Assembly (NCBI GenBank): GCA_963665325.3
Contig: CAXXWS020000002.1
Span: 416,001-480,000 of the forward strand
DNA length: 64,000 nt
Source: Alphaproteobacteria bacterium
GTDB taxonomy: Bacteria > Pseudomonadota > Alphaproteobacteria > Bin95
Direction: 5' to 3'
The position numbers were made by a program, and so were the translations under genes. Below the pieces are notes generated by a model. The model was not told where the DNA came from. It saw only the letters and a list, made by a program, of their open reading frames with translations, and made no database searches. Shown here piece after piece: positions 1 through 64,000 of this stretch. Every line of letters starts with the position of its first letter. Positions within the stretch are counted from its first letter, which is position 1.

Positions 1-176
1 TGGCCCGGAAAGATCAACACGGGATGGTCAGCGAGAGCGGCCCGGATAGCCCCAACCTGCTTCGGAAGGAGGTCCTGCGACAGGTCGGTGCCGTCAATTT
101 CCGCCGCGCCGACCGGTGAAAGCGGGCTTACTGTCAGCGCGGGTGACGGCGAGTTCTTGCCTTTGCAGGATGCCAT
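1..176 (-). CDS. TauD/TfdA-family dioxygenase, N-terminal part (runs off window)
   Basis: Manual translation MASCKGKNSPSPALTVSPLSPVGAAEIDGTDLSQDL...IRAALADHPVLIFPG resembles the TauD N-terminus; not in the ORF track. Confidence 0.7.
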   Translation of the reverse strand, partial: MASCKGKNSPSPALTVSPLSPVGAAEIDGTDLSQDLLPKQVGAIRAALADHPVLIFPG

Positions 177-265
177 GCGGCAGAGAGTACTGCGAATTCG
201 CCATCGCCTCGACCGGTTTGGGCTAATCTCGGCATCCGTCCCTCTCAGACCGCAGGAGCGCCACG

Positions 266-1510
266 ATGCCGACGCTGCTTCCCAACCTTTCCATCGACGC
301 CGAACGCCTGCGGTCCACGCTGGACCGCTCGTCCGGGATCGGGACCGGACCGAAGGGCGGGTTGCGCCGGCTGGCCCTCTCGGACAGCGACAGGGAGATG
401 CGCGACCAGTTCTCCGCCTGGTGCGAGGCCGGCGGCTGCCGGGTCGCGGTCGATGAAGCGGGCAGCATCTTCGCCCGGCGCGCGGGACGAGAGGACGGCC
501 TGCCGCCGGTCGTGGTGGGCAGCCACCTCGACACGCAGGCGGCGGGCGGCCGCTTCGACGGCATTCTGGGAGTGCTGGCGGGGCTGGAGATCCTGCGCAC
601 GCTGGACGACAACGGCATCGCCACGAAACGTCCCATCGAGGTCGTCAACTGGACCAATGAGGAAGGCGCACGGTTCGCGCCGCCGATGGCAGCTTCGCGC
701 GTCTTCGCTGGGCTCGCGACCGTGGATTGGCTGCACGACCTCAAGGACGATGACGGCATCCGCTATGGCGACGAGCTCCGGCGGATAGGCTATCTGGGCG
801 AAGCGCCGGTCGGCGGGCGGGCCCTCGACTCCTATTTCGAGCTGCATATCGAGCAGGACTCGCTGCTGGAGGAGCGGGGTGTGTCGGTCGGTGTGGTGAC
901 CGGCGGCTACTACAGCCACGCGCTGAACTGCGTCTTCCACGGCGAGTGCGCCCATACCGGGCCGACGGAGATGAAGTTGCGGCGGAACGCGATGATGGGC
1001 GCCGCCTATTTCCTGGCCGCCGTCAACGACATCGGCTGGGATTACGAGCCGGTCGGGCGCACCTCGGCCTCGCGCATGCAGCTCTGGCCGAACCGCTTCG
1101 GCATCCTGCCGGAATATGCCGAGGTGACCGTCGATATGCGCCACAAGGACCGCGCGGTCACCGACGAGATGGTGGAGAAGACCCGCACGGCACTGGGCCG
1201 GGCAGCCGAAAAGGCGCAGGTCGAAGCCGAGATTACCGCCGAGTGGACCTTCGGCGACGAGGTGTTCGATCCCGAATGCAGCAATCTGGTGCGCCACGCG
1301 GCAGAGGCGCGCGGCACCTCCTGCATGGACATGCGCAGCATCGCCGGCCACGACGCCTACTATATTTCGCGCATCGCGCCGACGGCGCTGGTGTTCAGCC
1401 CGTGCGTGGGCGGTATCACCCATAACGAGGCCGAAGATATCCCCTGGGAGCCGACCGTCGAGGCGGTCAATGTGCTGCTCGACGCTGTGCTCGCCCGCGC
1501 CGACCGGTAG
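266..1510 (+). CDS. Zn-dependent M20 amidohydrolase (N-carbamoyl-amino acid/allantoate amidohydrolase family)
   Basis: GSHLDT, GRFDGILGV, NEEGARF, ELHIEQ, AGHDA motifs; AGGAG RBS. Confidence 0.92.
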   Translation: MPTLLPNLSIDAERLRSTLDRSSGIGTGPKGGLRRLALSDSDREMRDQFSAWCEAGGCRVAVDEAGSIFARRAGREDGLPPVVVGSHLDTQAAGGRFDGILGVLAGLEILRTLDDNGIATKRPIEVVNWTNEEGARFAPPMAASRVFAGLATVDWLHDLKDDDGIRYGDELRRIGYLGEAPVGGRALDSYFELHIEQDSLLEERGVSVGVVTGGYYSHALNCVFHGECAHTGPTEMKLRRNAMMGAAYFLAAVNDIGWDYEPVGRTSASRMQLWPNRFGILPEYAEVTVDMRHKDRAVTDEMVEKTRTALGRAAEKAQVEAEITAEWTFGDEVFDPECSNLVRHAAEARGTSCMDMRSIAGHDAYYISRIAPTALVFSPCVGGITHNEAEDIPWEPTVEAVNVLLDAVLARADR

Positions 1511-1519
1511 GGCGTCCGG

Positions 1520-1924
1520 CTACAGGTAGTTAGAGACCTCGACGAGATTGCCGTCCGGGTCGCGGAAGTAGACCGAGTGGATAGGGCCGAGGGCCCCGCT
1601 GCGCTCGGACGGCGGCGTTTCGATCTCGACGCCGCAGGCTTCGAGATGGGCGACGACCTCCTCCATCGGCGTTTCGGTAATGAGGCAGAAGTCCTCGCCG
1701 CCGCAGCGCGGGTCGCGTGCGCGGTACCAGTCGGTGTCGTCGGGATGCAGGTTGATCTTGTGCTGTCCGAACCTGAGCGCCTTCCTGACGACTCCGTCCT
1801 GGCCGATGCCCTCGCGCCCGAAGCTGACGACCTCCATGCCCAGCGCTTTCGTATAGAAGTCGCAGGTAGCCTCGATGTCCTTCACCCGCATCACGAAATG
1901 GTCGAGCCGTTCGATTTTGACCAT
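1520..1924 (-). CDS. VOC/glyoxalase family protein
   Basis: LDHFVM...FY...LG and YFRDPDGNLVE motifs. Confidence 0.9.
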   Translation of the reverse strand: MVKIERLDHFVMRVKDIEATCDFYTKALGMEVVSFGREGIGQDGVVRKALRFGQHKINLHPDDTDWYRARDPRCGGEDFCLITETPMEEVVAHLEACGVEIETPPSERSGALGPIHSVYFRDPDGNLVEVSNYL

Positions 1925-1944
1925 CCTTGCCTGTCCCTCCCGTC

Positions 1945-3633
1945 CTACCCCGGATTGCTTTCGAAATCGTCCAGCCGGTCGCGTTCGGCGAGACCGGGGG
2001 CGCGCTCCCGCGCCGGGCCGTAGCCGCCACCGCCGCCGGTGCGCACGATGAGGCGGTCGCCGCGGCTCAGCGGGAACTGCTGCTTCGACCGGAGCGGTAT
2101 CTTCTGCCCGCCGCGCATGACGAAGGTTTCCGCCTTCGCGCCGGGGCCACCGCCGAACATGCCTTCGGCGGCGATACGGAAGCGGTCGCCATAGGTTGCG
2201 AAGTTCACGCCGTCGTCGAGAATCCGGTAGATCCGCTGGAACCCCATGCCGCCGCGTTGCCGCCCGCTGCCCCCCGAGGCGGACCGCAGGCTGTAATCCT
2301 CCACCCGGAAAAACGGATAGTCGCTCTCCATCGCCTCGATAGGAATGTTCGAGCAGTTGGACAGCATCGAGTCGACGGCGTCGCAGCCGTCATTGTCGGG
2401 GCCCGCCCCGTAGCCGCCGCCGAAGATTTCGAGATAGATGTTGTAGCCGCTGTCGTTCCTGTGGCTGAGGCAACTGACGGTGGTTGTGTCGAAGCCCGGC
2501 GCGATGACCCTGTCCGGTACGGCGCCGGCAAGAGCGTTCATGACCGCATTGACCACCCGGTAGCTCGGCAGCAGGCGGGCCCGCACGGGCGCCGGAGGGC
2601 GCGGATTGACGAGGCAACCGTAAGGCGCTGTCACCGTAATTGCGCGCTCCGCGCCTTCGTTGAACGGGATGTCGGGATCGGTCAGAACGGCCTTGATGCA
2701 GGCGATGGCTGAGGAGACGGTGGAGGCGAAGGGGCTGTTCATGTTGGTGGCGACCTGCGGGGCGGTGCCGGCGAAATCCACCGCAATCGAATCGCCGTCG
2801 ACAGTCAGGCTCGCCCGTATCGGCACCGGGTCTTCGCCTTCGCCATCGTCGTCGAGCCAAGCCTCGCCGCGGTAGGCGCCGTCGGGCGCGGCCCGAATGG
2901 CGACCCGGATGCGGCGCTCCGAATAGTCGAGCATTTCGTCCATGGCCGAGAACACCGTGTCCATGCCGAACTTTCGGCACAAGCTCTTGAGCCGCTCGCC
3001 ACCGACGGCATTAGCAGCGAATTGCGCGTTGATGTCGCCGATGGTTGCCTCGGGCATGCGCACATTGGCGCGCACCAGCCGCTGGAACGGGCCGCCGTTC
3101 CAGTCCCGCTCGACCGAATAGCGGCTCGGCGGAAAGGTGATGCCTTCCTCGTGCACGTCGCCGGCATCCGGATTGAGGCCGGGCGCGCCGCCGCCGAGAT
3201 CGATGTGATGAACGACCGTGGCGGTAACCCCGATCAGGACATCGTCCAGGAAGATCGGCGAAAACAGGAAAATGTCGGGCAGGTGCTGCCCGCCGGAATA
3301 AGGGTCGTTGTTGATGAGGAAATCCCCGTCCCTGAGCGTCTCCAGCGGATGGTGCTCAAGGCAGGCGCGAAAGGTGTGCGTCACCGAGCCAAGCTGGATC
3401 GGGATCAGGTCCGCCTGGCTGACCACACGGCCCTTGCGGTCGAGGATCGCGGCCGAGCAGTCCTGCGCTTCGCGCACCACCGGGGAATGGGCCGAGCGGA
3501 CCAGCTTGATGCCCATCTCGTCGGCAGCGGCAATCAGGGCCTGGGTGATGACCGCCTGGTCCACGGGCGAGACTTTCACCGCCCGGTCTACGGGCGAGAC
3601 TTTCACCGCCCGGTCCATTGGCGAAACCGTCAT
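1945..3633 (-). CDS. Hydantoinase B/oxoprolinase family protein
   Basis: SPVVREAQDCS, NDPYSGGQHLPD, HHIDLGG, GGGGYG; ATG at 3633 overlaps the upstream stop (ATGA). Confidence 0.92.
   Translation of the reverse strand: MTVSPMDRAVKVSPVDRAVKVSPVDQAVITQALIAAADEMGIKLVRSAHSPVVREAQDCSAAILDRKGRVVSQADLIPIQLGSVTHTFRACLEHHPLETLRDGDFLINNDPYSGGQHLPDIFLFSPIFLDDVLIGVTATVVHHIDLGGGAPGLNPDAGDVHEEGITFPPSRYSVERDWNGGPFQRLVRANVRMPEATIGDINAQFAANAVGGERLKSLCRKFGMDTVFSAMDEMLDYSERRIRVAIRAAPDGAYRGEAWLDDDGEGEDPVPIRASLTVDGDSIAVDFAGTAPQVATNMNSPFASTVSSAIACIKAVLTDPDIPFNEGAERAITVTAPYGCLVNPRPPAPVRARLLPSYRVVNAVMNALAGAVPDRVIAPGFDTTTVSCLSHRNDSGYNIYLEIFGGGYGAGPDNDGCDAVDSMLSNCSNIPIEAMESDYPFFRVEDYSLRSASGGSGRQRGGMGFQRIYRILDDGVNFATYGDRFRIAAEGMFGGGPGAKAETFVMRGGQKIPLRSKQQFPLSRGDRLIVRTGGGGGYGPARERAPGLAERDRLDDFESNPG
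3551..3627. repeat. 27-bp in-frame tandem repeat (~2.8 copies) at the hydantoinase B N-terminus
   Basis: accgcc(t/c)ggtc(c/t)acgggcgagactttc at 3551 and 3578, partial at 3605; encodes DRAVKVSPV. Confidence 0.85.
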
Positions 3634-5651
3634 GGCGCTGCCTCCTTCCGCAGGACCACATTGTCGTTGCCGTCGCGTGCGGCAGTCCAGCCCGGCGGCA
3701 CATATACCGTCGCGCTGCCATCGTCGATCAGGAGCGGCCCGCATATGGCGGCCGGGCCCAGAGTCGCCCGGGTCGCCAGGCCGGCATCAAGGGTTTCGCC
3801 GCGTTCGGTCAGGACGGTGCGGCATCGCTCGTCCACGCCGGTCGGCTGCGGGCGGCCTGTCGCCGGCATCGGCGGCGGCGGCGCCTTGACGCCCACCCGG
3901 AACGACACGACCTCGACCGGGTCGCCATGCGGTTTCGCGAACTCGAAGATCCGGCGATGCGCCTCGCCGAACAACGCGGCGAGGTCGTCGGCGTGCAATC
4001 GTTCGAGCGCGTGACCGGAGAGCGAAACCGGTACCTCGAAGGCCTGGCCGAGATACCGCATCTCCAGCACCCGGTCGAAATCCGCCTCCGTCTCTATCCC
4101 GAGCCCGGCAAGATAGTCGCGCGCTTCCGCCTGCAGCATTTCGACCGTCTCGCGAATGTCCGCCATATTGGCCTCGGAAACCGCCAGCCGCCGGGTCCGG
4201 GTCCGGTAGTGGACATGGTCGGACAGCAGGAGGCCGGAAGCGGACAGCACGCCGGCATTCGGCGGCACGACGACGGTCGCTATCGCAAGATCCTCGGCTA
4301 CTCTGGCCGCATGCAGCGGGCCCGCGCCGCCATAGGGCACCAGCACATAATCGCGCGGGTCGCGTCCGCGCTCGGTCGAAACGCGCTGCACGGCGCGCAC
4401 GATGCTGACTTCGGCCAGGCGGACCACGCTGTCGGCAATTTCCTCGACCGACATGGCGAACCGGCTGGCCAGGGGCCGATACACCCGGCGGGCCGCGTCG
4501 CGGTCAATTTCCATGCGGCCGCCGAGAAACGCATCCGGTCTGAGCGTGCCGCGGACCAGATGTGCATCCGTCACCGTCGGCAGGTCCCCGCCGCGCCGGT
4601 AACAGGCCGGTCCCGGCGTCGCGCCGGCCGATCTCGGACCGGCCCTCAGCAGGCCACCGTCGTCCACCCAGGCGATGGAGCCGCCGCCGGCCCCGACCGT
4701 GACGATGTCGATGACCGGCGTCTTCACCGGCAGGCCGTCGATGCGTGTCGTCGACGCCAATTCGGGCTGGCCGCCGGCGATGAGCGCGACGTCGGTGCTG
4801 GTGCCGCCCATATCGAGGGTAATCAGGTTGCGGTAACCCGCGCCGGCAACGCTGCGTACCGCGCCGACCACGCCGGCTGCAGGGCCCGAAAACAGTGCCG
4901 ATATGGCGTTGCGCGCCATCGCCTCGGCAGGCATCCGGCCGCCATTGGACTGCATGATGGAGAACCGCCCGGCGAATCCGCGCTCGGCCAGGGCGGCGGA
5001 GAACCGGCCGACATAGCCGGCCATGACCGGCTGCACATAGGCGGCAAGCGCCGTGGTCGAGGCGCGCTCATACTCGCGGAATTCCCGCGTCACATCGCTC
5101 GAACAGGTCACCGGGAGCGATGGAGCCTGCTCGCGAACGATCTCGGCGACCGTCCTTTCGTGGTCCGGATTGGCGTAAGCATGCAGAAAACAGACAGCAG
5201 CCGCCTCGTAACTTCCGTCCGCCAGCACCTGCCGGACAAGGCCGGCAACGGCAGCTCGGTCCGGGGTCCTGATTGCCGTGCCGTCGGCTGCGATGCGCTC
5301 GTCGATCTCGACAACGTCGCGGCGTCGCACGACCGGTTCGGGCTTCCGGTAGCGGAGATCGTAGATCGCCTCCTTGTCGTGCCGCTGCAGCAGCAGCAGG
5401 TCGCGCGTGCCCTTCGTGACGAAGAGACAGACCGCGGCGCCCTTGCGTTCGAGCACGGCGTTGGTCGCCACGGTCGAGCCGTGGACGAGCTCCTCGATCC
5501 GGGCCGGGTCGAGGCCGGCGGCGTCGATCGCGTGCATCGCCCCCTGATCGGGATTCGCCGGCGTGCTCGGCACTTTCGCCGTGCGCACGGACTCTCCGTC
5601 GACCGCCACCAGGTCGGTGAATGTCCCCCCTACTTCGATCCCGACGCGCAT
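3630..5651 (-). CDS. Hydantoinase A/oxoprolinase family protein
   Basis: MRVGIEVGGTFTD, HGSTVATNA, SGPAAGV, DMGGTSTD, GAGGGS. Confidence 0.93.
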   Translation of the reverse strand: MRVGIEVGGTFTDLVAVDGESVRTAKVPSTPANPDQGAMHAIDAAGLDPARIEELVHGSTVATNAVLERKGAAVCLFVTKGTRDLLLLQRHDKEAIYDLRYRKPEPVVRRRDVVEIDERIAADGTAIRTPDRAAVAGLVRQVLADGSYEAAAVCFLHAYANPDHERTVAEIVREQAPSLPVTCSSDVTREFREYERASTTALAAYVQPVMAGYVGRFSAALAERGFAGRFSIMQSNGGRMPAEAMARNAISALFSGPAAGVVGAVRSVAGAGYRNLITLDMGGTSTDVALIAGGQPELASTTRIDGLPVKTPVIDIVTVGAGGGSIAWVDDGGLLRAGPRSAGATPGPACYRRGGDLPTVTDAHLVRGTLRPDAFLGGRMEIDRDAARRVYRPLASRFAMSVEEIADSVVRLAEVSIVRAVQRVSTERGRDPRDYVLVPYGGAGPLHAARVAEDLAIATVVVPPNAGVLSASGLLLSDHVHYRTRTRRLAVSEANMADIRETVEMLQAEARDYLAGLGIETEADFDRVLEMRYLGQAFEVPVSLSGHALERLHADDLAALFGEAHRRIFEFAKPHGDPVEVVSFRVGVKAPPPPMPATGRPQPTGVDERCRTVLTERGETLDAGLATRATLGPAAICGPLLIDDGSATVYVPPGWTAARDGNDNVVLRKEAAP

Positions 5652-5725
5652 GTCCGCTCCCGGTTTCCGACGCCCCCTCAGCCGGGCTAGAGTGCATCCA
5701 CGCACAAGGGAATGGAAGGCGGGGA

Positions 5726-8101
5726 GTGACGGCATCGCGGTTTTCCGATGGCCGGCCGGGAGCGGTCGGCCGGCCCCTGCCGCGCAGCGGTGCGAGGCGG
5801 CTCGTATTCGGCCGCGGAAAATACGCCGGCGACCTCCGCTTTCCGGGCCTGCTCCACCTCGCGTTCGTCAGGAGCCCGTATGCGCATGCGCGAATCCTGG
5901 CGATCGATCCGGCGCCGGCGCTTGCCGCGGTGCCGGACGCGAAGGTGTTCACCGGGGCCGACATTGCGGCGGTCTGCACTCCCTGGCAGGGGAGGATGGA
6001 CCATCTGCCGGCGCTGGTCTCGCCGCCGCAGCATGCCGTCGCGGTGGACCGCGCGGTCTGGCAGGGCGAACCCGTTGCGGCGGTCGTCGCCGCCAGCCGT
6101 GCCCTGGCCGAAGACGCCGCTGCCGAAGTCGTCGTCGAGTGGGAGCCGCTGCCGGCGGCGGCCGTTCGCAACCGCACGCTCGACAAAGACGCCGCACTGG
6201 CTCATCCCGGGCTGGGCGGCAATCTCTGCTTCTCCACCGCGATCCGGGCCGGCGATCCGGATGCCGCACTCGCCGGGGCCGAGCATGTCGTGGAGGGCCG
6301 CTTCTCCTTTGCCCGCCACACGGGCGTGCCGCTGGAACCCAGAACCGTGATCGCCGACTACGATCCGGGGGAAGGCAGCCTCACCGTCCACGGCAGCCAC
6401 CAGGCGCCTTGGCACCAGCAGGACACGCTGTCGCGCCATCTCGGCATTCCCGAGCATCTCGTCCGTGTCGTGACGCCCGATATCGGCGGCGGGTTCGGCA
6501 TCAAACTGCACATCTATGGCGAGGAGATCGCGGTCTCGGCCGTCAGCAGGATTCTGGGCCGGCCGGTAAAATATGCCGCCGACCGCATGGAATCCTTCGT
6601 CAGCGACATCCAGGCCCGCGACCAGGCGGTGACCGCGAAGCTGGGCGTGGGCGGGGACGGCGGTATCCGGGGACTCGCGGTGGATGCGCTTTCCTCCTTC
6701 GGCGCCTACGCTTCCTACGGTCGTGTGCCGGTCAATGAAGGCATGATGACGATTACGTTGGCCGGCGGGCCCTACGCCAACGAAGACTATGAAGGCCGGC
6801 TGCGCATCGCCTTCCAGAACAAGCCGCCGTCCGGCATGTATCGCGCGGTCGGCCAGCCGATCGCCTGCGCGGTGACCGAGCAGCTTGTCGACTGGGCGGC
6901 CCATGCCGCCGGCATCGATCCGGTGGAGATGCGCCGGCGCAATTACTGGCCCGAGGACGCTTTTCCGCTCAGGACGCCCGGCGGAATCGCCATGGGCCGG
7001 CTGAGCTTCCGGCAATGCCTCGACGAACTGGTCTCCATGATGGGCTACGACGCGCTGCGCTCCGAACAGGCCGCGCTGCGCCGAAACGGGGTCTATCGCG
7101 GGATTGGGGTCGCGACATTCCTGGAAATGACCGCCATCGGCGCAGAGCGCTACGGCCCGGCTGGCGCCCGCATCAGCACCCAGGACGGCGCGACGGTGCG
7201 CCTCGAACCGTCGGGCAGGGTCCGCTGCGTCACCTCCGTCATAGAGCTCGGGCAGGGCACTCTAAGCGCGCTCGCCCAGATCGTCGCCGACTGCCTGGGG
7301 ATTGCGCCGGAGGAAGTCGGCGTGGTCGGCGGCGATACTGCGCTCGCCCCCTATGGCGGCGGCGCCTGGGCGTCGCGCGGGCTGACAATCGGCGGCGAGG
7401 CGGTCTGGCGCGCGGCGCAGGGCTTGCGGGAGAACATCCTCGAACTCGCCGGCGCGATCCTCCAGGCCGACCCGGCGGCGCTCGACCTTGCGGGCGGCGC
7501 AGTCTGCGACCGGGCGACGGGGGAAGCCCGGATCGCGCTCGCAGAAATCGGGCGCATCGGCCATTTCCGCCAGGACACCCTGCCGCCGGGCGTGCAGCCG
7601 GAGCTCGCCGTCACCCGCCACTACGCGCCCGATGACGTCCCTTTCGCGCTCGCCAACGGCGTGCAGGGCTCGTCTCTGGAGGTCGATCCGGAAACGGGCG
7701 CGGTGCGGCTGCTCGGCCACTGGGTGGTCGAGGACTGCGGGAGGATCGTCAACCCGCTGCTGGTGGAGGAGCAGATCAGGGGCGGTGTCGCGCAGGGCAT
7801 CGGCGGGGCGCTGTTCGAGGAATGCCGCTACGACGAGGAAGGCCAGATACTGAACGGGAGCCTGGCCGACTATCTCGTCCCGATGGCGGCGGAACTGCCC
7901 GACATCCATGTCGGCCATGTCGAAACCCCGCTCAAGGGAACGGCGCTTGGCAGTAAAGGGGCAGGAGAGGCCGGGACGGTCGGCGCGCCGGCGGCCGTCC
8001 TGCTCGCGGTCAACGACGCTCTCAGGCCGCTGGGCGCGCAGGTCTCAAGCCTTCCGATCACACCCGAGACCGTTCTGCGCGCCATTGCGGCCGCGGCTTG
8101 A
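5726..8101 (+). CDS. Xanthine dehydrogenase-family molybdopterin-binding large subunit
   Basis: GGGFGIK, DCGRIVNP, QIRGGVAQGIG, KGAGEAG; active-site loop MYRAVGQ; GTG start inferred. Confidence 0.9.
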   Translation: MTASRFSDGRPGAVGRPLPRSGARRLVFGRGKYAGDLRFPGLLHLAFVRSPYAHARILAIDPAPALAAVPDAKVFTGADIAAVCTPWQGRMDHLPALVSPPQHAVAVDRAVWQGEPVAAVVAASRALAEDAAAEVVVEWEPLPAAAVRNRTLDKDAALAHPGLGGNLCFSTAIRAGDPDAALAGAEHVVEGRFSFARHTGVPLEPRTVIADYDPGEGSLTVHGSHQAPWHQQDTLSRHLGIPEHLVRVVTPDIGGGFGIKLHIYGEEIAVSAVSRILGRPVKYAADRMESFVSDIQARDQAVTAKLGVGGDGGIRGLAVDALSSFGAYASYGRVPVNEGMMTITLAGGPYANEDYEGRLRIAFQNKPPSGMYRAVGQPIACAVTEQLVDWAAHAAGIDPVEMRRRNYWPEDAFPLRTPGGIAMGRLSFRQCLDELVSMMGYDALRSEQAALRRNGVYRGIGVATFLEMTAIGAERYGPAGARISTQDGATVRLEPSGRVRCVTSVIELGQGTLSALAQIVADCLGIAPEEVGVVGGDTALAPYGGGAWASRGLTIGGEAVWRAAQGLRENILELAGAILQADPAALDLAGGAVCDRATGEARIALAEIGRIGHFRQDTLPPGVQPELAVTRHYAPDDVPFALANGVQGSSLEVDPETGAVRLLGHWVVEDCGRIVNPLLVEEQIRGGVAQGIGGALFEECRYDEEGQILNGSLADYLVPMAAELPDIHVGHVETPLKGTALGSKGAGEAGTVGAPAAVLLAVNDALRPLGAQVSSLPITPETVLRAIAAAA

Positions 8102-9120
8102 CGGGCAGGCAGGGAAGTCCGGTGGCGGAAGTCCGGAGGTCCGTTCGCTTCCTGTCCAGAGCGGACCTCGACAGGCTCGACATCGGTATGGACGAACTCG
8201 TGGATATCCTGGAAACGGCGTTCCGGGCGAAGGCGGCAGGCGAGGTGACGATGCCGCCCAAGATCTTCTTCCACCGCGGCGGCCCGCGCTTCTACAGCTC
8301 GATGGTCTGCGCGAGCCCGGCGCTCGGCTATGCCGGCTGCAAGTGGCAGAGCGGCGATCCGGCCAACCCGGATATCGGCCTGCCCTACATTCAAGGCCTC
8401 TACATCCTGACCGAGGACGCCACGGGCCGGATGTGCGCCGTCATGGATGCCGAATGGATCACCGGCCGGCGCACCGCCGCCGCATCCGGACTGGTCATCC
8501 GCCATCTGGCGAATGAGAGCGACCGCACCCTCGGCATATTGGGCTGCGGGTTGCAGGCACGGGCGCATCTGGAGGCGGTCCATGCCGTCCGGCCGCAATT
8601 CGACGAATGCGTTTGCTACGACACCGTTCCCGAACGGCAGGAGCGGTTCGTTGCGGATATGACGGGCAAGTTCGGTTTCGATTCCATCGTCGGGATGAGC
8701 GGCCCTGAAGAGGTCGCCCGGAACTGCGACGTGCTGGTGACGGGCGGGCCGATCCAAAAGGATCGCAGGCCGGTCATCCGGCCCGACTGGATCGGGCCGG
8801 GCGCGCTGGTCGTCACCATCGACTATGACAGCTATGTCACCGACGAAGCGATCCGGGCGATGGACCTCGTGCTCACCGACGATTACGGGCAGATCGAGGA
8901 TGCGCGGCTGAATGAGGGCAAGTTCCCGGCGGTGACCCGGGTGGATTCCACGGTCGCGGACCTCGTGGCGCATGGCAAGGGCGCGAGAACCTCCGACGGG
9001 CAGCGGATCCTGGCGTTTAACCTGGGCATTGCGCTTGAGGACCTGGCGACGGCGGTCGAGGCTTTGAACCGAGCCGAGCGGAAGGGCGTCGGGACGATGC
9101 TGCCAGGTTCGGCCGGTTAA
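8098..9120 (+). CDS. Ornithine cyclodeaminase/mu-crystallin family protein
   Basis: ITGRRTAAAS, GCGLQA, GIALEDLA. Confidence 0.88.
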   Translation: MTGRQGSPVAEVRRSVRFLSRADLDRLDIGMDELVDILETAFRAKAAGEVTMPPKIFFHRGGPRFYSSMVCASPALGYAGCKWQSGDPANPDIGLPYIQGLYILTEDATGRMCAVMDAEWITGRRTAAASGLVIRHLANESDRTLGILGCGLQARAHLEAVHAVRPQFDECVCYDTVPERQERFVADMTGKFGFDSIVGMSGPEEVARNCDVLVTGGPIQKDRRPVIRPDWIGPGALVVTIDYDSYVTDEAIRAMDLVLTDDYGQIEDARLNEGKFPAVTRVDSTVADLVAHGKGARTSDGQRILAFNLGIALEDLATAVEALNRAERKGVGTMLPGSAG

Positions 9121-9132
9121 CGGACCGGGGAC

Positions 9133-9780
9133 TTACGGGCCCGTCCAGTCGAACGGGATGTGCTTGGCCGAGTTGACGTCCCAGGAAAAGTTGAAGCCGA
9201 AGGCATCGACCTTGCACACGGTCGCCTTCCCCCAGGTCACCAATTGCGGTCCGGGTCCGGTTTCCGAGCCCGGTGCATTCGCCAGCCGGGGGTACTCGCC
9301 CGGATTGCTGGTCGGGCCGGTCAGCGCTTCCGCCCAGGCCGTGACCTTGCCGGCAATATCGACGCCCCAGCGCGACTGGTCGGGAGCGATCTCGAAGGAA
9401 ATCTTCGCGCGCTCGCTGCCGACGAGCGTCCGGCCTTCGGTGAACAGGGCGGCCACCTTGCCCATGAACCCGCCGGCGCGGCCGCCGATGATGGCGGTCA
9501 AGGCTTCGGCCTGGGCGTCGTCGGCGCGGTCATCGATGAAGACGCCGGCACGGCCCTTGACCCTGCCGGCCCACAGATCGCCGTCCCAGCGGCCGACGCG
9601 CACGAATGCGAGATCGTCCAGGACCGTGTCCCCGTAATGCCCGCGCCTGACATGCCAGAAGAGCACCGATTCGCAAAACTCATTGTCCGGCGCCTGCGCG
9701 AAGGTGCAGGGGCAGGCGACGGCGCAGCTGCAATTGTCGAACCAGTCTCCGACGATGTGCCAACTCGGCGTATCCGGCAT
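9133..9780 (-). CDS. DUF1326 family protein
   Basis: N-terminal CSCAVACPC motif, GHYGDTVLDDL. Confidence 0.8.
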   Translation of the reverse strand: MPDTPSWHIVGDWFDNCSCAVACPCTFAQAPDNEFCESVLFWHVRRGHYGDTVLDDLAFVRVGRWDGDLWAGRVKGRAGVFIDDRADDAQAEALTAIIGGRAGGFMGKVAALFTEGRTLVGSERAKISFEIAPDQSRWGVDIAGKVTAWAEALTGPTSNPGEYPRLANAPGSETGPGPQLVTWGKATVCKVDAFGFNFSWDVNSAKHIPFDWTGP

Positions 9781-10221
9781 GAGAGCCTCCCCGGTCGCTG
9801 CAATCTCGTCGCCGATGGTATGGGATAGCGGGCGAAGGGCACAACAGGGTTTGTGGCCGCGCGCGGACTGCCGAACGCCGATCGCATTTTCGTGTTGGCG
9901 ATATCGACCGGTTGTGCCGGCGCGCGGACACCTGCTGTTTCCAGAAAAATGACTCGTTATACGAAAGTACTCCTAAGCGCTTTCCGATCAATAAATTCAG
10001 CCCCAATTTGTCCCTCAGGGAAGAAGAAATCTGACTTATGAACACTATAGTCTTGTCATTGCACAATATTATTCTATTGCATATTCTTGCTACCAAAATT
10101 GCATATATTTGCTGTTATTTGAATGTTTGAGCGAAAAATTTATTTGTGGCAAACTGATTCGCCAATAACCTGACAATGGCTCTTGATGTATCGGACAAGT
10201 CCGCCGCTGGGGAGAGGCAGA

Positions 10222-11118
10222 ATGGTCGGTTTGACAGGAATTGGAAGAGCGAAATATGCGACCGGAACACGTCTCGGGACCAGCGCCGGCCGGGGGTGGA
10301 ACGGGTTGCTCGCGGAACGTTGGGCCCATTCGGAGGGCGATCTCGGGGAGGTTGAGCAGCACAACCTGGAGGTTATCGTCATGCTTCGCGGTTGCTTGCA
10401 CGTTCGGCGGCGGGGCGGCGGCCGACTGGAGTATCACGCTGCGGTGCCGGGTACGGTTTGGCTGTGCCCTCCCGGTATTCGTGAAGACATGATCCACTTG
10501 TACGGCGAAGTTCGCGAGAGCCTGCATCTCTACCTGCCCGCCTTGCCGCTTGCGGCGACGGCGCTCAGAGAAATCGATGTCGATCTCGACAATGTCTCGC
10601 TGCGGTACAAGGGAGGCTTTCGCGATCCTTTGGTCGAACAGGTCGCCAGGACGATTCACGCCGAGATGATCGACCCGGTGGCGGCGGGGAAATTACTGGT
10701 GGAAAGCCTGGCAGCCGCCCTCGGAGTCCATATCCTGCAGCATTACTCCAGCCTGGACTCGTCGCCGCTGCCGCTGCCAAGTGTCCGCGGCGCCCTCGAC
10801 CTCCGGCGGCTGCAGCGGGTCAAGGACTTCATCGAGGCTCATCTCGGTGACGACCTGACTATCGAAGCTCTTGCGAACGAAGCCTGCCTCAGCCCGTTTC
10901 ATTTCGCCCGGGCCTTCAGGGCGGCTACCGGGACGCCGCCGCATCGCTACCTGATGGACCGCCGCATCGCGCGGGCCGGGACGCTGATTGCCGAAGGCCG
11001 GCTGTCGCTCGCCCAGATCGCCGATGTGTGCGGGTTCTCCTCCCAGGCGCATTTCACGCGATGGTTCAAGCGAAGTGTCGGAGTCACGCCCGGCGTTTAC
11101 CGCGCGCAGTGTGAGTAG
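10222..11118 (+). CDS. AraC family transcriptional regulator
   Basis: LSPFHFARAF...GFSSQAHFTRWFKR.VGVTPG double HTH; GGAGAGG RBS. Confidence 0.92.
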   Translation: MVGLTGIGRAKYATGTRLGTSAGRGWNGLLAERWAHSEGDLGEVEQHNLEVIVMLRGCLHVRRRGGGRLEYHAAVPGTVWLCPPGIREDMIHLYGEVRESLHLYLPALPLAATALREIDVDLDNVSLRYKGGFRDPLVEQVARTIHAEMIDPVAAGKLLVESLAAALGVHILQHYSSLDSSPLPLPSVRGALDLRRLQRVKDFIEAHLGDDLTIEALANEACLSPFHFARAFRAATGTPPHRYLMDRRIARAGTLIAEGRLSLAQIADVCGFSSQAHFTRWFKRSVGVTPGVYRAQCE

Positions 11119-11317
11119 TCTCTCGGCGAGCCGGAGACAGCAAGGAAACGAAACGGTCCAGCAGGTCCGCGGGATACTTGACGCCTCCGCCCGGCGAAAA
11201 TCCGAAATGTGCCGAACACCGGAAGCGTCAGGGGGAACCCGGGTTCACGCGAACCGGCCGACCACGACGCTGACGGAGGAGGCACATGCCTGGAGCAATC
11301 AACGAGGACCGTTCAAC

Positions 11318-11758
11318 ATGCCAGTCGACATCGCTTCCGGGACGCCCGAAACCCTGACGGCAACGGTGCGCAACGAGTTGTCCGAAATCGCCCTTTTGGC
11401 GAAGAAGTTGGATGAGTTCGGCGTGCAAAACAATGTTCCTGCCAATGTGATTGACAACTTCAACTTGGCCCTCGAAGAACTCCTGACCAATGTCATTAGC
11501 CACGGATATGTTGAGAGCAACCAAGACTGCGAAATCAGAGTGAGTGTCGTCGTGGCCGGCCGCACTATGGCGGCTCGCATCGAGGACGATGCCAGGGCAT
11601 TCAACCCGTTGTTGATGCCGCTAGCGGATATCGGCGCGGCAATCGAAAAACATCCCTGCCAGGGGCTTGGCATCCATTTGGTCAGGACGGTCGTTGACAG
11701 CGTCACCTACGAGCGCCGTGACGAGTGCAACTGCGTCACGATCTCAAAGGCCTTCTAA
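11318..11758 (+). CDS. RsbW-like anti-sigma factor/ATP-binding protein (HATPase_c_2)
   Basis: LALEELLTNVISHGY, DDARAFNP, GLGIHLV. Confidence 0.82.
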   Translation: MPVDIASGTPETLTATVRNELSEIALLAKKLDEFGVQNNVPANVIDNFNLALEELLTNVISHGYVESNQDCEIRVSVVVAGRTMAARIEDDARAFNPLLMPLADIGAAIEKHPCQGLGIHLVRTVVDSVTYERRDECNCVTISKAF

Positions 11759-11785
11759 GGACCTGCGCGGGCCCTGCGGCGTCGG

Positions 11786-12460
11786 TCAGCCCCTGATGAC
11801 ATGCTCCTTGGTCACGACGAAGGCGAGACGGGCCTCGTCGATGAAAGCGGCTTCGTCGGCGCGAGTGTTCGCATAGGCCTCTGACGCTGCGGACGCCCGC
11901 ATGGCGTCCGTGTCGTCGAACCATGTGATGGCGAGCCCGTCCAGCGGCGGCTGCCTCCCGTCCCGGTAGGCGCCGGGGCGGACATGGTTCTGCACATAGC
12001 GGCGTATCTGCGCGATCCCGGCGGCGATGGGGCCGTGGGTGCCGCGCCAGTAGTCCTGGAAGGCTCCGACCTCCATGCCGGGCCTGCGCAGGATGAGTTC
12101 GATATTCTTCACCCCGTCCGCGGGCCGCTCGCCGTCCACGATGACATGCTCCTCGACCAGCAGGGTCGCCATGCTGTCCCGGTCGATGAAGCGAGCCTCG
12201 TCCTCGCAGAGCGCGTCGAATTCCGGGAGTGAGGCGTTGCGCCGGAGCGTCTCCATGTCCTCCCACCAGGTCTCGGCGACGCCGTCGCAGGCGAGTTCGC
12301 CCTTGCGGTAGCCGCCGGGCAGCGGGTGGTTCTGGCAGTAGCGCACCAGCCCCGGCATCTTCAGCACGGCCTTGGGATGTTCGTTCAGCCAGTAGGAGCG
12401 GAATGCCTCAAGCTCCATGCCGGGCTTGCGCTTGAAGACGATGGCGGCCTTGACGGTCAT
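11786..12460 (-). CDS. Tandem EthD-domain protein
   Basis: Two repeats of R(K/R)PGME..AF..YW...H...RY.QNH...DG. Confidence 0.85.
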   Translation of the reverse strand: MTVKAAIVFKRKPGMELEAFRSYWLNEHPKAVLKMPGLVRYCQNHPLPGGYRKGELACDGVAETWWEDMETLRRNASLPEFDALCEDEARFIDRDSMATLLVEEHVIVDGERPADGVKNIELILRRPGMEVGAFQDYWRGTHGPIAAGIAQIRRYVQNHVRPGAYRDGRQPPLDGLAITWFDDTDAMRASAASEAYANTRADEAAFIDEARLAFVVTKEHVIRG

Positions 12461-12486
12461 TGCCGGTCCTTTCCCTTTTTCGATGC

Positions 12487-13245
12487 TCAGACGGTCAGGT
12501 AGCCGCCGTCGGCGGCAAGGGTGATGCCGGTGACGTATTGGGCCAGGTCCGAGACCAGGAAGAGCACCGGGCCGGCGATATCCTCCGGTGTGCCGTGGCG
12601 GCCCATCGGGATATGGCGCATCATCCGCTCCAGCGCTTCCGGCTTCTTCTGGATACCTTCCTCGTTGATCGGCGTGAAGATGAGGCCGGGTGCCACGGCA
12701 TTGACGCGGATGCCGAAGGGCCCGAGCTCCGCCGCCAGCCCCACGGTGAAGTTCTTCACCGCGCCCTTCGAGGTCGTATAGACGACCGAGTTGGGGGTGT
12801 GGACGTTGGACTGGATCGAGCCGGTATTGACGATCCGCCCCTTCGTTTCCTTCAACTGCTCCAGGAAGGCGTGGGTCATGTAGAACAGGGCGTTCACATT
12901 GACCGCCACCGTATCTTCCCAGTCCTGCCGCGCCGTGTTGGACGAGAGGCCTGCCCGGCGCACGATGCCGGCATTGTTGAACAGGATCGAGGCCGGGCCG
13001 ATCTCGATATGCACCCTGCCGGCGAGCGCTTGGCAGGCGTCCGCATCGGTGACATCCACCGAGTAGGCCCGCGCCGCCGGGCCGATTTCGCTGACGACCG
13101 CGTCGGCCTTCGCGCCGTCTATATCCACGACCGCGACCTGCGCGCCCGCCTCGGCGAGCACATGCGCCGTGCCGCGCCCGATGCCGGAACCGCCGCCGGT
13201 GATGACGGCGATATGCCCGTCCAGCAGGCCCTTGGGAACGATCAT
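12487..13245 (-). CDS. SDR oxidoreductase
   Basis: TGGGSGIG, NNAG, YTTSK. Confidence 0.92.
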   Translation of the reverse strand: MIVPKGLLDGHIAVITGGGSGIGRGTAHVLAEAGAQVAVVDIDGAKADAVVSEIGPAARAYSVDVTDADACQALAGRVHIEIGPASILFNNAGIVRRAGLSSNTARQDWEDTVAVNVNALFYMTHAFLEQLKETKGRIVNTGSIQSNVHTPNSVVYTTSKGAVKNFTVGLAAELGPFGIRVNAVAPGLIFTPINEEGIQKKPEALERMMRHIPMGRHGTPEDIAGPVLFLVSDLAQYVTGITLAADGGYLTV

Positions 13246-14033
13246 CGCACCGCCTCTTCGTCCACCGGGACGGTGTACATCAGCGGCAGCCGCCCGCCTT
13301 CGGCAAAGATCACCTGCCCGGTGACATAGGAGGAATCATCGCTCGCAAGGAAGAGTGCGACGGAGGCGATCTCGTCCGGCTCGGCCGCGCGTCCGATAGG
13401 CGTGCGCGAGAGCACCTTGCGGCGCGATTCCGGCGAGGAGAACACCATCTCGCGCATGAGCTCGGTGTTGGTGGAGCCAGGCCCGACGGCGTTGACGCGG
13501 ATGCCCTTGTCGATGAGCGCCAGCGCCATGCCGGCCGTCATCAGGTTCACCGCCGCCTTGCTGGTGCAATAAGGAATCTGGGTCGGGATGACCCGCTTGC
13601 CTGCAATGGAGCCGATGGTGACGATGGCCCCGCCGTCGCCCTGCGCCGCCATCTGGCGCGCCGCTGCCTGGGTCGTCAGCATGACGCCGTTGACATTAAC
13701 CCGCATTACCCGGTCGAAGTCGGCTTCCTCCAGGTCGAGGAAGTCCGCCTCATAGCCGATGCCGGCATTGGCGACCGCGATGTCGAGCCGCCCGTAGCGC
13801 TCCACTGCGAGCGCCACCATGTCCTTGAGCTCGCCCGAGCGGGTCACGTCGCAGGTTGTCGCCGAGCACACGGCCGCGTCGTTCGAGATCGCGCGGGCGG
13901 CCGACTCGGCCTTGCCGCCGTCTATATCGGAGAGCAGCACCTTGGCGCCTTCGCGCACGAAGCGGGCGGCAATGGCCTTTCCGATCCCTTGTCCGGCTCC
14001 GGTGACGATGGCGACCTTGTTTTCGAGACGCAT
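13242..14033 (-). CDS. SDR oxidoreductase
   Basis: TGAGQGIG, ANAG, YCTSK; start MRLENK after AAGGAG. Confidence 0.92.
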   Translation of the reverse strand: MRLENKVAIVTGAGQGIGKAIAARFVREGAKVLLSDIDGGKAESAARAISNDAAVCSATTCDVTRSGELKDMVALAVERYGRLDIAVANAGIGYEADFLDLEEADFDRVMRVNVNGVMLTTQAAARQMAAQGDGGAIVTIGSIAGKRVIPTQIPYCTSKAAVNLMTAGMALALIDKGIRVNAVGPGSTNTELMREMVFSSPESRRKVLSRTPIGRAAEPDEIASVALFLASDDSSYVTGQVIFAEGGRLPLMYTVPVDEEAVR

Positions 14034-14227
14034 GGCGGCTCCTTCGACGATGAAATTCTCGGGCAGCCCCACTATAGCCGAGCCGGCCGCTCGCCCGCCA
14101 CGACCCATGGAGCCGGCGGCTACTGCCGAACGCTGTACATCTGTCGGCAAGATGCCGTGTTATCGTTGCAATCGTCGGGAGAGACTCACCGGGTCCTCCG
14201 GCGGAAGGCAAGGATGCAAGGTGGCTC

Positions 14228-16195
14228 ATGCGCTACTCGGAGCCCGCGTTCGACCCATCCCTGGCGATGGTCTATCGGCAGGCCCGGGAAGCGGCCGGCT
14301 CCCCTGTCTCCGAGATGGACAGCTGGACCCTGGAACTGCTGGTCGGCGTGGACAGCGGGCTCGAGGCTCTGGACGCGCCTCTGCCAGGCCCCGGCCTGCA
14401 ACAGGTTGCCGACGCCGTCGGGGAGCGGACCGCTCGCCGCCATTCGACCTCTTGCCACACGGTCGGCGGCGACCTGGTCCGGGTCCTGCCCGCCTGGTTG
14501 CTGGACGACGGGCGCGGCGAACCGGGACGCAGTCTTTGCATTGTCTCCGGTCCGTTCGCGGCGAATGTCCACATTGCGGACGCGCTTACCACGAAGCCGT
14601 TTCCGGCCAAGCGGCTGCGAACTTACGTCCTGCGCCGCCGCCGGCCCTCGAAACGGCGCCGGCGAAGGCTGGCGGCGGAAGCGGACCTCCTGCTCGCGTC
14701 ACTGGAACGGGTCCTCGGCGAGGTGCCGGAAAGCGCCGGCCTTCTTCGGCGGATGGCCGACTATCCCGCCGATGCGGAGCGCGAGGCGCTGGCGGTCTGG
14801 AACGGCTTCGTCGACGAGTGCCGGAACAGGGTAGGGCGACAGGCGCTCAAGGCCGGGTTGACACTGGAGGGGCTGGCGCTCGTCGCGCAAGGCCGCGACG
14901 GGGGGAGGGACCGGCAGTGGTTCCTTCAGCATTACCCCTGGGCTTTCGCTGCGGCGCTGGAGACCGTCGATGCCGAACAGCTGCTGTGCGGCATCGACAG
15001 GAACCGGGCCAACGCGCGCGCTGTGGCGGAGCGGTTGCTCTGCTGCCGGCGGCTCGAGGAATGCCCGAAGGCGCGCTATGTGGCGCGGCGGATGCCGAAA
15101 TACCGTGCCGACCCGGGCCTGCTGCATGTGCTGGGCCGGTATGGCGGGCGGCAGGACACCCGGCTCCGCGGGATATTGCTGGAAGCGAATGCGCGCGACC
15201 GCGGCGCATTGCTGGCGCATGTCCTCCGCGACAGCGCAAGGACGCGCAGGCAACTCGGTTTCGCGGCGCAGGCCATCGTTCGTGCAGGAGAACTGGGCGG
15301 GGACATGAAAACGCGCCACGAGGGCGGCGTGCTGGCATTCCGCAGCTTCGCCTGGAGCGGCCACGACCCCGCCGGCGCCGATCCGGCGCTGCTGGTCGAA
15401 GGGCTCGCCGCGGTCTCGGCCGATTGCCTGGCCGGCTTCGCGGTCCGCTTCTTGGACGATACGGCCGACACGGTGGAGCCGGATCCGGTCGATTGCGGGA
15501 TTCTCGTGCTGACAGGCCTGCTGCAAGGGGCCGGCCGGCCCGAACTGACGGGAAGGCAACTGCTCGCGTTCGCGGAAGGGGCGGCGGCCCGCTGCATCCA
15601 TCTCATTCAAATTCTCGAACGCGCCGATATCGGCTCCCAATGGCCCGATCCGCCCGGTTGGAGCGCCGGTGCCGGGGGCGATGAAATACTGTTTCTGGCG
15701 ACCCCCGACGCAGTGCGCCGGGAGGGCAAGGCGATGGAGAACTGCCTGCGTTATGCCGAGTCCTACATTCACGGAGCGGCCACGGGCCGCTTGGCCTTGT
15801 TCTCGATCCGGGCGCCGGGCGGCGCGCAAGCGACGCTCAGCCTTGCAGCCGTCCAGAGCCTCGACAGGGACGGCATCCGGGTCGACGGCTACGAAATCGA
15901 CGAACTCCGCGGCTTCGCCAACAGGGAACCCGACCCCGCCTGCCGGGCCATCGCGGAACGGGTCGCGAGCAGCCAGAACGACTACTGCCCCCGCGTTCTG
16001 GCGCCGGAAGAGGCGCTCCGCCGCGCGCAGGTCCGCCGGACGCTGAACGAGCGCCGGAGTTTCAACGAAGACCCCGATGTCGCCGTGGAACGCTGGCGCG
16101 AACTCTACATGCCGCTCCTGCCCAGGCGCTTCGCCGAACTCTCCCCGCAGAAGGTGGTGGAGGAGTGGTTCCGGAAGCGCGCCGGGGGCGCTTGA
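14228..16195 (+). CDS. Hypothetical protein with C-terminal PcfJ-like domain
   Basis: VRREGKAMENCL...Y...GRLALFSIR...ELRGFANREP resembles the PcfJ motif. Confidence 0.6.
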   Translation: MRYSEPAFDPSLAMVYRQAREAAGSPVSEMDSWTLELLVGVDSGLEALDAPLPGPGLQQVADAVGERTARRHSTSCHTVGGDLVRVLPAWLLDDGRGEPGRSLCIVSGPFAANVHIADALTTKPFPAKRLRTYVLRRRRPSKRRRRRLAAEADLLLASLERVLGEVPESAGLLRRMADYPADAEREALAVWNGFVDECRNRVGRQALKAGLTLEGLALVAQGRDGGRDRQWFLQHYPWAFAAALETVDAEQLLCGIDRNRANARAVAERLLCCRRLEECPKARYVARRMPKYRADPGLLHVLGRYGGRQDTRLRGILLEANARDRGALLAHVLRDSARTRRQLGFAAQAIVRAGELGGDMKTRHEGGVLAFRSFAWSGHDPAGADPALLVEGLAAVSADCLAGFAVRFLDDTADTVEPDPVDCGILVLTGLLQGAGRPELTGRQLLAFAEGAAARCIHLIQILERADIGSQWPDPPGWSAGAGGDEILFLATPDAVRREGKAMENCLRYAESYIHGAATGRLALFSIRAPGGAQATLSLAAVQSLDRDGIRVDGYEIDELRGFANREPDPACRAIAERVASSQNDYCPRVLAPEEALRRAQVRRTLNERRSFNEDPDVAVERWRELYMPLLPRRFAELSPQKVVEEWFRKRAGGA

Positions 16196-16245
16196 CCAGG
16201 GCGCGCCCCGCTGCCCATATCGGAGGGACGGCAGCGGGAGGCGGC

Positions 16246-16959
16246 ATGGAAGATTTTTCGGGATTGGGCCGGAAACGGCTAGAGCGGATGGCCGCCGCCG
16301 GGCGCGAGGTGCGCGAGGCGGTCCGAGTGCTGGCGAACACGAACGACCATGTGGTCGGAGAGGTGCTGCGCCACCAGGACCCGTTCGAGGTCTGGGACCA
16401 TTACCCGAAGGGCGACGTGTACGACTGGAACACGCACAGCCAGTATTATTTCCACGCCCATCCGCCGTCCGAAAACCGCTTCCCGGAGCACGGTCATTTC
16501 CACACGTTCCTGCGGCCGAAGGGCATGCCGGTGGGCGTGAAGCCCGCACCGGTGGACAGCTTCGCCATGCCGGAGGACCCGGATGACGCGCTCAGCCACC
16601 TGGTCGCCATTTCGGTGGATGAGGAAGGCCGGCCGCTGCGCCTGTTCACCACCAACCGCTGGGTTACGGGCGAGGTCTGGTACACGGCGCGCGATGCGAT
16701 CCGCATGCTGGACCTGTTTAATATCGACCACGCCCGGCCCTCATGGCCGGCGAACCGCTGGGTGACGGCGATGGTGGCGCTCTTCCGCCCGCAGATCGAG
16801 AAGCTGTTGAAGGAGCGCGACACCCGCATCGAACTGCACGCCCGCTTCCGCCCCGACGGCGATGTTTACGAAGACAAGGAGCTGGAAGTGACGTCAGCCG
16901 TCGATATCGCGGTGGACGAGCAGATCGAAGCCGTCGAGGCGGCACTGGCGGCGGCTTGA
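16246..16959 (+). CDS. Conserved His-rich hypothetical protein (DUF6969-like)
   Basis: HYPKGDVYD...QYYFHAH...EHGHFHTF...LFTTNRWVTGE. Confidence 0.7.
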   Translation: MEDFSGLGRKRLERMAAAGREVREAVRVLANTNDHVVGEVLRHQDPFEVWDHYPKGDVYDWNTHSQYYFHAHPPSENRFPEHGHFHTFLRPKGMPVGVKPAPVDSFAMPEDPDDALSHLVAISVDEEGRPLRLFTTNRWVTGEVWYTARDAIRMLDLFNIDHARPSWPANRWVTAMVALFRPQIEKLLKERDTRIELHARFRPDGDVYEDKELEVTSAVDIAVDEQIEAVEAALAAA

Positions 16960-17034
16960 CCGGCTTTTCGTTCGTTCCTACCTTGCCGGCAGCCTTTCCT
17001 CGCTGGCCCGTTCTGCAAGGCCGGAGGGCGCAGG

Positions 17035-17349
17035 ATGCACGAACGCATTTCACGAAAACGCGCCGAGATCGCCGCTTTGTGCGCGCGCTATCGCATCTTG
17101 CGGCTGGAGGTCTTTGGGTCTGGCGCGCGCGGCCACGACTTCGATCCCGAGCGAAGCGACATCGACTTGCTCGTCACTTTTGCGCCGGGCACGCGATACG
17201 ATCTCGATCTTCACATGAGTCTGGAAGAGGCTTTGCAGCAACTCTTCGGCAGGCCGGTCGATCTGCTGACGCGAGAGACAATCGAGTCGAGTCGAAACTA
17301 TCTCCGCCGCCGCAATATTCTGGCCGAAGCCCAGCCTGTCTTCGGTTGA
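17035..17349 (+). CDS. MNT nucleotidyltransferase antitoxin
   Basis: VFGSGARG...SDIDLLV; followed by a HEPN gene. Confidence 0.88.
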   Translation: MHERISRKRAEIAALCARYRILRLEVFGSGARGHDFDPERSDIDLLVTFAPGTRYDLDLHMSLEEALQQLFGRPVDLLTRETIESSRNYLRRRNILAEAQPVFG

Positions 17350-17361
17350 ATTGAATCGGAA

Positions 17362-17712
17362 ATGACAGAGAAGCGGGACTTGGTGCTGCTGCTCGACATG
17401 CTGCAGGCGGCGCAGGATGCGCGCGGCTTCGTCGCCGGAATGAGTCGCGACGAATTCTACAGCAGCAGGCTCCACCAGAATGCCGTGATCCGTTCGCTAG
17501 AGGTGATAGGCGAGGCTGCGGGGAAGGTGTCGTCCGAGACGGTTGGTGCCCAACCCGGCATTCCCTGGAGCAAGATAACCGGTATGCGCCATCGCCTCAT
17601 CCACGACTATTCCGGTGTGCGGATGGACCTTGTCTGGAGCGTGATAGACGCGGAGCTCGATCCTCTGATCTGTGCCCTGGAGGCCCTGGTCTCCGACGAG
17701 GACGGGCCGTGA
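17362..17712 (+). CDS. HEPN/DUF86 RNase toxin
   Basis: LEVIGEAA, PW..I.GMRHRLIHDY (RX4H). Confidence 0.88.
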   Translation: MTEKRDLVLLLDMLQAAQDARGFVAGMSRDEFYSSRLHQNAVIRSLEVIGEAAGKVSSETVGAQPGIPWSKITGMRHRLIHDYSGVRMDLVWSVIDAELDPLICALEALVSDEDGP

Positions 17713-17830
17713 CAGGCGGCGGTTCCCTGGGCCGCGGCGGACTAAATCCATACCGGCACTTGGAACCAAGGCTGTATGGCGCCGCACCCTCGTCCGGAAC
17801 TTGAGGCTGCCGTCGGCGGGAAAGTAGCGA

Positions 17831-18988
17831 ATGGCAGGAGTGGCATCGCTGCATGACTGGCTGGTCGGGGCGGCGTGGGAATGTTCCTCGCCGGGGGCGT
17901 TGACGGCGGCTTACGGGCAGGCGCTGACCGCGGCGGGCGTTCCGGTCTGGCGGGTGCAGGTGGGGCTGCGCACGCTGCATCCGCTGCTGGTGGCGGAGAA
18001 CCACACCTGGCGGGCGGATGCGGACGGCGTGCAGGTCGCCTACACCACCCGCGAGACGGTGAGTTCGGACGCCTTCCTGCGCAGCCCGCTGGCGCCGCTC
18101 TACGAGGGCGCGGGCGCCATCCGCTGCCGCCTTGCAGGCGAGCATGCCGCGCTCGACTACCCGGTCCTGCACGACCTGGCGGCGGCGGGCGCGACGGATT
18201 ATGCGGCGCTGCCGATGTCCTTTTCCGACGGCCAATTGAACGCGGTGACCTTCGCGACGCGGGACGCCAGGGGGTTCACCACCGAGGCGCTCGGCCGGAT
18301 CAGCGCATCGGTCGGGCTGCTGGGCCGGCTGTTCGAGGTCCATATCCTCCGGGCAACGGCGTGCACCCTGCTCGACACCTATCTCGGCCAGCGCTCGGGG
18401 CGGCGCGTGCTGGAAGGCTCGATCCGGCGCGGCGACGGGGAGGAGATCGAGGCGGCGGTCTGGTTCGCCGACCTGCGCGGCTCGACCGCCATGGCCGAAC
18501 GGCTGCCGCGCGGCCTCTATCTCGACGCGCTCAATACCTTCTTCGATGCGACGGCAGGCTCGGTGGCTGACCGGGGCGGGGAAGTGCTGAAATTCATCGG
18601 CGACGCGGTGCTTGCGATCTTTCCGGTCGAGGGTAGCCGGCCGGATGCCTGCATGCGCGCGCTGGCGGCGGCCCGCGCCGCACTTGCTCGTCTCGACGGG
18701 CTGAACGATTACCGCGATCCGGAATGGCCGGAGCTGCGCGCGGCGCTGGCGCTGCATCTGGGCACGATCAGCTTCGGCAATGTCGGCACGGCTGACCGGC
18801 TCGACTTCACGGCCATCGGCCCGGCGGTCAACGAGACAGCGCGCCTCGCCGAAGCCTGCAAGCAGGCCGGGCGGCCGCTGCTCGCCTCGCACGCCTTTGC
18901 GGCTGCGCTGCCGGATTCCTTCGCGCCGCTAGACCGCTTCCGGCTGCGCGGCGTCGCCGAAGCCATGCAGGTCTTCGTCCCGGTTTGA
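17831..18988 (+). CDS. Class III adenylate/guanylate cyclase domain protein
   Basis: FADLRGST, KFIGDAVL, GNVG...RLDFTAIGPAVN. Confidence 0.9.
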   Translation: MAGVASLHDWLVGAAWECSSPGALTAAYGQALTAAGVPVWRVQVGLRTLHPLLVAENHTWRADADGVQVAYTTRETVSSDAFLRSPLAPLYEGAGAIRCRLAGEHAALDYPVLHDLAAAGATDYAALPMSFSDGQLNAVTFATRDARGFTTEALGRISASVGLLGRLFEVHILRATACTLLDTYLGQRSGRRVLEGSIRRGDGEEIEAAVWFADLRGSTAMAERLPRGLYLDALNTFFDATAGSVADRGGEVLKFIGDAVLAIFPVEGSRPDACMRALAAARAALARLDGLNDYRDPEWPELRAALALHLGTISFGNVGTADRLDFTAIGPAVNETARLAEACKQAGRPLLASHAFAAALPDSFAPLDRFRLRGVAEAMQVFVPV

Positions 18989-19064
18989 GCGGAGCAGACG
19001 ACGCCAAGCTGGACGAACGCTCCGCAAAGCGTTAAATATACTACATACTAGAAAGAAGGCTGCC

Positions 19065-19310
19065 ATGCGCACAGTTCCTCTTATGACGGCCAATCAGGAA
19101 TTCTCCAGGCTTGTCCGCGAGGTGGAGCGGGGCGAGTCCGTCGTGATTACCAGGCGAGGCCGCCCGATAGCCAGACTGGTCCCTCACAGCACCGACAAGA
19201 CTGCCGATCCCGACTGGGCGGCGGCTTATCGGAGAATGATGGCGCAGATGAAGGACGGGGCTCCGCTGGGCGGTCTGAAGATCGTGCGGGAAGAGCTTTA
19301 TGACCGTTAG
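19065..19310 (+). CDS. Phd/YefM family antitoxin
   Basis: ANQEFSRLVREVERGESVVITRRGRPIARLVP. Confidence 0.88.
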   Translation: MRTVPLMTANQEFSRLVREVERGESVVITRRGRPIARLVPHSTDKTADPDWAAAYRRMMAQMKDGAPLGGLKIVREELYDR

Positions 19311-19758
19311 AGGCCGCTTCTCGCTCGACACCAACATTCTCGTCTATGCGGTGGACCGCAATGCCGGCGAACGGCAACTCCAGGCCGGAGAGCTTGTCGG
19401 GCGGGCGGCGCGGCGCGATTGCGTGCTCACGATGCAGGCGCTGGCCGAGTTCTTTCATGCAACGACGCGCAAGAACCTTCTTTTGCCCGCCCGTGCAAGA
19501 GCGTTCGTCCGGAACTGGTTCGATGTCTTCCAGGTCGTCTCGGCCGATGCCGCAGCACTCGCTGACGCCATGGACGCAGTCGAGGAGCACCGTTTTTCGT
19601 TCTGGGACGCGATGCTCTGGGCCACGGCAAGGCAAAGCGGCTGCTCGGCGCTACTCAGCGAGGACATGCAGGATGGCAGGCGCCTCGGAGGCGTCGAGAT
19701 AATCGATCCCTTCGCTCCTGACGCCGAGACCCGCCTTGAAATGTTGCTGGAGGAATGA
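19300..19758 (+). CDS. PIN-domain (VapC-like) toxin
   Basis: LDTNILVYA, FWDAM, LLSEDMQDG. Confidence 0.9.
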   Translation: MTVRGRFSLDTNILVYAVDRNAGERQLQAGELVGRAARRDCVLTMQALAEFFHATTRKNLLLPARARAFVRNWFDVFQVVSADAAALADAMDAVEEHRFSFWDAMLWATARQSGCSALLSEDMQDGRRLGGVEIIDPFAPDAETRLEMLLEE

Positions 19759-19780
19759 GGCCGCGGTCTGCCCCGCGCCG

Positions 19781-20584
19781 TCAGCTTCCCGCGCCGATCA
19801 GCTCCGCATAGGCGTCGTTCACCTCGCCGATGATCTCGTCATGCATGACGCCCATGCAGGACCGGAAGCCGTAGAGCCTGACATTGTCCACCGCATTCAC
19901 AGTCTTGCAGTCGTCATAGGCGCTCCTCGCCATGGACTGGGCATCGGGCGACTCGCGTTCCGGCTCCGACTGGATCCATGCCTTCCGCCGCTCGCGGCGC
20001 GTGGTCGGCCGGTCGGCCGGCACGGCGTTCAGCACGTCGCGCACGATTCGCGTTGCGCCGACCTGGTCGGGATGTTCCTCAATGGCATATTTGGCCGCCT
20101 GGCGCGCAGTCGTGGCGAGGAAAGCGAGGTCATCCTCGTCCTGCCCCCGGGGATCGCCGGCGACCGCCTGCGGCACCAGCATGACGGGTTCGCTGACCTG
20201 CACCGAAAGACGGGTTACCCCATATTCGCGCAGCACGGGCGCCGGAACGGTCAGCATGACGGCGGAGTGGTCGCGCTCCGCGGTCAGTATGGCGCTGCTC
20301 TCAAGCGGCAGCACGATCTTGCCGCCGTCTTCTCGATGGCCGACCAGCCGGATCGCGCCCCGCTGGTCCGCCATCGCCAGAATGTTGTAGCGGTGTCCGA
20401 ATTCGGGATTCGGGCGCTCGGGCTGCAGGCAGAAGGTGGTGATCTCCGCCCGGCAGGCCGCGCCCGAACATGCGAGATGCACCTCTCCGCTGCCGGCAGC
20501 CACCATCAGGGCCTGGGGCGCAGCAGCGGCTCCTCCGGCGGCGAGGGCGAAAGCGGCGGCAAGACCGGGCAACAGACGGCGCAT
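19781..20584 (-). CDS. Hypothetical exported protein
   Basis: Signal-peptide-like MRRLLPGLAAAFALAAGGAAAAP; GAGGAGG RBS; several Cys. Confidence 0.65.
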   Translation of the reverse strand: MRRLLPGLAAAFALAAGGAAAAPQALMVAAGSGEVHLACSGAACRAEITTFCLQPERPNPEFGHRYNILAMADQRGAIRLVGHREDGGKIVLPLESSAILTAERDHSAVMLTVPAPVLREYGVTRLSVQVSEPVMLVPQAVAGDPRGQDEDDLAFLATTARQAAKYAIEEHPDQVGATRIVRDVLNAVPADRPTTRRERRKAWIQSEPERESPDAQSMARSAYDDCKTVNAVDNVRLYGFRSCMGVMHDEIIGEVNDAYAELIGAGS

Positions 20585-20678
20585 CGGTGTGTTCCTCCTC
20601 CGTACCTCCTGTCGTCCTGCGACAGGACGAACCATGCTGCCCCTCCGGCGGCGGCCCGTCAACGCTGCGCAGACCGGG

Positions 20679-21902
20679 TCAGTCGCCGAGGCTTTTCCAG
20701 TCTATCGGCTTTGTCCGGTCCAGGCTGCGGTCCATGGCGGGCATCGGGTATTTTAGGCCGGTGGCGCAGTTGAAGAGGACCGAGCGGGCGCCGGGGTCGA
20801 TTCGGCCCTCCGCCACCGCGCGCTTCCAGGCCGCATAAGTGGCTGCGCCCTCCGGACAGAGCAGCAGGCCCTCCTCGCGCGCCATGTCAGCCTGGGCCTC
20901 CTCGATCTCGCTGTCCGGCACCGCCACCGCATAGCCGCCGCTCTCGCGCACCGCGTCGAGGATGAGGAAATCGCCGAGCGCGGCCGGCACGCGGATGCCC
21001 ATGGCGATGGTCTCCGCGCCTTCCCAGCGCTCGGCATGGCGTTCGCCGCGCTCGAAGGCGCGCACGATGGGCTGGCAGCCTTCCGCCTGCACCGCGATCA
21101 TTTGCGGGCGCTCCGGGCCGATCAGGCCGATAGCTTCCATCTCGGCAAACACCTTCCACATGCCGATAAGCCCGGTGCCGCCGCCCGTGGGATAGAAGAT
21201 CGCGTCCGGCAGGGTCCAGCCGAACTGCTCGCCGAGCTCCAGGCCCATCGTCTTCTTGCCCTCGATCCGGTAGGGCTCCTTCAGCGTCGAGCAGTCGAAC
21301 CAGCCCATCGCTTCCTTGCCTTCGCCCACGAGCTTGCCGCAATCGTCGATATAGCCGTTCACCCGCCAGACCTCCGCGCCCTGCAGCGCGATCTCGCGCA
21401 CATTCACCTCGGGCGTGTCGGCCGGGCAGAACACGAAGGCCTCCATGCCGGCGCGGCGGCAATAGGCCGCGAGCGCCGCCCCGGCATTGCCGTTGGTCGG
21501 CATGGCGATCCGCCGGACGCCGAGCTCCTTCGCCATGGAGACCGCCATCACCAGCCCGCGCGCCTTGAAGGAGCCCGTCGGCAAACGGCCTTCGTCCTTC
21601 ACATAGAGGCCCTCGCCGGCGCGGGGCACCGGCACGAGCGGCGTCATCTCCTCACCGAGGCTCACGACATTCTCAAGCCGGCGCACTGGCAACAGCTCGC
21701 GGTAGCGCCACATGGTCGGAGCGCGCTTCGCCAGCGCGTCCCGCGTCAGGGACGTTGCGGCACCCTCCAGGTCGTAGCGCACCAGCAGCGGCTTGCCGGC
21801 CGCGGACAGGTTGTGCAGCCGGTCGGCCTCCAGCCGCTCGCCCGTGTAGCCGCATTCCAGATGCGTCGCGAAGCTCCGTGTGTCCGGTGCGTGCGCCTGC
21901 AT
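20679..21902 (-). CDS. thrC: Threonine synthase-like PLP enzyme
   Basis: PTGSFKARG, TNGNAG, YRIEGKKTMG, PTGGGTG. Confidence 0.82.
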   Translation of the reverse strand: MQAHAPDTRSFATHLECGYTGERLEADRLHNLSAAGKPLLVRYDLEGAATSLTRDALAKRAPTMWRYRELLPVRRLENVVSLGEEMTPLVPVPRAGEGLYVKDEGRLPTGSFKARGLVMAVSMAKELGVRRIAMPTNGNAGAALAAYCRRAGMEAFVFCPADTPEVNVREIALQGAEVWRVNGYIDDCGKLVGEGKEAMGWFDCSTLKEPYRIEGKKTMGLELGEQFGWTLPDAIFYPTGGGTGLIGMWKVFAEMEAIGLIGPERPQMIAVQAEGCQPIVRAFERGERHAERWEGAETIAMGIRVPAALGDFLILDAVRESGGYAVAVPDSEIEEAQADMAREEGLLLCPEGAATYAAWKRAVAEGRIDPGARSVLFNCATGLKYPMPAMDRSLDRTKPIDWKSLGD

Positions 21903-21973
21903 CGCCCCCTCCCTTGCGCCGATGGCCGAGCATTAGCAGATTCCGGACCCGACGCCACCGGGAGGAATGCCCC

Positions 21974-23431
21974 ATGCGCCTTGGGATCGCCGAGTTCAGC
22001 CTCGAATCCGTGACCTTCCTGCCCGACACCACGGGCATTGACGTCTTCGAGGAGGGCGCGCTGCGGGGCGCAGACGTGATTTCCGGGAACCGGGGCGCCA
22101 ATACCGCACTCGGCGGGTTCATCGACATTTGCGAGGCTGAAGGCGCGGCCATGCAGGGTATCGTCGCGGTCGGCGCGGGCGCGGCGGCGTCGGCCAGCGA
22201 GGAAGCGCTGGCGCGCTACACGGAGGAGATCGTGGCCGGCCTCGACGGTCTCGACGGGCTGCTGATCCATCTCCACGGCGCGCTCGCGACGCCCGCCGAC
22301 CGCAAGGCGGACGCGCATGTGCTGGCGGCGATCCGGGCCGCGCGCGGGCTGGACTTCCCGGTCGCCTGCGCCATGGACCTGCATGGCAATCTCGGGCCGG
22401 AGGTCATCGGGGCTGCCGATGTCGTGACCGGCTACCATTCCAGCCCGCATGTCGATATGGCCGAGACCGGCCGCCGCGCGGCGCGCATCCTGCTGGCGGC
22501 GATACAAGGCCGCGTCCGCCCGGTCATGGCGTTCGCGAAGCCGGGCGTGATGCTGCCCAGCATCTTCACGGCAACCGCGCTCCGCCCGCTCGCCGATATC
22601 AAGCGGCAGGCGGCGGCCTGGCAGGCGCGCGAGGAGGCTCTGCTGGACGTGTCGGTGTTCTGCGGCTTCGCCTATGCCGATACGCCGGACACCGGCATGA
22701 GCATTGTCACCGTGGCGGACGGCGACGAGGCGCTTGCCCGAAGGGCGGCGGACGACCTGTCGGAGCAATGCAGCCTCAACCGCTTCCGGCTGCTCAAGCG
22801 CGAACTGGTGCACAGCGTCGCGGACGGGCTGGAGAAGGCTGCGGCGATGGAGGACGGGCCGGTCTGCCTGCTGGAACATGCCGACCGGATGAACGACAGC
22901 ACCTGGACGCTGCGCGAGATGCTGGCCCGCGACATGGGCCCCGCCTATGCGCCCTTTTTCTGCGACCCGGAGGCGGCGGCCGCCTGCGTCGCCGCGGGGG
23001 CGGGCGCGCGGCTCAGGCTTGCCTTCGGCGGGCGTTCGTCGGAGAAGGCGGGAGGCCCCGTCGAGGCGGAGGTCGAAGTGCTGGAGGCCGGCGAGAAGCG
23101 CTTCCGCATCACCGGCCCGCTCAAGACCGGGACCGAAATCTCGCTCGGTCCCTCCGCGCTCGTCCGCGCCGGGCAAACCGTAGTCTCGCTCGTCTCCGCC
23201 AACTACTCCGCCATCGACCTCGACTGCTTCACCCAATTTGGCCTTTCGCCGGCCGACTTCCGCTACATCCTGCTGCGCTCGAAGACCCATTTCCGCGAGG
23301 TCTACGAGCCGCTGTGCTCGGCCATCGTCATTCTCGACACGCCCGACTGGGGTCCGGCCGACCTCAACCTCTTGCCTTACGAATACGTTCCGCCGGAAAC
23401 CTTCCCGCTCGGCGAGGGATCGGGCCCATAG
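21974..23431 (+). CDS. MlrC/M81 family metallopeptidase
   Basis: LHGAL, MDLHGN, YHSSPHVDM, KTHFR. Confidence 0.88.
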   Translation: MRLGIAEFSLESVTFLPDTTGIDVFEEGALRGADVISGNRGANTALGGFIDICEAEGAAMQGIVAVGAGAAASASEEALARYTEEIVAGLDGLDGLLIHLHGALATPADRKADAHVLAAIRAARGLDFPVACAMDLHGNLGPEVIGAADVVTGYHSSPHVDMAETGRRAARILLAAIQGRVRPVMAFAKPGVMLPSIFTATALRPLADIKRQAAAWQAREEALLDVSVFCGFAYADTPDTGMSIVTVADGDEALARRAADDLSEQCSLNRFRLLKRELVHSVADGLEKAAAMEDGPVCLLEHADRMNDSTWTLREMLARDMGPAYAPFFCDPEAAAACVAAGAGARLRLAFGGRSSEKAGGPVEAEVEVLEAGEKRFRITGPLKTGTEISLGPSALVRAGQTVVSLVSANYSAIDLDCFTQFGLSPADFRYILLRSKTHFREVYEPLCSAIVILDTPDWGPADLNLLPYEYVPPETFPLGEGSGP

Positions 23432-23598
23432 CTGAAGGCCGAAAATCGTTCGCATGTTTTGAGAAATAATTCCGGAAATAGATTGACAACGGAAAAGTCC
23501 GTGCCAATATGGGGCTGGAAGAGGCGGCATCCGCGGGGCCGCTTCGTCACCCGGTTGGCGCCGGCGCGAAAAAAGTTCCGAGAAACAGACAGGAGAAG

Positions 23599-23860
23599 TG
23601 CGCCTGCGCGCGCGCAGGCGCAATCAGGCGCGCGAACCGCGCCGGCGCTAACGGGCGGGCACGGGCGCGCGCGATACGCGCGGAAAAGGGTCGCCCCTGC
23701 CGCGAGCCGGCCGTCGCGAATGAAACAAAATGGGAATAAAGCACGACATGCAGGATGCAGACTGGAGGGGCTTCGGCGAGGCCCGCAGCAAGGGGCGCGG
23801 CGCAGCGGAAGAAGGGACGCGACGCAACGGAACATGACATCGCATGACATTTCATGACAT
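23599..23860. repeat. Structured intergenic element: 24-bp perfect palindrome plus 3x CATGACAT at 10-bp period
   Basis: tgcgcctgcgcg|cgcgcaggcgca at 23599-23622; CATGACAT at 23833, 23843, 23853. Confidence 0.6.
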
Positions 23861-23948
23861 CCCGGTGGAGTGGGCCGGTCTCGCCGTTCTGGCGGGATTC
23901 TGTATGATGGTCTGCTTGGAGCAGTCTTTGCGGGAGAGGAAGCGGGAC

Positions 23949-24980
23949 ATGTTGAAGACACGGTTTGCCGCCGCGTTCCGGCGGTCAGTGCTGGCGCTGC
24001 TGGCGGGAGCGACGGCCGTCGCCGGCACGGCAGTTGCGGCGGACGACAAGATCAAGGTGGGGGCGCTGCGTTTCACCTCCCACTCCGCGAGCTTCATCGC
24101 CTTCGAGAAGGGCTACTTCAAGGAGGCCGGGCTGGACGTCGAGTTCGTATATTTCCAGGCCGCCGCGCCCATGGCCGTCGCCATTGCATCCGGCGACATC
24201 GACTACGGCGTGACCGCCATCACCGGCGGGCTCATCAACCTTGCCGACAAGGACGCCATCAAGATCATCGGCGGGGCGCTGCATGAGGAGGAGGGGATCG
24301 ACGGGTCCGCGATCCTCGTTTCCGATGCGGCGTTCAAGGACGGCGTGACCACACCGGCGAAGCTGGCCGGGCGCAGCTTCGGCATCACCCAGACTGGCTC
24401 TTCCTTCCATTACATGGCGGCGCGCATTGCCGAGAAGGAAGGCATTGCGATGGACCAAATCGCGCTCAAGCCCCTGCAGAAGGTCGGCGCGATCATCGGG
24501 GCGCTCAAGTCCGGCCAGATCGACGCCTGGGCCATCGTGCCGCATATCGCCAAGGCGCTCGCCAAGGGCGGCGCGGTCCACATCATCGGATGGGTCAACG
24601 ACTATGCACCCGACTACCAGGTGACGACGGTGTTCACGTCGGCGGAGAATGCAGCGGAGAAGCAGGATCTGACGAAACGGTTCCTCGCCGCCTTCTCGCG
24701 CGGCGGGGCCGACTTCAACGCGGCGCTGGTGGACAAGACCGCCGGCGAGGAGGTTGCGGAAGAGACGGTCAAGCTCATCCACAAATATGTCTATACCAGC
24801 CGGCCTTACGAGAAGGCTGCGCCGTCGATTCGTAACGGCGCGATGCGGCTCAACGAAGGTGCGAAGCTGAACCTGTCGAGCGTCCAGGCGCAACTCGACT
24901 GGTTCAAGGCCGAAGGGCTGGTCAAGGGCGAGATCGGCATCGACAAGCTGGTGGACGGGAGCTACGTCGAAACCTACTGA
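23949..24980 (+). CDS. ABC transporter substrate-binding protein (NMT1/SsuA/TauA type)
   Basis: Signal peptide; AFEKGYFKEAGLDVE; in operon with ATPase and permease. Confidence 0.9.
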   Translation: MLKTRFAAAFRRSVLALLAGATAVAGTAVAADDKIKVGALRFTSHSASFIAFEKGYFKEAGLDVEFVYFQAAAPMAVAIASGDIDYGVTAITGGLINLADKDAIKIIGGALHEEEGIDGSAILVSDAAFKDGVTTPAKLAGRSFGITQTGSSFHYMAARIAEKEGIAMDQIALKPLQKVGAIIGALKSGQIDAWAIVPHIAKALAKGGAVHIIGWVNDYAPDYQVTTVFTSAENAAEKQDLTKRFLAAFSRGGADFNAALVDKTAGEEVAEETVKLIHKYVYTSRPYEKAAPSIRNGAMRLNEGAKLNLSSVQAQLDWFKAEGLVKGEIGIDKLVDGSYVETY

Positions 24981-25002
24981 CCCGCCGGACGGAGGCCGCG
25001 CG

Positions 25003-25762
<760 letters not shown>

Positions 25763-25770
<8 letters not shown>

Positions 25771-26566
25771 GCCCGAGAGCGGCGGCCGCCCGGTTGCGTT
25801 CCGGGGCGGCGGATTCTCGCCGCGCCGTCTGGGGGCCGTCGGGCCGATGGTTTTCATTGCTGTCATTGCGCTCTGGGAGGCCGGGTGCCGCGCGGGCGTC
25901 ATTCCGCCGCTGGTGTTGCCGGCTCCCTCCGAGGCGCTGGCTGCGCTTGTGTATCTGGTCGAAACGGGCCTGCTCTGGAAGCATCTCGGCGCCTCGCTGC
26001 AGCGGCTCTTGCTCGGCTGGACGCTCGGAACGCTGCTCGGCATCGCAGTCGGCTTTTCCATCGGGCTGTTCTCGCTCGCCCGCGCGGGCCTGGCCCCGGT
26101 GGTCGCCGCCATATTCCCGATCCCGAAGATCGCGCTGCTGCCGCTCTTCGTGATCTGGTTCGGCATAGGCGAGGGGTCGAAGGTGGCGACCATCCTGTTC
26201 GGCACCTTCTTCCCGACGGTGGTCGCGACATACGGCGGCGTGGACAATGTGGACCGCGGGCTGATCCGGATGGGGCAGTCCTTCGGGCTCTCCTGGCTGT
26301 CCATCGTGCGCAAGATCATCCTGCCCGGCGCCCTGCCGGCGATCCTGCCGGGGTTCCGCATTTCGGCCGCCATAGCCATCGTGCTGCTCGTCGCAGCCGA
26401 GATGATCGGCGCCGAGTTCGGGATCGGCGCTTATATCCTGCTGGCCGGCAGCCTCATGGCGATGGACGAACTGCTGGCCGGCGTCGCGGTTCTCTCCGTC
26501 ATGGGGCTGACCGTGAACTGGCTGATCGCGCGGGCCGAGCGCTTCCTGCTCAGGTGGCGGACATGA
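25763..26566 (+). CDS. ABC transporter permease (SsuC/TauC type)
   Basis: PIPKIALLPLFVIWFGIGE, LVAAEMIGA. Confidence 0.93.
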
Positions 26567-26612
26567 GCACCGGCAGTTGACGAGGGACCGTGCCGGGCCT
26601 ATTCGGTCGGCC

Positions 26613-27575
26613 ATGCCCGAGATCGCCCGAGACCTGCTGCGCGAAGCCGCCTCAGAGATCATGACGCGCGCGGCAATCGAAATCCCGCGCGACTACCGCG
26701 ACGGCATTCGCGGCATGCTGGAGCGCGAGCAGCACGAGCTGTCGCGCTTCGTGCTGGAGGCGATGCTGGAGAACTGGGAGGCGGCGGAGGCCGACCGCCG
26801 CGCCATGTGCGCTGACACCGGCGTGCCGCGCTTCTATGTGAAGTCCGGCAACGAGGCGCGGCCGGAAGGCGGGTTCGTCGCGCTGGAGGAGGCCATCCGG
26901 TCTGCCACCGCCGAGGCGACGCGCACCGTGCCGCTGCGTCCGAACCGCGTGCATCCGCTCTGGCGCACCGACCACGACAACAATGTCGGCATCAACGCGC
27001 CGGAGATCGAATACAGCTTCGAGCCGGACGCGGACTGGATCGAGATCACCACCGTCCACAAGGGCGGGCTGTTCGGCACCGACTACCGCATGCTCTTTCC
27101 CGCCGACGGCATCGACGGCATCAAGCGCTTCTTCCTCGACACGCTGGTGCAGTTCGGGCGGCGCGGACTCGCCTGCCAGCCGGCTATCGTCGGCATCGGG
27201 CTCGGCGGGTCGAAGGACACCTCCATGACGCTCGGCAAGCAGGCGGCGTGCCTGCGCCCGGTCGGCGAGCCCAATCCCGATCCCGGCATCGCGAAGCTGG
27301 AGGCGGAGCTCAAGGAGCTCGGCAACAATATCGGCATGGGGCCGATGGGCTTCGTCGGCTCCTCCATGGTGATCGACTGCCATGTCGAGGTCGGCTACAC
27401 GCACACTGGCGGCATGCCGATCAGCGTGCATTGCTTCTGCCTCTCCTCGCGCCGGGCGACGGCGCGGGTCCATGCCGGCGGCGAGGTCGAATATCGCAGC
27501 GACCCACGCTGGTTCACGCCCTATATGCGCCGGGAGACGGTCGGGTGGCAGCAGCCCCTCGCACGCACCGCCTGA
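26613..27575 (+). CDS. Fe-S hydro-lyase alpha subunit (fumarate hydratase/tartrate dehydratase type)
   Basis: MCADTG, LRPN.VHP, CQPAIVGIGLGG, GMGPMG. Confidence 0.88.
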   Translation: MPEIARDLLREAASEIMTRAAIEIPRDYRDGIRGMLEREQHELSRFVLEAMLENWEAAEADRRAMCADTGVPRFYVKSGNEARPEGGFVALEEAIRSATAEATRTVPLRPNRVHPLWRTDHDNNVGINAPEIEYSFEPDADWIEITTVHKGGLFGTDYRMLFPADGIDGIKRFFLDTLVQFGRRGLACQPAIVGIGLGGSKDTSMTLGKQAACLRPVGEPNPDPGIAKLEAELKELGNNIGMGPMGFVGSSMVIDCHVEVGYTHTGGMPISVHCFCLSSRRATARVHAGGEVEYRSDPRWFTPYMRRETVGWQQPLARTA

Positions 27576-28216
27576 GCACCCCGGTCTCGCCGGAGGCGCT
27601 GAAAGAGCTCGCCATCGGCGACATCGTCTATCTTGATGGCGTTATCTATACCGGCCGCGAGGGGCTCTACCGCCGGGTGGTGGACGAGGGCATGGCGCCG
27701 CCGGTCGATCTCAGGGCGCTCAGCAATGTGAACTTCCACTGCTCGCCGGCAGCGAGCGTGCGTGACGACGGCAGCCTGAACCTCGGTGCGGTAACGGCAA
27801 CGGCGAGCTTCCGCTTCTCGCGCTTCATGGAGCGCTTCTTCGAGCTTTCCGGCGCGAAGGTCATCGTGGGCAAGGGCGGCATGTCCGAGGCCGACTACCG
27901 CGACCTCTTCGTGCCGAACGGGGCGGTCTATCTCACCACGGTCGGCTACGGCACGGGCGCGCTGCTCGGGCGCGGCGTTACGCGCGTGCAGGCGGCGCAC
28001 TGGCTGGAGGACCTCGGCATCGCGCAGGCGGTCTGGGTGCTGGAAGTCAGCCGCTTTGGCCCGCTGCTGGTTGAAAGCGACCTCTTGGGCAACAGCCTGT
28101 TCGAGCGCGAGAACCGCGCCACGGCCGCTGCCGTCGAGCGCGCCTATGCCGGTCTCAAGCCGCCCTCCCTCTCCCGCTACGGCGAGACCGTCTCGCGCGG
28201 GGACGAGGTGCTTTAG
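27545..28216 (+). CDS. Fe-S hydro-lyase beta subunit
   Basis: L.IGDIVYLDG.IYTGR, VGKGGM, FGPLLVESDLLGNSLF; GTG start inferred. Confidence 0.88.
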   Translation: MAAAPRTHRLSTPVSPEALKELAIGDIVYLDGVIYTGREGLYRRVVDEGMAPPVDLRALSNVNFHCSPAASVRDDGSLNLGAVTATASFRFSRFMERFFELSGAKVIVGKGGMSEADYRDLFVPNGAVYLTTVGYGTGALLGRGVTRVQAAHWLEDLGIAQAVWVLEVSRFGPLLVESDLLGNSLFERENRATAAAVERAYAGLKPPSLSRYGETVSRGDEVL

Positions 28217-29757
28217 CCCGCCGTGGCAGCTGTCGGTTTGCGGACGAACAGGAGGAGGGGGACGCAGACGAACGCGGTGGCGGCGAAGAAGTAGAAGGCG
28301 TTGACGTATCCGATCATCTGCGCCTGGCGGCCGATCTCGCGGACCAGCGCCGCCATGCCGGCCCCGCCCTCCAGGCTCCACGGCCCTTCCGATGCGGCGC
28401 GGTCGAGGGCGTCATTATAAGGCGTCGCGAAGCTCGAAAGCTCCGAATAGCTCATCTTCGCCGTGTGGATCACCAGCGCCACAGACAGCGAGATGTGGAT
28501 CGACGAGCCGATGTTGCGCATCAGGTGGAAGACCGCCGTGCCTTCGGTCATGTCTCTTGGCGCCAGCGTCCAGAAGGTCGCGATGGACAGCGGCACCCAG
28601 ATCAGCCCGACGCCGAAGCCCTGCAGCATGGAGGTCCAGGCGACGCCGAAGGTGGTTAGATTGATATCGAACTGCGCCATCGCGAGTCCGGAAATGCCCT
28701 GCGTAAGGAAGCCGGCGAGCAGCAGCAGGCGCGGGTCGATCCGCTGGCCGTAGAACATGATGAACAGGAAGCCGCAAAGCGTGCCGAGGCCGCGTATGGC
28801 CAGCAGGTAGCCGATGATGCCGTCCGGATAGCCGCGCAGGCCCTGCAGCAGGGACGGGAACAACACCATGGGCGTGAAGTTGAGCAGGCCGAACACGAAT
28901 GTAAGCGCCAGCCCGATGACGAAGTTACGGTTGGTGAGAATACGCGGCTGCAGGAAGGGCCGGTCGGTCGTGAAGATGTGGGCGACGAACACGTAGAAGG
29001 CGAGGCAGGCGACGAACGCCTCCAGGATGATCTCGTTGTGGTTGAACCAGCCGAGCCGCTCGCCCCGGTCGAGCATCAGCTGCAGCGAGGCGATGGCGAG
29101 CGAGAGCGCGATAAAGCCCGTCCAGTCGAGCGTCGTTGGATGGCGCTGCGCGCGGCGGCGCACGAAGGCCGCGGCACACAGGAACGCGACCATGCCCACC
29201 GGCACCAGCAGGAAGAAGATCCACCGCCAGTTGTAGAGCTCAGTGACATAACCGCCGAGCGTTGGTGCGATGATCGGCCCGATGGTGACGCCGATCCCCC
29301 AGACCGCGAGCGCGGTGCCGTGGCGCTCGCGCGGGAAGATCGTCATCACGATGGCCTGGCTCACGGGCACCAGCGGCGCGCCGGCGAGGCCCTGCAGGAT
29401 ACGGAAGAAGACCAGTTGCTCCAGGCTCTCGGCGAGCCCGCATGCCGCGGAGACCACCGTGAAGATCGCGATACCCCAGACCATCACATTGCGCCGCCCG
29501 ACCTTCTCGGCGAGCCAGCCGGTGGCCGGCGTCATCACGGCCGTGGCGATGATGTTGAAGGTGACCACCCAGGCGATCTCGTCCTGCGTCGCGCCGAATG
29601 TGCCCTGCATCTTGGGCAGCGCGACATTGGCGATCGTCACGGTCATCGCATAGAGCGTGGTGGCGAGCGTCACCGTCACCAGCGTCAGCCAACGCTGAAG
29701 CTCGCTGTATTCCGGCTGCGCGGCGGCAGGGCTCGCAGGGGCGGCGGTGTCGGACAT
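28213..29757 (-). CDS. DHA2 (EmrB/QacA) MFS efflux transporter
   Basis: TIANVALP, FRILQG, IGP.IAP.LGG, WRWIF. Confidence 0.92.
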   Translation of the reverse strand: MSDTAAPASPAAAQPEYSELQRWLTLVTVTLATTLYAMTVTIANVALPKMQGTFGATQDEIAWVVTFNIIATAVMTPATGWLAEKVGRRNVMVWGIAIFTVVSAACGLAESLEQLVFFRILQGLAGAPLVPVSQAIVMTIFPRERHGTALAVWGIGVTIGPIIAPTLGGYVTELYNWRWIFFLLVPVGMVAFLCAAAFVRRRAQRHPTTLDWTGFIALSLAIASLQLMLDRGERLGWFNHNEIILEAFVACLAFYVFVAHIFTTDRPFLQPRILTNRNFVIGLALTFVFGLLNFTPMVLFPSLLQGLRGYPDGIIGYLLAIRGLGTLCGFLFIMFYGQRIDPRLLLLAGFLTQGISGLAMAQFDINLTTFGVAWTSMLQGFGVGLIWVPLSIATFWTLAPRDMTEGTAVFHLMRNIGSSIHISLSVALVIHTAKMSYSELSSFATPYNDALDRAASEGPWSLEGGAGMAALVREIGRQAQMIGYVNAFYFFAATAFVCVPLLLFVRKPTAATAG

Positions 29758-29764
29758 GGGCCGC

Positions 29765-29797
29765 GCGGCTTATACGCCTCGCGCCCGGCGCGCGCTA
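29765..29797 (-). promoter_or_regulatory. 33-bp direct repeat copy 1; sigma70-like promoter (TAGCGC-N17-TATAAG) upstream of the MFS gene
   Basis: gcggcttatacgcctcgcgcccggcgcgcgcta; 32/33 identical to 31087-31119. Confidence 0.65.
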
Positions 29798-29807
29798 CGG
29801 CGGGCGG

Positions 29808-31064
29808 CTACCCTCCGTCGGCGTCCGGCTGCGGGAACTTGTCTTTCAGGAATCGCTCGATCCGGTCGAGCAGCTCGTTAAGGTCTGCCCCGCCCACGCT
29901 CTCCCAGTCCCACCCGGCCAACGCCAGAGCGTCGATAACCTCCTGTTCGTCCAAGTCCGGAAAGAACTCCACAAACTCCTTTGGGCCAACACCGATATGC
30001 AACGTGCCGCCGTCGTCGCCGAAGTCCGGTCGCGCGTACATCAGGAACCGGGTGCGGTTGGCCGGCGGCGCGATTCTCACGGATGCTCGTTGCGGCTGGA
30101 CCGCGAGACCGGCCTTCTCCGCCATCTCCACGAAGCGGTCGAACTGCCTACCGACATCCGCATCGACAGCCCGGCGACGGATTGCTTCAACCGTGAACTT
30201 ACGGCGCGGAGCTGGCGGCTCGGGCACGGATACCTCGATCAGCAACCGGCAATGGTCGCTCGGCCCCCATTCCTCGATGTCGTTGAGCGCCCGCACCGTC
30301 ACTTGTTCGTGGAAGCCGCGCGAGGCGAAGGCGGAATCGAGTTGACCGCTGGCTTTTTCCGGAGATTGCGCACGGGTGTAGTAGGTCGGGATGTTTTTCG
30401 TGCCGGCCGGCTCAGCGGGTTGGGGCATCGCACGGCCGTTCGGCACCTGCGGTCCGAGAAACTCGAAGCCGAGTGCATCGAAGCGATCCCAAACCGTGCG
30501 ATCCGTCCTGTTCCACCCCTGCTCGCAATCCGTCGTCCTGTACCACATGTTCAGGTCGCCTGCGGCGAGAATGCGGTGTCGGGGCGGGTCCACGTCGTCG
30601 ACAAAGACCGACAGGTCCGAGAGGATGCGGTGCGCTGAACGGTCTGCATGAATCCCGGGGCGCTTTCTTCGCGTGGTCGGATGAGCCCTCAGCCATCGTG
30701 CATACATGGATATGGCGATGAATGCTTCTTCCGGTCTGCGGCGGGGCGTTATCCTGGCGGCGGCTAAGGTCCCGATTCCGCTGACGCCGATTTCTCGCTC
30801 GCCCAACTCACTGAACGGCGGAACTTGCCGGAGCCACTCGACCTCAACCCGATCCGACAACTGCACGACCAGCGGCCAGCGGTCGTAGTAGGATCGATCC
30901 CAGAAAATGTCATTCTCACAGCGGAACAGATGCGCGAACTCGTCGGGCGGGCTTCCGGCCTCCTGCAACAGCGCGACATCCGCCTCTTCCCGCTCCGCCA
31001 TCTCCTTCAAACACTTCCAAGGCTCCATTCTCTTGTCGATATTCCAGCAGACAACCCTGACCAT
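29808..31064 (-). CDS. Endonuclease/exonuclease/phosphatase (EEP) family protein with extra C-terminal domain
   Basis: CWNI, LLQEA, AGDLN, QLD.AF, GPSDH. Confidence 0.85.
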   Translation of the reverse strand: MVRVVCWNIDKRMEPWKCLKEMAEREEADVALLQEAGSPPDEFAHLFRCENDIFWDRSYYDRWPLVVQLSDRVEVEWLRQVPPFSELGEREIGVSGIGTLAAARITPRRRPEEAFIAISMYARWLRAHPTTRRKRPGIHADRSAHRILSDLSVFVDDVDPPRHRILAAGDLNMWYRTTDCEQGWNRTDRTVWDRFDALGFEFLGPQVPNGRAMPQPAEPAGTKNIPTYYTRAQSPEKASGQLDSAFASRGFHEQVTVRALNDIEEWGPSDHCRLLIEVSVPEPPAPRRKFTVEAIRRRAVDADVGRQFDRFVEMAEKAGLAVQPQRASVRIAPPANRTRFLMYARPDFGDDGGTLHIGVGPKEFVEFFPDLDEQEVIDALALAGWDWESVGGADLNELLDRIERFLKDKFPQPDADGG

Positions 31065-31086
31065 AGTGCCCCCTCCGCCCGCGCCG

Positions 31087-31119
31087 GCGGCTTATACGCC
31101 TCGCGCCCGGTGCGCGCTA
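31087..31119 (-). promoter_or_regulatory. 33-bp direct repeat copy 2 upstream of the EEP gene
   Basis: gcggcttatacgcctcgcgcccggtgcgcgcta. Confidence 0.65.
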
Positions 31120-31143
31120 TGCTGGCCCGCGAGAGGAGCGGAC

Positions 31144-31941
31144 ATGACCCCGGAATACGAGATCTACGGCCTGCGCTACGGGCGGGAGGATTTCCGCCCG
31201 GAGAGCGAGATGTATATCGACGGCGACCCGGCGATACAGGCGCCCGGCCTCGACTTCTATTTCTGGGTCATCCGGGGCGGCGGGCGCGTCTGGGTGGTCG
31301 ATTGCGGCTATGCGGTGCGTGTCGGCGACCGGCTGGGCCACGACACGCTTTACGACCCGGCAGACGGCCTGCGCCGCCTGGGCATCGACCCCGCCACGGT
31401 TTCGGACGTCATCGTCACCCACTGCCACTACGACCATGTCGGGAATCTGGAAGCCTTCCCGCAGGCCACGTTCCACATTCAGGACCGGGAGATGCTGACC
31501 GTCACCGGACGCGACGTGACCCATCCGGCGCTCAAGATGTACGGCAAGCGCAACGCGCTCACACTGGTGGGGCTGAACTATGACGGGCAGTGCCGTTTCT
31601 ACGACGGCGACGGCGAGCTCGCGCCCGGCCTCTCGCAGATTCTGATCGGCGGCCATTCGCGCGGCCAGATCGCGCTGGAGGTGGCGACGCGGCGCGGGCC
31701 GGTGATCGTCGCCTCGGATGCCGTGCATCTCTATGAGGAGATGGAGCAGGTGCGGCCCTTCCGTGTCTTCTACGACCTGCGGGAAATGCTGGAAGGCTAC
31801 CGGACGCTGCAGGACCGTGCGCTCTCCCGCGACCATCTGATCCCCGGCCACGACCCGGAACTCGTGCGGCGCTTTCCGGCAGCTGCTCCGGAGTTCGCCG
31901 GCGAGATCCTGCGGTTCGACCTGGAGCCGGCACCGGCATGA
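31144..31941 (+). CDS. MBL-fold hydrolase (N-acyl homoserine lactonase-like family)
   Basis: THCHYDHVG, GGHSRG, SDA.H, PGHD. Confidence 0.88.
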   Translation: MTPEYEIYGLRYGREDFRPESEMYIDGDPAIQAPGLDFYFWVIRGGGRVWVVDCGYAVRVGDRLGHDTLYDPADGLRRLGIDPATVSDVIVTHCHYDHVGNLEAFPQATFHIQDREMLTVTGRDVTHPALKMYGKRNALTLVGLNYDGQCRFYDGDGELAPGLSQILIGGHSRGQIALEVATRRGPVIVASDAVHLYEEMEQVRPFRVFYDLREMLEGYRTLQDRALSRDHLIPGHDPELVRRFPAAAPEFAGEILRFDLEPAPA

Positions 31942-33548
31942 TCGTCGAACGCCGCGAGAGCTGGGAGGCGGTCCGGGCGGCATTCCGCTGGCAGGTGCCG
32001 GCCCGCTACAACATGGCCGAGCATGCCTGCGAGCGGCATGTGGGCAGCACCCGGCCGGCGATGATTTGCCCGGACCCGGCGGGCGGCGAGCCGCGCCTCT
32101 GGTCGTTTCGGGAACTTTCCCGGTTATCCAACCGGCTTGCCAATGCACTCGCCGCCGCCGGCATCGGGCGCGGCGACCGGGTTGCCGTGCTGCTGGGGCA
32201 GGGCGTGGAAACCGGGCTAGCCCATCTCGCCGCCTACAAGCTCGGGGCGGTGGCGCTGCCGCTGTTCACGCTGTTCGGCGAAGAGGCGCTGTCGTACAGG
32301 CTCCGCCATTCCGGCGCGAAGGCGCTGATTACGGATGCGGAAGGCCGCGAAAAAGTGGCCGCGCTCGACCTGCCGGACCTCTCGACGGTGATCGCGGAGG
32401 GCTTCTGGGAGGTGCTGGAGCGCGGCTCGGACCGCTTCGAGATGGCCGATACCGGCCCCGACGACCCGGCTCTGCTGATCTACACCTCCGGCACGACCGG
32501 GCCGCCCAAGGGGGCGCTGCACGGCCACCGGGTGCTGCCGGGGCATCTGCCGGGCGTGGCGCTGCCGCAGGAGTTCTTTCCGCAACCGGGGGACCTGTTC
32601 TGGACGCCGGCGGACTGGGCGTGGGCCGGCGGGCTGCTGGACGTGCTGCTGCCGGCTTGGGCGGCGGGCGTGCCGGTGCTGGCCTCGCGTGCGGGCAAGT
32701 TCGACCCGGAGGAGGCGTTCGCTCTCATCGCGCGCCACGGTGTGCGCAACGCCTTCCTGCCGCCGACTGCGCTAAAGATGATGCGCCAGGCGTCGGACGC
32801 CGCGCAGCGCACGCCCGGCCTTGCCATGCGCAGCATCGGCAGCGGCGGCGAGAGCCTGGGCGAGGAGCTGCTCGGCTGGGGTCGCGATGTGTTCGGCCTC
32901 ACGATCAACGAGTTCTACGGCCAGACGGAATGCAACCTGGTGATCGGCAATTGCGCGAGTCTGTTTCCTGTCCGGCCCGGCTGGCTCGGGCGCGCCATTC
33001 CCGGCCATGAGGTCGCGGTGCTGGACGGCGCCGGCAACCCGCTGCCGCCCGGCGAATCGGGCGAGATCGCCGTGCGTCGCCCGGACCCGGTCATGTTCCT
33101 CGGCTACTGGCAGGACCCCGACGCGACGGCGGCCAAGTTCAACGGCGAGTGGCTGCTGACCGGCGATCTCGGCGTGCAGGACGAGGACGGCGCCTTCCGC
33201 TTCGTCGGGCGCGAGGACGATGTGATTTCCTCTGCCGGCTACCGCATCGGCCCCGGCGAGATCGAGGAATGCCTGATGGGCCATCCGGCGGTCGCCATGG
33301 CCGCGGCCGTCGGCGCTCCGGATCCGGTGCGCGGCGACATCGTGAAGGCATTCGTGGTGCTGCGCGAGGGCGAGGCGCCGACGGAGGCGCTGGAGGTCGT
33401 GCTCCGCTCCCATGTCCGCGAGCGCCTTTCCGCACATGAATATCCCCGCGCGGTCGAGTTCGTGGGCGAGTTGCCGATGACCGCCACCGGCAAGATCCGC
33501 CGCCGCGACCTGCGCCAGCGGGAGCGCGAGAAGGCGGGCCTCTCGTGA
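31938..33548 (+). CDS. Acyl-CoA synthetase/AMP-binding protein
   Basis: YTSGTTGPPKG, FYGQTE, TGD, GREDDV, TATGKI. Confidence 0.93.
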   Translation: MIVERRESWEAVRAAFRWQVPARYNMAEHACERHVGSTRPAMICPDPAGGEPRLWSFRELSRLSNRLANALAAAGIGRGDRVAVLLGQGVETGLAHLAAYKLGAVALPLFTLFGEEALSYRLRHSGAKALITDAEGREKVAALDLPDLSTVIAEGFWEVLERGSDRFEMADTGPDDPALLIYTSGTTGPPKGALHGHRVLPGHLPGVALPQEFFPQPGDLFWTPADWAWAGGLLDVLLPAWAAGVPVLASRAGKFDPEEAFALIARHGVRNAFLPPTALKMMRQASDAAQRTPGLAMRSIGSGGESLGEELLGWGRDVFGLTINEFYGQTECNLVIGNCASLFPVRPGWLGRAIPGHEVAVLDGAGNPLPPGESGEIAVRRPDPVMFLGYWQDPDATAAKFNGEWLLTGDLGVQDEDGAFRFVGREDDVISSAGYRIGPGEIEECLMGHPAVAMAAAVGAPDPVRGDIVKAFVVLREGEAPTEALEVVLRSHVRERLSAHEYPRAVEFVGELPMTATGKIRRRDLRQREREKAGLS

Positions 33549-33598
33549 ATGCCTCCACGGCAGACCGCAACTCGGCCCGCAGGTAGCGTGCCTACCCG

Positions 33599-34834
33599 AT
33601 GAACACGACGGCCCTCATCGTCACGGTCTGCGTCGCCCAGTTCATCGGAATGATGGGCTCCACCACATTCAACGGCCTTCTTCCCGTTCTCCGGGATGAG
33701 TGGGGGATGAGCAACACCCAGGGCGGTTTGATGTCCGGCATCATCTTCGGCGTCTATGCGCTCTCGGTGCTGGTGCTGGTGACGGCGACCGACAGGTTCC
33801 AGGCCCGCCGGATCTACCTGATCGGCGTCTTCGCCAGCACGGTCAGCCATCTGGGCATGGCCTATGTGGCCCATGATTTCGTCACGGGCATGGTGTTCCG
33901 CGCGATTGCCGGCTTCGGCTGGGCGGGGACCTACATGGTCGGGCTCAGGGTGTTGACCGATGAGCTGGAAGGGCGGATGCGGTCGCGCGGCGTGGCCTTT
34001 CACGCGGCCGCGATGGGCACGGGCGGCTCGCTCTCCTTCTTCCTGGCGGGCGAGATCGACCGATGGCTCGGTTGGGAAGCGGCCTTCATGGTCAGCGCGG
34101 CCGGTACGGCAGGCGCTTTTCTGATCGCGCTGGTGCTCTTCCCCCGCCGCGAGCCCACGCCCTCCGGCACGAACCCGTTGGCCGATTTCCGTCATGTGCT
34201 GCGCAACCGCTCGGCGATGGCCTACATCACCTGCTATGGGGTGCACACTTGGGAGATGTTCGCGGTGCGCTCCTGGGCGGTTGCGTTCCTGACTTTCTCG
34301 GCGATGCGCTCCGGCCTCGGGCCGGAATACTGGTTTGCGCCCACCGTGGTCGCCATGCTGATGGAGCTTTTGGGGACCACGAGCAGCCTTGCCGGCAACG
34401 AGCTTGCGATCCGCATCGGCCGCCAGCGCTGGGTATTGCTTGCGATGAGCGTATGCATGGCGCTCGCCTGCGCCACCGGTTTCATCTCCCACTGGGGCTA
34501 CTGGGCGGCGGCAGTACTCTGCATCATCTACAACATGGTGATCTACGCGGACTCGGCGGCCCTCACTGCCGGCACGATCGGCGCCTCGGAGCCCGAACGG
34601 CGCGGCGCCACTCTCGCCGTACACTCGCTGACCGGCTACGGGCTGGGCTTCGTCGGGGCGGTGGTGCTGGGAGGCATCCTCGACGTTATGGGCGGTGAGA
34701 GCGTGCTGGCCTGGGGCGTGGCTTTCGCGCATATAGCTCTGGTGATGGCGCTCGGACCGCTGGCGCTGCTCTTCCTGAAGCCGGCGGACCTTGCGGGCGA
34801 CCGGGCGATCCGTCCCGGGCCGGGGAGGACGTGA
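33599..34834 (+). CDS. MFS transporter
   Basis: ~12 hydrophobic segments; TDRFQARR loop motif. Confidence 0.88.
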   Translation: MNTTALIVTVCVAQFIGMMGSTTFNGLLPVLRDEWGMSNTQGGLMSGIIFGVYALSVLVLVTATDRFQARRIYLIGVFASTVSHLGMAYVAHDFVTGMVFRAIAGFGWAGTYMVGLRVLTDELEGRMRSRGVAFHAAAMGTGGSLSFFLAGEIDRWLGWEAAFMVSAAGTAGAFLIALVLFPRREPTPSGTNPLADFRHVLRNRSAMAYITCYGVHTWEMFAVRSWAVAFLTFSAMRSGLGPEYWFAPTVVAMLMELLGTTSSLAGNELAIRIGRQRWVLLAMSVCMALACATGFISHWGYWAAAVLCIIYNMVIYADSAALTAGTIGASEPERRGATLAVHSLTGYGLGFVGAVVLGGILDVMGGESVLAWGVAFAHIALVMALGPLALLFLKPADLAGDRAIRPGPGRT

Positions 34835-35205
34835 CGGCCATGCACGAAGACGAGGTGCTTGCCGCGAACGAGGCTTTCTACCGCGCCTTCGACGACGGCG
34901 ACCGGGATGCGATGCGCAGGCTCTGGGCCGAGCGCGCCCCCGTCGTTTGCGCCCATCCGGGCGGCGCGGCGATCATCGGGCGCGAAGCCGTGCTCGCAAG
35001 CTGGGACGCGATCCTGGGCGCGTCCACACGGCCGGCCATAGTCTGCCTGTCGCCGAACGCGCTGTGCTATGACGGTTTCGCTCTGGTAAGCTGCGTGGAG
35101 CGGCTGGCCGGCGGCGTTCTGGTGGCGACCAACGGGTTCGTGCTGGAGGACGGCGTCTGGCGAATGGCGCTTCACCAGGCCGGCCCGGCGCCCGGAGGCC
35201 GCTGA
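34831..35205 (+). CDS. SnoaL/NTF2-like protein
   Basis: ANEAFYRAF...CAHPG...ATNGF...WRMALHQA. Confidence 0.82.
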   Translation: MTAMHEDEVLAANEAFYRAFDDGDRDAMRRLWAERAPVVCAHPGGAAIIGREAVLASWDAILGASTRPAIVCLSPNALCYDGFALVSCVERLAGGVLVATNGFVLEDGVWRMALHQAGPAPGGR

Positions 35206-35244
35206 GGCGGCCGTTCCGTTTCCGCGTGGAGGAGAACGCGCACC

Positions 35245-36072
35245 ATGCCGACTGCCCATGTCAACGGCACCGATATATTCTACTCGATCCAGGGGCCGCA
35301 AACCCGGCCGGTCGTGACCCTGTCCCATTCGCTGATGGCGAACCACCGCATGTGGGATGCGCAGATGCCGGCGCTTCGGGACTATTGCGTGCTGCGCTAC
35401 GACACGCGCGGCCACGGCGCCTCGGCGGCCCCGGAAGGCCCCTATTCGCTGGATATGCTGGCCGACGACGCGATTGCCCTGCTCACTGAACTCGGCATCG
35501 AGAAGACGGTGTTCTGCGGGCTCTCAATGGGCGGCATGACCGCCCAGACCTTCGCGCTCAAGCGCCCGGACCTGCTGCGCGGCCTGATCCTCTGCGACAC
35601 CTCCAGCCGCTACGACGCCGAGGCGCGCGAGCAATGGAAGGAGCGCATTGCAGCGGCGGAGGAAAACGGCATCGAGTCCCTCGTCGAAGGCACTATCGAC
35701 CGCTGGTTCTCGCCGGATTTCTGCGAGCATCACGGACAGGAAGTGGATGCCGTCCGCTCCATGATCCGGTCCACGCCGCTCGCCGGTTACAAGGGCTGCG
35801 CGGCGGCCATTTCCAAGCTCGACCTCACCGACCGCCTGCACGAAATTCATGTGCCGACGCTCGCCATCGTCGGCGAGAACGACCCCGGCACGCCGGTGTC
35901 CGCGCATGAGGTGATCGCGAACAAGATCCCTTCGGCGGACCTGCTCGTGCTGCCGCGCGCGCGCCATCTCTCGAATATCGAGGACTCGCTCGGCTTCAAC
36001 ACCGCGCTGCGCGCCTTCCTGATGGAGCACTCAGGCGCCCGCAGCAAGGCGGGGGAGATGTACGGGTTCTGA
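35245..36072 (+). CDS. pcaD: 3-oxoadipate enol-lactonase
   Basis: LSHSL, MWDAQ, YDTRGHG, GLSMGG, HLSNIE. Confidence 0.85.
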   Translation: MPTAHVNGTDIFYSIQGPQTRPVVTLSHSLMANHRMWDAQMPALRDYCVLRYDTRGHGASAAPEGPYSLDMLADDAIALLTELGIEKTVFCGLSMGGMTAQTFALKRPDLLRGLILCDTSSRYDAEAREQWKERIAAAEENGIESLVEGTIDRWFSPDFCEHHGQEVDAVRSMIRSTPLAGYKGCAAAISKLDLTDRLHEIHVPTLAIVGENDPGTPVSAHEVIANKIPSADLLVLPRARHLSNIEDSLGFNTALRAFLMEHSGARSKAGEMYGF

Positions 36073-36322
36073 CCCGCATTTCTCACCAGGGTCATGGTCT
36101 GCGCGGTGCTGTCGGCCCGACAGCACCGCCCTTCGGGTCGCGCCCAGGCGTCCGCCCGCGGCGGCGTAAACGCCGCCATCCAAACAAACTGCCGCGTTGC
36201 GCGCGGCGTCGCGGGCCTCAACCGTAGGCTGTGCTACGCTTTTCGGCCCGCTCCTTGCGGAGCGAACGCCTGAACAGCGACGCAGGCCGTGACCTTGGTG
36301 AGAAATGCGGGCTAACCCGAAA

Positions 36323-36351
36323 GGGGCCGCATCCTTGCCGGGTGCGGCCCC
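36323..36351 (-). terminator. Intrinsic terminator downstream of metY
   Basis: GGGGCCGCATCC/GGGTGCGGCCCC stem followed by TTT on the minus strand. Confidence 0.55.
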
Positions 36352-36374
36352 AATCGGTTCCAGCCGTTACGGCC

Positions 36375-37673
36375 TCAGTCCGCGGCGGCGAGCGCCCGGT
36401 CGAGGTCGGCGATGATGTCGTCGATATGCTCCAGGCCGATGGAGAGGCGCACATATCCGGGCGTGACCCCGGTTGCCGCCTGCTCTTCCTCCGAGAGCTG
36501 CGAGTGGGTGGTGGACGCCGGATGGATGGCGAGGCTGCGCGCGTCGCCGATATTGGCGACATGGAACAGCAGTTCCAGCGCGTCGATAAACGCCCGCCCG
36601 GCCTCCTTGCCGCCCTTGAGCTCGAAGCCCACCAGCGCGCCGTAGCCACCGTCCAGATAGGCGTCGGCCCGGCGTCTCTCCTCCCCGTCCATCAGGCCCG
36701 GATAGATCGTCTTCGCGACCTTGGCGTGGCCGTTCAGGTAGTCGGCTACCGCGGCGGCGTTGCTGTTATGCCGTTCCATGCGCAACGGCAGCGTCTCCAG
36801 CCCTTGCAGCGCCAGGAAGGCGTTCATCGGCGTGGTCGCCGCGCCGAGGTCGCGCAGGAGGGTGGTCCGGGCCTTGATGATGTAGGCAATGGGCCCGAGC
36901 GGCTTGACCGCCTGGGTCCACACGGCGCCGTGATAGCTCGGGTCCGGCTCGTTGAGGTATGGCTGGCGCTCCGGGAATGCCTCCCAGTCGAAATTGCCGC
37001 CGTCGATCAACATGCCACCGATGGAGGTGCCGTGCCCGCCTATATATTTGGTCGTGGAATACATGACGACGGCCGCCCCGTGGTCGAAGGGCCGGCAAAG
37101 CAGCGGCGCGGCGGTGTTGTCCATGATGAGCGGAATGCCGTATTCGCGCCCGATGTCGGCGACCTCCCGGATCGGGAAGACATGGAGCTTCGGGTTCGGC
37201 AGCGTCTCCGCGTAGAAGGCGCGCGTCCTGTCGTCGATGGCGCGGCGGAAGTTCTCGGGGTCCGCCGGATCGACGAAGCGCACTTCGATGCCCTGGTCCT
37301 TCAGCGTATTGGCGAACAGGTTCCAGGTGCCTCCGTAGAGGTCGGTCGCGCTCACCACATTGTCGCCGGCATGGGCGACGTTCTGGAGGGAGAATGCCGT
37401 CGCCGCCTGGCCCGATGCCAGCGCCAGAGCCGCGACCCCGCCTTCCAGCGCCGCCATTCGATCCTCCAACACGGCGTGGGTCGGATTCATGATCCGCGTG
37501 TAGATATTGCCGAGCTCGCTCAGCGCGAACAGGTTCGCGGCGTGCTCGGTATCCCGGAACTGGTAGGACGTGGTCTGGTGGATCGGGACGGCGACCGAAC
37601 CGGTGTTGGGGTCGCCTCGGTGGCCCGCATGGAGCACGATCGTCTCGGGACGCGGGCTGCGGTTGCTTGACAC
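36375..37673 (-). CDS. metY: O-acetylhomoserine aminocarboxypropyltransferase
   Basis: GNIYTRIMNPT, STTKYIGGHG, NIGDARSLAIHPASTTHSQL; GTG after AGGAG. Confidence 0.92.
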   Translation of the reverse strand: MSSNRSPRPETIVLHAGHRGDPNTGSVAVPIHQTTSYQFRDTEHAANLFALSELGNIYTRIMNPTHAVLEDRMAALEGGVAALALASGQAATAFSLQNVAHAGDNVVSATDLYGGTWNLFANTLKDQGIEVRFVDPADPENFRRAIDDRTRAFYAETLPNPKLHVFPIREVADIGREYGIPLIMDNTAAPLLCRPFDHGAAVVMYSTTKYIGGHGTSIGGMLIDGGNFDWEAFPERQPYLNEPDPSYHGAVWTQAVKPLGPIAYIIKARTTLLRDLGAATTPMNAFLALQGLETLPLRMERHNSNAAAVADYLNGHAKVAKTIYPGLMDGEERRRADAYLDGGYGALVGFELKGGKEAGRAFIDALELLFHVANIGDARSLAIHPASTTHSQLSEEEQAATGVTPGYVRLSIGLEHIDDIIADLDRALAAAD

Positions 37674-37762
37674 TGGCAGAGAACTCCTCTCTTGCGTGAG
37701 TGGGCGCGGGAACATAAGCGAACGGCTGGGAAAATCAATTCGGGCGGGAGGCCGAACCCAAG

Positions 37763-38122
37763 ATGCAGGTCCTGATTTTGCCGGGCGACGGCATCGGCCC
37801 CGAGATTGCGGGCGCGGCAAGGCGCGGGCTGGAGGCGCTGGACGCCCGGTTCGCGCTCGGGTTGCAGCTCTCGGAAGGCCGCGTTGGCCTCGCGGCGCTC
37901 GAGCGGGACGGCACGACCTGGCCGGATGCCGCAGAAGCAGCGGTGCGCGCGGCGGACCTGACGATCCTGGGTCCGGTCGATACCGCCGCCTATCCTTCGC
38001 CGGAGGAGGGCGGTGTCAATCCGAGCGCCGCCGTCCGCACGCGGCTTGAGCTCTATGCCAACATGCGCCCGAGCCGGGCGCTCAAGGGCGTGCCGGCGCT
38101 GGCGCCCGGCATGGACGTGCTG
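37763..38122 (+). pseudogene. 5' ~120 codons of an isocitrate/isopropylmalate dehydrogenase family gene, truncated
   Basis: ILPGDGIGPEI...LYANMRP...MDVL, then unrelated sequence where VRENTEG is expected. Confidence 0.85.
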
Positions 38123-38214
38123 GGTACCCGACCGACGCATTCGGAAGATTCGTCAACGAAGCACGTTCGAGGGAGACGGTATTCGCCCGTCATGACGAGG
38201 TCAAGGGGACATCG

Positions 38215-38382
38215 CAGAAAAAGAGAAGGCCGCCGGTTAGAGCCCAGCGGCCTTCCTGAATGCGGTTTCGCCCTTGCTTCGTTGCCAACCACCCAGTGCA
38301 GCAGCAGCAGCAGCAGCAAATCTCAGGCCAATTACCGTCAATCGCGTGACCGGATAATTGGCCGCTGCCGCAGCTTTGTCAA
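38215..38382 (-). promoter_or_regulatory. Attenuator-like leader: TTGACA promoter, 7 triplet repeats, intrinsic terminator
   Basis: TTGACA (38377-82)-N17-AATTAT; (GCA)7 at 38298-38318; stem GAAGGCCGC/GCGGCCTTC at 38225-38255 followed by a T-tract on the minus strand. Confidence 0.55.
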
Positions 38383-38948
38383 GCGCTGGGTCGGTGGAGC
38401 GGCGCATTTTTCCGCCGCTGCCGGGTTCTCCGTAACTCGATGGAAACACGAGGGTTTTCCAACGCCGGTCTGAACGCCTGCGGATCGGTTCCGAAGAGGC
38501 CTTCCCCGAACCCGTCCGGGAAGCGCAAGCGCCGTCCTCGCACTGGCCGGGCCCGGGACGCGGTCGGTAATCATGCGGGCTTTCCCAAGGGCATGCGCCC
38601 CAGGGAGGCCGTCCACCGCGTGAAAAACGAGGTCACGGCAGCCGGCACCGGACGGTGCCGGAACCGCGAGGGCGCGGTCGGGCTGCCCGCCTTCAGGCTC
38701 TTCCCTGTCCACGAATCGGACTGCCTTGCCGGCAGCCGTGCCTTGGTCCGGAGCTCCACGAGCAAGACGGACGGGAGGTTCGGACGGAGTGTCCGGAAGG
38801 TCCGGAAACGCGAAAATGTGCTGCGGCGGATTAGCGCAGCTTTGCCCAATGACTCTCCGGACTGCGCCCGCACAAGAAGGAAGGGCGCCATCGGCCTCGA
38901 CGGGCTGGACGTGTCCGGCGGCAGTCCCGCTGACGAGGGGGCCGCGCG

Positions 38949-40913
38949 ATGACGGAAGCGGCCATGGACGCGATCCCCGAAGCGGTTCGCCAGGCGCTCG
39001 AGGCGACGAGCAGGCGTTACGGCCGGTATTGCCGGCGATCTCGCGAAGCGGCCGAAGATGCGCTGGAGATCGGCCGCGCGCTGCTCTGGATCAAAGAGCA
39101 GATCCGCCACGGGCTCTGGATGCTGGCGCTAACGGCCATGAAGATTTCCTATGACGCCGCCTCACGCCACATGCGTCTCGTGCGGCGCGGCGCCACTGTC
39201 GAAATGATCCAGGAGCATGGCGTCACCGGCGCGCTGATGCTGCTGTCGCAGCCGCGAGCGCCGGCTCCCGAAAAGGCGGCAGGCGACGCCGCGACGGAAG
39301 ACGCTGAATTTTGCAGTTCTGCAAAATTTGAACCGCCGCCGACGGCGCCCGAATCTGGTGAAGCGCCCGCCCCGCCGGACGAATTCGAGGAACCCGTTCC
39401 GGAGGGCGGGGACGCTGGCGAAGGCGATGCCGGCGCCATCGAGGCGGCCTGGCAGACGGTGCGCGAGCGCCTTCGAAGCGAGTTTGCTGATGGCGAGTTC
39501 AAGGACTGGATCGAGCACTGCCGTATCGAGAGGTGCGAGACCGGGGCGGCCGTCATCGCGCCCACTCGCTTGATCGGTGACCGGGTCCGCAAGGAATACG
39601 GCGATCGCATCCGGGACATGTGGAGGCAGCAACTCCCCGATGTGGAGTTGGATTACGGTGTAGCTCCGGAGCGCGGCACGGCACAGGGCAGGCTGGCGAC
39701 GGAACCGGAGCCGGAGGACGACCCGGACGACACACCGCTGTGGCCTTGGCCGCTCGACATGAAGCATTCGGGCGACCGCATGATCAGCTGTCTCATCGCG
39801 CAGGAGATCAAGCTGCCGCAGGCCCGGGAACCGCTCGCCATCCTGGCCTACTGGAACTTCTTTGACCGGGACGGAAAGCAGCGGCCGGCGTCGATACACA
39901 ATGATCGCCTCGCCAAGCTTTTGAACGTCGATGTGCGTACGGTCCAGGGCTGGCTGGACGATTGCCGACGAGCCGGATGGCTACACTCGGTGCCGCAGCG
40001 CGGCACTCTGCCGGATCTGCAATATGTCTGGCCGAACACACCGCCGGAAATACGCCAGCGAAACATGCCGCTTCCCAGAACCTTTGACCGGACGCACCGG
40101 GCGAGCGCCCTGGAGGCTGCCGAATCCGCTGCGGCCAGGCCAGATGGTGAACCCGGCTTCACGCTGGGGGTGAACCTGGCTTCGTCGCGGGGTGAACCCG
40201 GCTTCACCCCGGGGGTGACGCAGGACTCACCCTTAAACGGGAAAGAAACTGGAATTAAAACGGGAAGGAGGGGGACGCGCGCAGGGCGCGAGACCCCGCA
40301 ACCAGATTCCCCCCACCCCCCTGAGGCAATCCGGGCTTTCGGGATCTGGAACGAGGTCGCTGCCGCAACCGGAATGCGGCCGGCAGTCGAACTCGACGCG
40401 GAGCGCGCGGCGAAGCTGGAGGCGCGCGTCCGGGACGCCGGCGGCATGGACGAGTTTCGCGCGGTCTGCGAGCGCGCCGGCAGAAGCAAGGCGCTCACCG
40501 GCAGGAAGCCGGGAAGCTGGCCGGCGGACCTGGATCAGTTTCTGGAGCCGAGGTTCTTCCGCAGGGTCCGCGAGGGCGGTTGGGACGATGCGCCCGGCGA
40601 GTTGGAGCAGGTCACTCAGGCGCTCCGGGATGCTGACCCGGAGGAGCTGCGCGCCGAGGTGCTCATGTCGCCGCTGGCCGATGACGCGCCCGGTTTCGTC
40701 GCGGCGCTTTGCGAGCGGATCGGCGTCGGCTGGGTCCGATCCTGGCTGAAGGACTGCCGGCTCGAATGGCGCGGCGACAGTGACGCCGGGCTGCTATTCG
40801 CCAGCGGCTTCGCGGCAGACCGCGTCGACAGGGACTACGGCGACGCGATCCGCGACCTTTGGCGGGAACTGCACGGCGGCGAGCTTGTCCTGGAAACGAG
40901 GCGGGCGGCGTGA
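38949..40913 (+). CDS. Putative replication initiator: DUF3102-like N-terminus, DnaA_N-like domain, wHTH, second DnaA_N-like domain
   Basis: ALEIGRALLWIKE; WQTVRERLRSEFADGEFKDWI; LAKLLNVDVRTVQGWL; VRSWLKDC...SGFAADRVDRDYGDAIRDLW; internal iterons. Confidence 0.65.
   Translation: MTEAAMDAIPEAVRQALEATSRRYGRYCRRSREAAEDALEIGRALLWIKEQIRHGLWMLALTAMKISYDAASRHMRLVRRGATVEMIQEHGVTGALMLLSQPRAPAPEKAAGDAATEDAEFCSSAKFEPPPTAPESGEAPAPPDEFEEPVPEGGDAGEGDAGAIEAAWQTVRERLRSEFADGEFKDWIEHCRIERCETGAAVIAPTRLIGDRVRKEYGDRIRDMWRQQLPDVELDYGVAPERGTAQGRLATEPEPEDDPDDTPLWPWPLDMKHSGDRMISCLIAQEIKLPQAREPLAILAYWNFFDRDGKQRPASIHNDRLAKLLNVDVRTVQGWLDDCRRAGWLHSVPQRGTLPDLQYVWPNTPPEIRQRNMPLPRTFDRTHRASALEAAESAAARPDGEPGFTLGVNLASSRGEPGFTPGVTQDSPLNGKETGIKTGRRGTRAGRETPQPDSPHPPEAIRAFGIWNEVAAATGMRPAVELDAERAAKLEARVRDAGGMDEFRAVCERAGRSKALTGRKPGSWPADLDQFLEPRFFRRVREGGWDDAPGELEQVTQALRDADPEELRAEVLMSPLADDAPGFVAALCERIGVGWVRSWLKDCRLEWRGDSDAGLLFASGFAADRVDRDYGDAIRDLWRELHGGELVLETRRAA
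40146..40265. repeat. Four palindromic iterons (GGTGAA-N5-TTCAC) plus A-rich tract; probable origin inside the rep gene
   Basis: Copies at 40146, 40169, 40191, 40214 (22-23 bp period), then ttaaacgggaaagaaactggaattaaaa. Confidence 0.7.
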
Positions 40914-40939
40914 GGCAAGAACAGCCGGAGGAGGAAACG

Positions 40940-41311
40940 ATGGAGCGCAGACGGTTGCCATACACAGAGATGCGCGAGGACGTCGATGGCAATTTGCTCT
41001 CGGCAGCCGGATACATCCAGGCCCCCCGCCACCTTACCGTGATACGGCTGAATTCATCGGACGAGATCGAGAGCTTCCGCAAGAACCCGGAGGGCTTTTT
41101 CGCCGAGAGGCACGGCGCGACTGTCGAGCAATATCGCGACTGGATCGACACGGACGGGCGGCCCCGCTGCGCAGGGCGCACGGCGAAAGGCCGTCATTGC
41201 CGCAAACTCGTACCCGGGGCCCGCTTCTGGCCTTTCGATGCCTGGCTCCGCGCGCACCGGCGCAAGTTCTGCGCCGTTCATCGCGGTCCGCTGGACAGGG
41301 CTGACAGATGA
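40940..41311 (+). CDS. Hypothetical protein with C3H-type motif
   Basis: CAGRTAKGRHC...FCAVH; GGAGGAGG RBS. Confidence 0.6.
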   Translation: MERRRLPYTEMREDVDGNLLSAAGYIQAPRHLTVIRLNSSDEIESFRKNPEGFFAERHGATVEQYRDWIDTDGRPRCAGRTAKGRHCRKLVPGARFWPFDAWLRAHRRKFCAVHRGPLDRADR

Positions 41312-41484
41312 CCATCCGCGAGATCGACGTGCATGTCGGCGCGCCCGGCATCCATCGCTGGCACCGCCTCCGGCTGGACCTGCCCGACGATGCGGACCGC
41401 GAAGCGGTGATGAAGGCCGTCGCCGAGGAGTTCGCGCGCCGCGAGGCCGATTTCTATGCCCGACAGGGGAGGTTGCCGCTATGA
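41308..41484 (+). CDS. Small hypothetical protein (58 aa)
   Basis: ATGA overlaps at both ends; GC3-rich codons; manual translation MTIREIDVHVG... Confidence 0.55.
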   Translation: MTIREIDVHVGAPGIHRWHRLRLDLPDDADREAVMKAVAEEFARREADFYARQGRLPL

Positions 41485-41774
41485 CCCGCGAATCGCTCTT
41501 TCGCAAGAGGCCCCGGAACGCCGCACCGGCAAGCGAGCTGGAGCGCCGGCTGGCCGACTTTCCCGCACTCGTCGAACCGTTCGCCTGCGACCGCCTGGTG
41601 ATGAGAGTGACGAGACCGCGTTCCGACTTCCCCTTCACGATCGGGATATTTCACCGCGATCCCGACCCGTTCGACTACCGCATCGCCGCCAGGACGGCGT
41701 CGGACGCCGCGGCGATCGTCGCCCGCATGCGCGCGCTCGGGCGCGGCGCATGGATCGCGGAGGTGAACGCATGA
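41481..41774 (+). CDS. Hypothetical protein
   Basis: ATGA-coupled, GGGAGG RBS. Confidence 0.55.
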   Translation: MTRESLFRKRPRNAAPASELERRLADFPALVEPFACDRLVMRVTRPRSDFPFTIGIFHRDPDPFDYRIAARTASDAAAIVARMRALGRGAWIAEVNA

Positions 41775-41872
41775 GCAGGCCGCCGCGCAGGCAAGCACCG
41801 CCGTCTCCGGCAGCAGAACCGACTTCAGCAAATAAATGCAATTTGGGGCCGTCACCTACAGGGAGCACTCCC

Positions 41873-42538
41873 ATGCCCGACCGTTCGCATTCCACCCCCG
41901 ACATCCTCGCCTTCGTCAGCCAGAAGGGAGGGGCCGGCAAGACGACGCTGGCGCTCAATGTCGCCGCCCATGCCGTCCAGGCCGGGCGCCGGGTCACCGT
42001 TCTCGACTGCGACCCCAATTGCTCGGCCGTCATCTGGGGCGACCTCCGCTCCGAGGCCGCGCCCGAGGTCCGCTACTGCCCCTATCTCCGGCTTGAGAGG
42101 GAGATCGACCGGGCCCGGACGAAGGGTTCGGACTTCATCCTGATCGACACGCCGATGGGCGCGGACGGAGGCCCCGTCGCCGGGGCGCGCCATGCCAACC
42201 TGGTGGTGGTCCCCTGCCGGCAGTCTCTCTTCGACCTCGCCGCGATCCGCGCGAGCCTCGATGTGGCCGCGCTAGCCGGCACGCCGGCCGTCGCGGTGCT
42301 GAATGCAGTCCCGACGCGGGCCGCGCACTGGGAGAGCGAGGCGAGGGACCTGCTCGCCGGCCAGGGGGTGCAGATGCTGCCGGCCGCCATCCGCAACCGC
42401 GTCGCCTTCGTGCGCTCGTCCCGCACCGGCCAGGGCGTCGTCGAGTCCGACCCGCGCGGCGCGGCCGCCAACGAGATCCGCGCCGTGGGCGACGCGCTTC
42501 TCGCCTGGCCGGTCCGCGCGCTCAGGGCCGCCGCATGA
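41873..42538 (+). CDS. parA: ParA family ATPase
   Basis: SQKGGAGKTT, LDCDP, LIDTP. Confidence 0.9.
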   Translation: MPDRSHSTPDILAFVSQKGGAGKTTLALNVAAHAVQAGRRVTVLDCDPNCSAVIWGDLRSEAAPEVRYCPYLRLEREIDRARTKGSDFILIDTPMGADGGPVAGARHANLVVVPCRQSLFDLAAIRASLDVAALAGTPAVAVLNAVPTRAAHWESEARDLLAGQGVQMLPAAIRNRVAFVRSSRTGQGVVESDPRGAAANEIRAVGDALLAWPVRALRAAA

Positions 42539-43599
42539 GCAAGGAAAAGCGGAACGCCGGCAGCGCGCTGATCGAGCACATCGAGGACTGGCGCACCCGC
42601 AATCCGGCTGCGGCGGCCGGGGCCTCCCACATCGACCCCTCGACTGCGCGCCAGCGGAGCACTTGGCCGATCGGCCTCGACCAGATCGAGATCGGCCCCC
42701 GCTTGCGCGAGGTGGACGAAGCCGCAGTCAAGCAGCTTGCGGAGTCCATGGACCGGATCGGCCTTCAGAACCCGATCCAGGTCCGCCACAATTTCGGGAT
42801 CGACCCCGATACCGGCGAATACGAGCGCGACCTCGACAAGGGCGGGTTCGCGCTCGTCGCCGGCGCCCACCGGGTCGAGGCCGCGAGGCGTCTCGGATGG
42901 GGCCGGATCGAGGCGTTCGTGCTCGACGATCCGAGCCCTGACGAGCTCGCCCTGGTCGAGGTCGACGAGAATCTGGTCCGCACCGAGCTCACGCCTCTGC
43001 ATCGCGGCCGCTTCGTTGCCAGGCGCGAGGAACTCTATAAGAAACTGCACCCCGAAGCTGGGCACGGCGGTGACCGCAAGAGCCTGGAATACCAAGACAA
43101 AATCAAGTCCGAAACTTTAGGTTTTGATTTTTCGTCGCCTTCGTTCGTCGAAGAGACGGCAGAGCTGACCGCGCTTTCCAAAGGCACAGTCGAGCGCGCG
43201 CGGCGCATCGGCAAGCACATCCTCCCCGAACTGCAGGAAGAGCTTGAAGACACGCCTATCGCGCGCCGGGAAGGCGATCTCTACCGGCTGGCGGGCCTTT
43301 CGGAAGGCCAGCAGCGGCGCGCCCTTGAGCGGCTTCGCGAAGCGGAGGAGCCGCCCGAAACGCTCTCCGCGCTGATGCAGAAGACGGACGCGCCGCCCGC
43401 GCACCCGAGGGAGCCCACGCGAGCGCAGCAATTCGCGAAGCTCGAGAGCGCCTGGTCCGGGATCGCGCCGCACGACCGGGTCACCGCACTCCACCGGCTC
43501 TGCCTGTCGATCGACCGCGAGCAGCGCGACACGCTTGTCGAGGCGCTGGCGGTGCGATCCGGCACCGCTTCCCTGGACGGCGGTGCAGACCGGCCATGA
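42535..43599 (+). CDS. parB: ParB-like protein
   Basis: LAESM..IGLQNPI, LVAGAHR, DENL.R.EL, GGDRKS. Confidence 0.85.
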   Translation: MSKEKRNAGSALIEHIEDWRTRNPAAAAGASHIDPSTARQRSTWPIGLDQIEIGPRLREVDEAAVKQLAESMDRIGLQNPIQVRHNFGIDPDTGEYERDLDKGGFALVAGAHRVEAARRLGWGRIEAFVLDDPSPDELALVEVDENLVRTELTPLHRGRFVARREELYKKLHPEAGHGGDRKSLEYQDKIKSETLGFDFSSPSFVEETAELTALSKGTVERARRIGKHILPELQEELEDTPIARREGDLYRLAGLSEGQQRRALERLREAEEPPETLSALMQKTDAPPAHPREPTRAQQFAKLESAWSGIAPHDRVTALHRLCLSIDREQRDTLVEALAVRSGTASLDGGADRP

Positions 43600-43713
43600 G
43601 CATCCTCAAACGCTTCCCGGTCGGGTCTCACAAGCCCTTGTCGGCGCCGACGAAACTTCTAGTGCGCCCGCAGGTCGACGTGACCAGCGCCGCCGACGCA
43701 CTTGCTGTTTCCG

Positions 43714-44007
43714 CTAACACGTCTCGTTTATGGCCGCCCAGCGATCATGGGAACGTTCGTCCGGACCCGCAAAAGGGTCTTCCTCCCCAATTGTGCCATC
43801 CATCTCCCCCTGGATTTCCTCGAAGTAGTCGCGACGGTGCCGCTCCTCATAACCGACTTCCGGCTCTGGGCCCTCGTCCAGAACGGGTTCGGTCTGCTCT
43901 GCCCTGGCCCGCGCAATCCGGGCTCTCGGATCGTCCAACGGGGACAACCATGGCAAATCCAGGTCACGTTCATCCGACGTCATCACGCGCTCCTTGTCGT
44001 TCGGCAC
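43714..44007 (-). CDS. Small acidic hypothetical protein
   Basis: D/E-rich 97-aa ORF; only minus-strand candidate in the element. Confidence 0.35.
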   Translation of the reverse strand: MPNDKERVMTSDERDLDLPWLSPLDDPRARIARARAEQTEPVLDEGPEPEVGYEERHRRDYFEEIQGEMDGTIGEEDPFAGPDERSHDRWAAINETC

Positions 44008-44103
44008 CCTATTGTAGGATTGGCACCTGCCGCGGAACAGCGCTCTCTCGCCTCAAGACAAGCCTCAACGTCCACCGCCCCCGCCGCTGCCGGGCGCCTT
44101 CCC

Positions 44104-45087
44104 ATGGCTGAGCGCACCGATATCGAGTGGACCGACGCGACCTGGAACCCGGTGACCGGGTGCAGTATCGCCGGCCCCGGCTGCCGGCACTGCTATGCGA
44201 TGCGTCTCGCGGGGAGCCGGTTGAAGAACCACCCCTCGCGCCGCGGCCTGACCAGGCGAGGCAATGCAGGACCGGTATGGACCGGGAAAGTCCGGCTCAA
44301 CGAGCAATGGCTCATCGATCCTCTCCGCCGCCGCGCCCCGAAGCGCATCTTCGTCTGTGCGCATGCCGATCTCTTCCATCCGTCCGTCCCGACGGAATGG
44401 ATCGATCTCGTCCACGCCGTCATGGCGCATGCGCCGCGCCACGACTTCCAGGTCCTGACCAAGCGGTCCGCGCGCATGGAGGCGTATTTCACCGATCCGG
44501 CCCTGGAAGAGAGGGTGAGAGCCGCGTCCCAGGCGCTGCGGCTGAACTATCCCCGCCGGCGCGATCTCGGCCTGCTACCGGAGCGCCCCCTGTTTCCGCT
44601 GCCGAACGAATGGCTCGGGGTTTCCGTCGAGGATGAGCCTCGAACCCTGCGCATCGACCATCTCAGACGAACGCCGGCTGCCTTACGGTTCGTCTCTTTC
44701 GAGCCGCTGCTGGAGTATCTCGGACCTCTCGATCTCAGCGGGATCTCCTGGGCGATCGTCGGAGGCGAGAGCGGCCCCGGGGCGCGCCCGATGCGGATCG
44801 ACTGGGTCCATGCAATTCACGACGCCTGCTTCGACCAGAACGTCGCCTTCTTCTTCAAGCAGTGGGGCGGCACCCGCCCGAAGAGCGCCGGAAGGCTCCT
44901 CGACGGCGCCCTTCACGACACCATCCCGGAACGGCGCGAGGACGGCTCCTGGTTCATCCCGCTCCCGACCGAAAACCACAACTTCAACGAAGCGGTCCGC
45001 AAGATGGAAGTCATCCTGGACAAATGCCGCCCCGACGCGCCGCCCTCCCACCGGGTGCTTTGCGCGGACGGTAGCCGGCTCGCCTGA
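44104..45087 (+). CDS. DUF5131 (phage Gp37/Gp68-like) protein
   Basis: IEWTDATWNPVTGC...GCRHCYA, LTKR, SFEPLL, VGGESG, FFKQWGG. Confidence 0.9.
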   Translation: MAERTDIEWTDATWNPVTGCSIAGPGCRHCYAMRLAGSRLKNHPSRRGLTRRGNAGPVWTGKVRLNEQWLIDPLRRRAPKRIFVCAHADLFHPSVPTEWIDLVHAVMAHAPRHDFQVLTKRSARMEAYFTDPALEERVRAASQALRLNYPRRRDLGLLPERPLFPLPNEWLGVSVEDEPRTLRIDHLRRTPAALRFVSFEPLLEYLGPLDLSGISWAIVGGESGPGARPMRIDWVHAIHDACFDQNVAFFFKQWGGTRPKSAGRLLDGALHDTIPERREDGSWFIPLPTENHNFNEAVRKMEVILDKCRPDAPPSHRVLCADGSRLA

Positions 45088-45091
45088 GCTT

Positions 45092-46147
45092 ATGGCCCGA
45101 AGACGCCACATGGAGCGCGATGCCGCCATCAGCCGCGCCGTCGCTGCCGGCCAGAGCGTCCGCTCCATTGCCGTCGACTACGACCTCGCCGTCTCGACGG
45201 TCTACGGCATCACCCGCCGCGAGGGCTGGACGTTCCATAACGGCCCGAGGCAGAAGCCCGGCTTCTGCGCTCGCGGCTGCTGCCCGCGTCCCCTGCCGCG
45301 CCCGCGCAACCGCTTCTGCAGCCATGAGTGTTTCGTGGCCTGGCGCCGGGCCCATCTTCCCGTCTGCCCCGGATGCGGAGGCAGGGTCGGGCGCCTCTCC
45401 TCCAAGTTCTGCTCGCGCCTCTGCTACCGGCTCTGGCTCCGGGACCGCTGGGCCGAAATCAACGAGGACCGCGACTGCCGCATCCTCATGGAAGCACGGT
45501 CCGGGAGGCCGCTGGCGCGGATCGCCGCCTTCCACGGCGTCAGCCACAGGACGGTCTCGAAGGTCGTCAACGGCCATCGGCAGGAAGACGGCGCCGTTTG
45601 CTCGGCTCCCGGCTGCCAGGCTCCGCTCCCACGGCGCCGGCTGCGTTTCTGCAGCGCCTCCTGCCGCCGGGCCTGGAACGAGGCACAGAGGCCGCCCTGC
45701 GCGAACGGTTGCGGCGCCCGCGCCAGCCGGCGCTCGGGTCGGTTCTGCGGCTCGCGCTGCCATGCCGCTCATGCCGCAGGCGAGGCCCGCCGGCGCAATC
45801 TCGTCCGCGACACATTCATGGTCCTCGCCGCGGCCGCCGGCGTGCCGCCCGCGGAGATCGCGCTCCGGACCGGCCTCAGCAAAGGCTATGTCTCGCAGAT
45901 CGTCCGCCGCCGCGACCGCCGTCTTCTTTCCGCCCCCGATCGCAAGGAGTCCGTCAGCATGTCCAGCATGCACATCCTGCCCGACGACCCCGACTGCCCG
46001 GATTGCGGCGCCCGCATGTGGAGCCGCACCGCACCCCGGACGAGGGAGTGCCAGGCATGCGGGTTCGTCCAGCATCTCGAGACGCTCGAAGAGAACGCAG
46101 AGCGTCTCCAGCGCGAAATCGACGCCGAAATCGCAAGCGGTGCCTGA
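45092..46147 (+). CDS. HTH plus FCS-type zinc-finger repeat protein
   Basis: Three HTH-like segments and four C..C...FC(S/G)..C motifs; C-terminal CPDC/CQAC ribbon. Confidence 0.65.
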   Translation: MARRRHMERDAAISRAVAAGQSVRSIAVDYDLAVSTVYGITRREGWTFHNGPRQKPGFCARGCCPRPLPRPRNRFCSHECFVAWRRAHLPVCPGCGGRVGRLSSKFCSRLCYRLWLRDRWAEINEDRDCRILMEARSGRPLARIAAFHGVSHRTVSKVVNGHRQEDGAVCSAPGCQAPLPRRRLRFCSASCRRAWNEAQRPPCANGCGARASRRSGRFCGSRCHAAHAAGEARRRNLVRDTFMVLAAAAGVPPAEIALRTGLSKGYVSQIVRRRDRRLLSAPDRKESVSMSSMHILPDDPDCPDCGARMWSRTAPRTRECQACGFVQHLETLEENAERLQREIDAEIASGA

Positions 46148-46191
46148 CTGCCGCACGCCTTTCCCCCGAATCCCCGCCCCTGGAGGACGAC

Positions 46192-46419
46192 ATGACCCCG
46201 GCAATCCCACCCCGCCTGTTCTACCCGGAACCGCTGTTCATGCACGACACGGCGCGCTGCCGCTGTTGCGGCTGTCACGACCTGGACGCCTGCGTGGACG
46301 AGGACTCCGACATGGCGTGCTGGTGGGTCGAGCCCGATCTCTGCTCGGCCTGCGCTGCCGAGCTGGCCGCAGGGCTCGATCCGGAAATGGCCGGCCTCTA
46401 TGCCGGGGACGGGGAATGA
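46192..46419 (+). CDS. Small Cys-rich zinc-binding protein
   Basis: CRCCGC.DLDAC...CWWV..DLCSAC; GGAGG RBS. Confidence 0.65.
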   Translation: MTPAIPPRLFYPEPLFMHDTARCRCCGCHDLDACVDEDSDMACWWVEPDLCSACAAELAAGLDPEMAGLYAGDGE

Positions 46420-47132
46420 CCCCCGCGCCCCATGACCGGGCCCGGACGGGACGGCGGTGCGCCTGCCGGCTCCTTGCAGCTGCCGCGCTCGCCGCCTGTC
46501 TCTCCTGGCCCGCCGGGGCGGAGGTGATTTCCGGGAAGGCCCGCGTGGTGGACGGCGACACGCTTGCCGTTGCCGGCCAGCGCATCCGCCTCGACGGGAT
46601 CGACGCCCCCGAGACGCGGCAGACCTGCCGGCGCAACGGACGGCGATGGGCCTGCGGGAAAGCCGCGACGAAGGCCATGCGCCGCCTCATCGGCCGGAAC
46701 CCGGTGCGCTGCGAGGTCAGCGACCGGGACCGCTACGGTCGTGCGGTCGCGACCTGCCATGCGGCCGGCCGGGACCTGCAGCAGGAACTGGTCCGCCAGG
46801 GTCTGGCGCTGGTCTACCGGCGCTACTCGACCCGCTACGTCCCCGAGGAGGATGCCGCGCGCCGGGAGCGCGCCGGCCTCTGGTCCGGGGCGTTCGAGGA
46901 GCCCTGGAACTGGCGCCGGCAGCGCCGCGAACGCAGGCAAACCCGGAACCCGCCGTCCCGCAATGGCGGTTCCTGCCTCATCAAGGGCAACATCTCCCGG
47001 AACGGCCGCATCTACCATGTGCCGGGCGGCGAACATTACGACCGGACCCGCATCGACGAATCCCGGGGCGAGCGCTGGTTCTGCACGGAGGCCGGGGCGC
47101 GGGCCGCCGGCTGGCGTCGCGCCCGGCGGTGA
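46416..47132 (+). CDS. Thermonuclease (SNase) family secreted nuclease
   Basis: VVDGDT, IRLDGIDAPE, DRYGR; C-terminal CLIKGNI...YH.PG...WFC. Confidence 0.9.
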   Translation: MTPAPHDRARTGRRCACRLLAAAALAACLSWPAGAEVISGKARVVDGDTLAVAGQRIRLDGIDAPETRQTCRRNGRRWACGKAATKAMRRLIGRNPVRCEVSDRDRYGRAVATCHAAGRDLQQELVRQGLALVYRRYSTRYVPEEDAARRERAGLWSGAFEEPWNWRRQRRERRQTRNPPSRNGGSCLIKGNISRNGRIYHVPGGEHYDRTRIDESRGERWFCTEAGARAAGWRRARR

Positions 47133-47234
47133 GTGCGTCTTGCCGGCTATGCCCCGAAGGAACGCCGCAGCCCGTTGCCGCCCCGCGCGCGCGGGGCCAG
47201 AGCGTCCCGTCTTTCGAAACCCGAAGGACGGGAC

Positions 47235-48824
47235 ATGACAACGGACGGCTCCCCGATCGCGCGCTTCGCGATCTATGCGCGCTATTCTTCCCCCTTGCAG
47301 GAGATGACCTCGATCGCAGGCCAGCTCCGCCTCTGCCGCGACCGCGTCGCCACTCTGGGCGGCGTGATCGCGGACGAATACACCGACCCGGAGCTTTCGG
47401 GCACGGCCATGCAGTTGCGCCCGGGGCTCCGGCAGCTGATCGAGGACGCCCGCGCGAGACGGTTCGACGCCGTCTACGTCGAAGCTCTCGACCGGCTCGC
47501 CAGGAGCCAGGCCGACATGACTTGGCTCTATCGGGAGCTCCGGTTCCTGGGGATCGACCTGTACAGCCTGGAGGACGGGCAGGTCGACGCCCTGCATGCC
47601 GGCATCAAGGCAATAGTGAGCGAGATGTTCATCGAAAATATCGGCAACAAGACGCGCCGCGGCCAGATCGAGGCCGTGCATGATCTTCGCCTCATCGGGT
47701 CCAGCGTCTATGGCTACAGGATCGCCAACCGCATCGACGAGAGCGGGAAGCCTGTCCGCGGGCTGCGGACCGTCGAACCCGGGGAAGCGGAGGTCGTGCG
47801 GCGCATCTACCGGCTCTATCTGGACGGCATGAGCCCCACCCAGATCGTCCGCCTGCTCGACCGGGAAGACGTGCCCGGCCCGGACGGGGAACCCTGGACG
47901 GTCCGCACCGTGCGCGGCACCAGCCAGAACGGCATCCTGCGCAACGAGATCTATTGCGGGCGGCTGATATACGGGCGCACCCGCAGCCGGCGCCATCCGG
48001 ACACCGGGCGGCGCCATTTCGATGCCGTCCCCCGCGAGCAATGGACCATTACCGAGGCGCCGGAGCTGCGCATCGTCGACGAGGAGACCTTTCAGGCCGT
48101 CCAGGACGAGGTGCAGCGCCGCCGCCGCCGCCACCACGCCGTGGTGACGCCGCAGCGCAAGGCGGCCTATCCGCTGACCGCCAGGGTCCGCTGCGGCCTT
48201 TGCGGCTCGCACATGATCATTGCGGACAGGAACACCTATCGCTGCGTGACCCGCCGGCGCGACCCGGAGAGCTGCAACAACGGCCGCGGCATCCTGCTGG
48301 AGGACCTGGAGGATAGTGCCGCCCGGCAGCTCTTCGGCTGGCTGCTGTCCCGCGACCGCGACTGGCAGGACATGTTCGCGGCCGCCGGGCGCGAGAACGC
48401 CGGGCGCCGCCGCATCCTCCAGGAGCGGGCCGGGGACGCCACCGACGGGATCGGCCGCCTGCTCGCCGTGATCGAAAGCGGCATCCCCTCGACCAGCATC
48501 GGCGACCGGGTTCTCGAGCTTGAGCGCGCCCGCAACGAAGCGTTAGCAGAACTGGAGCGAATGCCGGAACCGCCGCCGCCCGCCAGTTTCGACGTCAGGG
48601 CGTTCATGCGCGGGCGCGTCGCCGAGTTCCGGCGCGCCGTCGCCGGTAGCGCGCGGACCGACCGGCGCGAGCAGGTGCTGCTCGTCCTCCGCGACCTGAT
48701 CGCCCATATCGAGGTGCGCCCGTCCGACGGCCCCGAACGGGTCGAGGTGGAGACGGCCCCCGACATCCCGGCGATCGTCGAGATGATTTCGCGCCATGCC
48801 GCCGCCGGCGAACGCGGCGCATGA
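47235..48824 (+). CDS. Large serine recombinase
   Basis: IYARYSS, RPGL, DRLARS, YGY recombinase domain, CGLCG...YRC...C zinc ribbon. Confidence 0.92.
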   Translation: MTTDGSPIARFAIYARYSSPLQEMTSIAGQLRLCRDRVATLGGVIADEYTDPELSGTAMQLRPGLRQLIEDARARRFDAVYVEALDRLARSQADMTWLYRELRFLGIDLYSLEDGQVDALHAGIKAIVSEMFIENIGNKTRRGQIEAVHDLRLIGSSVYGYRIANRIDESGKPVRGLRTVEPGEAEVVRRIYRLYLDGMSPTQIVRLLDREDVPGPDGEPWTVRTVRGTSQNGILRNEIYCGRLIYGRTRSRRHPDTGRRHFDAVPREQWTITEAPELRIVDEETFQAVQDEVQRRRRRHHAVVTPQRKAAYPLTARVRCGLCGSHMIIADRNTYRCVTRRRDPESCNNGRGILLEDLEDSAARQLFGWLLSRDRDWQDMFAAAGRENAGRRRILQERAGDATDGIGRLLAVIESGIPSTSIGDRVLELERARNEALAELERMPEPPPPASFDVRAFMRGRVAEFRRAVAGSARTDRREQVLLVLRDLIAHIEVRPSDGPERVEVETAPDIPAIVEMISRHAAAGERGA

Positions 48825-48938
48825 AACCCGCAAGTGTGAGGAAAGCCTGACCCCTGAACCCGAGGGTGCGGTCAAGCCGCGCCCCCTGTCTGCCGGCCCG
48901 GCCGGCCCTGTCACGACAACCCCAGGAGGAACGCTCCC

Positions 48939-49307
48939 ATGTCCAACGTCATCCCGATCGAGCCATACCTGTGGGACCAGGACGCGTCCGAATATCTGTA
49001 TCCGGACGAGGACTTCCACGAATACGACTACGAGCCGCTGCCCGAGCCGGTGCCGGTCTACGAGCCGCGCCCGAAGACCTACGACCTCCAGAAGCTCTCC
49101 GAGCTCACCGCAAAGCTCGGGCGGGAGTCCGGCTTCAATCTCGGCATCGACGAGACCGCGGTCGAGGCCGCCTTCCACTTCGCGAAGGAGCAGGCCGGGC
49201 GCATGGAGGTCCCGCTGGAGCAGGCGCTGGAGATCGCGGGCTGGGCCATTCTCAACTACGAGCGCGGGCGCCGCGACCCGGAACTCTACAGGATCCGGCC
49301 GTTCTGA
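48939..49307 (+). CDS. Acidic hypothetical protein
   Basis: AGGAGG RBS; D/E/Y/P-rich N-terminus. Confidence 0.7.
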   Translation: MSNVIPIEPYLWDQDASEYLYPDEDFHEYDYEPLPEPVPVYEPRPKTYDLQKLSELTAKLGRESGFNLGIDETAVEAAFHFAKEQAGRMEVPLEQALEIAGWAILNYERGRRDPELYRIRPF

Positions 49308-49418
49308 AGCGCCGCCAACCATAACCTCCTCGCCGCGCCGCCGGTCGCTGCCCCGGCAACCCCGGAGCCGGAAATGTCCGGGGCGCCTCGGGAGGGCCAG
49401 GAAGAGGGAGGCGGCGCC

Positions 49419-50447
49419 ATGCGTGGCGATCCAGCGCCAACACACAGCCTGAAGGACCTGAACGCCTTGCTGGCGGCCGATATCGAGGCCGTTTGCCGAC
49501 ATTACCTTCCGAACGGGAAGCGCAACGGCAACTACTGGCAGGTGGGCAGCACCGCCGGCGAGGAGGGCGCCTCGCTGCGCATCAACCTGTCCGGGCGCTG
49601 GCGTGGACGCTGGAGGGACTGGGCCAACCCGAAGGACCGGGGCAGCCCCCTCGACCTGATCCGCGCCGTGCGCAACTACGCCAGCATCGGGGAAGCGGCC
49701 GCCGAGGTGCGCCGCTACCTGGCGCTTCCGGCATATGAGCGGCCCCGGTGCGGTCCCCGCCGCCCGGACGGCGCGCCGGAGGCGCAGACGGGCCTGGAAC
49801 GGGTGCTCGAGGGCGCGAAGACGATCGGGGCAGACGACCCGGCCGGGCGTTATCTCGCCTCGCGCGGCCTCGCCATAGAGGACGCCCGCGCCGCCGGGCT
49901 GCGCTTCCGCCCCGACACCTGGGTCCAGGTGGACGGCAAGAAATGCGAGCTGCCGGCCCTGCTCGCGCCGATCCGCGCGCTCGACGGCACGCTGGAGGGC
50001 CTGCAGCGGATATTCCTCGCCCCGGACGGAAGCAAGGCCTCGATCCCGGACCCGAAACGGACCAGCGGGCGGCTCTTCTCCGGCGCCGTGCGCTGGCCCA
50101 TGTCCGGGGCGAGCCGCATGGTGCTGACCGAGGGGATCGAGGACGCGCTCGCCGTCATAAGGGCACTCGGCGCCGGCCGGCCTCACGATATCGCCGTCGC
50201 GGCCGCGATCTCCGCCGGGCGCGTCCACCGCGTCGGCCTCTCCCCGGACATCCGGCGCGTGACGCTCGTCCAGGACCGCGACATGGCGGGCGAACAGGCA
50301 TGGGTCGCACTCTGCCGCGAGCATGGAGGCTCCGCCCTGCTGCTCGACCGGATCATTCCCGGCAAGAAGGACGCCAATGACGAGCTCCTCGCGCTCGGCC
50401 CCGCCGGGTTCCTGGCGAGGCTCGCGGCCCAGGGACTGTCCGGCTGA
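49419..50447 (+). CDS. Toprim-domain primase-like protein, paralog 1
   Basis: YLPNG...GRWRDWA; YLASRGL; TEGIEDAL; QDRD; KDAND. Confidence 0.82.
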   Translation: MRGDPAPTHSLKDLNALLAADIEAVCRHYLPNGKRNGNYWQVGSTAGEEGASLRINLSGRWRGRWRDWANPKDRGSPLDLIRAVRNYASIGEAAAEVRRYLALPAYERPRCGPRRPDGAPEAQTGLERVLEGAKTIGADDPAGRYLASRGLAIEDARAAGLRFRPDTWVQVDGKKCELPALLAPIRALDGTLEGLQRIFLAPDGSKASIPDPKRTSGRLFSGAVRWPMSGASRMVLTEGIEDALAVIRALGAGRPHDIAVAAAISAGRVHRVGLSPDIRRVTLVQDRDMAGEQAWVALCREHGGSALLLDRIIPGKKDANDELLALGPAGFLARLAAQGLSG

Positions 50448-50618
50448 CACGGGGGCTGCAGGGCCACCGCCGCGCACGCCGCAGCCCTCCCGCCGGCGCC
50501 TCCGTTCCCGGCCGGCCGCCGGAAGTTGGGGAAGGGGTTGCCGAGGTATCGATGCGGGCGCGGCTTGCTTCCGGCCCGTTCCGATCCCATACTCCCCAAC
50601 GGACAGGAGACGAGGCAC

Positions 50619-51161
50619 ATGACCTCTCCCGAAACCCCTTCCCCGGAACCGCAGCGCAGCATGTTCGGCATCGGTGACGGCAGCTGGAAGGCGATGATCC
50701 CGGCCGCCACCGTGCTCACCTTTTTCGTGCTCTTTCTGGTCGGGATACTCGGCTGGTTCGACAGTCGCATCGACGGGGTCGAAATGCGCCTGACCGCCCA
50801 GATCGTCGAGGTGAAGGCGGATCTGACGAACCGGATTGATGAGGTTAAGGCAGACCTCAGAGCAACCGAGACTCGCCTGTCCGACCGGATCGACCGGGTC
50901 GAGACTCGCCTGTCGGACCGGATCGACCGGGTAGAGACCGATCTCGGCACCCGCATCGACGGGGTGAAGGCGGAACTGGCTGCGAGCGAGGCGCGCCGCG
51001 CGGCCGTGGATGCGCAGCTTTCCGCCGATATCGAGCAGGTCTCCGCCGGTGTCGCGGAGAACCGGGCCGCGCATCGCGAGCTCGCCGGCTTCGTGCGCGC
51101 CAGCCGCTCGCAGGAGCCGCCTCCGGCGAGCGACCGGCCGGGTCCCGCACCGCCGCAGTAG
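50619..51161 (+). CDS. Membrane-anchored coiled-coil protein with 11-aa repeats
   Basis: One TM helix, then ETRLSDRIDRV x2 (33-bp tandem repeat 50868-50933); AGGAG RBS. Confidence 0.75.
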   Translation: MTSPETPSPEPQRSMFGIGDGSWKAMIPAATVLTFFVLFLVGILGWFDSRIDGVEMRLTAQIVEVKADLTNRIDEVKADLRATETRLSDRIDRVETRLSDRIDRVETDLGTRIDGVKAELAASEARRAAVDAQLSADIEQVSAGVAENRAAHRELAGFVRASRSQEPPPASDRPGPAPPQ

Positions 51162-51287
51162 CCGCACGCACCCCATAGCCGGCGCCGTTTTCGCCCCTTC
51201 CCGGCCCAAGGTCGGGAAGGGGTTTTTCGTGGCGATCCGCGCGGGCCGTCCTGTTCGCGCGTCCCTCCACGACAGGAGACGCTGCCC

Positions 51288-52580
51288 ATGCCCGGCGCGC
51301 CGGCTTCCGTCCCTCGCGACACGCATCAACCCGCCGAAGCGGCGGACTGCAACTGCAACAGCGGCAAGTCCGCGGACGCTACGCCGCCCGTCCGTTCATA
51401 TTCCTGGCACGCGCGGCGCCGGCTCGCCACGCGCGGCCTCTGCCTGAACTGCGGCCAGGTGCCCCCGGCGGACGGCGCGAAATACTGCTCCGGCTGCATC
51501 GAGCGCCGCCGCGCCAGCGACCGCAAGGCCGCCCGCAAACGCCGCCTGCTGCGCCGTAACCGCGGCCTCTGCGCAGAGTGCGGCGCCGTGGCCGAAAAGC
51601 CCCGCCAGCGGCTCTGCGAGGCCTGCAACGACAAACACCGGGCCGTGAGCCGCCGGCGCCAGCAAGACCGAAAGGAAGAACGGAAGCGGGCAGGCCTGTG
51701 CGTACAGTGCGGAGGCAGGGCGCCGGCCGAAGGCAATGCGAGCTGCGACGACTGCCTCGCCCAGCGCCGGCTGGCATACCGCGTCCGCATCGACCGCCGC
51801 CGGCGCCAGGGCGACCGTTCGCTCTGCATCGAGTGCGGCAAGGCGCCCCCGGCTCCCGGCCGCCGCCGCTGCCCGGACTGCCAGCCGCTCACCGCCGGGC
51901 GCGACAGGGACGCCGCCAGACACCGCCGGGAGGCCCGCCGCTCTGTCGGCCTCTGCACAGTCTGCGGGCAGCATTCCGCCGTCCGCGGACGCACGGCCTG
52001 CGAGGCCTGCCTCGCGGGCTGGCTTGACCAGTACAACCGCAAGACCCTGGCCCGCGTCGCGCAAGGCCTTTGCATCCGGTGCGGGAAAGAGCCCCCGGCA
52101 ACCGGGTTCACCGCGTGCGAGCCCTGCCGGGACAGCCACCGCGCCGCCAGTCTTGCGAAGTGGCGCCGGCGCACTGCCGAACGCCGCGCCATGCAGCGCT
52201 GCATACGCTGCGGCGAGGATCTCGCCGACGGGGAGCAGGAGGTCTGCGAGCCCTGCCGCGACACCCAGCGCCTGAGCGCGCGCCGGCGTGCCGACCGCCG
52301 CAAGGCGCTGGGCGTCTGCGTTCGCTGCGGGCGGCGCCCCGCCGGGCGAGGAGCGCGCGACTGCGGCCCCTGCCGCGACCGCCAGCGCGCCTACGCCTGG
52401 CGCGGCATGCCCGACCTGCCGCCCCGCTACACCGTGATCGAGATCGCCACCGGCACCGATCACGGCACCTGGGAAACCGTCCAGGAGGTCGCGGGCGCGC
52501 TCGCCTATGCGAAGCTGACGCTCGACGACGTCGAGATCCTGACCGACGCCGCGCCCATGGCCGCCTTCAGGAGCTGGTGA
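51288..52580 (+). CDS. Tandem C4 zinc-finger repeat protein 1 (8 repeats plus conserved C-terminal domain)
   Basis: 8x GLCxxCG-x11-CxxC plus Arg-rich helix; AGGAG RBS. Confidence 0.85.
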   Translation: MPGAPASVPRDTHQPAEAADCNCNSGKSADATPPVRSYSWHARRRLATRGLCLNCGQVPPADGAKYCSGCIERRRASDRKAARKRRLLRRNRGLCAECGAVAEKPRQRLCEACNDKHRAVSRRRQQDRKEERKRAGLCVQCGGRAPAEGNASCDDCLAQRRLAYRVRIDRRRRQGDRSLCIECGKAPPAPGRRRCPDCQPLTAGRDRDAARHRREARRSVGLCTVCGQHSAVRGRTACEACLAGWLDQYNRKTLARVAQGLCIRCGKEPPATGFTACEPCRDSHRAASLAKWRRRTAERRAMQRCIRCGEDLADGEQEVCEPCRDTQRLSARRRADRRKALGVCVRCGRRPAGRGARDCGPCRDRQRAYAWRGMPDLPPRYTVIEIATGTDHGTWETVQEVAGALAYAKLTLDDVEILTDAAPMAAFRSW

Positions 52581-52715
52581 CGCCGCCTCGCATCCCCTTC
52601 CCGGTCCCCGGCAGCCGCAACGCCGCCAAGGTCGGGAAGGGGTTGTTCGTGCGATCCGCGCGGGTCCGCCATTGGCAACCGCCCGCGCCCGTTTCCCGAT
52701 CAGGAGATATCGCAC

Positions 52716-53027
52716 ATGCCCGGCATGCCCGTTTCCGTCCTTCGCCCCGATGCGAACACCTTTCTGACGCACGTCTTCGGCCGCGGCCTCCAGGACAAGA
52801 CCTATGTGGTCGAGCGCTACCGCACCGGCATCGACGGCGAGATCCGGCGCCTGCCGGGCGGCAGGGGCCATCCGCTCACCCTCTCGCTGGCGACCGTCCG
52901 GGAGCTGCGCCCGGCGCGCAACGAGATCCTGATCTGCCGGTGCGAGAAAAAGCCGGACTCCGGCATCCAGTACTGGGGGGTGTGGGCGACCGGGCTCTTC
53001 GCGGAGGGCAGGCGCAAGGGGCGCTGA
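52716..53027 (+). CDS. Hypothetical protein
   Basis: AGGAG RBS, GC3-biased, preceded by the motif. Confidence 0.7.
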   Translation: MPGMPVSVLRPDANTFLTHVFGRGLQDKTYVVERYRTGIDGEIRRLPGGRGHPLTLSLATVRELRPARNEILICRCEKKPDSGIQYWGVWATGLFAEGRRKGR

Positions 53028-53137
53028 GGCGTTCACGCTCCGGCGCCTCGGTTCTCCCCTTCCCGGTCAGCAAGGTCGGGAAGGGGTTTTTCCTTCCGAA
53101 CCCGCCGTCGCTCGCTTTCCAGTCGTCAGGATCCGCC

Positions 53138-54322
53138 ATGGCACCGAGCCGCACCACCCAGCTGCGCCACGCCCGCCGCGAGGCAGGCCTTTGCCAGGAA
53201 TGCGGACAGGTCCCCCCGGAGGGCAACTCCACGCACTGCGCCGCTTGCAGCCAGCGCCGGCGCGAAAACAGGCGCCGGTCCCAGCAAAAGCGCCGCATGC
53301 GTCTTCGCGAACGCCTGCTCTGCCTGGACTGTGCCAAAGCCGCGCCCGAGCCTGGCCGCGCCCGTTGCTCTTCCTGCGCCGAAACGCACCGCACCGCCAC
53401 CAGGCACACCAACCGGCTCCTCCGCGAAACCCGGCTCAAGGCCGGCCTCTGCCGCCAATGCGGCCAGAAGCCTGCGGCGCCCGGCAATGCCACCTGCGAC
53501 GACTGCCTTGCCGCGCGCCGCCAAGCCTACCGCGCCAGCACCGCCAGGAAACGCCGCCGCACTGACCCCTCTGTCTGCCTTGACTGCGGCAACAACTCTG
53601 CGGCCCCCGGCAAACCCCGTTGCCCCGCATGTGTTCGTCTCGCCGCCAGGGCCCTCCGCGACCGGCTCCGCGCGGCCGGCATCTGCACAACGTGTACGGC
53701 ACGCCCCGTCACCGACGGTCACACCACCTGCGGTCACTGCCGGGACGCCAATCTCGCCTGGTTTCACCGCGAACAGGGCCGCCGCAAATCCGAAGGCCTC
53801 TGCCGCAAGTGCGGGCAGCAACCTCCCCTTGCGGGATTCACGCTCTGCCTGCCATGCCGCGAGAAGAGCCGCTTCGCTGGCCATGCGACCTGGGTCCGGC
53901 AAACGACGGAACGCCTGACATGCGGGTTATGCGTGCGTTGCGGGCAACATCCCGCTGCGGAGGGCGTCCGTGAATGTCCCGCTTGCCGTGAATACTCCCG
54001 CTCACGGGCGCTGGCCTATTACCGCCGAACGTCGTCCGAACGAAAGGCGCTGGGCCTTTGCGTCCGTTGCGGCAGGCGGCCCCCCGAACGCGGCACGCTC
54101 GACTGCGGTCCCTGTGGCGACAAGCAGCGCGCCCGCGAGTATCGCGGCATGCCCGACCTGCCCGACCGGTACACCCTGATCGAGATCGCGACCGGAACCG
54201 ATCACGGCACCTGGGACAACCTCCAGGAAGTCGCGGGCGCGCTGGCCTACGCGAAGCTCACGCTCGACGACGTCGAGATCGTCACCGACGCCGGGCCCAT
54301 GGCCGCCTTCAGGAGCTGGTGA
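53138..54322 (+). CDS. Tandem C4 zinc-finger repeat protein 2 (8 repeats plus conserved C-terminal domain)
   Basis: Paralog of 51288-52580; true start probably MAPSRTT after the motif. Confidence 0.85.
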   Translation: MAPSRTTQLRHARREAGLCQECGQVPPEGNSTHCAACSQRRRENRRRSQQKRRMRLRERLLCLDCAKAAPEPGRARCSSCAETHRTATRHTNRLLRETRLKAGLCRQCGQKPAAPGNATCDDCLAARRQAYRASTARKRRRTDPSVCLDCGNNSAAPGKPRCPACVRLAARALRDRLRAAGICTTCTARPVTDGHTTCGHCRDANLAWFHREQGRRKSEGLCRKCGQQPPLAGFTLCLPCREKSRFAGHATWVRQTTERLTCGLCVRCGQHPAAEGVRECPACREYSRSRALAYYRRTSSERKALGLCVRCGRRPPERGTLDCGPCGDKQRAREYRGMPDLPDRYTLIEIATGTDHGTWDNLQEVAGALAYAKLTLDDVEIVTDAGPMAAFRSW

Positions 54323-54426
54323 CGCCGGCCCCATCCCCTTCCCGCCCCGGCAGCCGCATGGCCGCCAAAGGTCGGGAAGGGGCTTGTCGAGGGTGACTGC
54401 AAACAGCCACCCGGAGGACATATCCG

Positions 54427-54693
54427 ATGCCCGAGCCCGCCCCCTCGATGCGCACGTTCCGGATCGACGGAATCGGCCATGCCGGCGAGACCCTCGACAC
54501 CTGGTTCGTCGAGGCCCCCTGTTCCCGGCAGGCGCTGTCCCGCCTCTCCGAGAGCCTGGCGGACCGCGCCGAAACCGCCGGCTGGCGCCTCTACACGCTC
54601 CAGTACTGCGCCGATATCCGCATCGACGAAGTCGACGCCGCGCTGGCGTCCCCCGGCGCTGCCGCCTATATTCCGCAACAGGGAGTCGCCTGA
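54427..54693 (+). CDS. Hypothetical protein
   Basis: GGAGG RBS, preceded by the motif. Confidence 0.7.
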   Translation: MPEPAPSMRTFRIDGIGHAGETLDTWFVEAPCSRQALSRLSESLADRAETAGWRLYTLQYCADIRIDEVDAALASPGAAAYIPQQGVA

Positions 54694-54696
54694 TCC

Positions 54697-55065
54697 ATGG
54701 CCATGACCGCATTCGAAACCGCCACGCTGGCATTCCAGAAGGCGACCGTCGCTTTCCAGGAATCCACCATGCGGTTCCAGGAATCCACTATCGGATTCCA
54801 GAACGCTTCCCTCGAGCTGCAACGCGACGGTCTCTATCTCCAGGAGGCCGCCATCTACGTCCAGGCCGGCGTCGGCCTTCTTCAGGCTGCCCTGATCGGC
54901 TACGGGCTCTGGATGATGCACCGCGCGTCCACGGACCGGAACCGCCTCATGGACGAAGAACGTGTTCGCGCCGATCGGCGACATGAGGAAGCCATGACCG
55001 CCCTCAAGGAGCTGATCGCGCGCACGGCGTCCCCCTCCTCTCCTCCCGGCGCCAGCGCCGCTTGA
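54697..55065 (+). CDS. Heptad-repeat membrane protein
   Basis: AFETATL/AFQKATV/AFQESTM/RFQESTI/GFQNASL, then a TM helix. Confidence 0.65.
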   Translation: MAMTAFETATLAFQKATVAFQESTMRFQESTIGFQNASLELQRDGLYLQEAAIYVQAGVGLLQAALIGYGLWMMHRASTDRNRLMDEERVRADRRHEEAMTALKELIARTASPSSPPGASAA

Positions 55066-55198
55066 CCCGCCGGGCGTTCTTCGCCCCGCATCTCCTTCCC
55101 TTCCTGCCCGTTCCCGGCCGCTGCGGCATTCACGCCGCAAAGGTCGGGGACGGGTTTTTCGGGTGGTGCCAACCAGTTCCACCGAAAGGGCTTGAGCG

Positions 55199-55552
55199 AT
55201 GCAGCACATGAACGAGACCATCCGCAGCGTGCTGGCCGCGCACGGCATCGAGCGAAGATTCGCTGTCCTGCTCGCGGACCACGCAAGCAGCAATTTCAAC
55301 GAGCATTCCTACCTGGTCGAGTGGCCGGGCGAGCTCGGCGGCGCGCTCGTCTACCGGAGCGAGGAGGCCTGGCGAGCCGCCGCGGGCGACGACGCCTCCT
55401 GCTTCGACCTCTGGCCCTGGGCCGTCGAGGAAGTCTGCACCGATTACATGTACGCGGCGATGTACGAGGCCGGAATGTTCGACGAACACGGCGAGGTGGC
55501 GGAGGACTGCCCCCAGCGCGAAGCGGCGATCCAACTCTGCCTGGGCAACTGA
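55199..55552 (+). CDS. Acidic hypothetical protein
   Basis: GC3-biased ORF preceded by the motif. Confidence 0.7.
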   Translation: MQHMNETIRSVLAAHGIERRFAVLLADHASSNFNEHSYLVEWPGELGGALVYRSEEAWRAAAGDDASCFDLWPWAVEEVCTDYMYAAMYEAGMFDEHGEVAEDCPQREAAIQLCLGN

Positions 55553-55682
55553 CCGGTCCGGCATTCCGGTCGGCGCTTCCCCATCCCCGGCCTTTGCGGC
55601 ATCGACGCTGCGAAGGTGGGGAAGGGGCTTTTCGCGGTGAGTTCGAGCAACTCGCAATCAACCAGTTGCAGGGAGCAACACC

Positions 55683-56102
55683 ATGAACGGCCTGAACCGC
55701 GTCGACCTGATCGGCAACCTCGGCGGCAACCCCGAGATCCGGACCATGCAGAACAGCAGCGAGGTCGCCAATTTCTCCATCGCCACCAACGAGGTCTACA
55801 AGGACCGCCAGACCGGCGAGTACAAGGAGCTCACCGAGTGGCACCGGATCGTCGTCTACCAGCAGGGTCTCATCGACATGCTGAAGAAGCACGGCGAGAA
55901 GGGCCGCCTGGCGCACATCACCGGCAAGCTGCGCACCCGCAAGTGGACGGACCGCGACGGCAACGACCGCTACTCCACCGAGATCGTGGTCGGCCCCCGC
56001 GGCTGCATCAACTTCCTCGACCCCAAGCGGGACGGGGCGGGGAACGGAAACCGTCCGCCGGCGCCGCCCCCGGAAGCCTATCAGGACGATTTCGCCGCCT
56101 GA
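55683..56102 (+). CDS. ssb: Single-stranded DNA-binding protein
   Basis: NRVDLIGNLG.NPEIR, TEWHRIV, GKLRTRKW.DRDG.DRYSTEIV. Confidence 0.95.
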   Translation: MNGLNRVDLIGNLGGNPEIRTMQNSSEVANFSIATNEVYKDRQTGEYKELTEWHRIVVYQQGLIDMLKKHGEKGRLAHITGKLRTRKWTDRDGNDRYSTEIVVGPRGCINFLDPKRDGAGNGNRPPAPPPEAYQDDFAA

Positions 56103-56115
56103 GCGAACGCCCCCC

Positions 56116-56150
56116 AGCCCCGGAACCCGAGGGTTCCGGGGCTTCTTCCT
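56116..56150 (+). terminator. Intrinsic terminator after ssb
   Basis: AGCCCCGGAACCC/GGGTTCCGGGGCT followed by TCTTCCT. Confidence 0.7.
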
Positions 56151-56406
56151 TGTACGCTCAGCAACGTCCCGGGGCCCGCCTCGGCGCGTTTTTTCGTTGC
56201 CCCCGTCCGCGGGTCCCCCGCACTTCGGTGACCTCCGTCTTCCCGGGCTGGGCCCGGAAGGGATGGCGGAACGCGGCCGCTCTTTGCTGATCGCCGGAGC
56301 GCCGCCCCGGTCCGGAGAAGGTGGGGAAGGGGTTTTCCGGGCGGCATTGCGGGCCTCGCTCCTGCTTGCCCTCGTGCTACAATCCCCCACAGAAAGGAGC
56401 TGCACC

Positions 56407-56664
56407 ATGACCGCAGCCGATCTCGCCCCCTGGACAACGCCCGCGATCACCATCGCCCTCATCGCCTGGCTCCGCATGGACCTCGGCAAGCGCATCGACC
56501 GTCTCGAGGAGCGAATGGACCGGCGCATCGACGGCATCAACGCGCGTCTCCGTGCCCTGGAAATCGCCGTCGGCGCCATGGCGGCCAAGCTCGACCTGCT
56601 CGAGCGCTACTTCCTGCGGCCGAACGAGCCTCTCGACAAGCCGTCCCCGGAAGCGTCCGAGTAG
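56407..56664 (+). CDS. Small membrane-anchored coiled-coil protein
   Basis: AAGGAG RBS; short TM, then RIDRLEERMDRRID. Confidence 0.7.
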   Translation: MTAADLAPWTTPAITIALIAWLRMDLGKRIDRLEERMDRRIDGINARLRALEIAVGAMAAKLDLLERYFLRPNEPLDKPSPEASE

Positions 56665-56674
56665 CTTCCCCCTG

Positions 56675-56700
56675 ACCCCGGCCTCCGCGCCGGGGTTTTT
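56675..56700 (+). terminator. Intrinsic terminator
   Basis: ACCCCGGC/GCCGGGGT followed by TTTT. Confidence 0.65.
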
Positions 56701-56945
56701 CCATTCCGACGATCCAGCGCCTCGGGCCCCGCCCCCGGGGCGCTTTTTCGTGCCCCCGTTCCCGGCCTGCCCGTACTGCCGGGCGTCCCGCATGCCGGGC
56801 GCTGGCCGGGAAGCGTTCTGTGCGGCCGGCCGTCGCCCATCAGCCGCCGTCGTGCCGGCCGCGAGGCAAGAAAGGTGGGGAAGGGGTCTGTCGGGCGGTA
56901 TCGCGGCCATCCCGGTCGCGACCGCAGCCCGAAAGGATTTTCGGA

Positions 56946-57122
56946 ATGACCGTTCTGCTGGACCTCGCCTTCGACGCGATCGACGATCGCCACGCCGTCG
57001 CCGAGCTCGGACTCGATGCGCTCCCCCTCCGCGACAGCGTCCTGGAGGACAGCCTGCCCCGCTGGGGAGACCAGGCGACCCTGTTCCCCTGGGAGCCCGA
57101 TACCGCCGGAGACGCCGGCTGA
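56946..57122 (+). CDS. Small acidic hypothetical protein (58 aa)
   Basis: AAGGA RBS, preceded by the motif. Confidence 0.55.
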   Translation: MTVLLDLAFDAIDDRHAVAELGLDALPLRDSVLEDSLPRWGDQATLFPWEPDTAGDAG

Positions 57123-57747
57123 ACCCTGTCGCCCCGATGCCCCCCGGCGTCGGGGCGATCGTTCTGTACCGGCTCACCGCCGCGGCCCCCCGGTCCGTGC
57201 CTATATGCCTGCCGGCAGTCGCTTCGCTCCGGTAGCGGCATCGTGGGCGGGGATGGCCGGTCCGGAGCCGGGCCGCATCGAACCCGCCGTCCGGTCGCAG
57301 GCTCCCTCCCGTCACGTCCGCTGCTGACCGCCCGGTTCCAGACCGGCTGCGGGGACGCCGGGCCGCGACCGCCGCGCCGGGCGGGCTTCGCCCTTCCCCC
57401 CGTCACGCCGCCCGCTTGAGGCCCGGCTTGAATCTGAAATCGACACCCTCGCTGCGCTCGCCCGGCGCAGGCGCCGGATGAGGGCCGCTTCGCGCCCTGG
57501 CGGAGCGTGCTGCGCACGCGGGAGGCCGGTCGTGGCCTTCGGCATGCCGGGGGCGCTGCGCTGTGACCCCCCGGCAGGCCGAAAGCCGTTGGTGGGGGGC
57601 AGGGGCAGCCGGAGGCATGGCGGCATGGGGAGACCTGGAAATGCAACCCGCGACCTCGGGCAGGCCTGGAAAAGGTGGGGAAGGGGTTGTTCGGGTGGAT
57701 TCGCGGCCAATCCGGTCGGCGACGGTGATCCGGAAGGAGGATCGGTC

Positions 57748-58776
57748 ATGGCGGTCATGCATGGAGGCATTTCGCTGCAGGAGCTGGCAGCGCGGCTGGC
57801 GACCGAGATCGAGGCGGTCTGCGCCTACTATCTGCCGAACGGCCGGCGTGACGGCCCGTTCTGGCAGGTGGGCAGCGTCGCGGGCGAGCCCGGCAGCTCG
57901 CTGCGCGTCAATCTGGCGGGCCGGCTGCGCGGGCGCTGGAAGGACTGGGCGAACGGGCGGGATCGCGGCGACGCGCTGGACCTGATCCGCGCGGCCCGGG
58001 ACCTGGCGTCGGTCGGCGAGGCCGCGAAGGAGGCCCGGCGCTTCCTGTCCCTGCCCGATGCCGAGCGCCCGGCTTCGGTCGTGTCCGTTGCGGCATGCCG
58101 GCCGGTGAACCGGGCGGGCCTGGAGCAGGTGCTGGCCCGTTCGCGCGCGATCTGCGCCGACGACCCGGCCGGGCGCTATCTCGCCTCGCGCGGGCTGGCG
58201 GTGGACGACGCGCGGGACGCCGGCCTGCGGTTCCGGCCCGACGCCTGGGTGCAGGTGGACGGGCAGAAGCTGGAACTGCCGGCCCTGCTGGCGCCGATCC
58301 GCGCGCCGGACGGGACGCTGGAGGGCCTGCAGCGCATCTTCCTCGCCCCGGACGGCGGGAAGGCGGCGATCGCGGACCCGAAGCGGACCAGCGGGCGGCT
58401 CCACTCCGGCGCCGTGTGGTGGCCTGCTGCCGACGATGCGCGGCACGTGGTGCTGACCGAGGGCGTGGAGGACGCGCTCGCGGTCCGCCGGGCCCTGGGC
58501 GCGCATGGCCGCCGGCATATCGCCATCGCGGCTGCCGTGTCCGCCGGGCGCATCCCGCAGGTCGCCCTGCCGCCCGGCACGGTGCGGGTCACGCTGGTGC
58601 AGGATCGGGACCGCGCGGGCGAGGAGGCCTGGGCCGCGCTGGTCAACAGGCATGCCGGCCCGGATGTGCTGGTCGGGCGCCTCGTCGCCGGCGCGAAGGA
58701 TGCGAATGACGACCTCCTCCGGCTCGGCCCCGCCGGATATCGCCGGCTGCTGCTCTGCGGGGGCCTGCCGGCCTGA
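57748..58776 (+). CDS. Toprim-domain primase-like protein, paralog 2
   Basis: Colinear with 49419-50447 (TEGVEDAL, QDRD, KDAND); AAGGAGG RBS. Confidence 0.82.
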   Translation: MAVMHGGISLQELAARLATEIEAVCAYYLPNGRRDGPFWQVGSVAGEPGSSLRVNLAGRLRGRWKDWANGRDRGDALDLIRAARDLASVGEAAKEARRFLSLPDAERPASVVSVAACRPVNRAGLEQVLARSRAICADDPAGRYLASRGLAVDDARDAGLRFRPDAWVQVDGQKLELPALLAPIRAPDGTLEGLQRIFLAPDGGKAAIADPKRTSGRLHSGAVWWPAADDARHVVLTEGVEDALAVRRALGAHGRRHIAIAAAVSAGRIPQVALPPGTVRVTLVQDRDRAGEEAWAALVNRHAGPDVLVGRLVAGAKDANDDLLRLGPAGYRRLLLCGGLPA

Positions 58777-59008
58777 GCCACGATGCCCGGCGCCATCGGC
58801 GTCGGGCATCTGTTGCGTACCGGTCCGGGGCGCAGTTGGCGCCGGCCCCGCCGCGCCGTGGCGGTGGATGGCCGCGGAACGGGCCTGGAAGGGAATGGCG
58901 GGGCGTTCGGGGGATTTCGGCTGCCCGTACGCGCCGGGGCCGGCCGATGCGGCCGGGAGAAAGGTGGGGAAGGGGCTGTTGGGGTAAATCCCGAACAGGA
59001 GAGAGACG

Positions 59009-59266
59009 ATGAACGGCGACGCATACTGGACCGTGGACATCCTGCTGCCCTACTACACCGGCGGGCAGCGCTGGCGGGTCGTGCATGGCGGCGGGAGCGA
59101 GCAGCTCGCCCGGCGCATGCTGGACGCGGAGCGCCGGAACGGCAACCGCGCGCGCCTGCGCTGCTGGACAGCCGAGGTCGTGGACGCCGATGAGGTGCAA
59201 GACCTCGCCGAAGCGGTCCCCGTTCCTCAGCCTGCCGACCGGCTGGACAACGCGGTCCCCTTCTGA
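59009..59266 (+). CDS. Hypothetical protein ending in ...DNAVPF
   Basis: AGGAG RBS, preceded by the motif. Confidence 0.7.
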   Translation: MNGDAYWTVDILLPYYTGGQRWRVVHGGGSEQLARRMLDAERRNGNRARLRCWTAEVVDADEVQDLAEAVPVPQPADRLDNAVPF

Positions 59267-59273
59267 AGCAGAG

Positions 59274-59306
59274 AGCCCCGGCGCCTCCGGCGCCGGGGCT
59301 TCTTCT
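59274..59306 (+). terminator. Intrinsic terminator
   Basis: AGCCCCGGCGCC/GGCGCCGGGGCT followed by TCTTCT. Confidence 0.7.
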
Positions 59307-59587
59307 ATGTACCGCTCCGGCGGCCTCCTCCCGGGCGGCCGGGAGACCGGCTCCGCTATCCGGAACCCTGGCGGGGCCTCCGCAGGCTCCGGCCCCGCCA
59401 GGAACCCGGAAGACTGCGCCTGGAAGTTCCTCCTGACGGCGACGTCTGGCGCAAGCGCCAGGTCGCTTCGCTCCCGGGCCGGGAAGGAGGAATGCTGTCG
59501 GCCGGCGCTTCGGCGGCGAAATCCAAAAGGTAGGGAAGGGGTTGTTCGGGTGGAATTGCGGTCAATCCCGGCCGCGATCGCGAAGAG

Positions 59588-59932
59588 ATGGAGACAGCGA
59601 TGTCGATTCCCGCCAACCGGGCCCTCGTGCCGTTCCGCCCGTTCCTGATCGTCCGCGTGGCCGAGTTCGATGACGAGCCCGCCGAGATCCGCACCGCTGC
59701 CAGCCGCGAGGACTGCGAGCGCGCCCTGTTCGACTGGATCGAGGAGAGCGTCGTCCCCAACGAGATCTCCGGCGGGTCCTTCAATCCCGGTGAGGGCTGT
59801 TACACCTTCGCCGCCAGTGAATATGGCGAGCTTCGCCACCAGCGGACCGAACGCCCGGACGGAGGCTGCCACTTCGGTCCCTGGGCCGAAGAAGCCCGTC
59901 CCGCCGCCGGCAACGACCCGTGGCCGTTCTGA
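59588..59932 (+). CDS. Acidic hypothetical protein ending in ...NDPWPF
   Basis: Preceded by the motif; possible alternative start at 59600. Confidence 0.7.
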   Translation: METAMSIPANRALVPFRPFLIVRVAEFDDEPAEIRTAASREDCERALFDWIEESVVPNEISGGSFNPGEGCYTFAASEYGELRHQRTERPDGGCHFGPWAEEARPAAGNDPWPF

Positions 59933-59940
59933 TCCCGATC

Positions 59941-59970
59941 GCCCGGCGCCGAAAGGCGTCGGGCTTTCTT
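59941..59970 (+). terminator. Intrinsic terminator closing the motif-regulated array
   Basis: GCCCGGCGCC-GAAA-GGCGTCGGGC followed by TTTCTT. Confidence 0.7.
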
Positions 59971-60139
59971 CATGTTGCGGTCGCCGGGACGGCTCGCCCT
60001 CAACGCTGCGTTGCGCCCCGTCCGGCTCCCGCATTACCTGCCGGAGCCCGGGGTTTCCTGCCGATTGTCCGGCCCGCACCCCGCTTCACCCATCGGGGCC
60101 CCTTGCGCCGATCCGCGCCGCTGCCCTATCCTTCGCTCA

Positions 60140-60370
60140 TGAGGTATGCCCTGGAGAATGTCGAGAAAATAGGTTGGCACACCTGTGCACCCAGGTGCAA
60201 TTCAAACTATCAACAATTTCAACGACTTATCCGGTCGATGAAATTCGGAAGGCGCGGCACACGGAACCCGGAGGACCAGCCGCCCGGTGGATGTATCCGG
60301 GGAGCACCGATCGCATGCTCCGATCGGCCATTCCTGCGCTTGCCTGTTACGTGAACACTGGGCCCTGACG
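60140..60370. other. Candidate oriT/relaxase promoter region
   Basis: AT-richer non-coding stretch directly upstream of the relaxases; inverted repeat CACCTG..CAGGTG near 60178-60197; nic site not identified. Confidence 0.4.
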
Positions 60371-61627
60371 ATGGTAGCGAGGATCACCAAACTGACGAAA
60401 CCGGACCTCTATGCCGGACGCAGGGCGCCCTGGACCGGCAAATGGCGCAACCCGTCAGGCCTGCTGCATCTCGCGGACGGCGGCGCCGTTTCCGACAGGG
60501 ACTTCCTTTCCCTGTGGAGGGGGTTCGCGCCCGGAGACGGCTGGCCCCTGTCGCGCCGCGCCCTCAGCCGGACCCACATGCCCGGCTTCGACATCGTGCT
60601 CTCGCCCGACAAGTCGATCTCGGCGCTCTGGGCCATCTCTCCGGAGTTCGACCGCAAGCGCATCGAGCGCACGGTCATGGACGCGGCCGGGATCGCGATC
60701 ACCCGCACGGTCTTCCGGCATTGCGCTGTCACCCGGGCCGGTACGTCCGGCAGGAATTTTCAGGTTGAGACCGGCGACATCCTGGTCGCGATCTTCCCGT
60801 TCCACATCTCCCGCGAACTCGATCCGCAACTGGACGTCAGCTGCGCCATCTTCAATTTGGTGCAGACGCACCGGGACCTGAGGTTCCGGACCCTGCACGC
60901 CTATCCCCTGTATTCCTGGCAGAAGGCCATCGGCGCCACTTTCCGGAGCCGTTTGGCGTATCGGTTGCGCAGCCGCCTCAGCATCGGGATGGAACGGCAT
61001 GGCGAGCAAGGCGAATACACCCGCATCCGGTGCATGGACCCCGGCCTCGAAGAGTTCTGGAGCAAACGGAAATCAAAGTTGTTGGCCAGTCGGGCAAGGA
61101 AGACAATGCCCGACCCGACATCCCTCCACGGCGCCCAATCATCGAGTGCGCCTCTGCGGATCAAACGCACGGCGATCGACGCTGACACGGCCAGGTTCAG
61201 GGATGAAGCAGCCGCATTCGTCGATCCCGATGCCCTGCATACACGGATCGTCCGGTCCGCATCCAATGACGTGACTGAACGCCAGCACGACAGCGTCCGC
61301 CGGGAGATCGACGACATTCCCCGCACGCTCGCCGCGTCGGACCTGGTCTTCAACACGGCCGACATCGTCGCCCGGGTGGAGAACGCCGCCGGCGGCCTGT
61401 TCGACGACGACGCCATGGACGGGTGGCTCGAATTCGCCCTGGCCGCCGACAACCTGCTCCCGCTGGACCATGAAGACCCGAACCCCGACGCCGTCGCCGG
61501 CATGGCCCACAAGCGCCTGTTCACGACCCGTGACATCCTGGACGCCAACCCGGATCACAAGCGGCTTTCCGGCCTCAGAGTTGCGCCTCTACAGCCGGAA
61601 GCACCCACGGAGCCTTCGCGGTGGTAG
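60371..61627 (+). CDS. Degenerate MobF/TrwC relaxase-domain protein (predicted catalytically inactive)
   Basis: PGFDIVLSPDKSISALWA; SRELDPQLDVS in place of SREGDPQLHVH; YY..YY cluster absent; no helicase. Confidence 0.8.
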   Translation: MVARITKLTKPDLYAGRRAPWTGKWRNPSGLLHLADGGAVSDRDFLSLWRGFAPGDGWPLSRRALSRTHMPGFDIVLSPDKSISALWAISPEFDRKRIERTVMDAAGIAITRTVFRHCAVTRAGTSGRNFQVETGDILVAIFPFHISRELDPQLDVSCAIFNLVQTHRDLRFRTLHAYPLYSWQKAIGATFRSRLAYRLRSRLSIGMERHGEQGEYTRIRCMDPGLEEFWSKRKSKLLASRARKTMPDPTSLHGAQSSSAPLRIKRTAIDADTARFRDEAAAFVDPDALHTRIVRSASNDVTERQHDSVRREIDDIPRTLAASDLVFNTADIVARVENAAGGLFDDDAMDGWLEFALAADNLLPLDHEDPNPDAVAGMAHKRLFTTRDILDANPDHKRLSGLRVAPLQPEAPTEPSRW

Positions 61628-64000
61628 CGACGATCGCCAAGATGGCCGTGCCGTCCTACTACATCGAGAGCCAGGCGGCGCATGAGGGCTACTACACGGG
61701 CGGCGGCAAGGAGCGCCCGGGCGAGTGGTACAACCCGACCGGCCTCTTCCGTCTGAAGGATGGCGGCCTCGTCTGGGAGAAGAAGTTCTACGCCCTCTGT
61801 GGCGGCCGGTCGCCGGAACTCGACGGCACCGACCTCGTGCGCAATGCCGGCTCGGAGAAACGGTCGCCCGGCTTCGACATCACCTTCTCGGCCGACAAGT
61901 CGATATCCGCGCTCTGGGCGGTCTCGCCGAGGGCGGAAGACCGCGAGAAGATCGAGCGCGCCGTGATCGACGCCGCGCGCTGCGCTCTCGACGAGACCGT
62001 GTTCAGGCATTGCGCGACCACGCGTGTCGGCAAGTCAGGCGTGGATCTCCGTATCGAGACCGGCGACATGCTGGCGGCGATCTTCCTCCACCGCACGTCG
62101 CGCGAGGGCGATCCGCAGCTGCACGTGCATTCGACGATCTTCAATGTCGTCAAGACGCACTCTGACGGCAAATACCGCGCCCTGCACGGCTATCCGCTCT
62201 ATTCCTGGAAGAAGGCCGCAGGCGCGGCGTTCCGGGGCCATCTCGCCCACATCATGCAGGAACGCCTCGGCATCGCCATGGAGCGGCACGGGCCCGAGGG
62301 CCAGTACAGCCGCATCCGCGAGATGGACGGCGATCTGGAGCAGTTGTGGAGCAAGCGGCGCGCCCAGCTCGTTGCGACCGTTGCCGAACATCTGGGCGAG
62401 GAAGCGCTCGCCAACCCGGCCCAGATGGCCGCCGCGACGCTTGCAACCCGTTCGCGAAAGCCCGAGGGCGGTCCCTCGACGGAGGAAGACATCGAGCGCT
62501 TCCTGGAGGAGGCCGCTGAACTCGTCGATGTCGCGGAACTCCGGGACCGCATCCGCAATGCCGGGATCGAGGAGCTCACCCACGAGCGCATCGCCGAAAT
62601 CCACGACGAGATCGTCGCGATCCCGGAGAAGCTCGCGCGGATGGAGGCCGTCTTCAATGTCCCGAACATCATGGAGAAGCTCGAGAACGCACTTGCCGGC
62701 GCCGTCGACCGCGAGGCCATGCAGCGCTGGCGCGAGGTTGCGCTCGGGAATGCCGAGCTGGTCTCCCTCGAATATCCGGAGCCCGCCATCGAGGCCCAGG
62801 CCGGCATGGCGCACAAGCAGATCTTCACCACGAAGGAAACGCTCCGCGCCGAGCGCACCCTGCGCCACATCTCCGGCCTCTCGGTTTCGGACCGCACCCA
62901 CGCCGCCGATCCGGACAAGGTCGCGCGGCTCCTCGAGGACCTCGGCAACCGGGGCAAGCGCTTCAGCGCCGAGCAACGCAGGGCCATCCAGTACGCCGCG
63001 GCGGACTCCGGGCGGATCGCCCTCATCGAGGGGGCGGCCGGCGCCGGCAAGTCCCACGTGCTGGGGCCGCTCGCGGACCTCTGGCGCGCCGAAGGCTACA
63101 AGGTGCGCGCACTCGCGGTCGCCTGGTCGGTCGCACGCGAGCTCGCCAGCGACATCGACGCGCCGCCGAGCGCCGTCCATCCCTTCCTGAAGGACGTCCA
63201 CAAGGGCGCCGTCAATGTCGGCCCCGACACCGTCCTGGTCGTGGACGAAGCCGGCATGCTGTCGACGCGCCAGACGCTGCAGCTCGCCAGGCTGAGCGAG
63301 GAGACCGGCTGCAAGCTCCTGCTGGTCGGCGACACGCAGCAGCAGCAGCCGATCGAAGCCGGGCCGGGCATGCGCATCGTCAAACAGCGCGTGAAGGGCG
63401 TGCGCATCGACCGCATCCGCCGACAGCTCCCGACGGTCGAGGACTATCTGCGCGAGATCGTGGGCCTGCCGGCTGAAGAAGCCATTGCGACGGCGGCGCC
63501 GATGACCCGCGAGGAACGCGACGCCGCCAGCAAGCGCTACACCGCCATGCGCCGCGAACGCCGGGCGGCCGGCGAGGAGCCCCTCTCCATCAAGCGCCCC
63601 TGGCAGCTCGGCGTATCGGCGCTGCTGCGCACGGGCGCCATGCACCAGGCGTTCATCGAGATCCACAAGCGCGGCCGCTTCACGCTGGCCGAAGGCAAGG
63701 AAGACGCGCTGCTCCGGCTCGTCGCCCACTGGTCCGCCTGGATGGCGGAGAACCCGGAGGGCGAGGCCGTCGTCATGGCGCGCACCCGCGCCGACGTGCG
63801 CGCGCTGAACGCCCTGCTTCGCGCCCGGCACCACGGCGCGAACGCACCGCCCGACTACAATCCCGCGACGGACTCCGCCGTCATCCGGATCCACCGCTTC
63901 CGCGACCGGGGCAAGGCCGTGGAGGACGATTTAGAGGTCCGCATCGGCGACCGCCTCCGGATCGGTGCCACCGTCTCCCGGCTCGGCCTCTACAACCGCG
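61621..64000 (+). CDS. MobF (TrwC/TraA-type) relaxase-helicase, partial
   Basis: Manual translation MVATIAKMAVPSYYIESQAAHEGYYTGG, PGFDITFSADKS, HRTSREGDPQLHVH, IEGAAGAGKS, VVDEAGM. Confidence 0.92.
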   Translation, partial: MVATIAKMAVPSYYIESQAAHEGYYTGGGKERPGEWYNPTGLFRLKDGGLVWEKKFYALCGGRSPELDGTDLVRNAGSEKRSPGFDITFSADKSISALWAVSPRAEDREKIERAVIDAARCALDETVFRHCATTRVGKSGVDLRIETGDMLAAIFLHRTSREGDPQLHVHSTIFNVVKTHSDGKYRALHGYPLYSWKKAAGAAFRGHLAHIMQERLGIAMERHGPEGQYSRIREMDGDLEQLWSKRRAQLVATVAEHLGEEALANPAQMAAATLATRSRKPEGGPSTEEDIERFLEEAAELVDVAELRDRIRNAGIEELTHERIAEIHDEIVAIPEKLARMEAVFNVPNIMEKLENALAGAVDREAMQRWREVALGNAELVSLEYPEPAIEAQAGMAHKQIFTTKETLRAERTLRHISGLSVSDRTHAADPDKVARLLEDLGNRGKRFSAEQRRAIQYAAADSGRIALIEGAAGAGKSHVLGPLADLWRAEGYKVRALAVAWSVARELASDIDAPPSAVHPFLKDVHKGAVNVGPDTVLVVDEAGMLSTRQTLQLARLSEETGCKLLLVGDTQQQQPIEAGPGMRIVKQRVKGVRIDRIRRQLPTVEDYLREIVGLPAEEAIATAAPMTREERDAASKRYTAMRRERRAAGEEPLSIKRPWQLGVSALLRTGAMHQAFIEIHKRGRFTLAEGKEDALLRLVAHWSAWMAENPEGEAVVMARTRADVRALNALLRARHHGANAPPDYNPATDSAVIRIHRFRDRGKAVEDDLEVRIGDRLRIGATVSRLGLYNR

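What the first reader, a model, noticed from the sequence alone, without database searches (positions are those of the whole stretch)
50502..59970. Repeat-punctuated gene array next to the relaxase: 12 copies of a conserved motif, one in front of almost every gene
Seen: AAGGT(C/G)GGGAAGGGG, followed by a T-rich tract, occurs at 50523, 51208, 52628, 53072, 54368, 55140, 55613, 56318, 56872, 57672, 58961 and 59527. All copies are on the + strand, intergenic and 34-82 bp upstream of an ATG. They precede 12 of the 13 ORFs here, including ssb, a primase and both zinc-finger arrays. I did not see the motif elsewhere in the window. Some pairs share longer flanks (57670 vs 59525 over ~55 bp; 51206 vs 52626). 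Established: conjugative leading regions are transcribed toward oriT and use conserved upstream repeats (CUPs of IncN pKM101, long direct repeats of IncW R388) or ssDNA promoters (Frpo of F) to express ssb and anti-defence genes early in the recipient. The orientation here fits that. Inference: this is an undescribed establishment regulon or modular cassette array with its own motif and almost entirely uncharacterised cargo. The repeats could also let units be gained or lost by recombination.
Basis: partly seen in the sequence, partly recalled or inferred. Interest (0 to 1): 0.9.

Follow-up and report, generated by a model that had tools for sequence, protein, structure and literature searches.

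The report
Shared upstream motif in conjugative leading region
A 32-base sequence sits in front of nearly every gene in the stretch of an integrated conjugative element next to its relaxase genes, and it most likely acts as a shared promoter or operator that switches these establishment genes on together.

Summary
The motif occurs 12 times, all on the + strand, all intergenic, 33-81 nt before a start codon (0.24 copies expected by chance). A model built only from copies in other genomes recovers exactly these 12 sites and nothing else in 64 kb.

The conserved unit is longer than reported, about 32 nt: A-AAGGTSGGGAAGGGG-YTKTYC-GGG-nn-RAWTY. Homologous arrays lie in 16 tiles from 7 uncultured Alphaproteobacteria assemblies. 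They share one layout: serine recombinase, Toprim gene, array, oriT-like repeat, two TrwC relaxase genes.

That hairpin ends the upstream gene and shows compensatory changes. The other copies have no partner arm, yet they are as conserved as coding sequence.

Best reading (0.55): each gene is an insulated unit, and the block is its promoter/operator core, analogous to ArdK/CUP or Reg576 regulons. The regulator is unknown. There is no canonical sigma-70 box and no Frpo-like structure. Homology breakpoints are not specifically enriched at the motif. This is a new variant of a known kind.

The parts
50522..50553 (+). Motif block copy 1 (weakest; 1 mismatch in core), upstream of g1
   Evidence: 12.2 bits, E 0.013. 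Orthologous positions in L033 and L020 carry a perfect core.
51207..51238 (+). Motif block copy 2, upstream of g2 (Zn-ribbon array 1). It is the 3' arm of hairpin 51193-51223.
52627..52658 (+). Motif block copy 3, upstream of g3. It is the 3' arm of hairpin 52594-52642.
53071..53102 (+). Motif block copy 4, upstream of g4 (Zn-ribbon array 2). It is the 3' arm of hairpin 53056-53086.
54367..54398 (+). Motif block copy 5, upstream of the g5-g6 two-gene unit. It is the 3' arm of hairpin 54335-54382.
55139..55170 (+). Motif block copy 6 (core GGGGACGGG), upstream of g7. It is the 3' arm of hairpin 55107-55154, with a compensating change in the 5' arm.
55612..55643 (+). Motif block copy 7, upstream of ssb. 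It is the 3' arm of hairpin 55579-55627.
56317..56348 (+). Motif block copy 8, upstream of g9; no partner arm
56871..56902 (+). Motif block copy 9, upstream of g10; no partner arm
57671..57702 (+). Motif block copy 10, upstream of the second Toprim gene; no close partner arm
   Evidence: best score, 38.5 bits
58960..58991 (+). Motif block copy 11, upstream of g12. It has the shortest distance to the ATG (33 nt).
59526..59557 (+). Motif block copy 12, upstream of g13; the copy nearest the oriT-like repeat
49374..50447 (+). First DUF7146+Toprim_3 gene. It lies just upstream of the array and has no motif of its own.
50619..51161 (+). g1: 180-aa coiled-coil protein with a hydrophobic N-terminal stretch (membrane location inferred by eye, not tested); paralog of g9
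51288..52580 (+). g2: 430-aa basic protein with 16 CxxC; no family
52716..53027 (+). g3: 103-aa basic protein; no family
53138..54322 (+). g4: 394-aa paralog of g2 (16 CxxC). The last 287 nt are 85% identical to g2.
54427..55065 (+). g5 (54427-54693) and g6 (54697-55065): two genes behind one motif copy
55199..55552 (+). g7: 117-aa acidic protein; no family
55683..56102 (+). g8: SSB
56407..56664 (+). g9: 85-aa coiled-coil protein with a hydrophobic N-terminal stretch (membrane location inferred by eye, not tested)
56946..57122 (+). g10: 58-aa acidic protein; found in 8 of 8 loci that cover this position
57748..58776 (+). g11: second DUF7146+Toprim_3 (primase-like) gene
59009..59266 (+). g12: 85-aa protein with an invariant C-terminal PF; only 16 clusters in the protein collection
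59600..59932 (+). g13: 110-aa acidic protein
56116..56143 (+). Separate terminator-like hairpin after ssb. Others lie at 56674-56697, 56716-56744, 59273-59301 and 59941-59964. Two more, seen by eye, are at about 57129-57158 and 58782-58810.
   Evidence: for the two found by eye
60176..60199 (-). oriT-like site: inverted repeat TGCACC-CA-GGTGCA (60186-60199) plus a conserved flank (60176-85). The nick is likely on the minus strand.
   Evidence: conserved in 6 loci, with a double compensatory change in L065
60287..63999 (+). Two tandem TrwC/MOBF relaxase genes. 60287-61627 has the relaxase domain only. 61621-63999+ has relaxase plus helicase and runs off the window.

Best explanation
The region is the leading (first-transferred) end of an integrated MOBF-type conjugative or mobilizable element. 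It is built from insulated one-gene units, each ordered as 32-nt block, short leader with Shine-Dalgarno sequence, ORF, then terminator hairpin.

The block is A-AAGGTSGGGAAGGGG-YTKTYC-GGG-nn-RAWTY. I read it as the shared promoter/operator core of every unit. A sequence-specific factor (an element-encoded repressor or activator, or a dedicated sigma) would recognise the invariant G-rich half. That half contains an internal AAGG-N5-AAGG direct repeat. Transcription would start about 20-25 nt downstream of the core, past a fixed AT-rich triplet.

All 12 units would thus form one regulon of establishment genes: SSB, a primase-like Toprim protein and small acidic proteins. They would be fired together after entry into a recipient, as in the ArdK and Reg576 systems.

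Where units are tightly packed, the same G-rich core plus its T tract is also used at the RNA level. It pairs with a C-rich arm placed just after the upstream stop codon and forms that gene's intrinsic terminator.

Shown: the anatomy, conservation, hairpin covariation, and link to gene starts and relaxases. Inferred: promoter/operator activity, the regulator, and the timing.
For: 1. Position. There is one copy per transcription unit, not per gene (g6 lacks one). In 15 loci (14 fetched loci plus the window), 70 downstream ORFs with an SD lie 33-103 nt after a copy, never closer than 33 nt.
2. Need for promoters. Every unit ends in a terminator-like hairpin (20 found vs 5.5 expected). The five oriT-proximal units lie 185-550 nt beyond separate terminators, so each needs its own promoter. 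The consensus scan finds no sigma-70-like promoter in 49500-61000.
3. Constraint. Among orthologous units the 32-nt block is 84.5% identical. The 40 nt upstream are 70%, the leader 79% and the first 120 nt of CDS 82% (177 pairs). Between non-orthologous units only the block is shared (74% vs 51-57% baseline).
4. Cassette swap. Upstream of the Toprim gene, two non-homologous upstream cassettes share only the block.
5. Bipartite profile. The information profile has an A/T-rich triplet (45-53 of 68 copies vs 31% background) 13-15 nt after the core.
6. Independence from the hairpin. 41 of 68 copies were classed as lacking a hairpin. Of the 34 of these searched 700 nt upstream, 29 have no match to the arm and 5 have only 2-mismatch matches 88-310 nt away.
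7. Specificity. A model from other genomes finds the 12 sites only. 99 single-hit tiles match just the 20-nt search pattern. A Roseomonas plasmid ssb neighbourhood has none.
8. Terminator role. In 25 hairpin copies, 9 of 10 non-consensus core bases are compensated. T5 pairs with G in 19 of 25, a wobble only in the + sense. Hairpins start 13-42 nt after stop codons.
9. Precedent. ArdK represses five R388 promoters, including Pssb, through a conserved direct repeat at the -35 box (PMC9723621, passages read). Reg576 represses four establishment promoters through a repeated heptamer (PMC6294495, abstract read). CUP elements are ArdK sites in IncN (PMC6289460, passages read).
Against: - No transcription start, expression or binding data exist.
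- The block matches no promoter consensus I could fit by eye (sigma-70, sigma-54, sigma-28 or ECF geometry). The AT-rich triplet does not have the A-11/T-7 pattern of a -10 hexamer.
- No DNA-binding regulator was identified. The 13 array proteins and their neighbours gave no HTH or RHH family hit, except a multi-HTH protein at about 45100-46147. That protein was detected in only 1 of 3 other loci covering the position.
- The T-rich segment is conserved even where there is no hairpin, which a pure promoter model does not require.
- Part of the block's conservation could reflect common descent or gene conversion among copies rather than selection.
Confidence: 0.55

Rival explanations
1. RNA-level leader element. 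Transcription starts upstream of the block, and the block acts within the mRNA. It would be part of regulated terminators (attenuation or antitermination along a long transcript), a processing or stabilising site, or a binding site for an RNA-binding protein or small RNA.
For: 27 of 68 copies are in stable + sense RNA hairpins with a U tract and compensatory changes, with G-U wobble favouring the + sense. The T tract is conserved in all copies. The core is purine-rich and resembles a Shine-Dalgarno sequence.
Against: The five oriT-proximal window copies follow separate terminators and 185-550 nt spacers; the copies classed as hairpin-free total 41 of 68. The 40 nt upstream of the block are the least conserved part and are non-homologous between units, so no shared promoter lies there. 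Alignment folding of three leader families gave little covariation and no common structure downstream of the core. Rfam has no match.
Confidence: 0.15
2. ssDNA-level initiation site on the incoming T-strand. The complement of the block would be where host RNA polymerase (Frpo-like) or the element's Toprim primase-like proteins start RNA synthesis. Each gene would then be transcribed, or converted to duplex, as soon as it enters.
For: All units are oriented with the inferred T-strand as template. This is the orientation reported for leading-region genes (PMC11541004, passages read). The cargo is rich in ssDNA and replication functions: SSB, two Toprim proteins, and a beta-clamp-like ORF in L080. 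All copies are on one strand and confined to the first ~10 kb next to oriT.
Against: There are no -35/-10 boxes and no long imperfect hairpin of the Frpo type. DNA-fold z-scores of five spacers run from +1.5 to -3.1, similar on both strands. 41 of 68 copies have no hairpin. In hairpin copies the conserved T-G pair becomes an A-C mismatch on the minus strand. The + sense fold is more stable in 16 of 25 (mean -37.4 vs -35.0 kcal/mol).
Confidence: 0.12
3. Recombination site. The repeats are the substrate, site-specific or homologous, by which gene units are gained, lost and reordered, as in a cassette array.
For: Gene content and order differ between elements. The Zn-ribbon gene lies before ssb here and after it in L016. 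L080 has an extra 1.1-kb unit. There are 5 singleton families among 16. Upstream cassettes are swapped. g2 and g3 share their SD and first ~10 codons (family D16). 15 of 65 homology breakpoints lie within 40 nt of a motif centre, vs 9.7% expected.
Against: Among intergenic breakpoints there is no enrichment (15 of 38 vs 35% of intergenic positions). No integron-type tyrosine recombinase is present. The only recombinase found is a large serine recombinase typical of element integration. Copies without an arm are asymmetric with no palindromic core. The strict link to start codons and the conserved downstream half are not needed for a crossover site.
Confidence: 0.08
4. Nothing but terminators. 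The motif is the 3' half of a family of intrinsic terminators, and the armless copies are decayed remnants.
For: Six of 12 window copies are terminator-like hairpins right after stop codons. Two were found by the generic scan and four by folding.
Against: Armless copies are retained at orthologous positions in up to 8 loci, at 85% block identity, while their flanks diverge. They sit 185-550 nt beyond other terminators and 33-90 nt before start codons. The conserved block extends 16 nt past the T tract.
Confidence: 0.07

Closest known systems
ArdK-controlled promoters of IncW R388 and the CUP (conserved upstream) elements of IncN pKM101
   Same: A conserved short sequence recurs in the upstream regions of several leading or establishment genes, including ssb, next to oriT. 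In R388, five promoters share a direct repeat at the -35 box that is bound by a plasmid repressor (PMC9723621, passages read; PMC6289460, passages read). The block here also contains a direct repeat (AAGG-N5-AAGG).
   Different: The sequence is unrelated and G-rich, with no TTGACA. No KorA/ArdK-like protein was found. There are 12 units rather than about 5. The host is an integrated element of uncultured Alphaproteobacteria. Half the copies double as terminator arms. Binding and repression are untested.
Reg576 operators of the p576/pLS20 plasmid family (Bacillus)
   Same: Several establishment-gene promoters carry a repeated short operator. They are repressed by an element-encoded protein and transiently de-repressed after transfer (PMC6294495, abstract read). 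This is the working model proposed here.
   Different: That operator is a dual TTATCCC heptamer bound by a ribbon-helix-helix repressor encoded among the regulated genes. No such protein was recognised here. The host phylum and relaxase family also differ.
Frpo/ssi single-strand promoters of F-like and other enterobacterial plasmids
   Same: They lie in the leading region, in front of ssb and anti-defence genes, in several copies per element, oriented so that the T-strand is the template (PMC11541004, passages read).
   Different: Frpo elements are long imperfect hairpins that rebuild canonical -35/-10 boxes. Here there are no such boxes, no consistent ssDNA structure and no hairpin at all in 41 of 68 copies.
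Intrinsic (Rho-independent) terminators
   Same: 27 of 68 copies form a GC-rich hairpin plus T tract 13-42 nt after a stop codon (distance measured on the six window hairpins), with compensatory changes.
   Different: The 3' arm is an invariant sequence shared by all units. It persists without any 5' arm in the other 41 copies, always in front of a gene.
Integron attC cassette arrays
   Same: One-directional array of short units separated by a recurring, partly palindromic site, with variable content between relatives.
   Different: There is no IntI-type integrase. The site lies upstream of each gene, with a fixed relation to the start codon. Many copies are not palindromic. Breakpoints are not concentrated at the site.

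Membership tests
ArdK/CUP-type establishment regulon (IncN, IncW) | A conserved sequence recurs in the upstream regions of several leading-region genes, including ssb | tested here: met
   12 copies before 12 of 13 ORFs, including ssb. The same holds in 14 related loci.
ArdK/CUP-type establishment regulon (IncN, IncW) | Operator is a direct repeat overlapping or adjacent to a sigma-70 -35 box (TTGACA) | tested here: not met
   No sigma-70-like promoter in 49500-61000. The block has an AAGG-N5-AAGG repeat but no TTGACA-like hexamer.
ArdK/CUP-type establishment regulon (IncN, IncW) | KorA/ArdK-family HTH repressor encoded in the element | tested here: inconclusive
   Pfam and NCBIfam scans of 13 array proteins and 21 neighbouring ORFs gave no KorA/ArdK-like hit. 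The element continues beyond the window, and a novel fold cannot be excluded.
ArdK/CUP-type establishment regulon (IncN, IncW) | Repression by the regulator and a burst of expression after transfer | not testable with these tools
   Needs reporter, EMSA and conjugation time-course experiments.
Frpo/ssi single-strand promoter | Leading-region location with the T-strand as template | tested here: met
   All units are co-oriented toward the oriT-like repeat. The nick strand is inferred from the asymmetrically conserved flank.
Frpo/ssi single-strand promoter | Long imperfect ssDNA hairpin that rebuilds -35 and -10 boxes | tested here: not met
   No -35/-10 pairs. Spacer fold z-scores run from +1.5 to -3.1 without strand preference. 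41 of 68 copies lack a hairpin.
Frpo/ssi single-strand promoter | Sequence similarity to known Frpo/ssi elements | not tested
The Rfam scan gave nothing above chance, but I do not know whether Rfam holds Frpo.
Intrinsic terminator | GC-rich stem-loop followed by a T/U tract, shortly after a stop codon | tested here: met
   Met for 6 of 12 window copies (27 of 68 overall). Not met for the remaining copies.
Integron cassette array | IntI tyrosine integrase with attI next to the array | tested here: not met
   Only a large serine recombinase (Resolvase + Recombinase + Zn_ribbon_recom) lies at 47133-48824.
Integron cassette array | Imperfect palindromic attC at the 3' end of each promoterless cassette | tested here: not met
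   41 of 68 copies are not palindromic. The site keeps a fixed relation to the downstream start codon.
REP/BIME-like dispersed repeats | Copies scattered through the genome, without link to one gene set | tested here: not met
   0 copies in the other 54 kb of the window. In fetched tiles, multi-copy sites are all homologous arrays.

The most novel reading that the evidence does not exclude
The block is not an ordinary duplex promoter. It is a strand-specific start signal read on the incoming single strand. Under this reading, the element's own Toprim/DUF7146 primase-like proteins, or host RNA polymerase with SSB, begin RNA synthesis at the complement of each block. Every leading gene would then be primed and expressed unit by unit as it enters, before the duplex is complete. 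It would be a modular, Frpo-independent solution, with its own replication-protein cargo.
Probability: 0.1. Interest if true: 0.85.

Novelty: new variant of a known kind. Interest (0 to 1): 0.55.

Why it matters
How leading-region genes are switched on immediately after transfer is understood for only a few plasmid groups: Frpo in F-like plasmids, ArdK in IncN/IncW, and Reg576 in pLS20-like plasmids.

This array offers a clean, highly modular example from a different setting. It is an integrated MOBF element of uncultured Alphaproteobacteria, with 12 insulated units that share one 32-nt signal and no canonical promoter boxes.

If the block is the promoter/operator, it defines a complete establishment regulon and a ready list of candidate establishment or anti-defence genes. 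Most of these belong to no known family. It would also show an economical design in which one sequence serves as operator for one gene and terminator arm for the previous one. The signal is short and specific enough to serve as a search handle for related elements in metagenomes.

Tried and rejected
- PLSDB plasmids. A near search with the whole array and a protein search with the second Zn-ribbon protein found nothing. A distant DNA search with 55500-60300 matched only ssb coding sequence. The Toprim protein has only <40% identical relatives on rhizobial and other plasmids.
- Rfam at E up to 5: four chance-level hits, none at a motif.
- Long-range partner arms for the armless copies. Of 34 copies searched 700 nt upstream, 29 have none. 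Five have only 2-mismatch matches 88-310 nt away.
- Breakpoint enrichment at the motif is no greater than for intergenic DNA in general.
- MAFFT plus RNAalifold on the 25 hairpins was hampered by register shifts. I replaced it with per-sequence folds, which lean towards pairing.
- Leader RNA structure in three gene families showed little covariation.
- ssDNA fold z-scores were mixed.
- Fitting the block by eye to sigma-70, sigma-54, sigma-28, ECF, LexA (alphaproteobacterial) or PhoB patterns recalled from memory gave no convincing fit.
- A G-quadruplex reading was rejected, because copies with C at the S position lack four G runs.
- ESM Atlas for g12 and g2 gave no named relatives.
- g12 as a candidate repressor is unlikely, as it is acidic with an SSB-tail-like end.
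- The multi-HTH protein as cognate regulator was detected in only 1 of 3 other loci covering that position.
- A Roseomonas mucosa plasmid ssb neighbourhood, used as a control, has no motif and no comparable multi-copy intergenic repeat.
- Literature: four 13-mers of the motif returned only unrelated G-quadruplex and eukaryotic papers. A search for this element type returned two unrelated surveys (listing only).
- Not checked: supplements of papers and the closed metagenome and viral collections.

Full report
**Observation.** The motif AAGGTSGGGAAGGGG (up to 2 mismatches) occurs 12 times in the 64-kb window. An independent repeat finder returns the same 12-copy family. It also confirms the 53-nt, 87% similarity between 57670 and 59525. 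All copies are intergenic, and from motif end to ATG is 33-81 nt. Twelve of 13 ORFs are preceded by a copy. The exception (54697-55065) starts 4 nt after the stop of the preceding ORF, so it is the second gene of one unit. The count is therefore one copy per transcription unit.

**Setting.** Positions 1-37.8 kb encode ordinary metabolic genes. A truncated isocitrate/isopropylmalate dehydrogenase ORF lies at 37763-38473. After it come a DnaA_N-domain protein, ParA- and ParB-like proteins, DUF5131, a multi-HTH protein, an SNase-domain protein, a large serine recombinase (47133-48824) and a DUF7146+Toprim_3 gene (49374-50447). Then follow the array and two tandem TrwC/MOBF relaxase genes. This is an integrated mobile element.

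In the array, only SSB and the second Toprim gene have family assignments. The two 16-CxxC proteins and seven other proteins have none, apart from weak sub-threshold hits. The ESM Atlas gave no lead for two of them.

**Relatives.** No PLSDB plasmid resembles the array. Sixteen tiles, from seven 'Alphaproteobacteria bacterium' MAG assemblies, hold two or more same-strand copies. By blastn and tblastn they are homologous to the window at 65-93% DNA identity. They share one layout: serine recombinase, orf122, Toprim1, array, oriT-like repeat, two relaxase genes.

One assembly (OZ244041) holds three partial arrays without an intact relaxase. One of these lies beside an 80-aa TrwC fragment. The other 99 tiles are single hits from many phyla. 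They match the model only over the 20 nt they were selected by.

A sequence model built from 55 copies of the other genomes, with none from the window, ranks the 12 window sites as its 12 best hits (E 6e-11 to 0.013). The next hit is at E 0.08. A Roseomonas plasmid ssb neighbourhood, used as a control, has no copy. The g12 protein family has only 16 clusters in 5.8 billion proteins, so this is a narrow lineage.

**Anatomy of the repeat.** Across 68 copies the conserved block runs from -1 to +31: A-AAGGTSGGGAAGGGG-YTKTYC-GGG-nn-RAWTY. Positions 28-30 are A/T in 45-53 of 68 copies, against 31% background. In 15 loci (14 fetched loci plus the window), 70 downstream ORFs with a Shine-Dalgarno sequence start 33-103 nt after a copy (33-101 for the 68 copies kept for the statistics). 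They fall into 16 families, 11 of them shared between loci.

Among orthologous units the block is 84.5% identical. The 40 nt upstream are 70%, the leader 79% and the first 120 nt of coding sequence 82% (177 pairs). Between non-orthologous units the block is the only shared part (74% vs 51-57%). Upstream of the Toprim gene, two non-homologous cassettes share only the block.

**Two classes.** In 27 of 68 copies (six in the window: 51208, 52628, 53072, 54368, 55140, 55613) the core is the 3' arm of a long hairpin (-31 to -43 kcal/mol). In the six window copies the hairpin begins 13-42 nt after the upstream stop codon, and a T tract follows it. In 25 such hairpins, 9 of 10 non-consensus core bases are matched by a pairing partner. 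The S position covaries with the arm.

T5 pairs with G in 19 of 25 hairpins. This is a wobble in the + sense and a mismatch in the minus sense. The + sense fold is the more stable in 16 of 25. These pairings come from per-sequence folds, which lean towards pairing. The hairpins therefore look like + sense RNA terminators.

The other 41 copies were classed as hairpin-free by the folds. Of the 34 searched 700 nt upstream, 29 have no match to the arm and 5 have only 2-mismatch matches 88-310 nt away. In the window, the five oriT-proximal copies lie 185-550 nt beyond separate, unrelated terminator hairpins; copy 1 (50523) lies 76 nt after the Toprim1 stop with no scanned terminator. The class goes with the gene family. 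Every unit is thus insulated: block, leader, ORF, terminator.

**Orientation.** The 354-nt gap before the first relaxase gene holds an inverted repeat, TGCACC-CA-GGTGCA (60186-60199). It is conserved in six loci and shows a double compensatory change in L065. It also has an 8-10 nt conserved flank on its left side only. In MOBF relaxase sites the conserved single-stranded stretch and the nick lie 3' of the repeat; I recall this from the TrwC literature and did not check it in a paper. On that analogy the nick would be on the minus strand. The array would then enter first, with the T-strand as template for all units. This is the orientation reported for leading-region genes (PMC11541004, passages read). 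It remains an inference.

**Mechanism.** I favour a shared promoter/operator core (confidence 0.55), for these reasons:
- Each insulated unit needs a promoter.
- The generic scan finds no sigma-70-like promoter.
- The only sequence common to all units is the block.
- The DNA upstream of the block is the least conserved and differs between units.
- No start codon lies closer than 33 nt, which leaves just enough room for a start site and a Shine-Dalgarno sequence.

The precedents are ArdK (five R388 promoters, including Pssb, with a direct repeat at -35; PMC9723621), CUP/ArdK in IncN (PMC6289460) and Reg576 (PMC6294495). The block fits no promoter consensus I tried, and no regulator was found. 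The multi-HTH protein was detected in only 1 of 3 other loci covering its position.

**Rivals.**
- RNA-level leader element (0.15). Leader folds show little covariation.
- ssDNA-level initiation (0.12). There are no Frpo-like boxes or structure.
- Recombination site (0.08). Content and order do vary, but 15 of 38 intergenic breakpoints within 40 nt of a motif matches the 35% expected.
- Terminators only (0.07).

**Novelty.** No paper in the library holds the motif in a bacterial context, and none describes this element type (listing only). The kind of system, a repeated control sequence before leading-region genes, is known. What is new:
- the sequence itself;
- the host clade and the integrated context;
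- the scale of 12 units;
- the double use as terminator arm;
- the absence of canonical promoter boxes.

I file it as a new variant of a known kind, with interest 0.55.

Noticed in passing
window 59009-59266 (g12); also 59600-59932 (g13) and 48939-49307 (orf122): g12 ends in an invariant ...IPF/VPF across 17 sequences. g13 ends in PWPF and orf122 in IRPF. This resembles the acidic C-terminal tip of bacterial SSB (DDDIPF, recalled). The array's own SSB (55683-56102) ends in DDFAA. These may be SSB-tail mimics that engage SSB-partner proteins.
   Followed up: partly
window 56946-57122 (g10): This 58-aa, very acidic (pI 4.1) protein is present in 8 of 8 loci covering the position. It contains QATLF, which resembles the beta-clamp-binding pentapeptide (recalled consensus).
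   Followed up: no
window 60287-61627 and 61621-63999: There are two tandem TrwC/MOBF relaxase-domain genes. The first has no helicase part. The pair is conserved in L016, L113 and L057; L065 has a single long relaxase ORF.
   Followed up: partly
window 51288-52580 and 53138-54322: Two paralogous basic proteins each have 16 CxxC (about eight zinc ribbons) separated by Arg-rich linkers. They share a C-terminal domain (last 287 nt 85% identical). Neither has a family assignment. Their position relative to ssb differs between elements.
   Followed up: partly
window 51273-51317 vs 52701-52745: g2 and g3, otherwise unrelated, share the Shine-Dalgarno region and the first ~10 codons (78% over 45 nt). 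This suggests exchange or duplication of upstream-plus-N-terminus modules.
   Followed up: no
window 57560-57620, within the 550-nt spacer before the second Toprim gene: A GC-rich block (CCCCCCGGCAGGCCGAAAGCCGTTGGTGGGGGG...) is conserved in six loci while its surroundings vary. Its function is unknown and it has no Rfam match.
   Followed up: no
L080 7473-7935: About 25 tandem copies of an 11-nt unit (GTCTGGTCAAA) lie between the last array gene and the oriT-like repeat. They are absent from the window and the other loci.
   Followed up: no
L080 852-1950: An extra unit, absent from the window, holds a 186-aa unknown ORF and an ORF with a weak match to the DNA polymerase III beta (sliding clamp) central domain (E 5.5e-6).
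   Followed up: no
window 37763-38473: A truncated isocitrate/isopropylmalate dehydrogenase ORF (matches profile positions 2-108 of 348) lies at the boundary between chromosomal genes and the element. It may be the integration junction of the serine recombinase.
   Followed up: no
L046, L055, L083 (assembly OZ244041): Three separate partial arrays (Zn-ribbon gene, g3 homolog, ssb; or ssb alone) keep the motif but lack an intact relaxase. One lies beside an 80-aa TrwC fragment and ordinary metabolic genes. They look like decayed copies of the element.
   Followed up: partly
window 55650-55665 (ssb leader): AATCAACCAGTTG, conserved in 9 of 10 ssb leaders, fits the IHF consensus WATCAANNNNTTR (recalled).
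   Followed up: no

Follow-up and report, generated by a model that had tools for sequence, protein, structure and literature searches.

A repeated leading-region motif as a candidate promoter or operator sharing DNA with putative terminators in an alphaproteobacterial locus

Repeated sequences of establishment genes and the present locus

CUP elements and ArdK of the IncN leading region were reportedly described by Delver and Belogurov in 1997, and the CUP elements are said to end at start codons and to promote gene capture. According to excerpts of a later account, CUP sequences stand before several genes of the IncN leading region, and a single plasmid repressor, ArdK, binds to them (PMC6289460). 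On p576, from a Gram-positive host, the published excerpts place dual TTATCCC heptamers at four promoters, together with the RHH repressor Reg576 (EGeRS2; PMC6294495). In the pLS20 family, as excerpted, the conserved, GC-rich EGeRS1 with several inverted repeats lies directly upstream of each establishment operon (PMC8708921). Known ssDNA promoters are described in the excerpts available as large stem-loops that rebuild -35/-10 boxes (PMC12672017, PMC11541004).

Here we analysed a 64-kb window (the whole stretch of alphaproteobacterial DNA under study) in which a short motif, AAGGT[C/G]GGGAAGGGG with a T-rich tail, recurs before the genes of a + strand array. We propose that this motif probably serves 12 transcription units, beside the putative oriT of a conjugative element, as their shared promoter and/or operator. 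The layout is neat but not unprecedented, being a variant of the repeated regulatory sequences of establishment genes. As on p576, whose excerpted account proposes a logic of de-repression on entry, a short motif is repeated, unit by unit, at the promoters of clustered, co-oriented establishment units (PMC6294495), and the asymmetric, roughly direct double seen here (AAGGtGGGG / AAGG-GG) may be likened to the p576 heptamers. However, the sequences are unrelated, and the p576 excerpts mention no overlap with a terminator and give clear sigma-A -35/-10 boxes and a known RHH repressor, for which no counterparts were found here. EGeRS1 is resembled in the mosaic gene content between relatives (PMC8708921) and in a hairpin-free module (about -75 to +55) of the same character, but its excerpted length of 420-750 bp compares with a core of 32 nt here (about 130 nt for the long module). 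The transferred strand of pLS20 is given there as the non-template strand, whereas the geometry here would suggest the opposite. The likeness to CUP/ArdK lies in conserved upstream sequences before several leading-region genes, although, as far as the excerpts go, the sequences show no relationship and the present locus yielded no ArdK-like gene.

The motif, its array and the hairpins

All 12 motif copies in the window are intergenic and on the + strand, one in each of 12 spacers (104-625 nt, between 50448 and 59599), with a start codon 48-96 nt 3' of the motif in each of the 12 units (50.5-59.6 kb). The sole two-gene unit (54427-54693 and 54697-55065) has one motif in common, the motif being absent from its 3-nt internal junction. 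With up to 3 mismatches to the 15-mer, 23 matches were found against 2.6 expected, a number reached by none of 100 shuffles (largest 8). With up to 2 mismatches, 12 + strand copies remain, all within 50523-59541, and a single - strand match lies inside a chromosomal gene; the rest of the 64 kb holds no copies above chance, and 50 kb of flanking DNA is without the motif.

The conserved element measures about 32 nt (aAAGGT[C/G]GGGAAGGGG-YTKTYCGGG-nGrAWYY), and its conservation exceeds the search pattern: among 83 distinct copies, position 0 is A in 56/83, position 17 is T in 71/83, positions 22-24 are G in 63-70/83 and position 28 is A in 42/83. AAGGT, which the initial annotation described as conserved just inside the right arm, is kept in 11 of the 12 window copies, the exception being AAGTT at 50523. 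Gene-specific leaders begin directly 3' of the motif, whether or not a hairpin is present.

The array includes two Cys-rich multi-zinc-ribbon paralogues, ssb (55683-56102) and a toprim/DUF7146 primase-like gene (57748-58776), one of two toprim primase-like genes. At least eight small array ORFs have no match in Pfam, PHROGs or NCBIfam, and no regulator was found. Sigma-70-type -35/-10 sites were found on neither strand, nor was a match to another sigma consensus shown. The 12 units run toward the putative oriT (~60.18 kb) and the TrwC relaxase genes (Table 1); the inverted repeat is kept in relatives with compensatory arm changes (CACCAA/TTGGTG in L003, CACCG/CGGTG in L004).

Table 1. Motif copies, hairpins, terminator-like sites and neighbouring features of the window; z refers to folds of + strand RNA against dinucleotide shuffles unless stated.
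Feature	Position	Strand	Details
Motif-served array	50619..59932	+	13 genes, 12 units
Motif copy 1, AAGTTGGGGAAGGGG	50523..50537	+	2 mismatches; 96 nt before ATG 50619; no significant hairpin, z +1.35
29-nt hairpin, 3' arm = motif copy 2 (51208-51222)	51194..51229	+	13-bp stem, loop CAA, tail TTTTTCG; 32 nt 3' of stop of 50619-51161; listed terminator-like; z -3.24
49-nt two-tier hairpin, motif copy 3 (52628-52642)	52594..52649	+	tail TTGTTCG; begins 13 nt past stop of Cys-rich gene 51288-52580; z -2.71
31-nt hairpin, motif copy 4 (53072-53086)	53056..53093	+	tail TTTTTCC; begins 28 nt past stop of 52716-53027; z -4.63
48-nt two-tier hairpin, motif copy 5 (54368-54382)	54335..54389	+	weak tail CTTGTCG; begins 12 nt past stop of second Cys-rich gene 53138-54322; z -2.04
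48-nt two-tier hairpin, motif copy 6 (55140-55154, AAGGTCGGGGACGGG)	55107..55161	+	tail TTTTTCG; C-G to G-C flip; z -6.69
Hairpin, motif copy 7 (55613-55627, G variant)	55576..55634	+	tail CTTTTCG; left arm altered to match; z -2.87; not stable as minus-strand DNA (z -0.33)
Classical terminator-like hairpin	56116..56143	+	after ssb; sequence unrelated to motif
Hairpin-free module, motif copy 8 (56318-56332)	56254..56332	+	box CCGGAAG 56254-56260, intervening hairpin; z +0.66
Two tandem classical terminator-like hairpins (56674-56697, 56716-56744)	56674..56744	+	after gene 56407-56664
Hairpin-free module, motif copy 9 (56872-56886)	56755..56886	+	left-arm-like CCCGTTCCCGGCC (56755-56767) pairs with degenerate box GGCCGGGAAGCG (box match 56807-56813); second hairpin at about 56817-56866, 5' of motif
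Motif copy 10, hairpin-free	57672..57686	+	76 nt before toprim gene start 57748; end of 625-nt non-coding spacer; z +0.46
Hairpin-free module, motif copy 11 (58961-58975)	58885..58975	+	box CTGGAAG 58885-58891, intervening hairpins; ATG distance 48 nt, shortest of all copies
Classical terminator-like hairpin	59273..59301	+	after gene 59009-59266
Hairpin-free module, motif copy 12 (59527-59541, AAGGTAGGGAAGGGG)	59480..59541	+	box CGGGAAG 59480-59486
Classical terminator-like hairpin	59941..59964	+	after last array gene (59600-59932), past last motif copy
Putative oriT inverted repeat CACCTG-N6-CAGGTG	60180..60197	.	AT-richer spacer before relaxase genes
TrwC-domain-only gene (60371-61627); TrwC relaxase/helicase (61621 to window end)	60371..63999	+	

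Copies 2 to 7 form the 3' arms of stable hairpins, with z between -2.0 and -6.7, and the remaining six do not (z -0.26 to +1.35), which agrees with the initial annotation's remark that later copies stand without a nearby left arm. Its arm pairs at 51194/51213, 52594/52633, 53056/53077 and 54335/54373 are indeed present (CCCCTTCCCG / CGGGAAGGGG). Both arms are altered at 55107/55145 (CCCGTTCCCG / CGGGGACGGG) by one C-G to G-C flip and one T.G wobble, and again at 55576/55616 (CTTCCCCAT / GTGGGGAAG), where the G-C pair opposite motif position 6 has become C-G and the outermost pairing is weaker. At full extension the outer stems reach 10-13 bp. The loops first put at 9-31 nt are in fact the spacing between 10-nt arms; the inner helices of the longer hairpins are real, the 48-49-nt ones carrying a second helix of the GCGGC..GCCGC type and terminal loops of 3-6 nt.

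Compensatory changes exist, but the covariation is weaker than the heading of the initial annotation suggests. In 26 hairpins (22 distinct) aligned by model fitting, 87.5% of cells are paired, while slid partners reach 38-60%; two-sided changes amount to 10 cells at only 2 of 19 pairs, a count reached by 12 of 500 shuffles, and the covariation term of RNAalifold is only -0.64 kcal/mol. Well-kept complementarity with rare true covariation is what a left arm following a functionally fixed right arm would give.

Separability of motif and terminator-like hairpin

Thirteen related loci from alphaproteobacterial MAGs hold 2-13 motif copies each, and seven distant loci hold none. Of the 83 distinct copies, 32 have a hairpin and 51 keep the right-arm sequence without one. 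Hairpins and other terminator-like sites show a complementary distribution. Hairpin copies lie a median of 61 nt from the upstream stop, with another terminator-like site in 3/32; free copies lie a median of 191 nt away, with such a site in 29/51. At least 5 T occur in the 8-nt tail of 14/32 hairpin copies but of only 3/51 free copies (Fisher p = 5e-5, nominal because the copies are related by descent). The separate classical terminators previously noted in several later spacers are confirmed as terminator-like sites (Table 1), and the terminator scan lists 51193-51223 and 53056-53086 beside them, with the same result in L001. Like intrinsic (Rho-independent) terminators, the window hairpins are GC-rich stem-loops followed by a T run on the sense strand, 12-41 nt past stop codons, and several tails (TTTTTCG) are as T-rich as those of classical terminators. 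Unlike them, they have a 3' arm that is nearly invariant across unrelated genes and also occurs without a 5' arm, and 14/32 tails hold only 2-3 T in 8 nt, so those copies may terminate poorly. Since two tandem strong terminators precede the copy at 56872, re-initiation is needed there.

Structure and sequence are both constrained, as the initial annotation held, but not as one folded signal, for the two constraints come apart in relatives. After gene family F0, the hairpins of L011, L012, L004 and L005 carry GCCGGGGAGGGG, a left arm that compensates for it and the tail TTTTT, so that pairing (via a T-A to T.G to C-G path) and T run are kept while AAGGT and GGGAAGGGG are lost; a free copy of the motif follows 199-308 nt further downstream, ahead of the next gene. 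L006 and L013 have the same model match at this position, the case thus comprising one orthologous position in six related loci from four MAGs of one sub-lineage.

We therefore favour, at a probability of roughly one half, two separable functions: the ~32-nt motif would be the promoter/operator of a leading-region regulon, to which, in compact spacers, the left arm adds a terminator for the upstream gene. Such an 'establishment regulon' might be read by host RNA polymerase with one shared putative factor, whether repressor, activator or alternative sigma. Where genes are tightly packed, a complementary left arm stands 5' of the motif, whose G-rich core and T-rich tail would supply the 3' part of an intrinsic terminator in the preceding gene's transcript. 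In long spacers the gene is followed by an ordinary, unrelated terminator-like site, and the motif forms no hairpin of its own, while a second, degenerate box and a further hairpin lie to its 5' side. Promoter/operator function would fix the right-arm sequence, and the left arm would follow. A terminator and a common promoter/operator sharing its 3' half explain more of the data than the four mechanisms first proposed (ssDNA promoter, primase initiation signal, folded recombination site, terminator subject to antitermination); nothing was found for antitermination, which we do not favour. The hairpin just upstream of free copies, which lacks a T run, and the second box (33/51) are unaccounted for by the two-function model.

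Alternative readings

It is unlikely that the hairpins act instead on the entered single strand, taken as the minus strand, as small ssDNA promoters, start signals for the two toprim primase-like proteins or roadblocks that delay complementary-strand synthesis. With array, putative oriT and relaxase following one another in this order, all on the + strand, the minus strand would be the one transferred and would also serve as template, as excerpted for F (PMC11541004), although either strand of the oriT repeat gives a plausible reading. The array also holds ssb and two primase-like genes, and a replication roadblock by an ssDNA promoter hairpin is reported, in the excerpt available, for F (bioRxiv 10.64898/2026.01.09.698686). 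Minus-strand DNA folds are likewise stable for five of the six window hairpins (z -2.3 to -4.25), and in one subfamily a + strand A.C mismatch becomes G.T on the minus strand, which folds better. Across the 32 hairpins the two strands give an ambiguous picture, the + fold being the more stable in 20 and the - fold in 11, with 43 G.U pairs against 10 A.C mismatches. However, the copy at 55613 folds on the + strand only. It is also only on the + strand that the T run follows the hairpin at its 3' side, and priming sites neither need nor explain a fixed place before start codons. Frpo/ssi of F, ColIb-P9 and pESBL similarly carry hairpins in the leading region, upstream of ssb and other early genes oriented toward oriT (PMC11541004, PMC12672017), but those excerpts describe large stem-loops that rebuild promoter boxes. 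The hairpins here are 29-50 nt long, have no -35/-10 to rebuild and are missing from half of the window copies (51/83 overall), and the motif stays unpaired when four long spacers are folded as minus-strand DNA. An ssDNA promoter is thus not favoured.

We also consider it improbable that promoter function is confined to the free G-variant copies. On that view a single long transcript would run from the copy at 50523 to the strong terminator after ssb, and the hairpin copies would act in it as RNA elements between cistrons, whether as leaky terminators, stabilisers or processing sites. Variants do sort by class, position 6 being C in 27/32 hairpin copies and G in 39/51 free copies; 50523 is a free G variant standing ahead of the series of hairpin copies, no classical terminator occurs before the one at 56116, 3' of ssb, and the T-poor tails fit leaky termination. 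Yet pure RNA hairpins need not keep an exact core or AAGGT, whose two A's are invariant but unpaired in 21 and 19 of the 32 hairpins, and AAGGT and core are indeed lost where a free copy exists downstream. Further arguments against it are the T-rich tails of several hairpins and the leaders, which in either class begin directly behind the motif.

A recombination site, with or without hairpin, that exchanges leading-region cassettes in an integron-like manner, possibly on folded single strands, is very doubtful. Integron attC sites have RYYYAAC/GTTRRRY cores. The resemblance lies in imperfect inverted repeats of variable length at cassette boundaries of DNA with a single-stranded stage. Elements differ in the order of the genes that lie between motif copies, the gene before ssb, for instance, not being the same in the window, in L003 and in L004, and a single genome contains several copies of the element. 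The cassette junctions themselves do fall in the motif: in 44 pairs of copies taken from separate loci, one flank is similar (9-mer similarity >0.35) and the other is not (<0.03), and placeable switch points lie in motif positions 1-25. As the motif is the only sequence common to unrelated cassettes, ordinary homologous recombination gives the same junctions; these are not at one fixed point, and hairpin-free copies serve as well. The attC systems, as excerpted, use a tyrosine integrase and promoterless cassettes, whereas here the core differs, cassettes have their own leaders, many boundaries lack an inverted repeat, and the scan of window ORFs yielded no tyrosine recombinase. All 9 sources that extend far enough (window, L002, L004-L006, L009-L011, L013) have a gene for a large serine recombinase upstream of the array, but this is more simply the element's own integrase.

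Finally, although an inner helix (GCGGC-ATCGAC-GCCGC) common to two-tier hairpins of unrelated cassettes, among 25 inner sequences of which 19 are distinct, points to spread by duplication, the units are most improbable as selfish or relic extragenic repeats (REP- or MITE-like) lacking a function of their own, given their strict orientation (102 + against 14 - strand copies in the 13 close relatives), their confinement to one ~9-kb block at one per transcription unit in fixed range of a start codon, their absence from the flanking DNA, and a core that is near-invariant even in loci whose toprim proteins are only 65-67% identical.

Copies of the motif and constraint on its sequence

Allowing up to two mismatches, the 15-mer AAGGT[C/G]GGGAAGGGG occurs 12 times between 50523 and 59541, always on the + strand; with up to three mismatches, 23 matches were observed against 2.6 expected by chance. 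Each of the 12 spacers of the gene array (104-625 nt) holds one copy, 48-96 nt ahead of the start codon, and all 12 transcription units in the window are preceded by one, the sole gene junction without it being a 3-nt gap within a two-gene unit. Related loci were collected by scanning species-representative genomes with the toprim protein, which gave 20 loci. Thirteen of them are close, at 65-94% identity; these come without exception from alphaproteobacterial MAGs and carry 2-13 copies of the motif apiece (+ strand, 102 copies; - strand, 14). No copy was found in the seven distant loci, nor were analogous repeats found in the five of them in which they were sought (L014, L015, L017, L018 and L020). 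We dropped copies less than 70 nt from a locus start or less than 60 nt from a locus end and collapsed identical 130-nt segments, which gave 83 distinct copies.

The consensus of about 32 nt, aAAGGT[C/G]GGGAAGGGG-YTKTYCGGG-nGrAWYY, is longer than the search pattern, and in the copies that lie outside a hairpin (free copies) it runs on as GGGYGGAATYGCGG. The AAGGT that the initial annotation had described as conserved just inside the right arm (the motif-side 3' arm of the hairpin) is indeed kept: its AA is invariant, though the two bases are unpaired in 21/32 and 19/32 hairpins. At motif position 6 the two classes differ: 27 of 32 hairpin copies have C there, and 39 of 51 free copies have G. 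Literature searches, blind to sequence strings and with supplements outside their scope, returned no description of the motif.

Hairpins, putative terminators and their separability from the motif

All arm pairs named in the initial annotation were found in the window sequence, and six of the 12 window copies fold stably, as RNA of the transcript strand, into a GC-rich stem-loop (z = -2.0 to -6.7 against dinucleotide shuffles). Six lack a significant hairpin (z = -0.26 to +1.35), in agreement with the observation made there that later copies have no obvious left arm (complementary upstream arm) nearby. Copies were assigned to the hairpin class when the MFE structure of positions -110 to +15 paired 11 or more of the 13 right-arm bases with upstream sequence and the hairpin was no longer than 55 nt, which split the 83 distinct copies into 32 hairpin and 51 free copies.

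When the 32 hairpin copies were folded one by one (MFE), the right arm was paired nearly end to end, and 25 copies contained an inner helix, represented by 19 distinct sequences. Two-sided changes are seen at position 6 (G-C in 27 copies, C-G in four, unpaired in one) and position 12 (C-G in 28, G-C in three), and the G.T wobble at position 5, present in 24 copies, is bettered to A-T in three and to G-C in one. A covariance model recovered 26 two-tier hairpins at E-values up to 1e-11 and gave no match in the distant loci L014-L020. A MAFFT alignment placed several left arms out of register; the model-fitted alignment (22 distinct rows) is better, still imperfect, and pairs 87.5% of cells against 38-60% with slid partners. 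Since the alignments are imperfect, the per-copy MFE tally is reported alongside the formal covariation count. The compensatory changes proposed earlier therefore survive in part: a handful are real, but only 2/19 pairs change on both sides and the RNAalifold covariation term is small. The hairpins are real, with support that comes mostly from kept complementarity and not from covariation, as would follow if some other function holds the right arm constant. Searched against Rfam at E-values up to 1, the 37-64 kb region matched no family and gave a single chance snoRNA match.

Judged by sequence, the hairpins look like intrinsic terminators of the preceding gene. Those in the window start 12-41 nt past the stop of a gene on the same strand, and the T-rich tail lies 3' of the hairpin on the + strand only. 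By rough gene calls, the median distance from stop codon to motif is 61 nt for hairpin copies (n = 32) and 191 nt for free copies, and another terminator-like site accompanies 3/32 hairpin copies against 29/51 free copies. Shared-motif hairpins and classical terminators are complementary in their distribution. A tail with at least five T in 8 follows 14/32 hairpin copies against 3/51 free copies, and at least four T in 8 follow 18/32 hairpin copies; the remaining 14/32 have only 2-3 T, which counts against the terminator reading. A terminator scan picked up two window hairpins and their counterparts in the close locus L001, beside unrelated classical terminators.

Hairpin and motif come apart at one orthologous position. 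After one gene family in L011, L012, L004 and L005 there is a hairpin, CCCCT[T/C]CCCGGC...GCCGGGGAGGGG followed by TTTTT, and L006 and L013, near-identical there, give the same covariance-model match at the same position. Pairing is retained through the series T-A to T.G to C-G, and the hairpin has lost both the AAGGT and the core AA; a free motif copy lies 199-308 nt downstream, ahead of the next gene. This lineage-specific case suggests that both constraints hold where hairpin and motif are merged, and that each keeps its own alone where they are apart.

Free copies form part of a more extended module. Its second, degenerate element, the box C[CGT]GGAA[GCA], is present in 33/51 free copies and 0/32 hairpin copies and is most frequent at -64 to -67 and at -47 to -52; within the module the box is followed by a GC-rich hairpin without a T run, then by the motif and a conserved leader. 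At 56755-56813 the degenerate box is paired with a left-arm-like sequence, which suggests that in the long spacers a decayed hairpin unit precedes the free motif; there the box is the C variant and the main motif the G variant. An attenuator acting by alternative pairing was considered for the long spacers and rejected, since it is the nearer degenerate box, and not the main motif, that the distal left arm matches. The spacer before the second toprim gene (57123-57747), 625 nt of GC-rich non-coding sequence, is by far the longest in the array, and its last 150 nt alone resemble the other modules.

Readings of the motif

Our best model, to which we give roughly even odds, is that the motif is a common promoter/operator doubling as the 3' half of the terminators, in which case the same motif bases would also close the terminator of the preceding gene. 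The motif is retained without any left arm in 51 copies, and its conserved span (~32 nt) and position are compatible with promoter overlap. It also stands after strong terminators (e.g. 56674-56744 before the copy at 56872), so transcription must restart there. A scan for sigma-70-like sites using the E. coli consensus gave none on either strand of 46-64 kb or of L001 1-13 kb. As for a regulator, no array ORF matched an HTH or RHH family, with ~25 kb of the element in view, and the small array ORFs had no match in Pfam, PHROGs or NCBIfam. The 85-aa protein adjoining the putative oriT has 16 homologues, all from this lineage, and no match in PDB.

Repeated regulatory sequences preceding establishment genes are an already known kind of arrangement. 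Published accounts describe dual heptamers with the RHH repressor Reg576 before the establishment genes of p576 (PMC6294495), the repeated regulatory sequence EGeRS1 before those of pLS20 (PMC8708921) and CUP/ArdK repeated regulatory sequences on IncN plasmids (PMC6289460). The feature of the EGeRS2/CUP type, one short motif before several clustered establishment units, is present here. New are the sequence, the host lineage, the density of one motif per unit and the bases common to motif and terminator. To our knowledge, the switch-on of the first-entering genes has been worked out for few plasmids, namely the F/ColIb-type ssDNA promoters, IncN CUP/ArdK, p576 and pLS20; the IncN CUP/ArdK system was reportedly the subject of a 1997 paper. 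The uncultured alphaproteobacterial lineage has a compact layout with one near-invariant 32-nt element ahead of every unit, which would make each small gene an insulated, separately exchangeable module. If the promoter/operator model is true, it would provide a defined cis-element for finding the trans factor and a simple metagenome marker for establishment regulons, and about a dozen uncharacterised small proteins and the two multi-zinc-ribbon proteins would become candidates for establishment or anti-defence functions.

Alternatively, though with low probability, the hairpins might act in the transferred single strand, for example as ssDNA promoters, as the initial annotation had offered. 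From gene order we infer that the array forms the leading region of a conjugative element and that the minus strand is the transferred strand; as in F, the genes point toward the putative oriT, and gene order fits a transferred strand that is the template strand of the array genes. Five of the six window hairpins would also fold as minus-strand DNA. However, folding at 55613 is confined to the + strand, minus-strand DNA folds of four long spacers leave the motif unpaired, and a scan with the E. coli sigma-70 consensus gave no -35/-10 pair to rebuild. Strand asymmetry is mixed, with fold stability better on the + strand in 20/32 copies and on the - strand in 11, and G.U pairs (43) outnumber A.C mismatches (10), most of which come from one subfamily. 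The ssDNA promoters described to date are large stem-loops with -35/-10 boxes (PMC11541004, PMC12672017), and Frpo/ssi is a large stem-loop in the transferred strand, whereas the hairpins here measure 29-50 nt, with no large stem-loop and no sigma-70-like -35/-10 boxes; we consider the ssDNA promoter proposal improbable. A search for similarity to known Frpo/ssi, with a 130-nt spacer and the 10-kb block against 72,556 plasmid records, gave nothing except ssb (block: nothing by megablast, ssb only by distant blastn). Of the earlier interpretation, it stands that structure and sequence are both constrained, but the constraints are separable.

We regard it as very improbable that the motif units serve as joints in a dedicated cassette-exchange system for leading-region (establishment/anti-defence) genes, using a different enzyme and attC-like ssDNA recombination of the inverted-repeat forms. 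Each gene would then travel with its own leader and with the motif at its bounds, and the inverted-repeat forms would fold in the entering single strand and be recombined there. Gene order between motif copies does vary among elements, 44 cross-locus copy pairs share one flank alone, and every placeable switch point falls in the motif, within its positions 1-25. attC sites combine conserved R''/R' cores with an IntI tyrosine integrase next to them and are recombined as folded single strands, whereas the arms here are CCCCTTCCCG/CGGGAAGGGG and the sole recombinase among the window ORFs scanned is a large serine recombinase. Since the motif is the sole homology between unrelated units and a single genome can contain several elements, homologous exchange is the simple reading. 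L001, L002 and L009 share one contig, and L004, L005, L006 and L013 one assembly; these MAG genomes thus contain three or four diverged copies of the element each, which gives ample chance for unit exchange.

Other candidates were set aside. By eye, against consensus sequences, neither sigma-54 (GG-N10-GC) nor ECF (GGAAC-N16-CGTT) sites fitted consistently, the first half alone of the alphaproteobacterial LexA box (GTTC-N7-GTTC) fitted, and the Caulobacter -10 (GCTANAWC) reached 5/7 in some copies, not consistently. The G-rich motif is oriented as a Chi-like protection site would be if the enzyme came in from the oriT end, but its fixed intergenic position and 32-nt length led us to reject this reading; for a G-quadruplex, G tracts are too scarce in the C variant, and a REP-like palindrome is disfavoured by the lack of copies beyond chance in window 1-50 kb or outside the array in the loci.

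The mobile element and its putative oriT

The first 37.8 kb of the window hold ordinary metabolic genes, and the mobile element runs from ~38.9 kb on. Its replication and partition genes directly follow the chromosomal metabolic genes, no tRNA was found near its left end, and it may be an integrated or co-integrated plasmid. The replication-initiator-like protein (654 aa) has weak DnaA N-terminal and phage O-like matches; a DUF5131 protein and an SNase-domain protein are also encoded. The toprim protein has 383 matches on alphaproteobacterial plasmids, all below 60% identity (36.5-39.5% among the 15 matches listed), and the toprim region of M. nodulans pMNOD01 has a different layout.

Features of the mobile element in the window
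Feature	Position	Strand	Remarks
Replication-initiator-like gene, ParA, ParB-like gene	38949-43599		left end of element
Large serine recombinase	47133-48824		
Toprim/DUF7146 primase-like gene	49374-50447		just before motif array
13-gene block	50619-59932	+	two Cys-rich paralogues, ssb, second toprim, family-less small ORFs
Cys-rich multi-zinc-ribbon protein, first	51288-52580		430 aa; paralogue of second
Cys-rich multi-zinc-ribbon protein, second	53138-54322		394 aa; paralogue of first
Second toprim/DUF7146 primase-like gene	57748-58776		inside array; paralogue of first
Putative oriT inverted repeat, CACCTG-N6-CAGGTG	60180-60197		conserved, in AT-richer spacer before relaxase genes
12-nt inverted repeat	60215-60245		putative oriT region
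TrwC-domain-only gene	60371-61627		418 aa, MobF family
TrwC relaxase/helicase	61621-63999		to window end; start overlapped by TrwC-domain-only gene

Both Cys-rich paralogues consist of about nine CxxC...CxxC zinc-ribbon units with Arg-rich stretches between them and share a C-terminal domain of ~60 aa (MPDLP.RYT.IEIATGTDHGTW...). The first gave a sub-threshold Pfam match to DZR_2 (18.4 bits against a 27-bit cut-off) and no match in PHROGs, NCBIfam or PDB; a Pfam scan of the second gave none.

Two relaxase domains stand in tandem, and the large relaxase measures 2115-2160 aa in related loci. The arms of the putative oriT repeat show compensatory changes in relatives (L003 ~6040-6075, L004 ~12085-12145), and the putative core (60180-60245) contains GGTGCAA and then a conserved (A)ATTTCAAC; elsewhere the spacer shows no conservation at the DNA level. 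In the ssb leader, AATCAACCAGTTG at 55659-55671 fits the IHF consensus, WATCAANNNNTTR. L001 and L002 retain it in their ssb leaders, and those of L003, L004 and L012 retain AATCAACC and diverge past it. In L001, an 11-nt unit, AAAGTCTGGTC, is repeated in tandem about 19 times in the spacer before the relaxase (~12290-12500); these iteron-like repeats occupy the place of the window's oriT-like repeat.

Follow-up and report, generated by a model that had tools for sequence, protein, structure and literature searches.

PolyZnF, an undescribed family of predicted C4 poly-zinc-finger proteins carried by integrated conjugative or mobilizable elements

In this study, the whole stretch of DNA that was analysed (64 kb; hereafter the window) was found to carry two paralogous genes, A and B, which encode predicted poly-zinc-finger proteins (polyZnF; Table 1). 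The genes lie in an element that starts at approximately 38.4 kb, and the gene order of this element runs from a DnaA_N protein, ParA, ParB, a nuclease and a serine recombinase through the module of the polyZnF genes to two TrwC relaxases. This setting is an integrated conjugative or mobilizable element. Every gene from 47.1 kb to the end of the window at 64 kb, the relaxases included, is on the plus strand, and an AT-richer stretch was found at approximately 60140-60240, 5' of the relaxase. No oriT or nic site was identified in the window, so that 'leading region' is a provisional label for this part of it; in other loci of the family, the relaxase lies elsewhere or on the opposite strand (L050 and L054). 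Moreover, no tRNAs were found in the window, and an Rfam scan of 37-64 kb gave zero matches. Gene A starts with an ATG that has AGGAGA 7 nt upstream, and gene B starts with an ATG after AGGA, within a longer TTG-started frame (52070-54322). The GC3 values of 0.88 (A) and 0.80 (B), the homologues in 76 loci and a dN/dS below 1 support the view that both frames are coding.

Table 1. Positions of the polyZnF genes, their domains and the associated genes and hairpins in the window.
Feature	Position	Strand	Basis or remark
PolyZnF paralogue A gene, P0001, 430 aa	51288..52580	+	ORF, 8 CxxC-x11-CxxC units
PolyZnF paralogue B gene, P0002, 394 aa	53138..54322	+	ORF, 8 CxxC-x11-CxxC units
Array A, eight finger + basic-segment repeats	51432..52403	+	repeat alignment
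Array B, eight repeats	53183..54145	+	repeat alignment
C-terminal domain of A, residues 373-430, acidic, Cys-free	52404..52577	+	88% identical to that of B
C-terminal domain of B, residues 337-394, acidic	54146..54319	+	pI/identity computation
orf103, 103 aa, basic, no known family	52716..53027	+	tblastn, alignment
DUF7146 + Toprim_3 protein (primase-like), copy 1	49374..50447	+	domain matches
DUF7146 + Toprim_3 protein, copy 2	57478..58776	+	Toprim relatives in 22/76 loci
SSB gene, member of the polyZnF module	55683..56102	+	Pfam SSB E 4.7e-28; NCBIfam ssb
Hairpin, 14 pairs + T run, 65 nt 5' of A start; 3' arm is the G-rich motif	51193..51223	+	terminator-like scan; RNA fold z-score -3.0
Longer hairpin between A and orf103; 3' arm is the G-rich motif	52594..52642	+	RNA fold z-score -2.8
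Hairpin, 13 pairs + T run, between orf103 and B	53056..53086	+	terminator-like scan; z-score -4.7
Hairpin 3' of B	54335..54382	+	z-score -1.6, weak

Each protein contains 16 CxxC motifs, and the unit period of the resulting repeats is 39-43 aa in A and 36-43 aa in B. When all six frames of the window were scanned for CxxC-x9-13-CxxC, 16 of the 17 matches fell in A and B, eight in each. The two proteins aligned colinearly with 51% identity (200/394, E 1e-117) and also in a shifted register (29% identity, E 8e-18), and these out-of-register alignments indicated an internal repeat. An earlier note, made from the sequence alone, had described two paralogous ORFs with eight repeats each and the signatures GNA(S/T)CDDCLA in repeat 3 and GFTxCxPCR in repeat 6; the scan and the alignments confirmed both descriptions, but the spacer between the CxxC pairs, which the note gave as x12, was counted as 11 residues. 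No tandem repeat of the unit period was found at the DNA level, which suggested that the array repeats are old and diverged. In an alignment of all 16 repeats, the four cysteines were the sole invariant columns (Cys in 16/16 repeats at every ligand column), which separates these units from the Cys2-His2 fingers of the C2H2 class. The arginine content is 17.9% in A and 16.0% in B, and the arrays have a pI of 10.3-10.4 (10.37 for residues 1-372 of A) and a net charge of +44 to +48. The sequences therefore agree with the earlier description of C4 poly-zinc-finger paralogues with basic segments, and from this architecture we infer that the cysteines bind zinc and that the arrays bind nucleic acid. 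A has a homologue that is 79% identical (P0003), and B has an orthologue that is approximately 92% identical (in L001).

The last 58 residues of both proteins form a domain without cysteine that has a pI of about 4.1 and a net charge of -6 to -7. The synonymous divergence between A and B is much lower in this domain (dS 0.25) than in the array (dS 0.92). The domain was matched by 103 representative proteins, in 85 of which it lies at the extreme C-terminus, and it was seen once on a RepC-like protein; a Pfam search with it gave no family. Since it is common to otherwise diverged arrays and occurs once on a RepC-like protein, this acidic domain may be a new docking module. The domain profile hit designed beta-propellers, with no single stretch passing, and these hits were taken to be spurious. 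Furthermore, a single protein with a longer, fused form of polyZnF was found (P0287, a single-member cluster), in which a Strawberry-notch-type helicase C-terminal domain is joined to three fingers and the acidic domain; it may be a deletion fusion.

The small gene orf103 lies between A and B. By tblastn, it was found in 65 of the 76 loci of the family, and in 56 loci it lies directly 5' of a ZnF gene, mostly with a gap of 83-91 nt. Its alignment has 16 invariant columns, the pI is 10.3, and the homologues fall into 116 clusters, each of which is unnamed or 'hypothetical'. No match to orf103 was found in Pfam, NCBIfam, PADLOC or PHROGs or, by tblastn, in the PLSDB plasmids, and a sequence search of the PDB chains gave nothing (best E 0.3). 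The acidic domain, the partner gene and the element itself had all been passed over in the earlier note.

With regard to the type of finger, DZR_2 (PF18912) was the sole Pfam family that was matched repeatedly. P0001 (18.4 bits, E 0.002) and P0002 (10.4 bits, E 0.59) did not reach its cut-off of 27 bits; 41 of 66 family members matched it at E<=0.01 (best 2.9e-6), and 5 of 67 hits carry a precomputed PF18912 label. These matches and labels suggest that the finger unit is probably a distant relative of DZR_2, which we take to be the Pfam family covering the N-terminal finger of ComFC. The N-terminal C4 finger of ComFC has been reported to have the form CxxC-x8-CxxC and to precede a helix, and ComFC itself to have affinity for ssDNA (PMC9005727). 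In both ComFC and polyZnF, a C4 finger with a short spacer precedes a helix, a probable one in polyZnF, and the affinity of ComFC is for incoming ssDNA; however, ComFC has a single finger and a phosphoribosyltransferase domain, and the DNA-binding role of the finger itself is described as unsettled (PMC9005727). Searches of the PDB chains with P0001 and with the repeat and family profiles gave only a marginal match to the rRNA-binding ribbon of eL37 (E 0.0036 and 0.0014 for the two profiles, respectively). eL37 has the same CxxC-x11-CxxC spacing and a basic tail and binds RNA, but it is a single-copy archaeal and eukaryotic ribosomal protein, and homology between the two is not established by these marginal E-values. 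A structure comparison with the homologue P0059 (model pLDDT 0.68) returned its own cluster and low-score phage double-zinc-ribbon leads, with TM values of 0.24-0.49 by query and 0.40-0.65 by matched row.

Eukaryotic C2H2 arrays and the CCHC knuckles of CNBP and UMSBP also set many small zinc modules in a row to bind nucleic acid. CNBP-type proteins bind single strands; CNBP reportedly binds G-rich elements, and UMSBP is said to be a mitochondrial origin-binding protein. PolyZnF differs from the eukaryotic arrays in its C4 ligands and in lacking both a conserved linker of the C2H2 type and hypervariable reading positions. The earlier statement that long tandem finger arrays are mainly eukaryotic overlooked the C-terminal ribbons of bacterial topoisomerase I and YrdD, since the tandem 4-Cys ribbons of E. 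coli topoisomerase I and YrdD have been reported to bind ssDNA (PMC4678816), with four such domains described in YrdD (PMC9369019). These proteins (PF01396, Zn_ribbon_Top1) and polyZnF are both bacterial tandem arrays of C4 zinc modules, predicted ones in polyZnF. However, the topoisomerase I ribbons are described as four-stranded sheets that bind ssDNA mainly by aromatic stacking (PMC4678816), whereas polyZnF has a spacer of 9-11 residues between the Cys pairs, an Arg-rich segment after them and no catalytic domain. No match to PF01396 was obtained with P0001 and P0002 at E<=1 or with the 66 members at E<=0.01. The units of polyZnF are rich in arginine with aromatic residues only scattered, which is a point against the reading of polyZnF as a nucleic-acid binder that is preferred below.

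The family sample comprised 76 loci, all from MAGs, of several phyla. A and B are tandem paralogues of an undescribed protein family that is carried by integrated conjugative or mobilizable elements. The literature search gave no description of such a family, and a count of the word 'zinc' in the main text of PMC11541004 gave 0. No characterised family matched A and B, in agreement with the earlier note: no Pfam family was matched above threshold and none in NCBIfam, PADLOC or PHROGs; no ArdC-N, OB-fold or other known domain was found in A and B with Pfam and NCBIfam; and P0001, P0002 and orf103 matched 0 families among the PADLOC models. Moreover, polyZnF was absent from 72,556 PLSDB plasmids (tblastn with P0001 and P0016) and from the INPHARED phages (tblastn with P0002). 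The conserved order of the module is orf103-like gene, hairpin, polyZnF, SSB, Toprim primase-like protein and YAcAr (SLOG) protein. Clustering of the neighbours placed the orf103-like gene in 63 loci, with all of its 65 copies on the strand of the ZnF gene, the SSB gene in 48 (median +1849 nt), YAcAr in 37, a tyrosine integrase in 26 and Toprim in 21; by tblastn, an SSB gene lies within approximately 2 kb downstream of the ZnF gene in 53 of the 76 loci. The number of repeats per protein ranges from three to eight, with the 5-repeat class the commonest, and several genomes carry three or four loci each. Across phyla, the identity of the ZnF proteins reaches 92% between Alpha and Gamma and 77% between Alpha and Binatia, the latter pair being from whole chromosomes. 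The multiple loci per genome and the identity across phyla both speak for mobility.

Tandem ZnF paralogues were found in nine loci, and the array was more diverged than the C-terminal domain in 9 of 10 pairs. The dN/dS of the array is 0.33-0.57, with Cys, Gly and basic character kept, and that of the C-terminal domain is 0.03-0.46; the pattern in the array fits constraint at the level of composition rather than of individual residues. The dS of the array (0.84-1.03) compares with mostly 0.1-0.3 in the flanking genes, with values of 0.63 (orf122b) and 0.55 (orf155) against L007. The helix residues, which had been called strongly diverged, are as similar between the paralogues as the rest of the unit (42% identity in the helix segments and 40% in the knuckles minus Cys). 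Likewise, the proposal that variable helices set specificity is not supported by the mean column entropy among 58 members of the 5-repeat class, which is 1.39 bits between the knuckles, 1.55 bits in the non-Cys knuckle positions and 0.07 bits at the Cys ligands. Comparison of homologues, as the earlier note had proposed, showed variation in the repeat counts but none concentrated in the helices. Within the main clade, every repeat is conserved in a sequence of its own, with a median pairwise array identity of 55%, and no periodic hypervariable positions were found in the arrays.

The reading that we prefer, at a probability of roughly 0.4, is that polyZnF is a nucleic-acid binder of low specificity whose C-terminal domain docks a partner and whose role is in the establishment or protection of the incoming element. 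In this reading, the strongly basic array, in which an Arg-rich and probably helical segment comes after every C4 finger, would use its numerous fingers and arginines to contact nucleic acid without much sequence specificity. The likeliest target would be the single strand entering the recipient at conjugation, or structured RNA made from that strand; the acidic C-terminal domain would dock the protein to its partner, and polyZnF would thereby help to establish or protect the element. In Agrobacterium, the protein that coats the T-strand, VirE2, has a C-terminal export signal and is encoded after a small partner gene (VirE1). VirE1 and VirE2 offer a possible analogy for orf103, polyZnF and its C-terminal domain; however, the VirE2 family is not among the Pfam matches of A and B, and orf103 is basic, unlike an acidic chaperone.

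The time and place of action would be those suggested by the genomic context. Protection of incoming DNA was one of three candidate roles in the earlier note and fits this context best, with SSB, then the Toprim primase and YAcAr, following the ZnF gene. SSBs have been reported as typical of plasmid leading regions, where the genes share one orientation (PMC11541004), and the association with SSB was observed here by both tblastn and clustering. Toprim_3 proteins have been described as active primases of T4SS elements, some of which are transferred to the recipient (PMC5512222), and the N-terminal domain of ArdC has been reported to bind ssDNA (PMC6222260). Like the leading-region proteins SSB and ArdC, polyZnF is encoded beside SSB in a block of one orientation that adjoins the relaxase (PMC11541004); however, those proteins are found on plasmids, whereas polyZnF has no ArdC or SSB domain and is absent from PLSDB. 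Other points weigh against this reading. The main-clade repeats each keep their own sequence, which suggests a defined target or a defined three-dimensional assembly and not a generic coat; the inverted repeat 5' of the ZnF gene, described below, would suit a regulator; the leading-region label is provisional for the window; and contacts between proteins are another activity reported for C4 fingers (PMC9005727).

Throughout the family, the ZnF gene is immediately preceded by a hairpin or an inverted repeat whose sequence differs clade by clade, and this family-wide feature allows some regulatory link. An inverted repeat between the orf103-like and ZnF genes was found as a pattern in 40 of the 76 loci, and a covariance model gave 42 matches in 39 loci, all of them on the plus strand and almost every one a short distance before the ZnF gene; 29 of the matches had served to train the model. 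The hairpin between orf103 and B occupies the position of the conserved inverted repeat in distant loci. In a simple stem scan, stems of >=9 bp were present upstream of 57 of 80 ZnF genes against 156 of 400 shuffles, which is not discriminating at this GC. The G-rich motif AAGGTCGGGAAGGGG is confined to the clade of the window (13 of 76 loci, with one degenerate position allowed), where it precedes 12 genes and hairpins occur at 6 of the 12 sites; in the element type of L004-L012 it lies exactly before ZnF, orf103 and SSB. Integron-like cassettes were considered and rejected for want of an integron integrase and of fitting core sites. Frpo-type ssDNA promoters were likewise rejected: the stems are just 11-14 bp without -35/-10-like boxes, and a promoter scan of 46-64 kb gave 0 sigma-70-like sites.

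It is possible, although rather unlikely, that polyZnF is a regulator whose target, in the form of DNA or RNA, is the hairpin or inverted repeat preceding its own gene, and that it acts as an autorepressor, as a repressor of a zygotic-induction regulon or, through its Arg-rich segments, as an antiterminator. The inverted repeat that is conserved before the ZnF gene of at least 39 loci would suit such a regulator, as would the similar gap between the orf103-like and ZnF genes in most loci, the different hairpin at the same place in the window clade, whose motif arm stands before some dozen genes, and the placing of the motif in the L004-L012 type. The N protein of lambda is an Arg-rich peptide that binds an RNA hairpin, and gp32 of T4 is under autogenous control. 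A precedent has been reported in Reg576 of p576, an autoregulated protein that binds a repeated operator before four promoters of establishment genes (PMC6294495). Both Reg576 and polyZnF are encoded by the element within an establishment region, a putative one for polyZnF, in which a repeated motif precedes several establishment genes (PMC6294495); however, Reg576 is a small ribbon-helix-helix dimer, whereas polyZnF is a large C4 array for which motif binding is a candidate activity, and proteins of 330-430 aa with four to eight fingers are large for a repressor. The link that the earlier note drew between polyZnF and the G-rich motif was not supported, as the motif is limited to one clade and does not differ among L001, L002, L003 and L007, the arrays of which are nevertheless at synonymous saturation against A and B (dS 0.84-1.03). 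Moreover, orf103 follows the motif at least as well, with identities of 85-96% where the motif is exact, 74-80% where it is a variant and 36-54% where the repeat is different, and it is an equally good candidate binder. The main-clade hairpin pairs are mostly invariant, with compensatory change in 2 of 9, a pattern compatible with recognition of either structure or sequence.

In a narrower version, which we regard as improbable, polyZnF proteins would be readers of the clade-specific hairpin that precedes their own gene and, in this element, some dozen establishment genes, and would in this way time a zygotic-induction regulon after transfer. Tandem diverged paralogues would then give control specific to the element, and in a variant of this proposal polyZnF would travel via the T4SS with the DNA, with the invariant C-terminal domain as an export or docking signal.

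A role in anti-defence is similarly doubtful. The fingers would bind host proteins, or the basic array would be a decoy or blocker of a nuclease or defence system of the recipient, and tandem diverged paralogues would broaden the range of targets. [quoted passage not shown] However, P0287 stands alone in its cluster and could have arisen by deletion, dN/dS is below 1 throughout, and the conservation and low helix entropy of the main-clade arrays are not the pattern of an arms race; no PADLOC model was matched, although these models cover defence rather than anti-defence. Finally, although the modular architecture of three to eight repeats and the several deeply diverged array types within one backbone would suit a programmable sequence reader, in which each finger-helix module reads a few bases through variable helix residues, this is very improbable given helices that are not the variable part, the absence of periodic hypervariable positions, conserved repeat identities and a candidate motif that does not co-vary with the arrays.

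In conclusion, a conjugative element reaches its new host as a naked single strand, which it must protect and express, and the proteins that serve this purpose are known mainly from a few plasmid models. PolyZnF, a family that has had no name, comes with a partner gene and a hairpin that are both conserved, lies among SSB, a primase and a DprA-like SLOG protein, and is spread over phyla of uncultured bacteria. If polyZnF binds the incoming strand or controls early genes, it would be a new component of the establishment toolkit and one of the few long zinc-finger arrays in bacteria.

The two polyZnF ORFs, A (P0001) and B (P0002), are real and coding. In each protein, 16 CxxC motifs pair up into eight CxxC-x11-CxxC units that recur every 36-43 residues, and 16 of the 17 matches to CxxC-x9-13-CxxC in six frames of the whole window fell inside these two ORFs. 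No DNA-level tandem repeat with this 36-43-residue period was found, and the repeats are thus old. The paralogues align colinearly at 51% identity, the four Cys are the sole invariant positions in an alignment of their 16 repeats, and each protein is 16-18% Arg, with an array pI of about 10.3. These data confirmed the description in the earlier note of two paralogous eight-repeat C4 finger proteins with basic segments. Its claim that the helices had diverged strongly was not borne out, since the helix segments share 42% identity between the paralogues and the knuckles without Cys share 40%. The acidic C-terminal domain, orf103 and the mobile-element setting, all described below, are additions to that note.

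Coordinates of the features discussed (nt, within the window)
Feature	Position	Strand	Remarks
Isocitrate/isopropylmalate dehydrogenase gene	37763-38473		left edge
DnaA_N-domain protein, ParA, ParB, DUF5131, HTH protein, SNase-domain nuclease, large serine recombinase	38440-48824		
DUF7146 + Toprim_3 paralogues	49374-50447 and 57478-58776		same element
Small proteins with 11-residue repeats	50526-51161 and 56197-56664		same module
polyZnF A (P0001)	51288-52580	+	430 aa; Shine-Dalgarno-like sequence upstream; GC3 0.88
orf103	52716-53027		conserved 103-aa partner gene, between the paralogues
polyZnF B (P0002)	53138-54322	+	394 aa; Shine-Dalgarno-like sequence upstream; GC3 0.80
SSB	55683-56102		
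Inverted repeat with 20-nt arms	59359-59410		
Candidate oriT	60140-60240		AT-richer stretch
TrwC-type relaxase genes	60287-61627 and 61621-63999		tandem, 7-nt overlap

A word-indexed protein search returned 67 polyZnF relatives, every one unnamed or 'hypothetical', and the exact P0001 and P0002 sequences were not found in a collection of 15 billion proteins. In a genome scan, tblastn confirmed 140 relatives, of which the best 80 were retained; they represent 76 distinct loci, every one from a MAG. Going by the record titles, 56 of these loci come from Alphaproteobacteria, 9 from Gammaproteobacteria and one each from Nitrospinota, Acidobacteriota and Binatia, with 8 unclassified; several genomes carried 3-4 polyZnF loci. 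Identity across phyla reached up to 92% between Alpha- and Gammaproteobacteria and up to 77% between Alphaproteobacteria and Binatia, the latter both whole chromosomes, and the non-proteobacterial sequences fell within proteobacterial clades of the tree. The ZnF proteins of L067 (an Acidobacteriota bin) and L068 (a Rhodospirillales bin) were separated by zero branch length, and both contigs were shorter than 3.5 kb. The explanation is either that the gene was transferred very recently or that binning went wrong, the latter being possible for the Acidobacteriota sequence because it is identical to the Rhodospirillales one and lies on a short contig. Tandem polyZnF paralogues occurred in 9 loci, one of which, L014, has three copies side by side.

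The spacers between Cys pairs (n=408) were of 11 residues in 245 cases, 10 in 84, 9 in 77 and 13 in 2. The repeat unit probably represents a distant finger of the double-zinc-ribbon type, because DZR_2 was matched by 41/66 family members at E<=0.01. P0001 and P0002 themselves met no Pfam cut-off, scoring 18.4 and 10.4 bits with DZR_2 against a cut-off of 27, and NCBIfam, PADLOC and PHROGs gave no match for either, so that a match to a characterised family, which the earlier note had named as a possible refutation, did not emerge. In the PDB sequence search, the repeat and family profiles matched eL37 alone, at marginal E-values. The family was not found in PLSDB (plasmids) or INPHARED (phages), and no description of such a family was found in the literature searched.

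The C-terminal 58 residues of A and B form an acidic domain without Cys (pI about 4.1) that is 88% identical between the paralogues. Since its dS of 0.25 is far under the 0.92 of the array, the two domains are held alike by recombination or conversion, plus selection. The C-terminal domain was also more similar than the array in 9/10 tandem paralogue pairs, and within the window's clade its DNA is 90-95% identical across four array types. A search with the domain alone returned 103 representative proteins; it ended within 5 residues of the protein end in 85/103, at least one full finger was present in 42/103, and many of the others were short fragments. P0064 joins a RepC N-terminal domain to a C-terminal domain 82% identical to that of the window, and P0287/P0090 combine a Strawberry-notch-type helicase C-terminal domain with three fingers and the acidic domain (all from the protein collection). 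The architectures of these proteins hint that the acidic domain is a portable C-terminal module. A few chimeras that include fragments of a transposase or integrase seem to have arisen by rearrangement.

The polyZnF genes sit within an integrated mobile element. The element seems to have been inserted into the dehydrogenase gene at its left edge, as is suggested by the presence of the N-terminal third alone. The genes listed in the table from the DnaA_N-domain protein to the large serine recombinase are followed by a block in one orientation, which holds two Toprim/DUF7146 proteins, the ZnF genes, the SSB and small ORFs. Both DUF7146 + Toprim_3 proteins also gave weak matches to the TIGR02760 TraI model, in its C-terminal part, and in each of the two small proteins a hydrophobic stretch is followed by coiled-coil-like repeats of 11 residues. 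The two TrwC relaxases share 44% identity over 426 residues, the first being without the helicase part. The relaxase is of a distant MOBF type, with at most 31.6% identity among the ten PLSDB matches listed, and all 209 PLSDB records matching it lie below 60% identity. The coupling protein of the element is located outside the window. The candidate oriT falls in the 320 nt of non-coding DNA that precede the first relaxase gene; judged by eye, it appears to contain a short inverted repeat, which is absent from the computed repeat list.

Neighbouring genes were surveyed in two ways: 17 window proteins were searched for in the 76 loci by tblastn, and all ORFs of those loci were clustered, with names from Pfam. 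By tblastn, orf103 was present in 65 loci, SSB in 53, Toprim in 22 and relaxase in 13. By clustering, orf103-like genes were found in 63 loci (median -493 nt; 65/65 copies on the ZnF strand), SSB in 48 (+1849 nt), YAcAr in 37 (+3781 nt), a tyrosine integrase in 26 (-4595 nt), Toprim in 21 and an ORF of roughly 100 aa in 20. The conserved core, by these counts, therefore runs from orf103-like through polyZnF and SSB to primase-like and SLOG proteins, within integrative elements. The orf103 family consists of basic proteins of roughly 100 aa in 116 clusters, tightly conserved, with 16 invariant columns (His, Asp, Glu, Arg and Gln among them) and a variable Lys/Arg-rich insertion; orf103 matched no known family. 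One published study describes SSBs as markers of plasmid leading regions, where genes share one orientation (PMC11541004), and another describes the Toprim_3 proteins of T4SS elements as active primases, a number of which pass into the recipient (PMC5512222). The SSBs of the window's clade bear a non-canonical acidic tail; the usual acidic-Ile/Val-Pro-Phe tip is found at the end of those from distant loci.

The G-rich 15-mer occurs in 12 copies on the + strand with up to 2 mismatches, from 50523 to 59541, each with a start codon about 30-90 nt downstream, so that 12 consecutive genes are preceded by it; about 40 nt of similar sequence lies 3' of each copy. With up to 3 mismatches on both strands, 23 matches were found against 2.6 expected, a number reached in 0/100 shuffles. 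At 6/12 sites the 15-mer forms the 3' arm of a hairpin, in some cases with a T run after it, and two of these six were called terminator-like. Intergenic hairpins lie at 51193-51223 and 53056-53086. Compensating changes were seen in the hairpins at 55140 and 55613, and the sister element L002 is without the orf88-to-SSB block that lies between two copies. The 15-mer might serve as an operator or as a terminator/attenuator, or recombination at it might shuffle gene cassettes; Reg576 (PMC6294495) offers a precedent in which a repeated operator stands ahead of establishment genes. The motif is confined to the window's clade, being exact in 8/76 loci and present in 13/76 with one degenerate position.

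The orf103-like and ZnF genes of distant loci are mostly 83-91 nt apart, and the space between them holds a different inverted repeat that is conserved in sequence. RNAalifold of 29 sequences gave 9 pairs, with a compensatory change in 2; the pattern was found in 40/76 loci, and a covariance model gave 42 matches in 39 loci (L018:9858-9921 among them) and none in the window's clade. Since the window's clade and the distant loci each have a hairpin, with differing sequences, the family as a whole has a hairpin directly 5' of the ZnF gene, and the sequence of that hairpin depends on the clade. The main-clade repeat consists of two small palindromes without a clear U run, and a copy of one arm also lies 3' of the ZnF stop in six loci. 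The hairpin or motif type is tracked by orf103 no less closely than by the arrays, and orf103 may be the real hairpin binder or a partner of the C-terminal domain.

Compared with the sister elements L001, L002 and L007, backbone dS is mostly 0.1-0.3, with orf122b (0.63) and orf155 (0.55) as exceptions against L007. In L002 and L007 the ZnF array is separated from A and B alike by a dS of 0.84-1.03; within the window's clade four array types are resolved by the tree, and array dN/dS is 0.33-0.57. The homologue comparison proposed in the earlier note yielded 3 to 8 repeats per protein. Among 58 sequences of the most frequent class, that with 5 repeats (median identity 55%), the Cys columns had an entropy of 0.07 bits, the remaining knuckle positions 1.55, the segments between knuckles 1.39 and the C-terminal domain 1.44, and no periodic hypervariable positions were found. 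Since the inter-knuckle entropy lies below that of the knuckles and such positions are lacking, the helices form no special variable surface, and the suggestion that variable helices set specificity was not supported.

The best-supported reading, held tentatively at a probability of about 0.4, predicts that polyZnF is a multivalent nucleic-acid binder of low sequence specificity, belonging to an establishment module and carrying an acidic docking domain. That polyZnF is a regulator is a live alternative, although we consider it rather unlikely, and a function as an anti-defence protein, also live, seems more doubtful still. The programmable-reader model is not supported by the entropy of the 58 sequences, in which the helices are not the special variable surface, and is highly improbable. 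As a multivalent binder, the polyZnF array would contact nucleic acid at many points with little sequence specificity, its acidic C-terminal domain would serve for docking, and its putative target would be the incoming single strand, or transcripts from that strand, within the establishment module.
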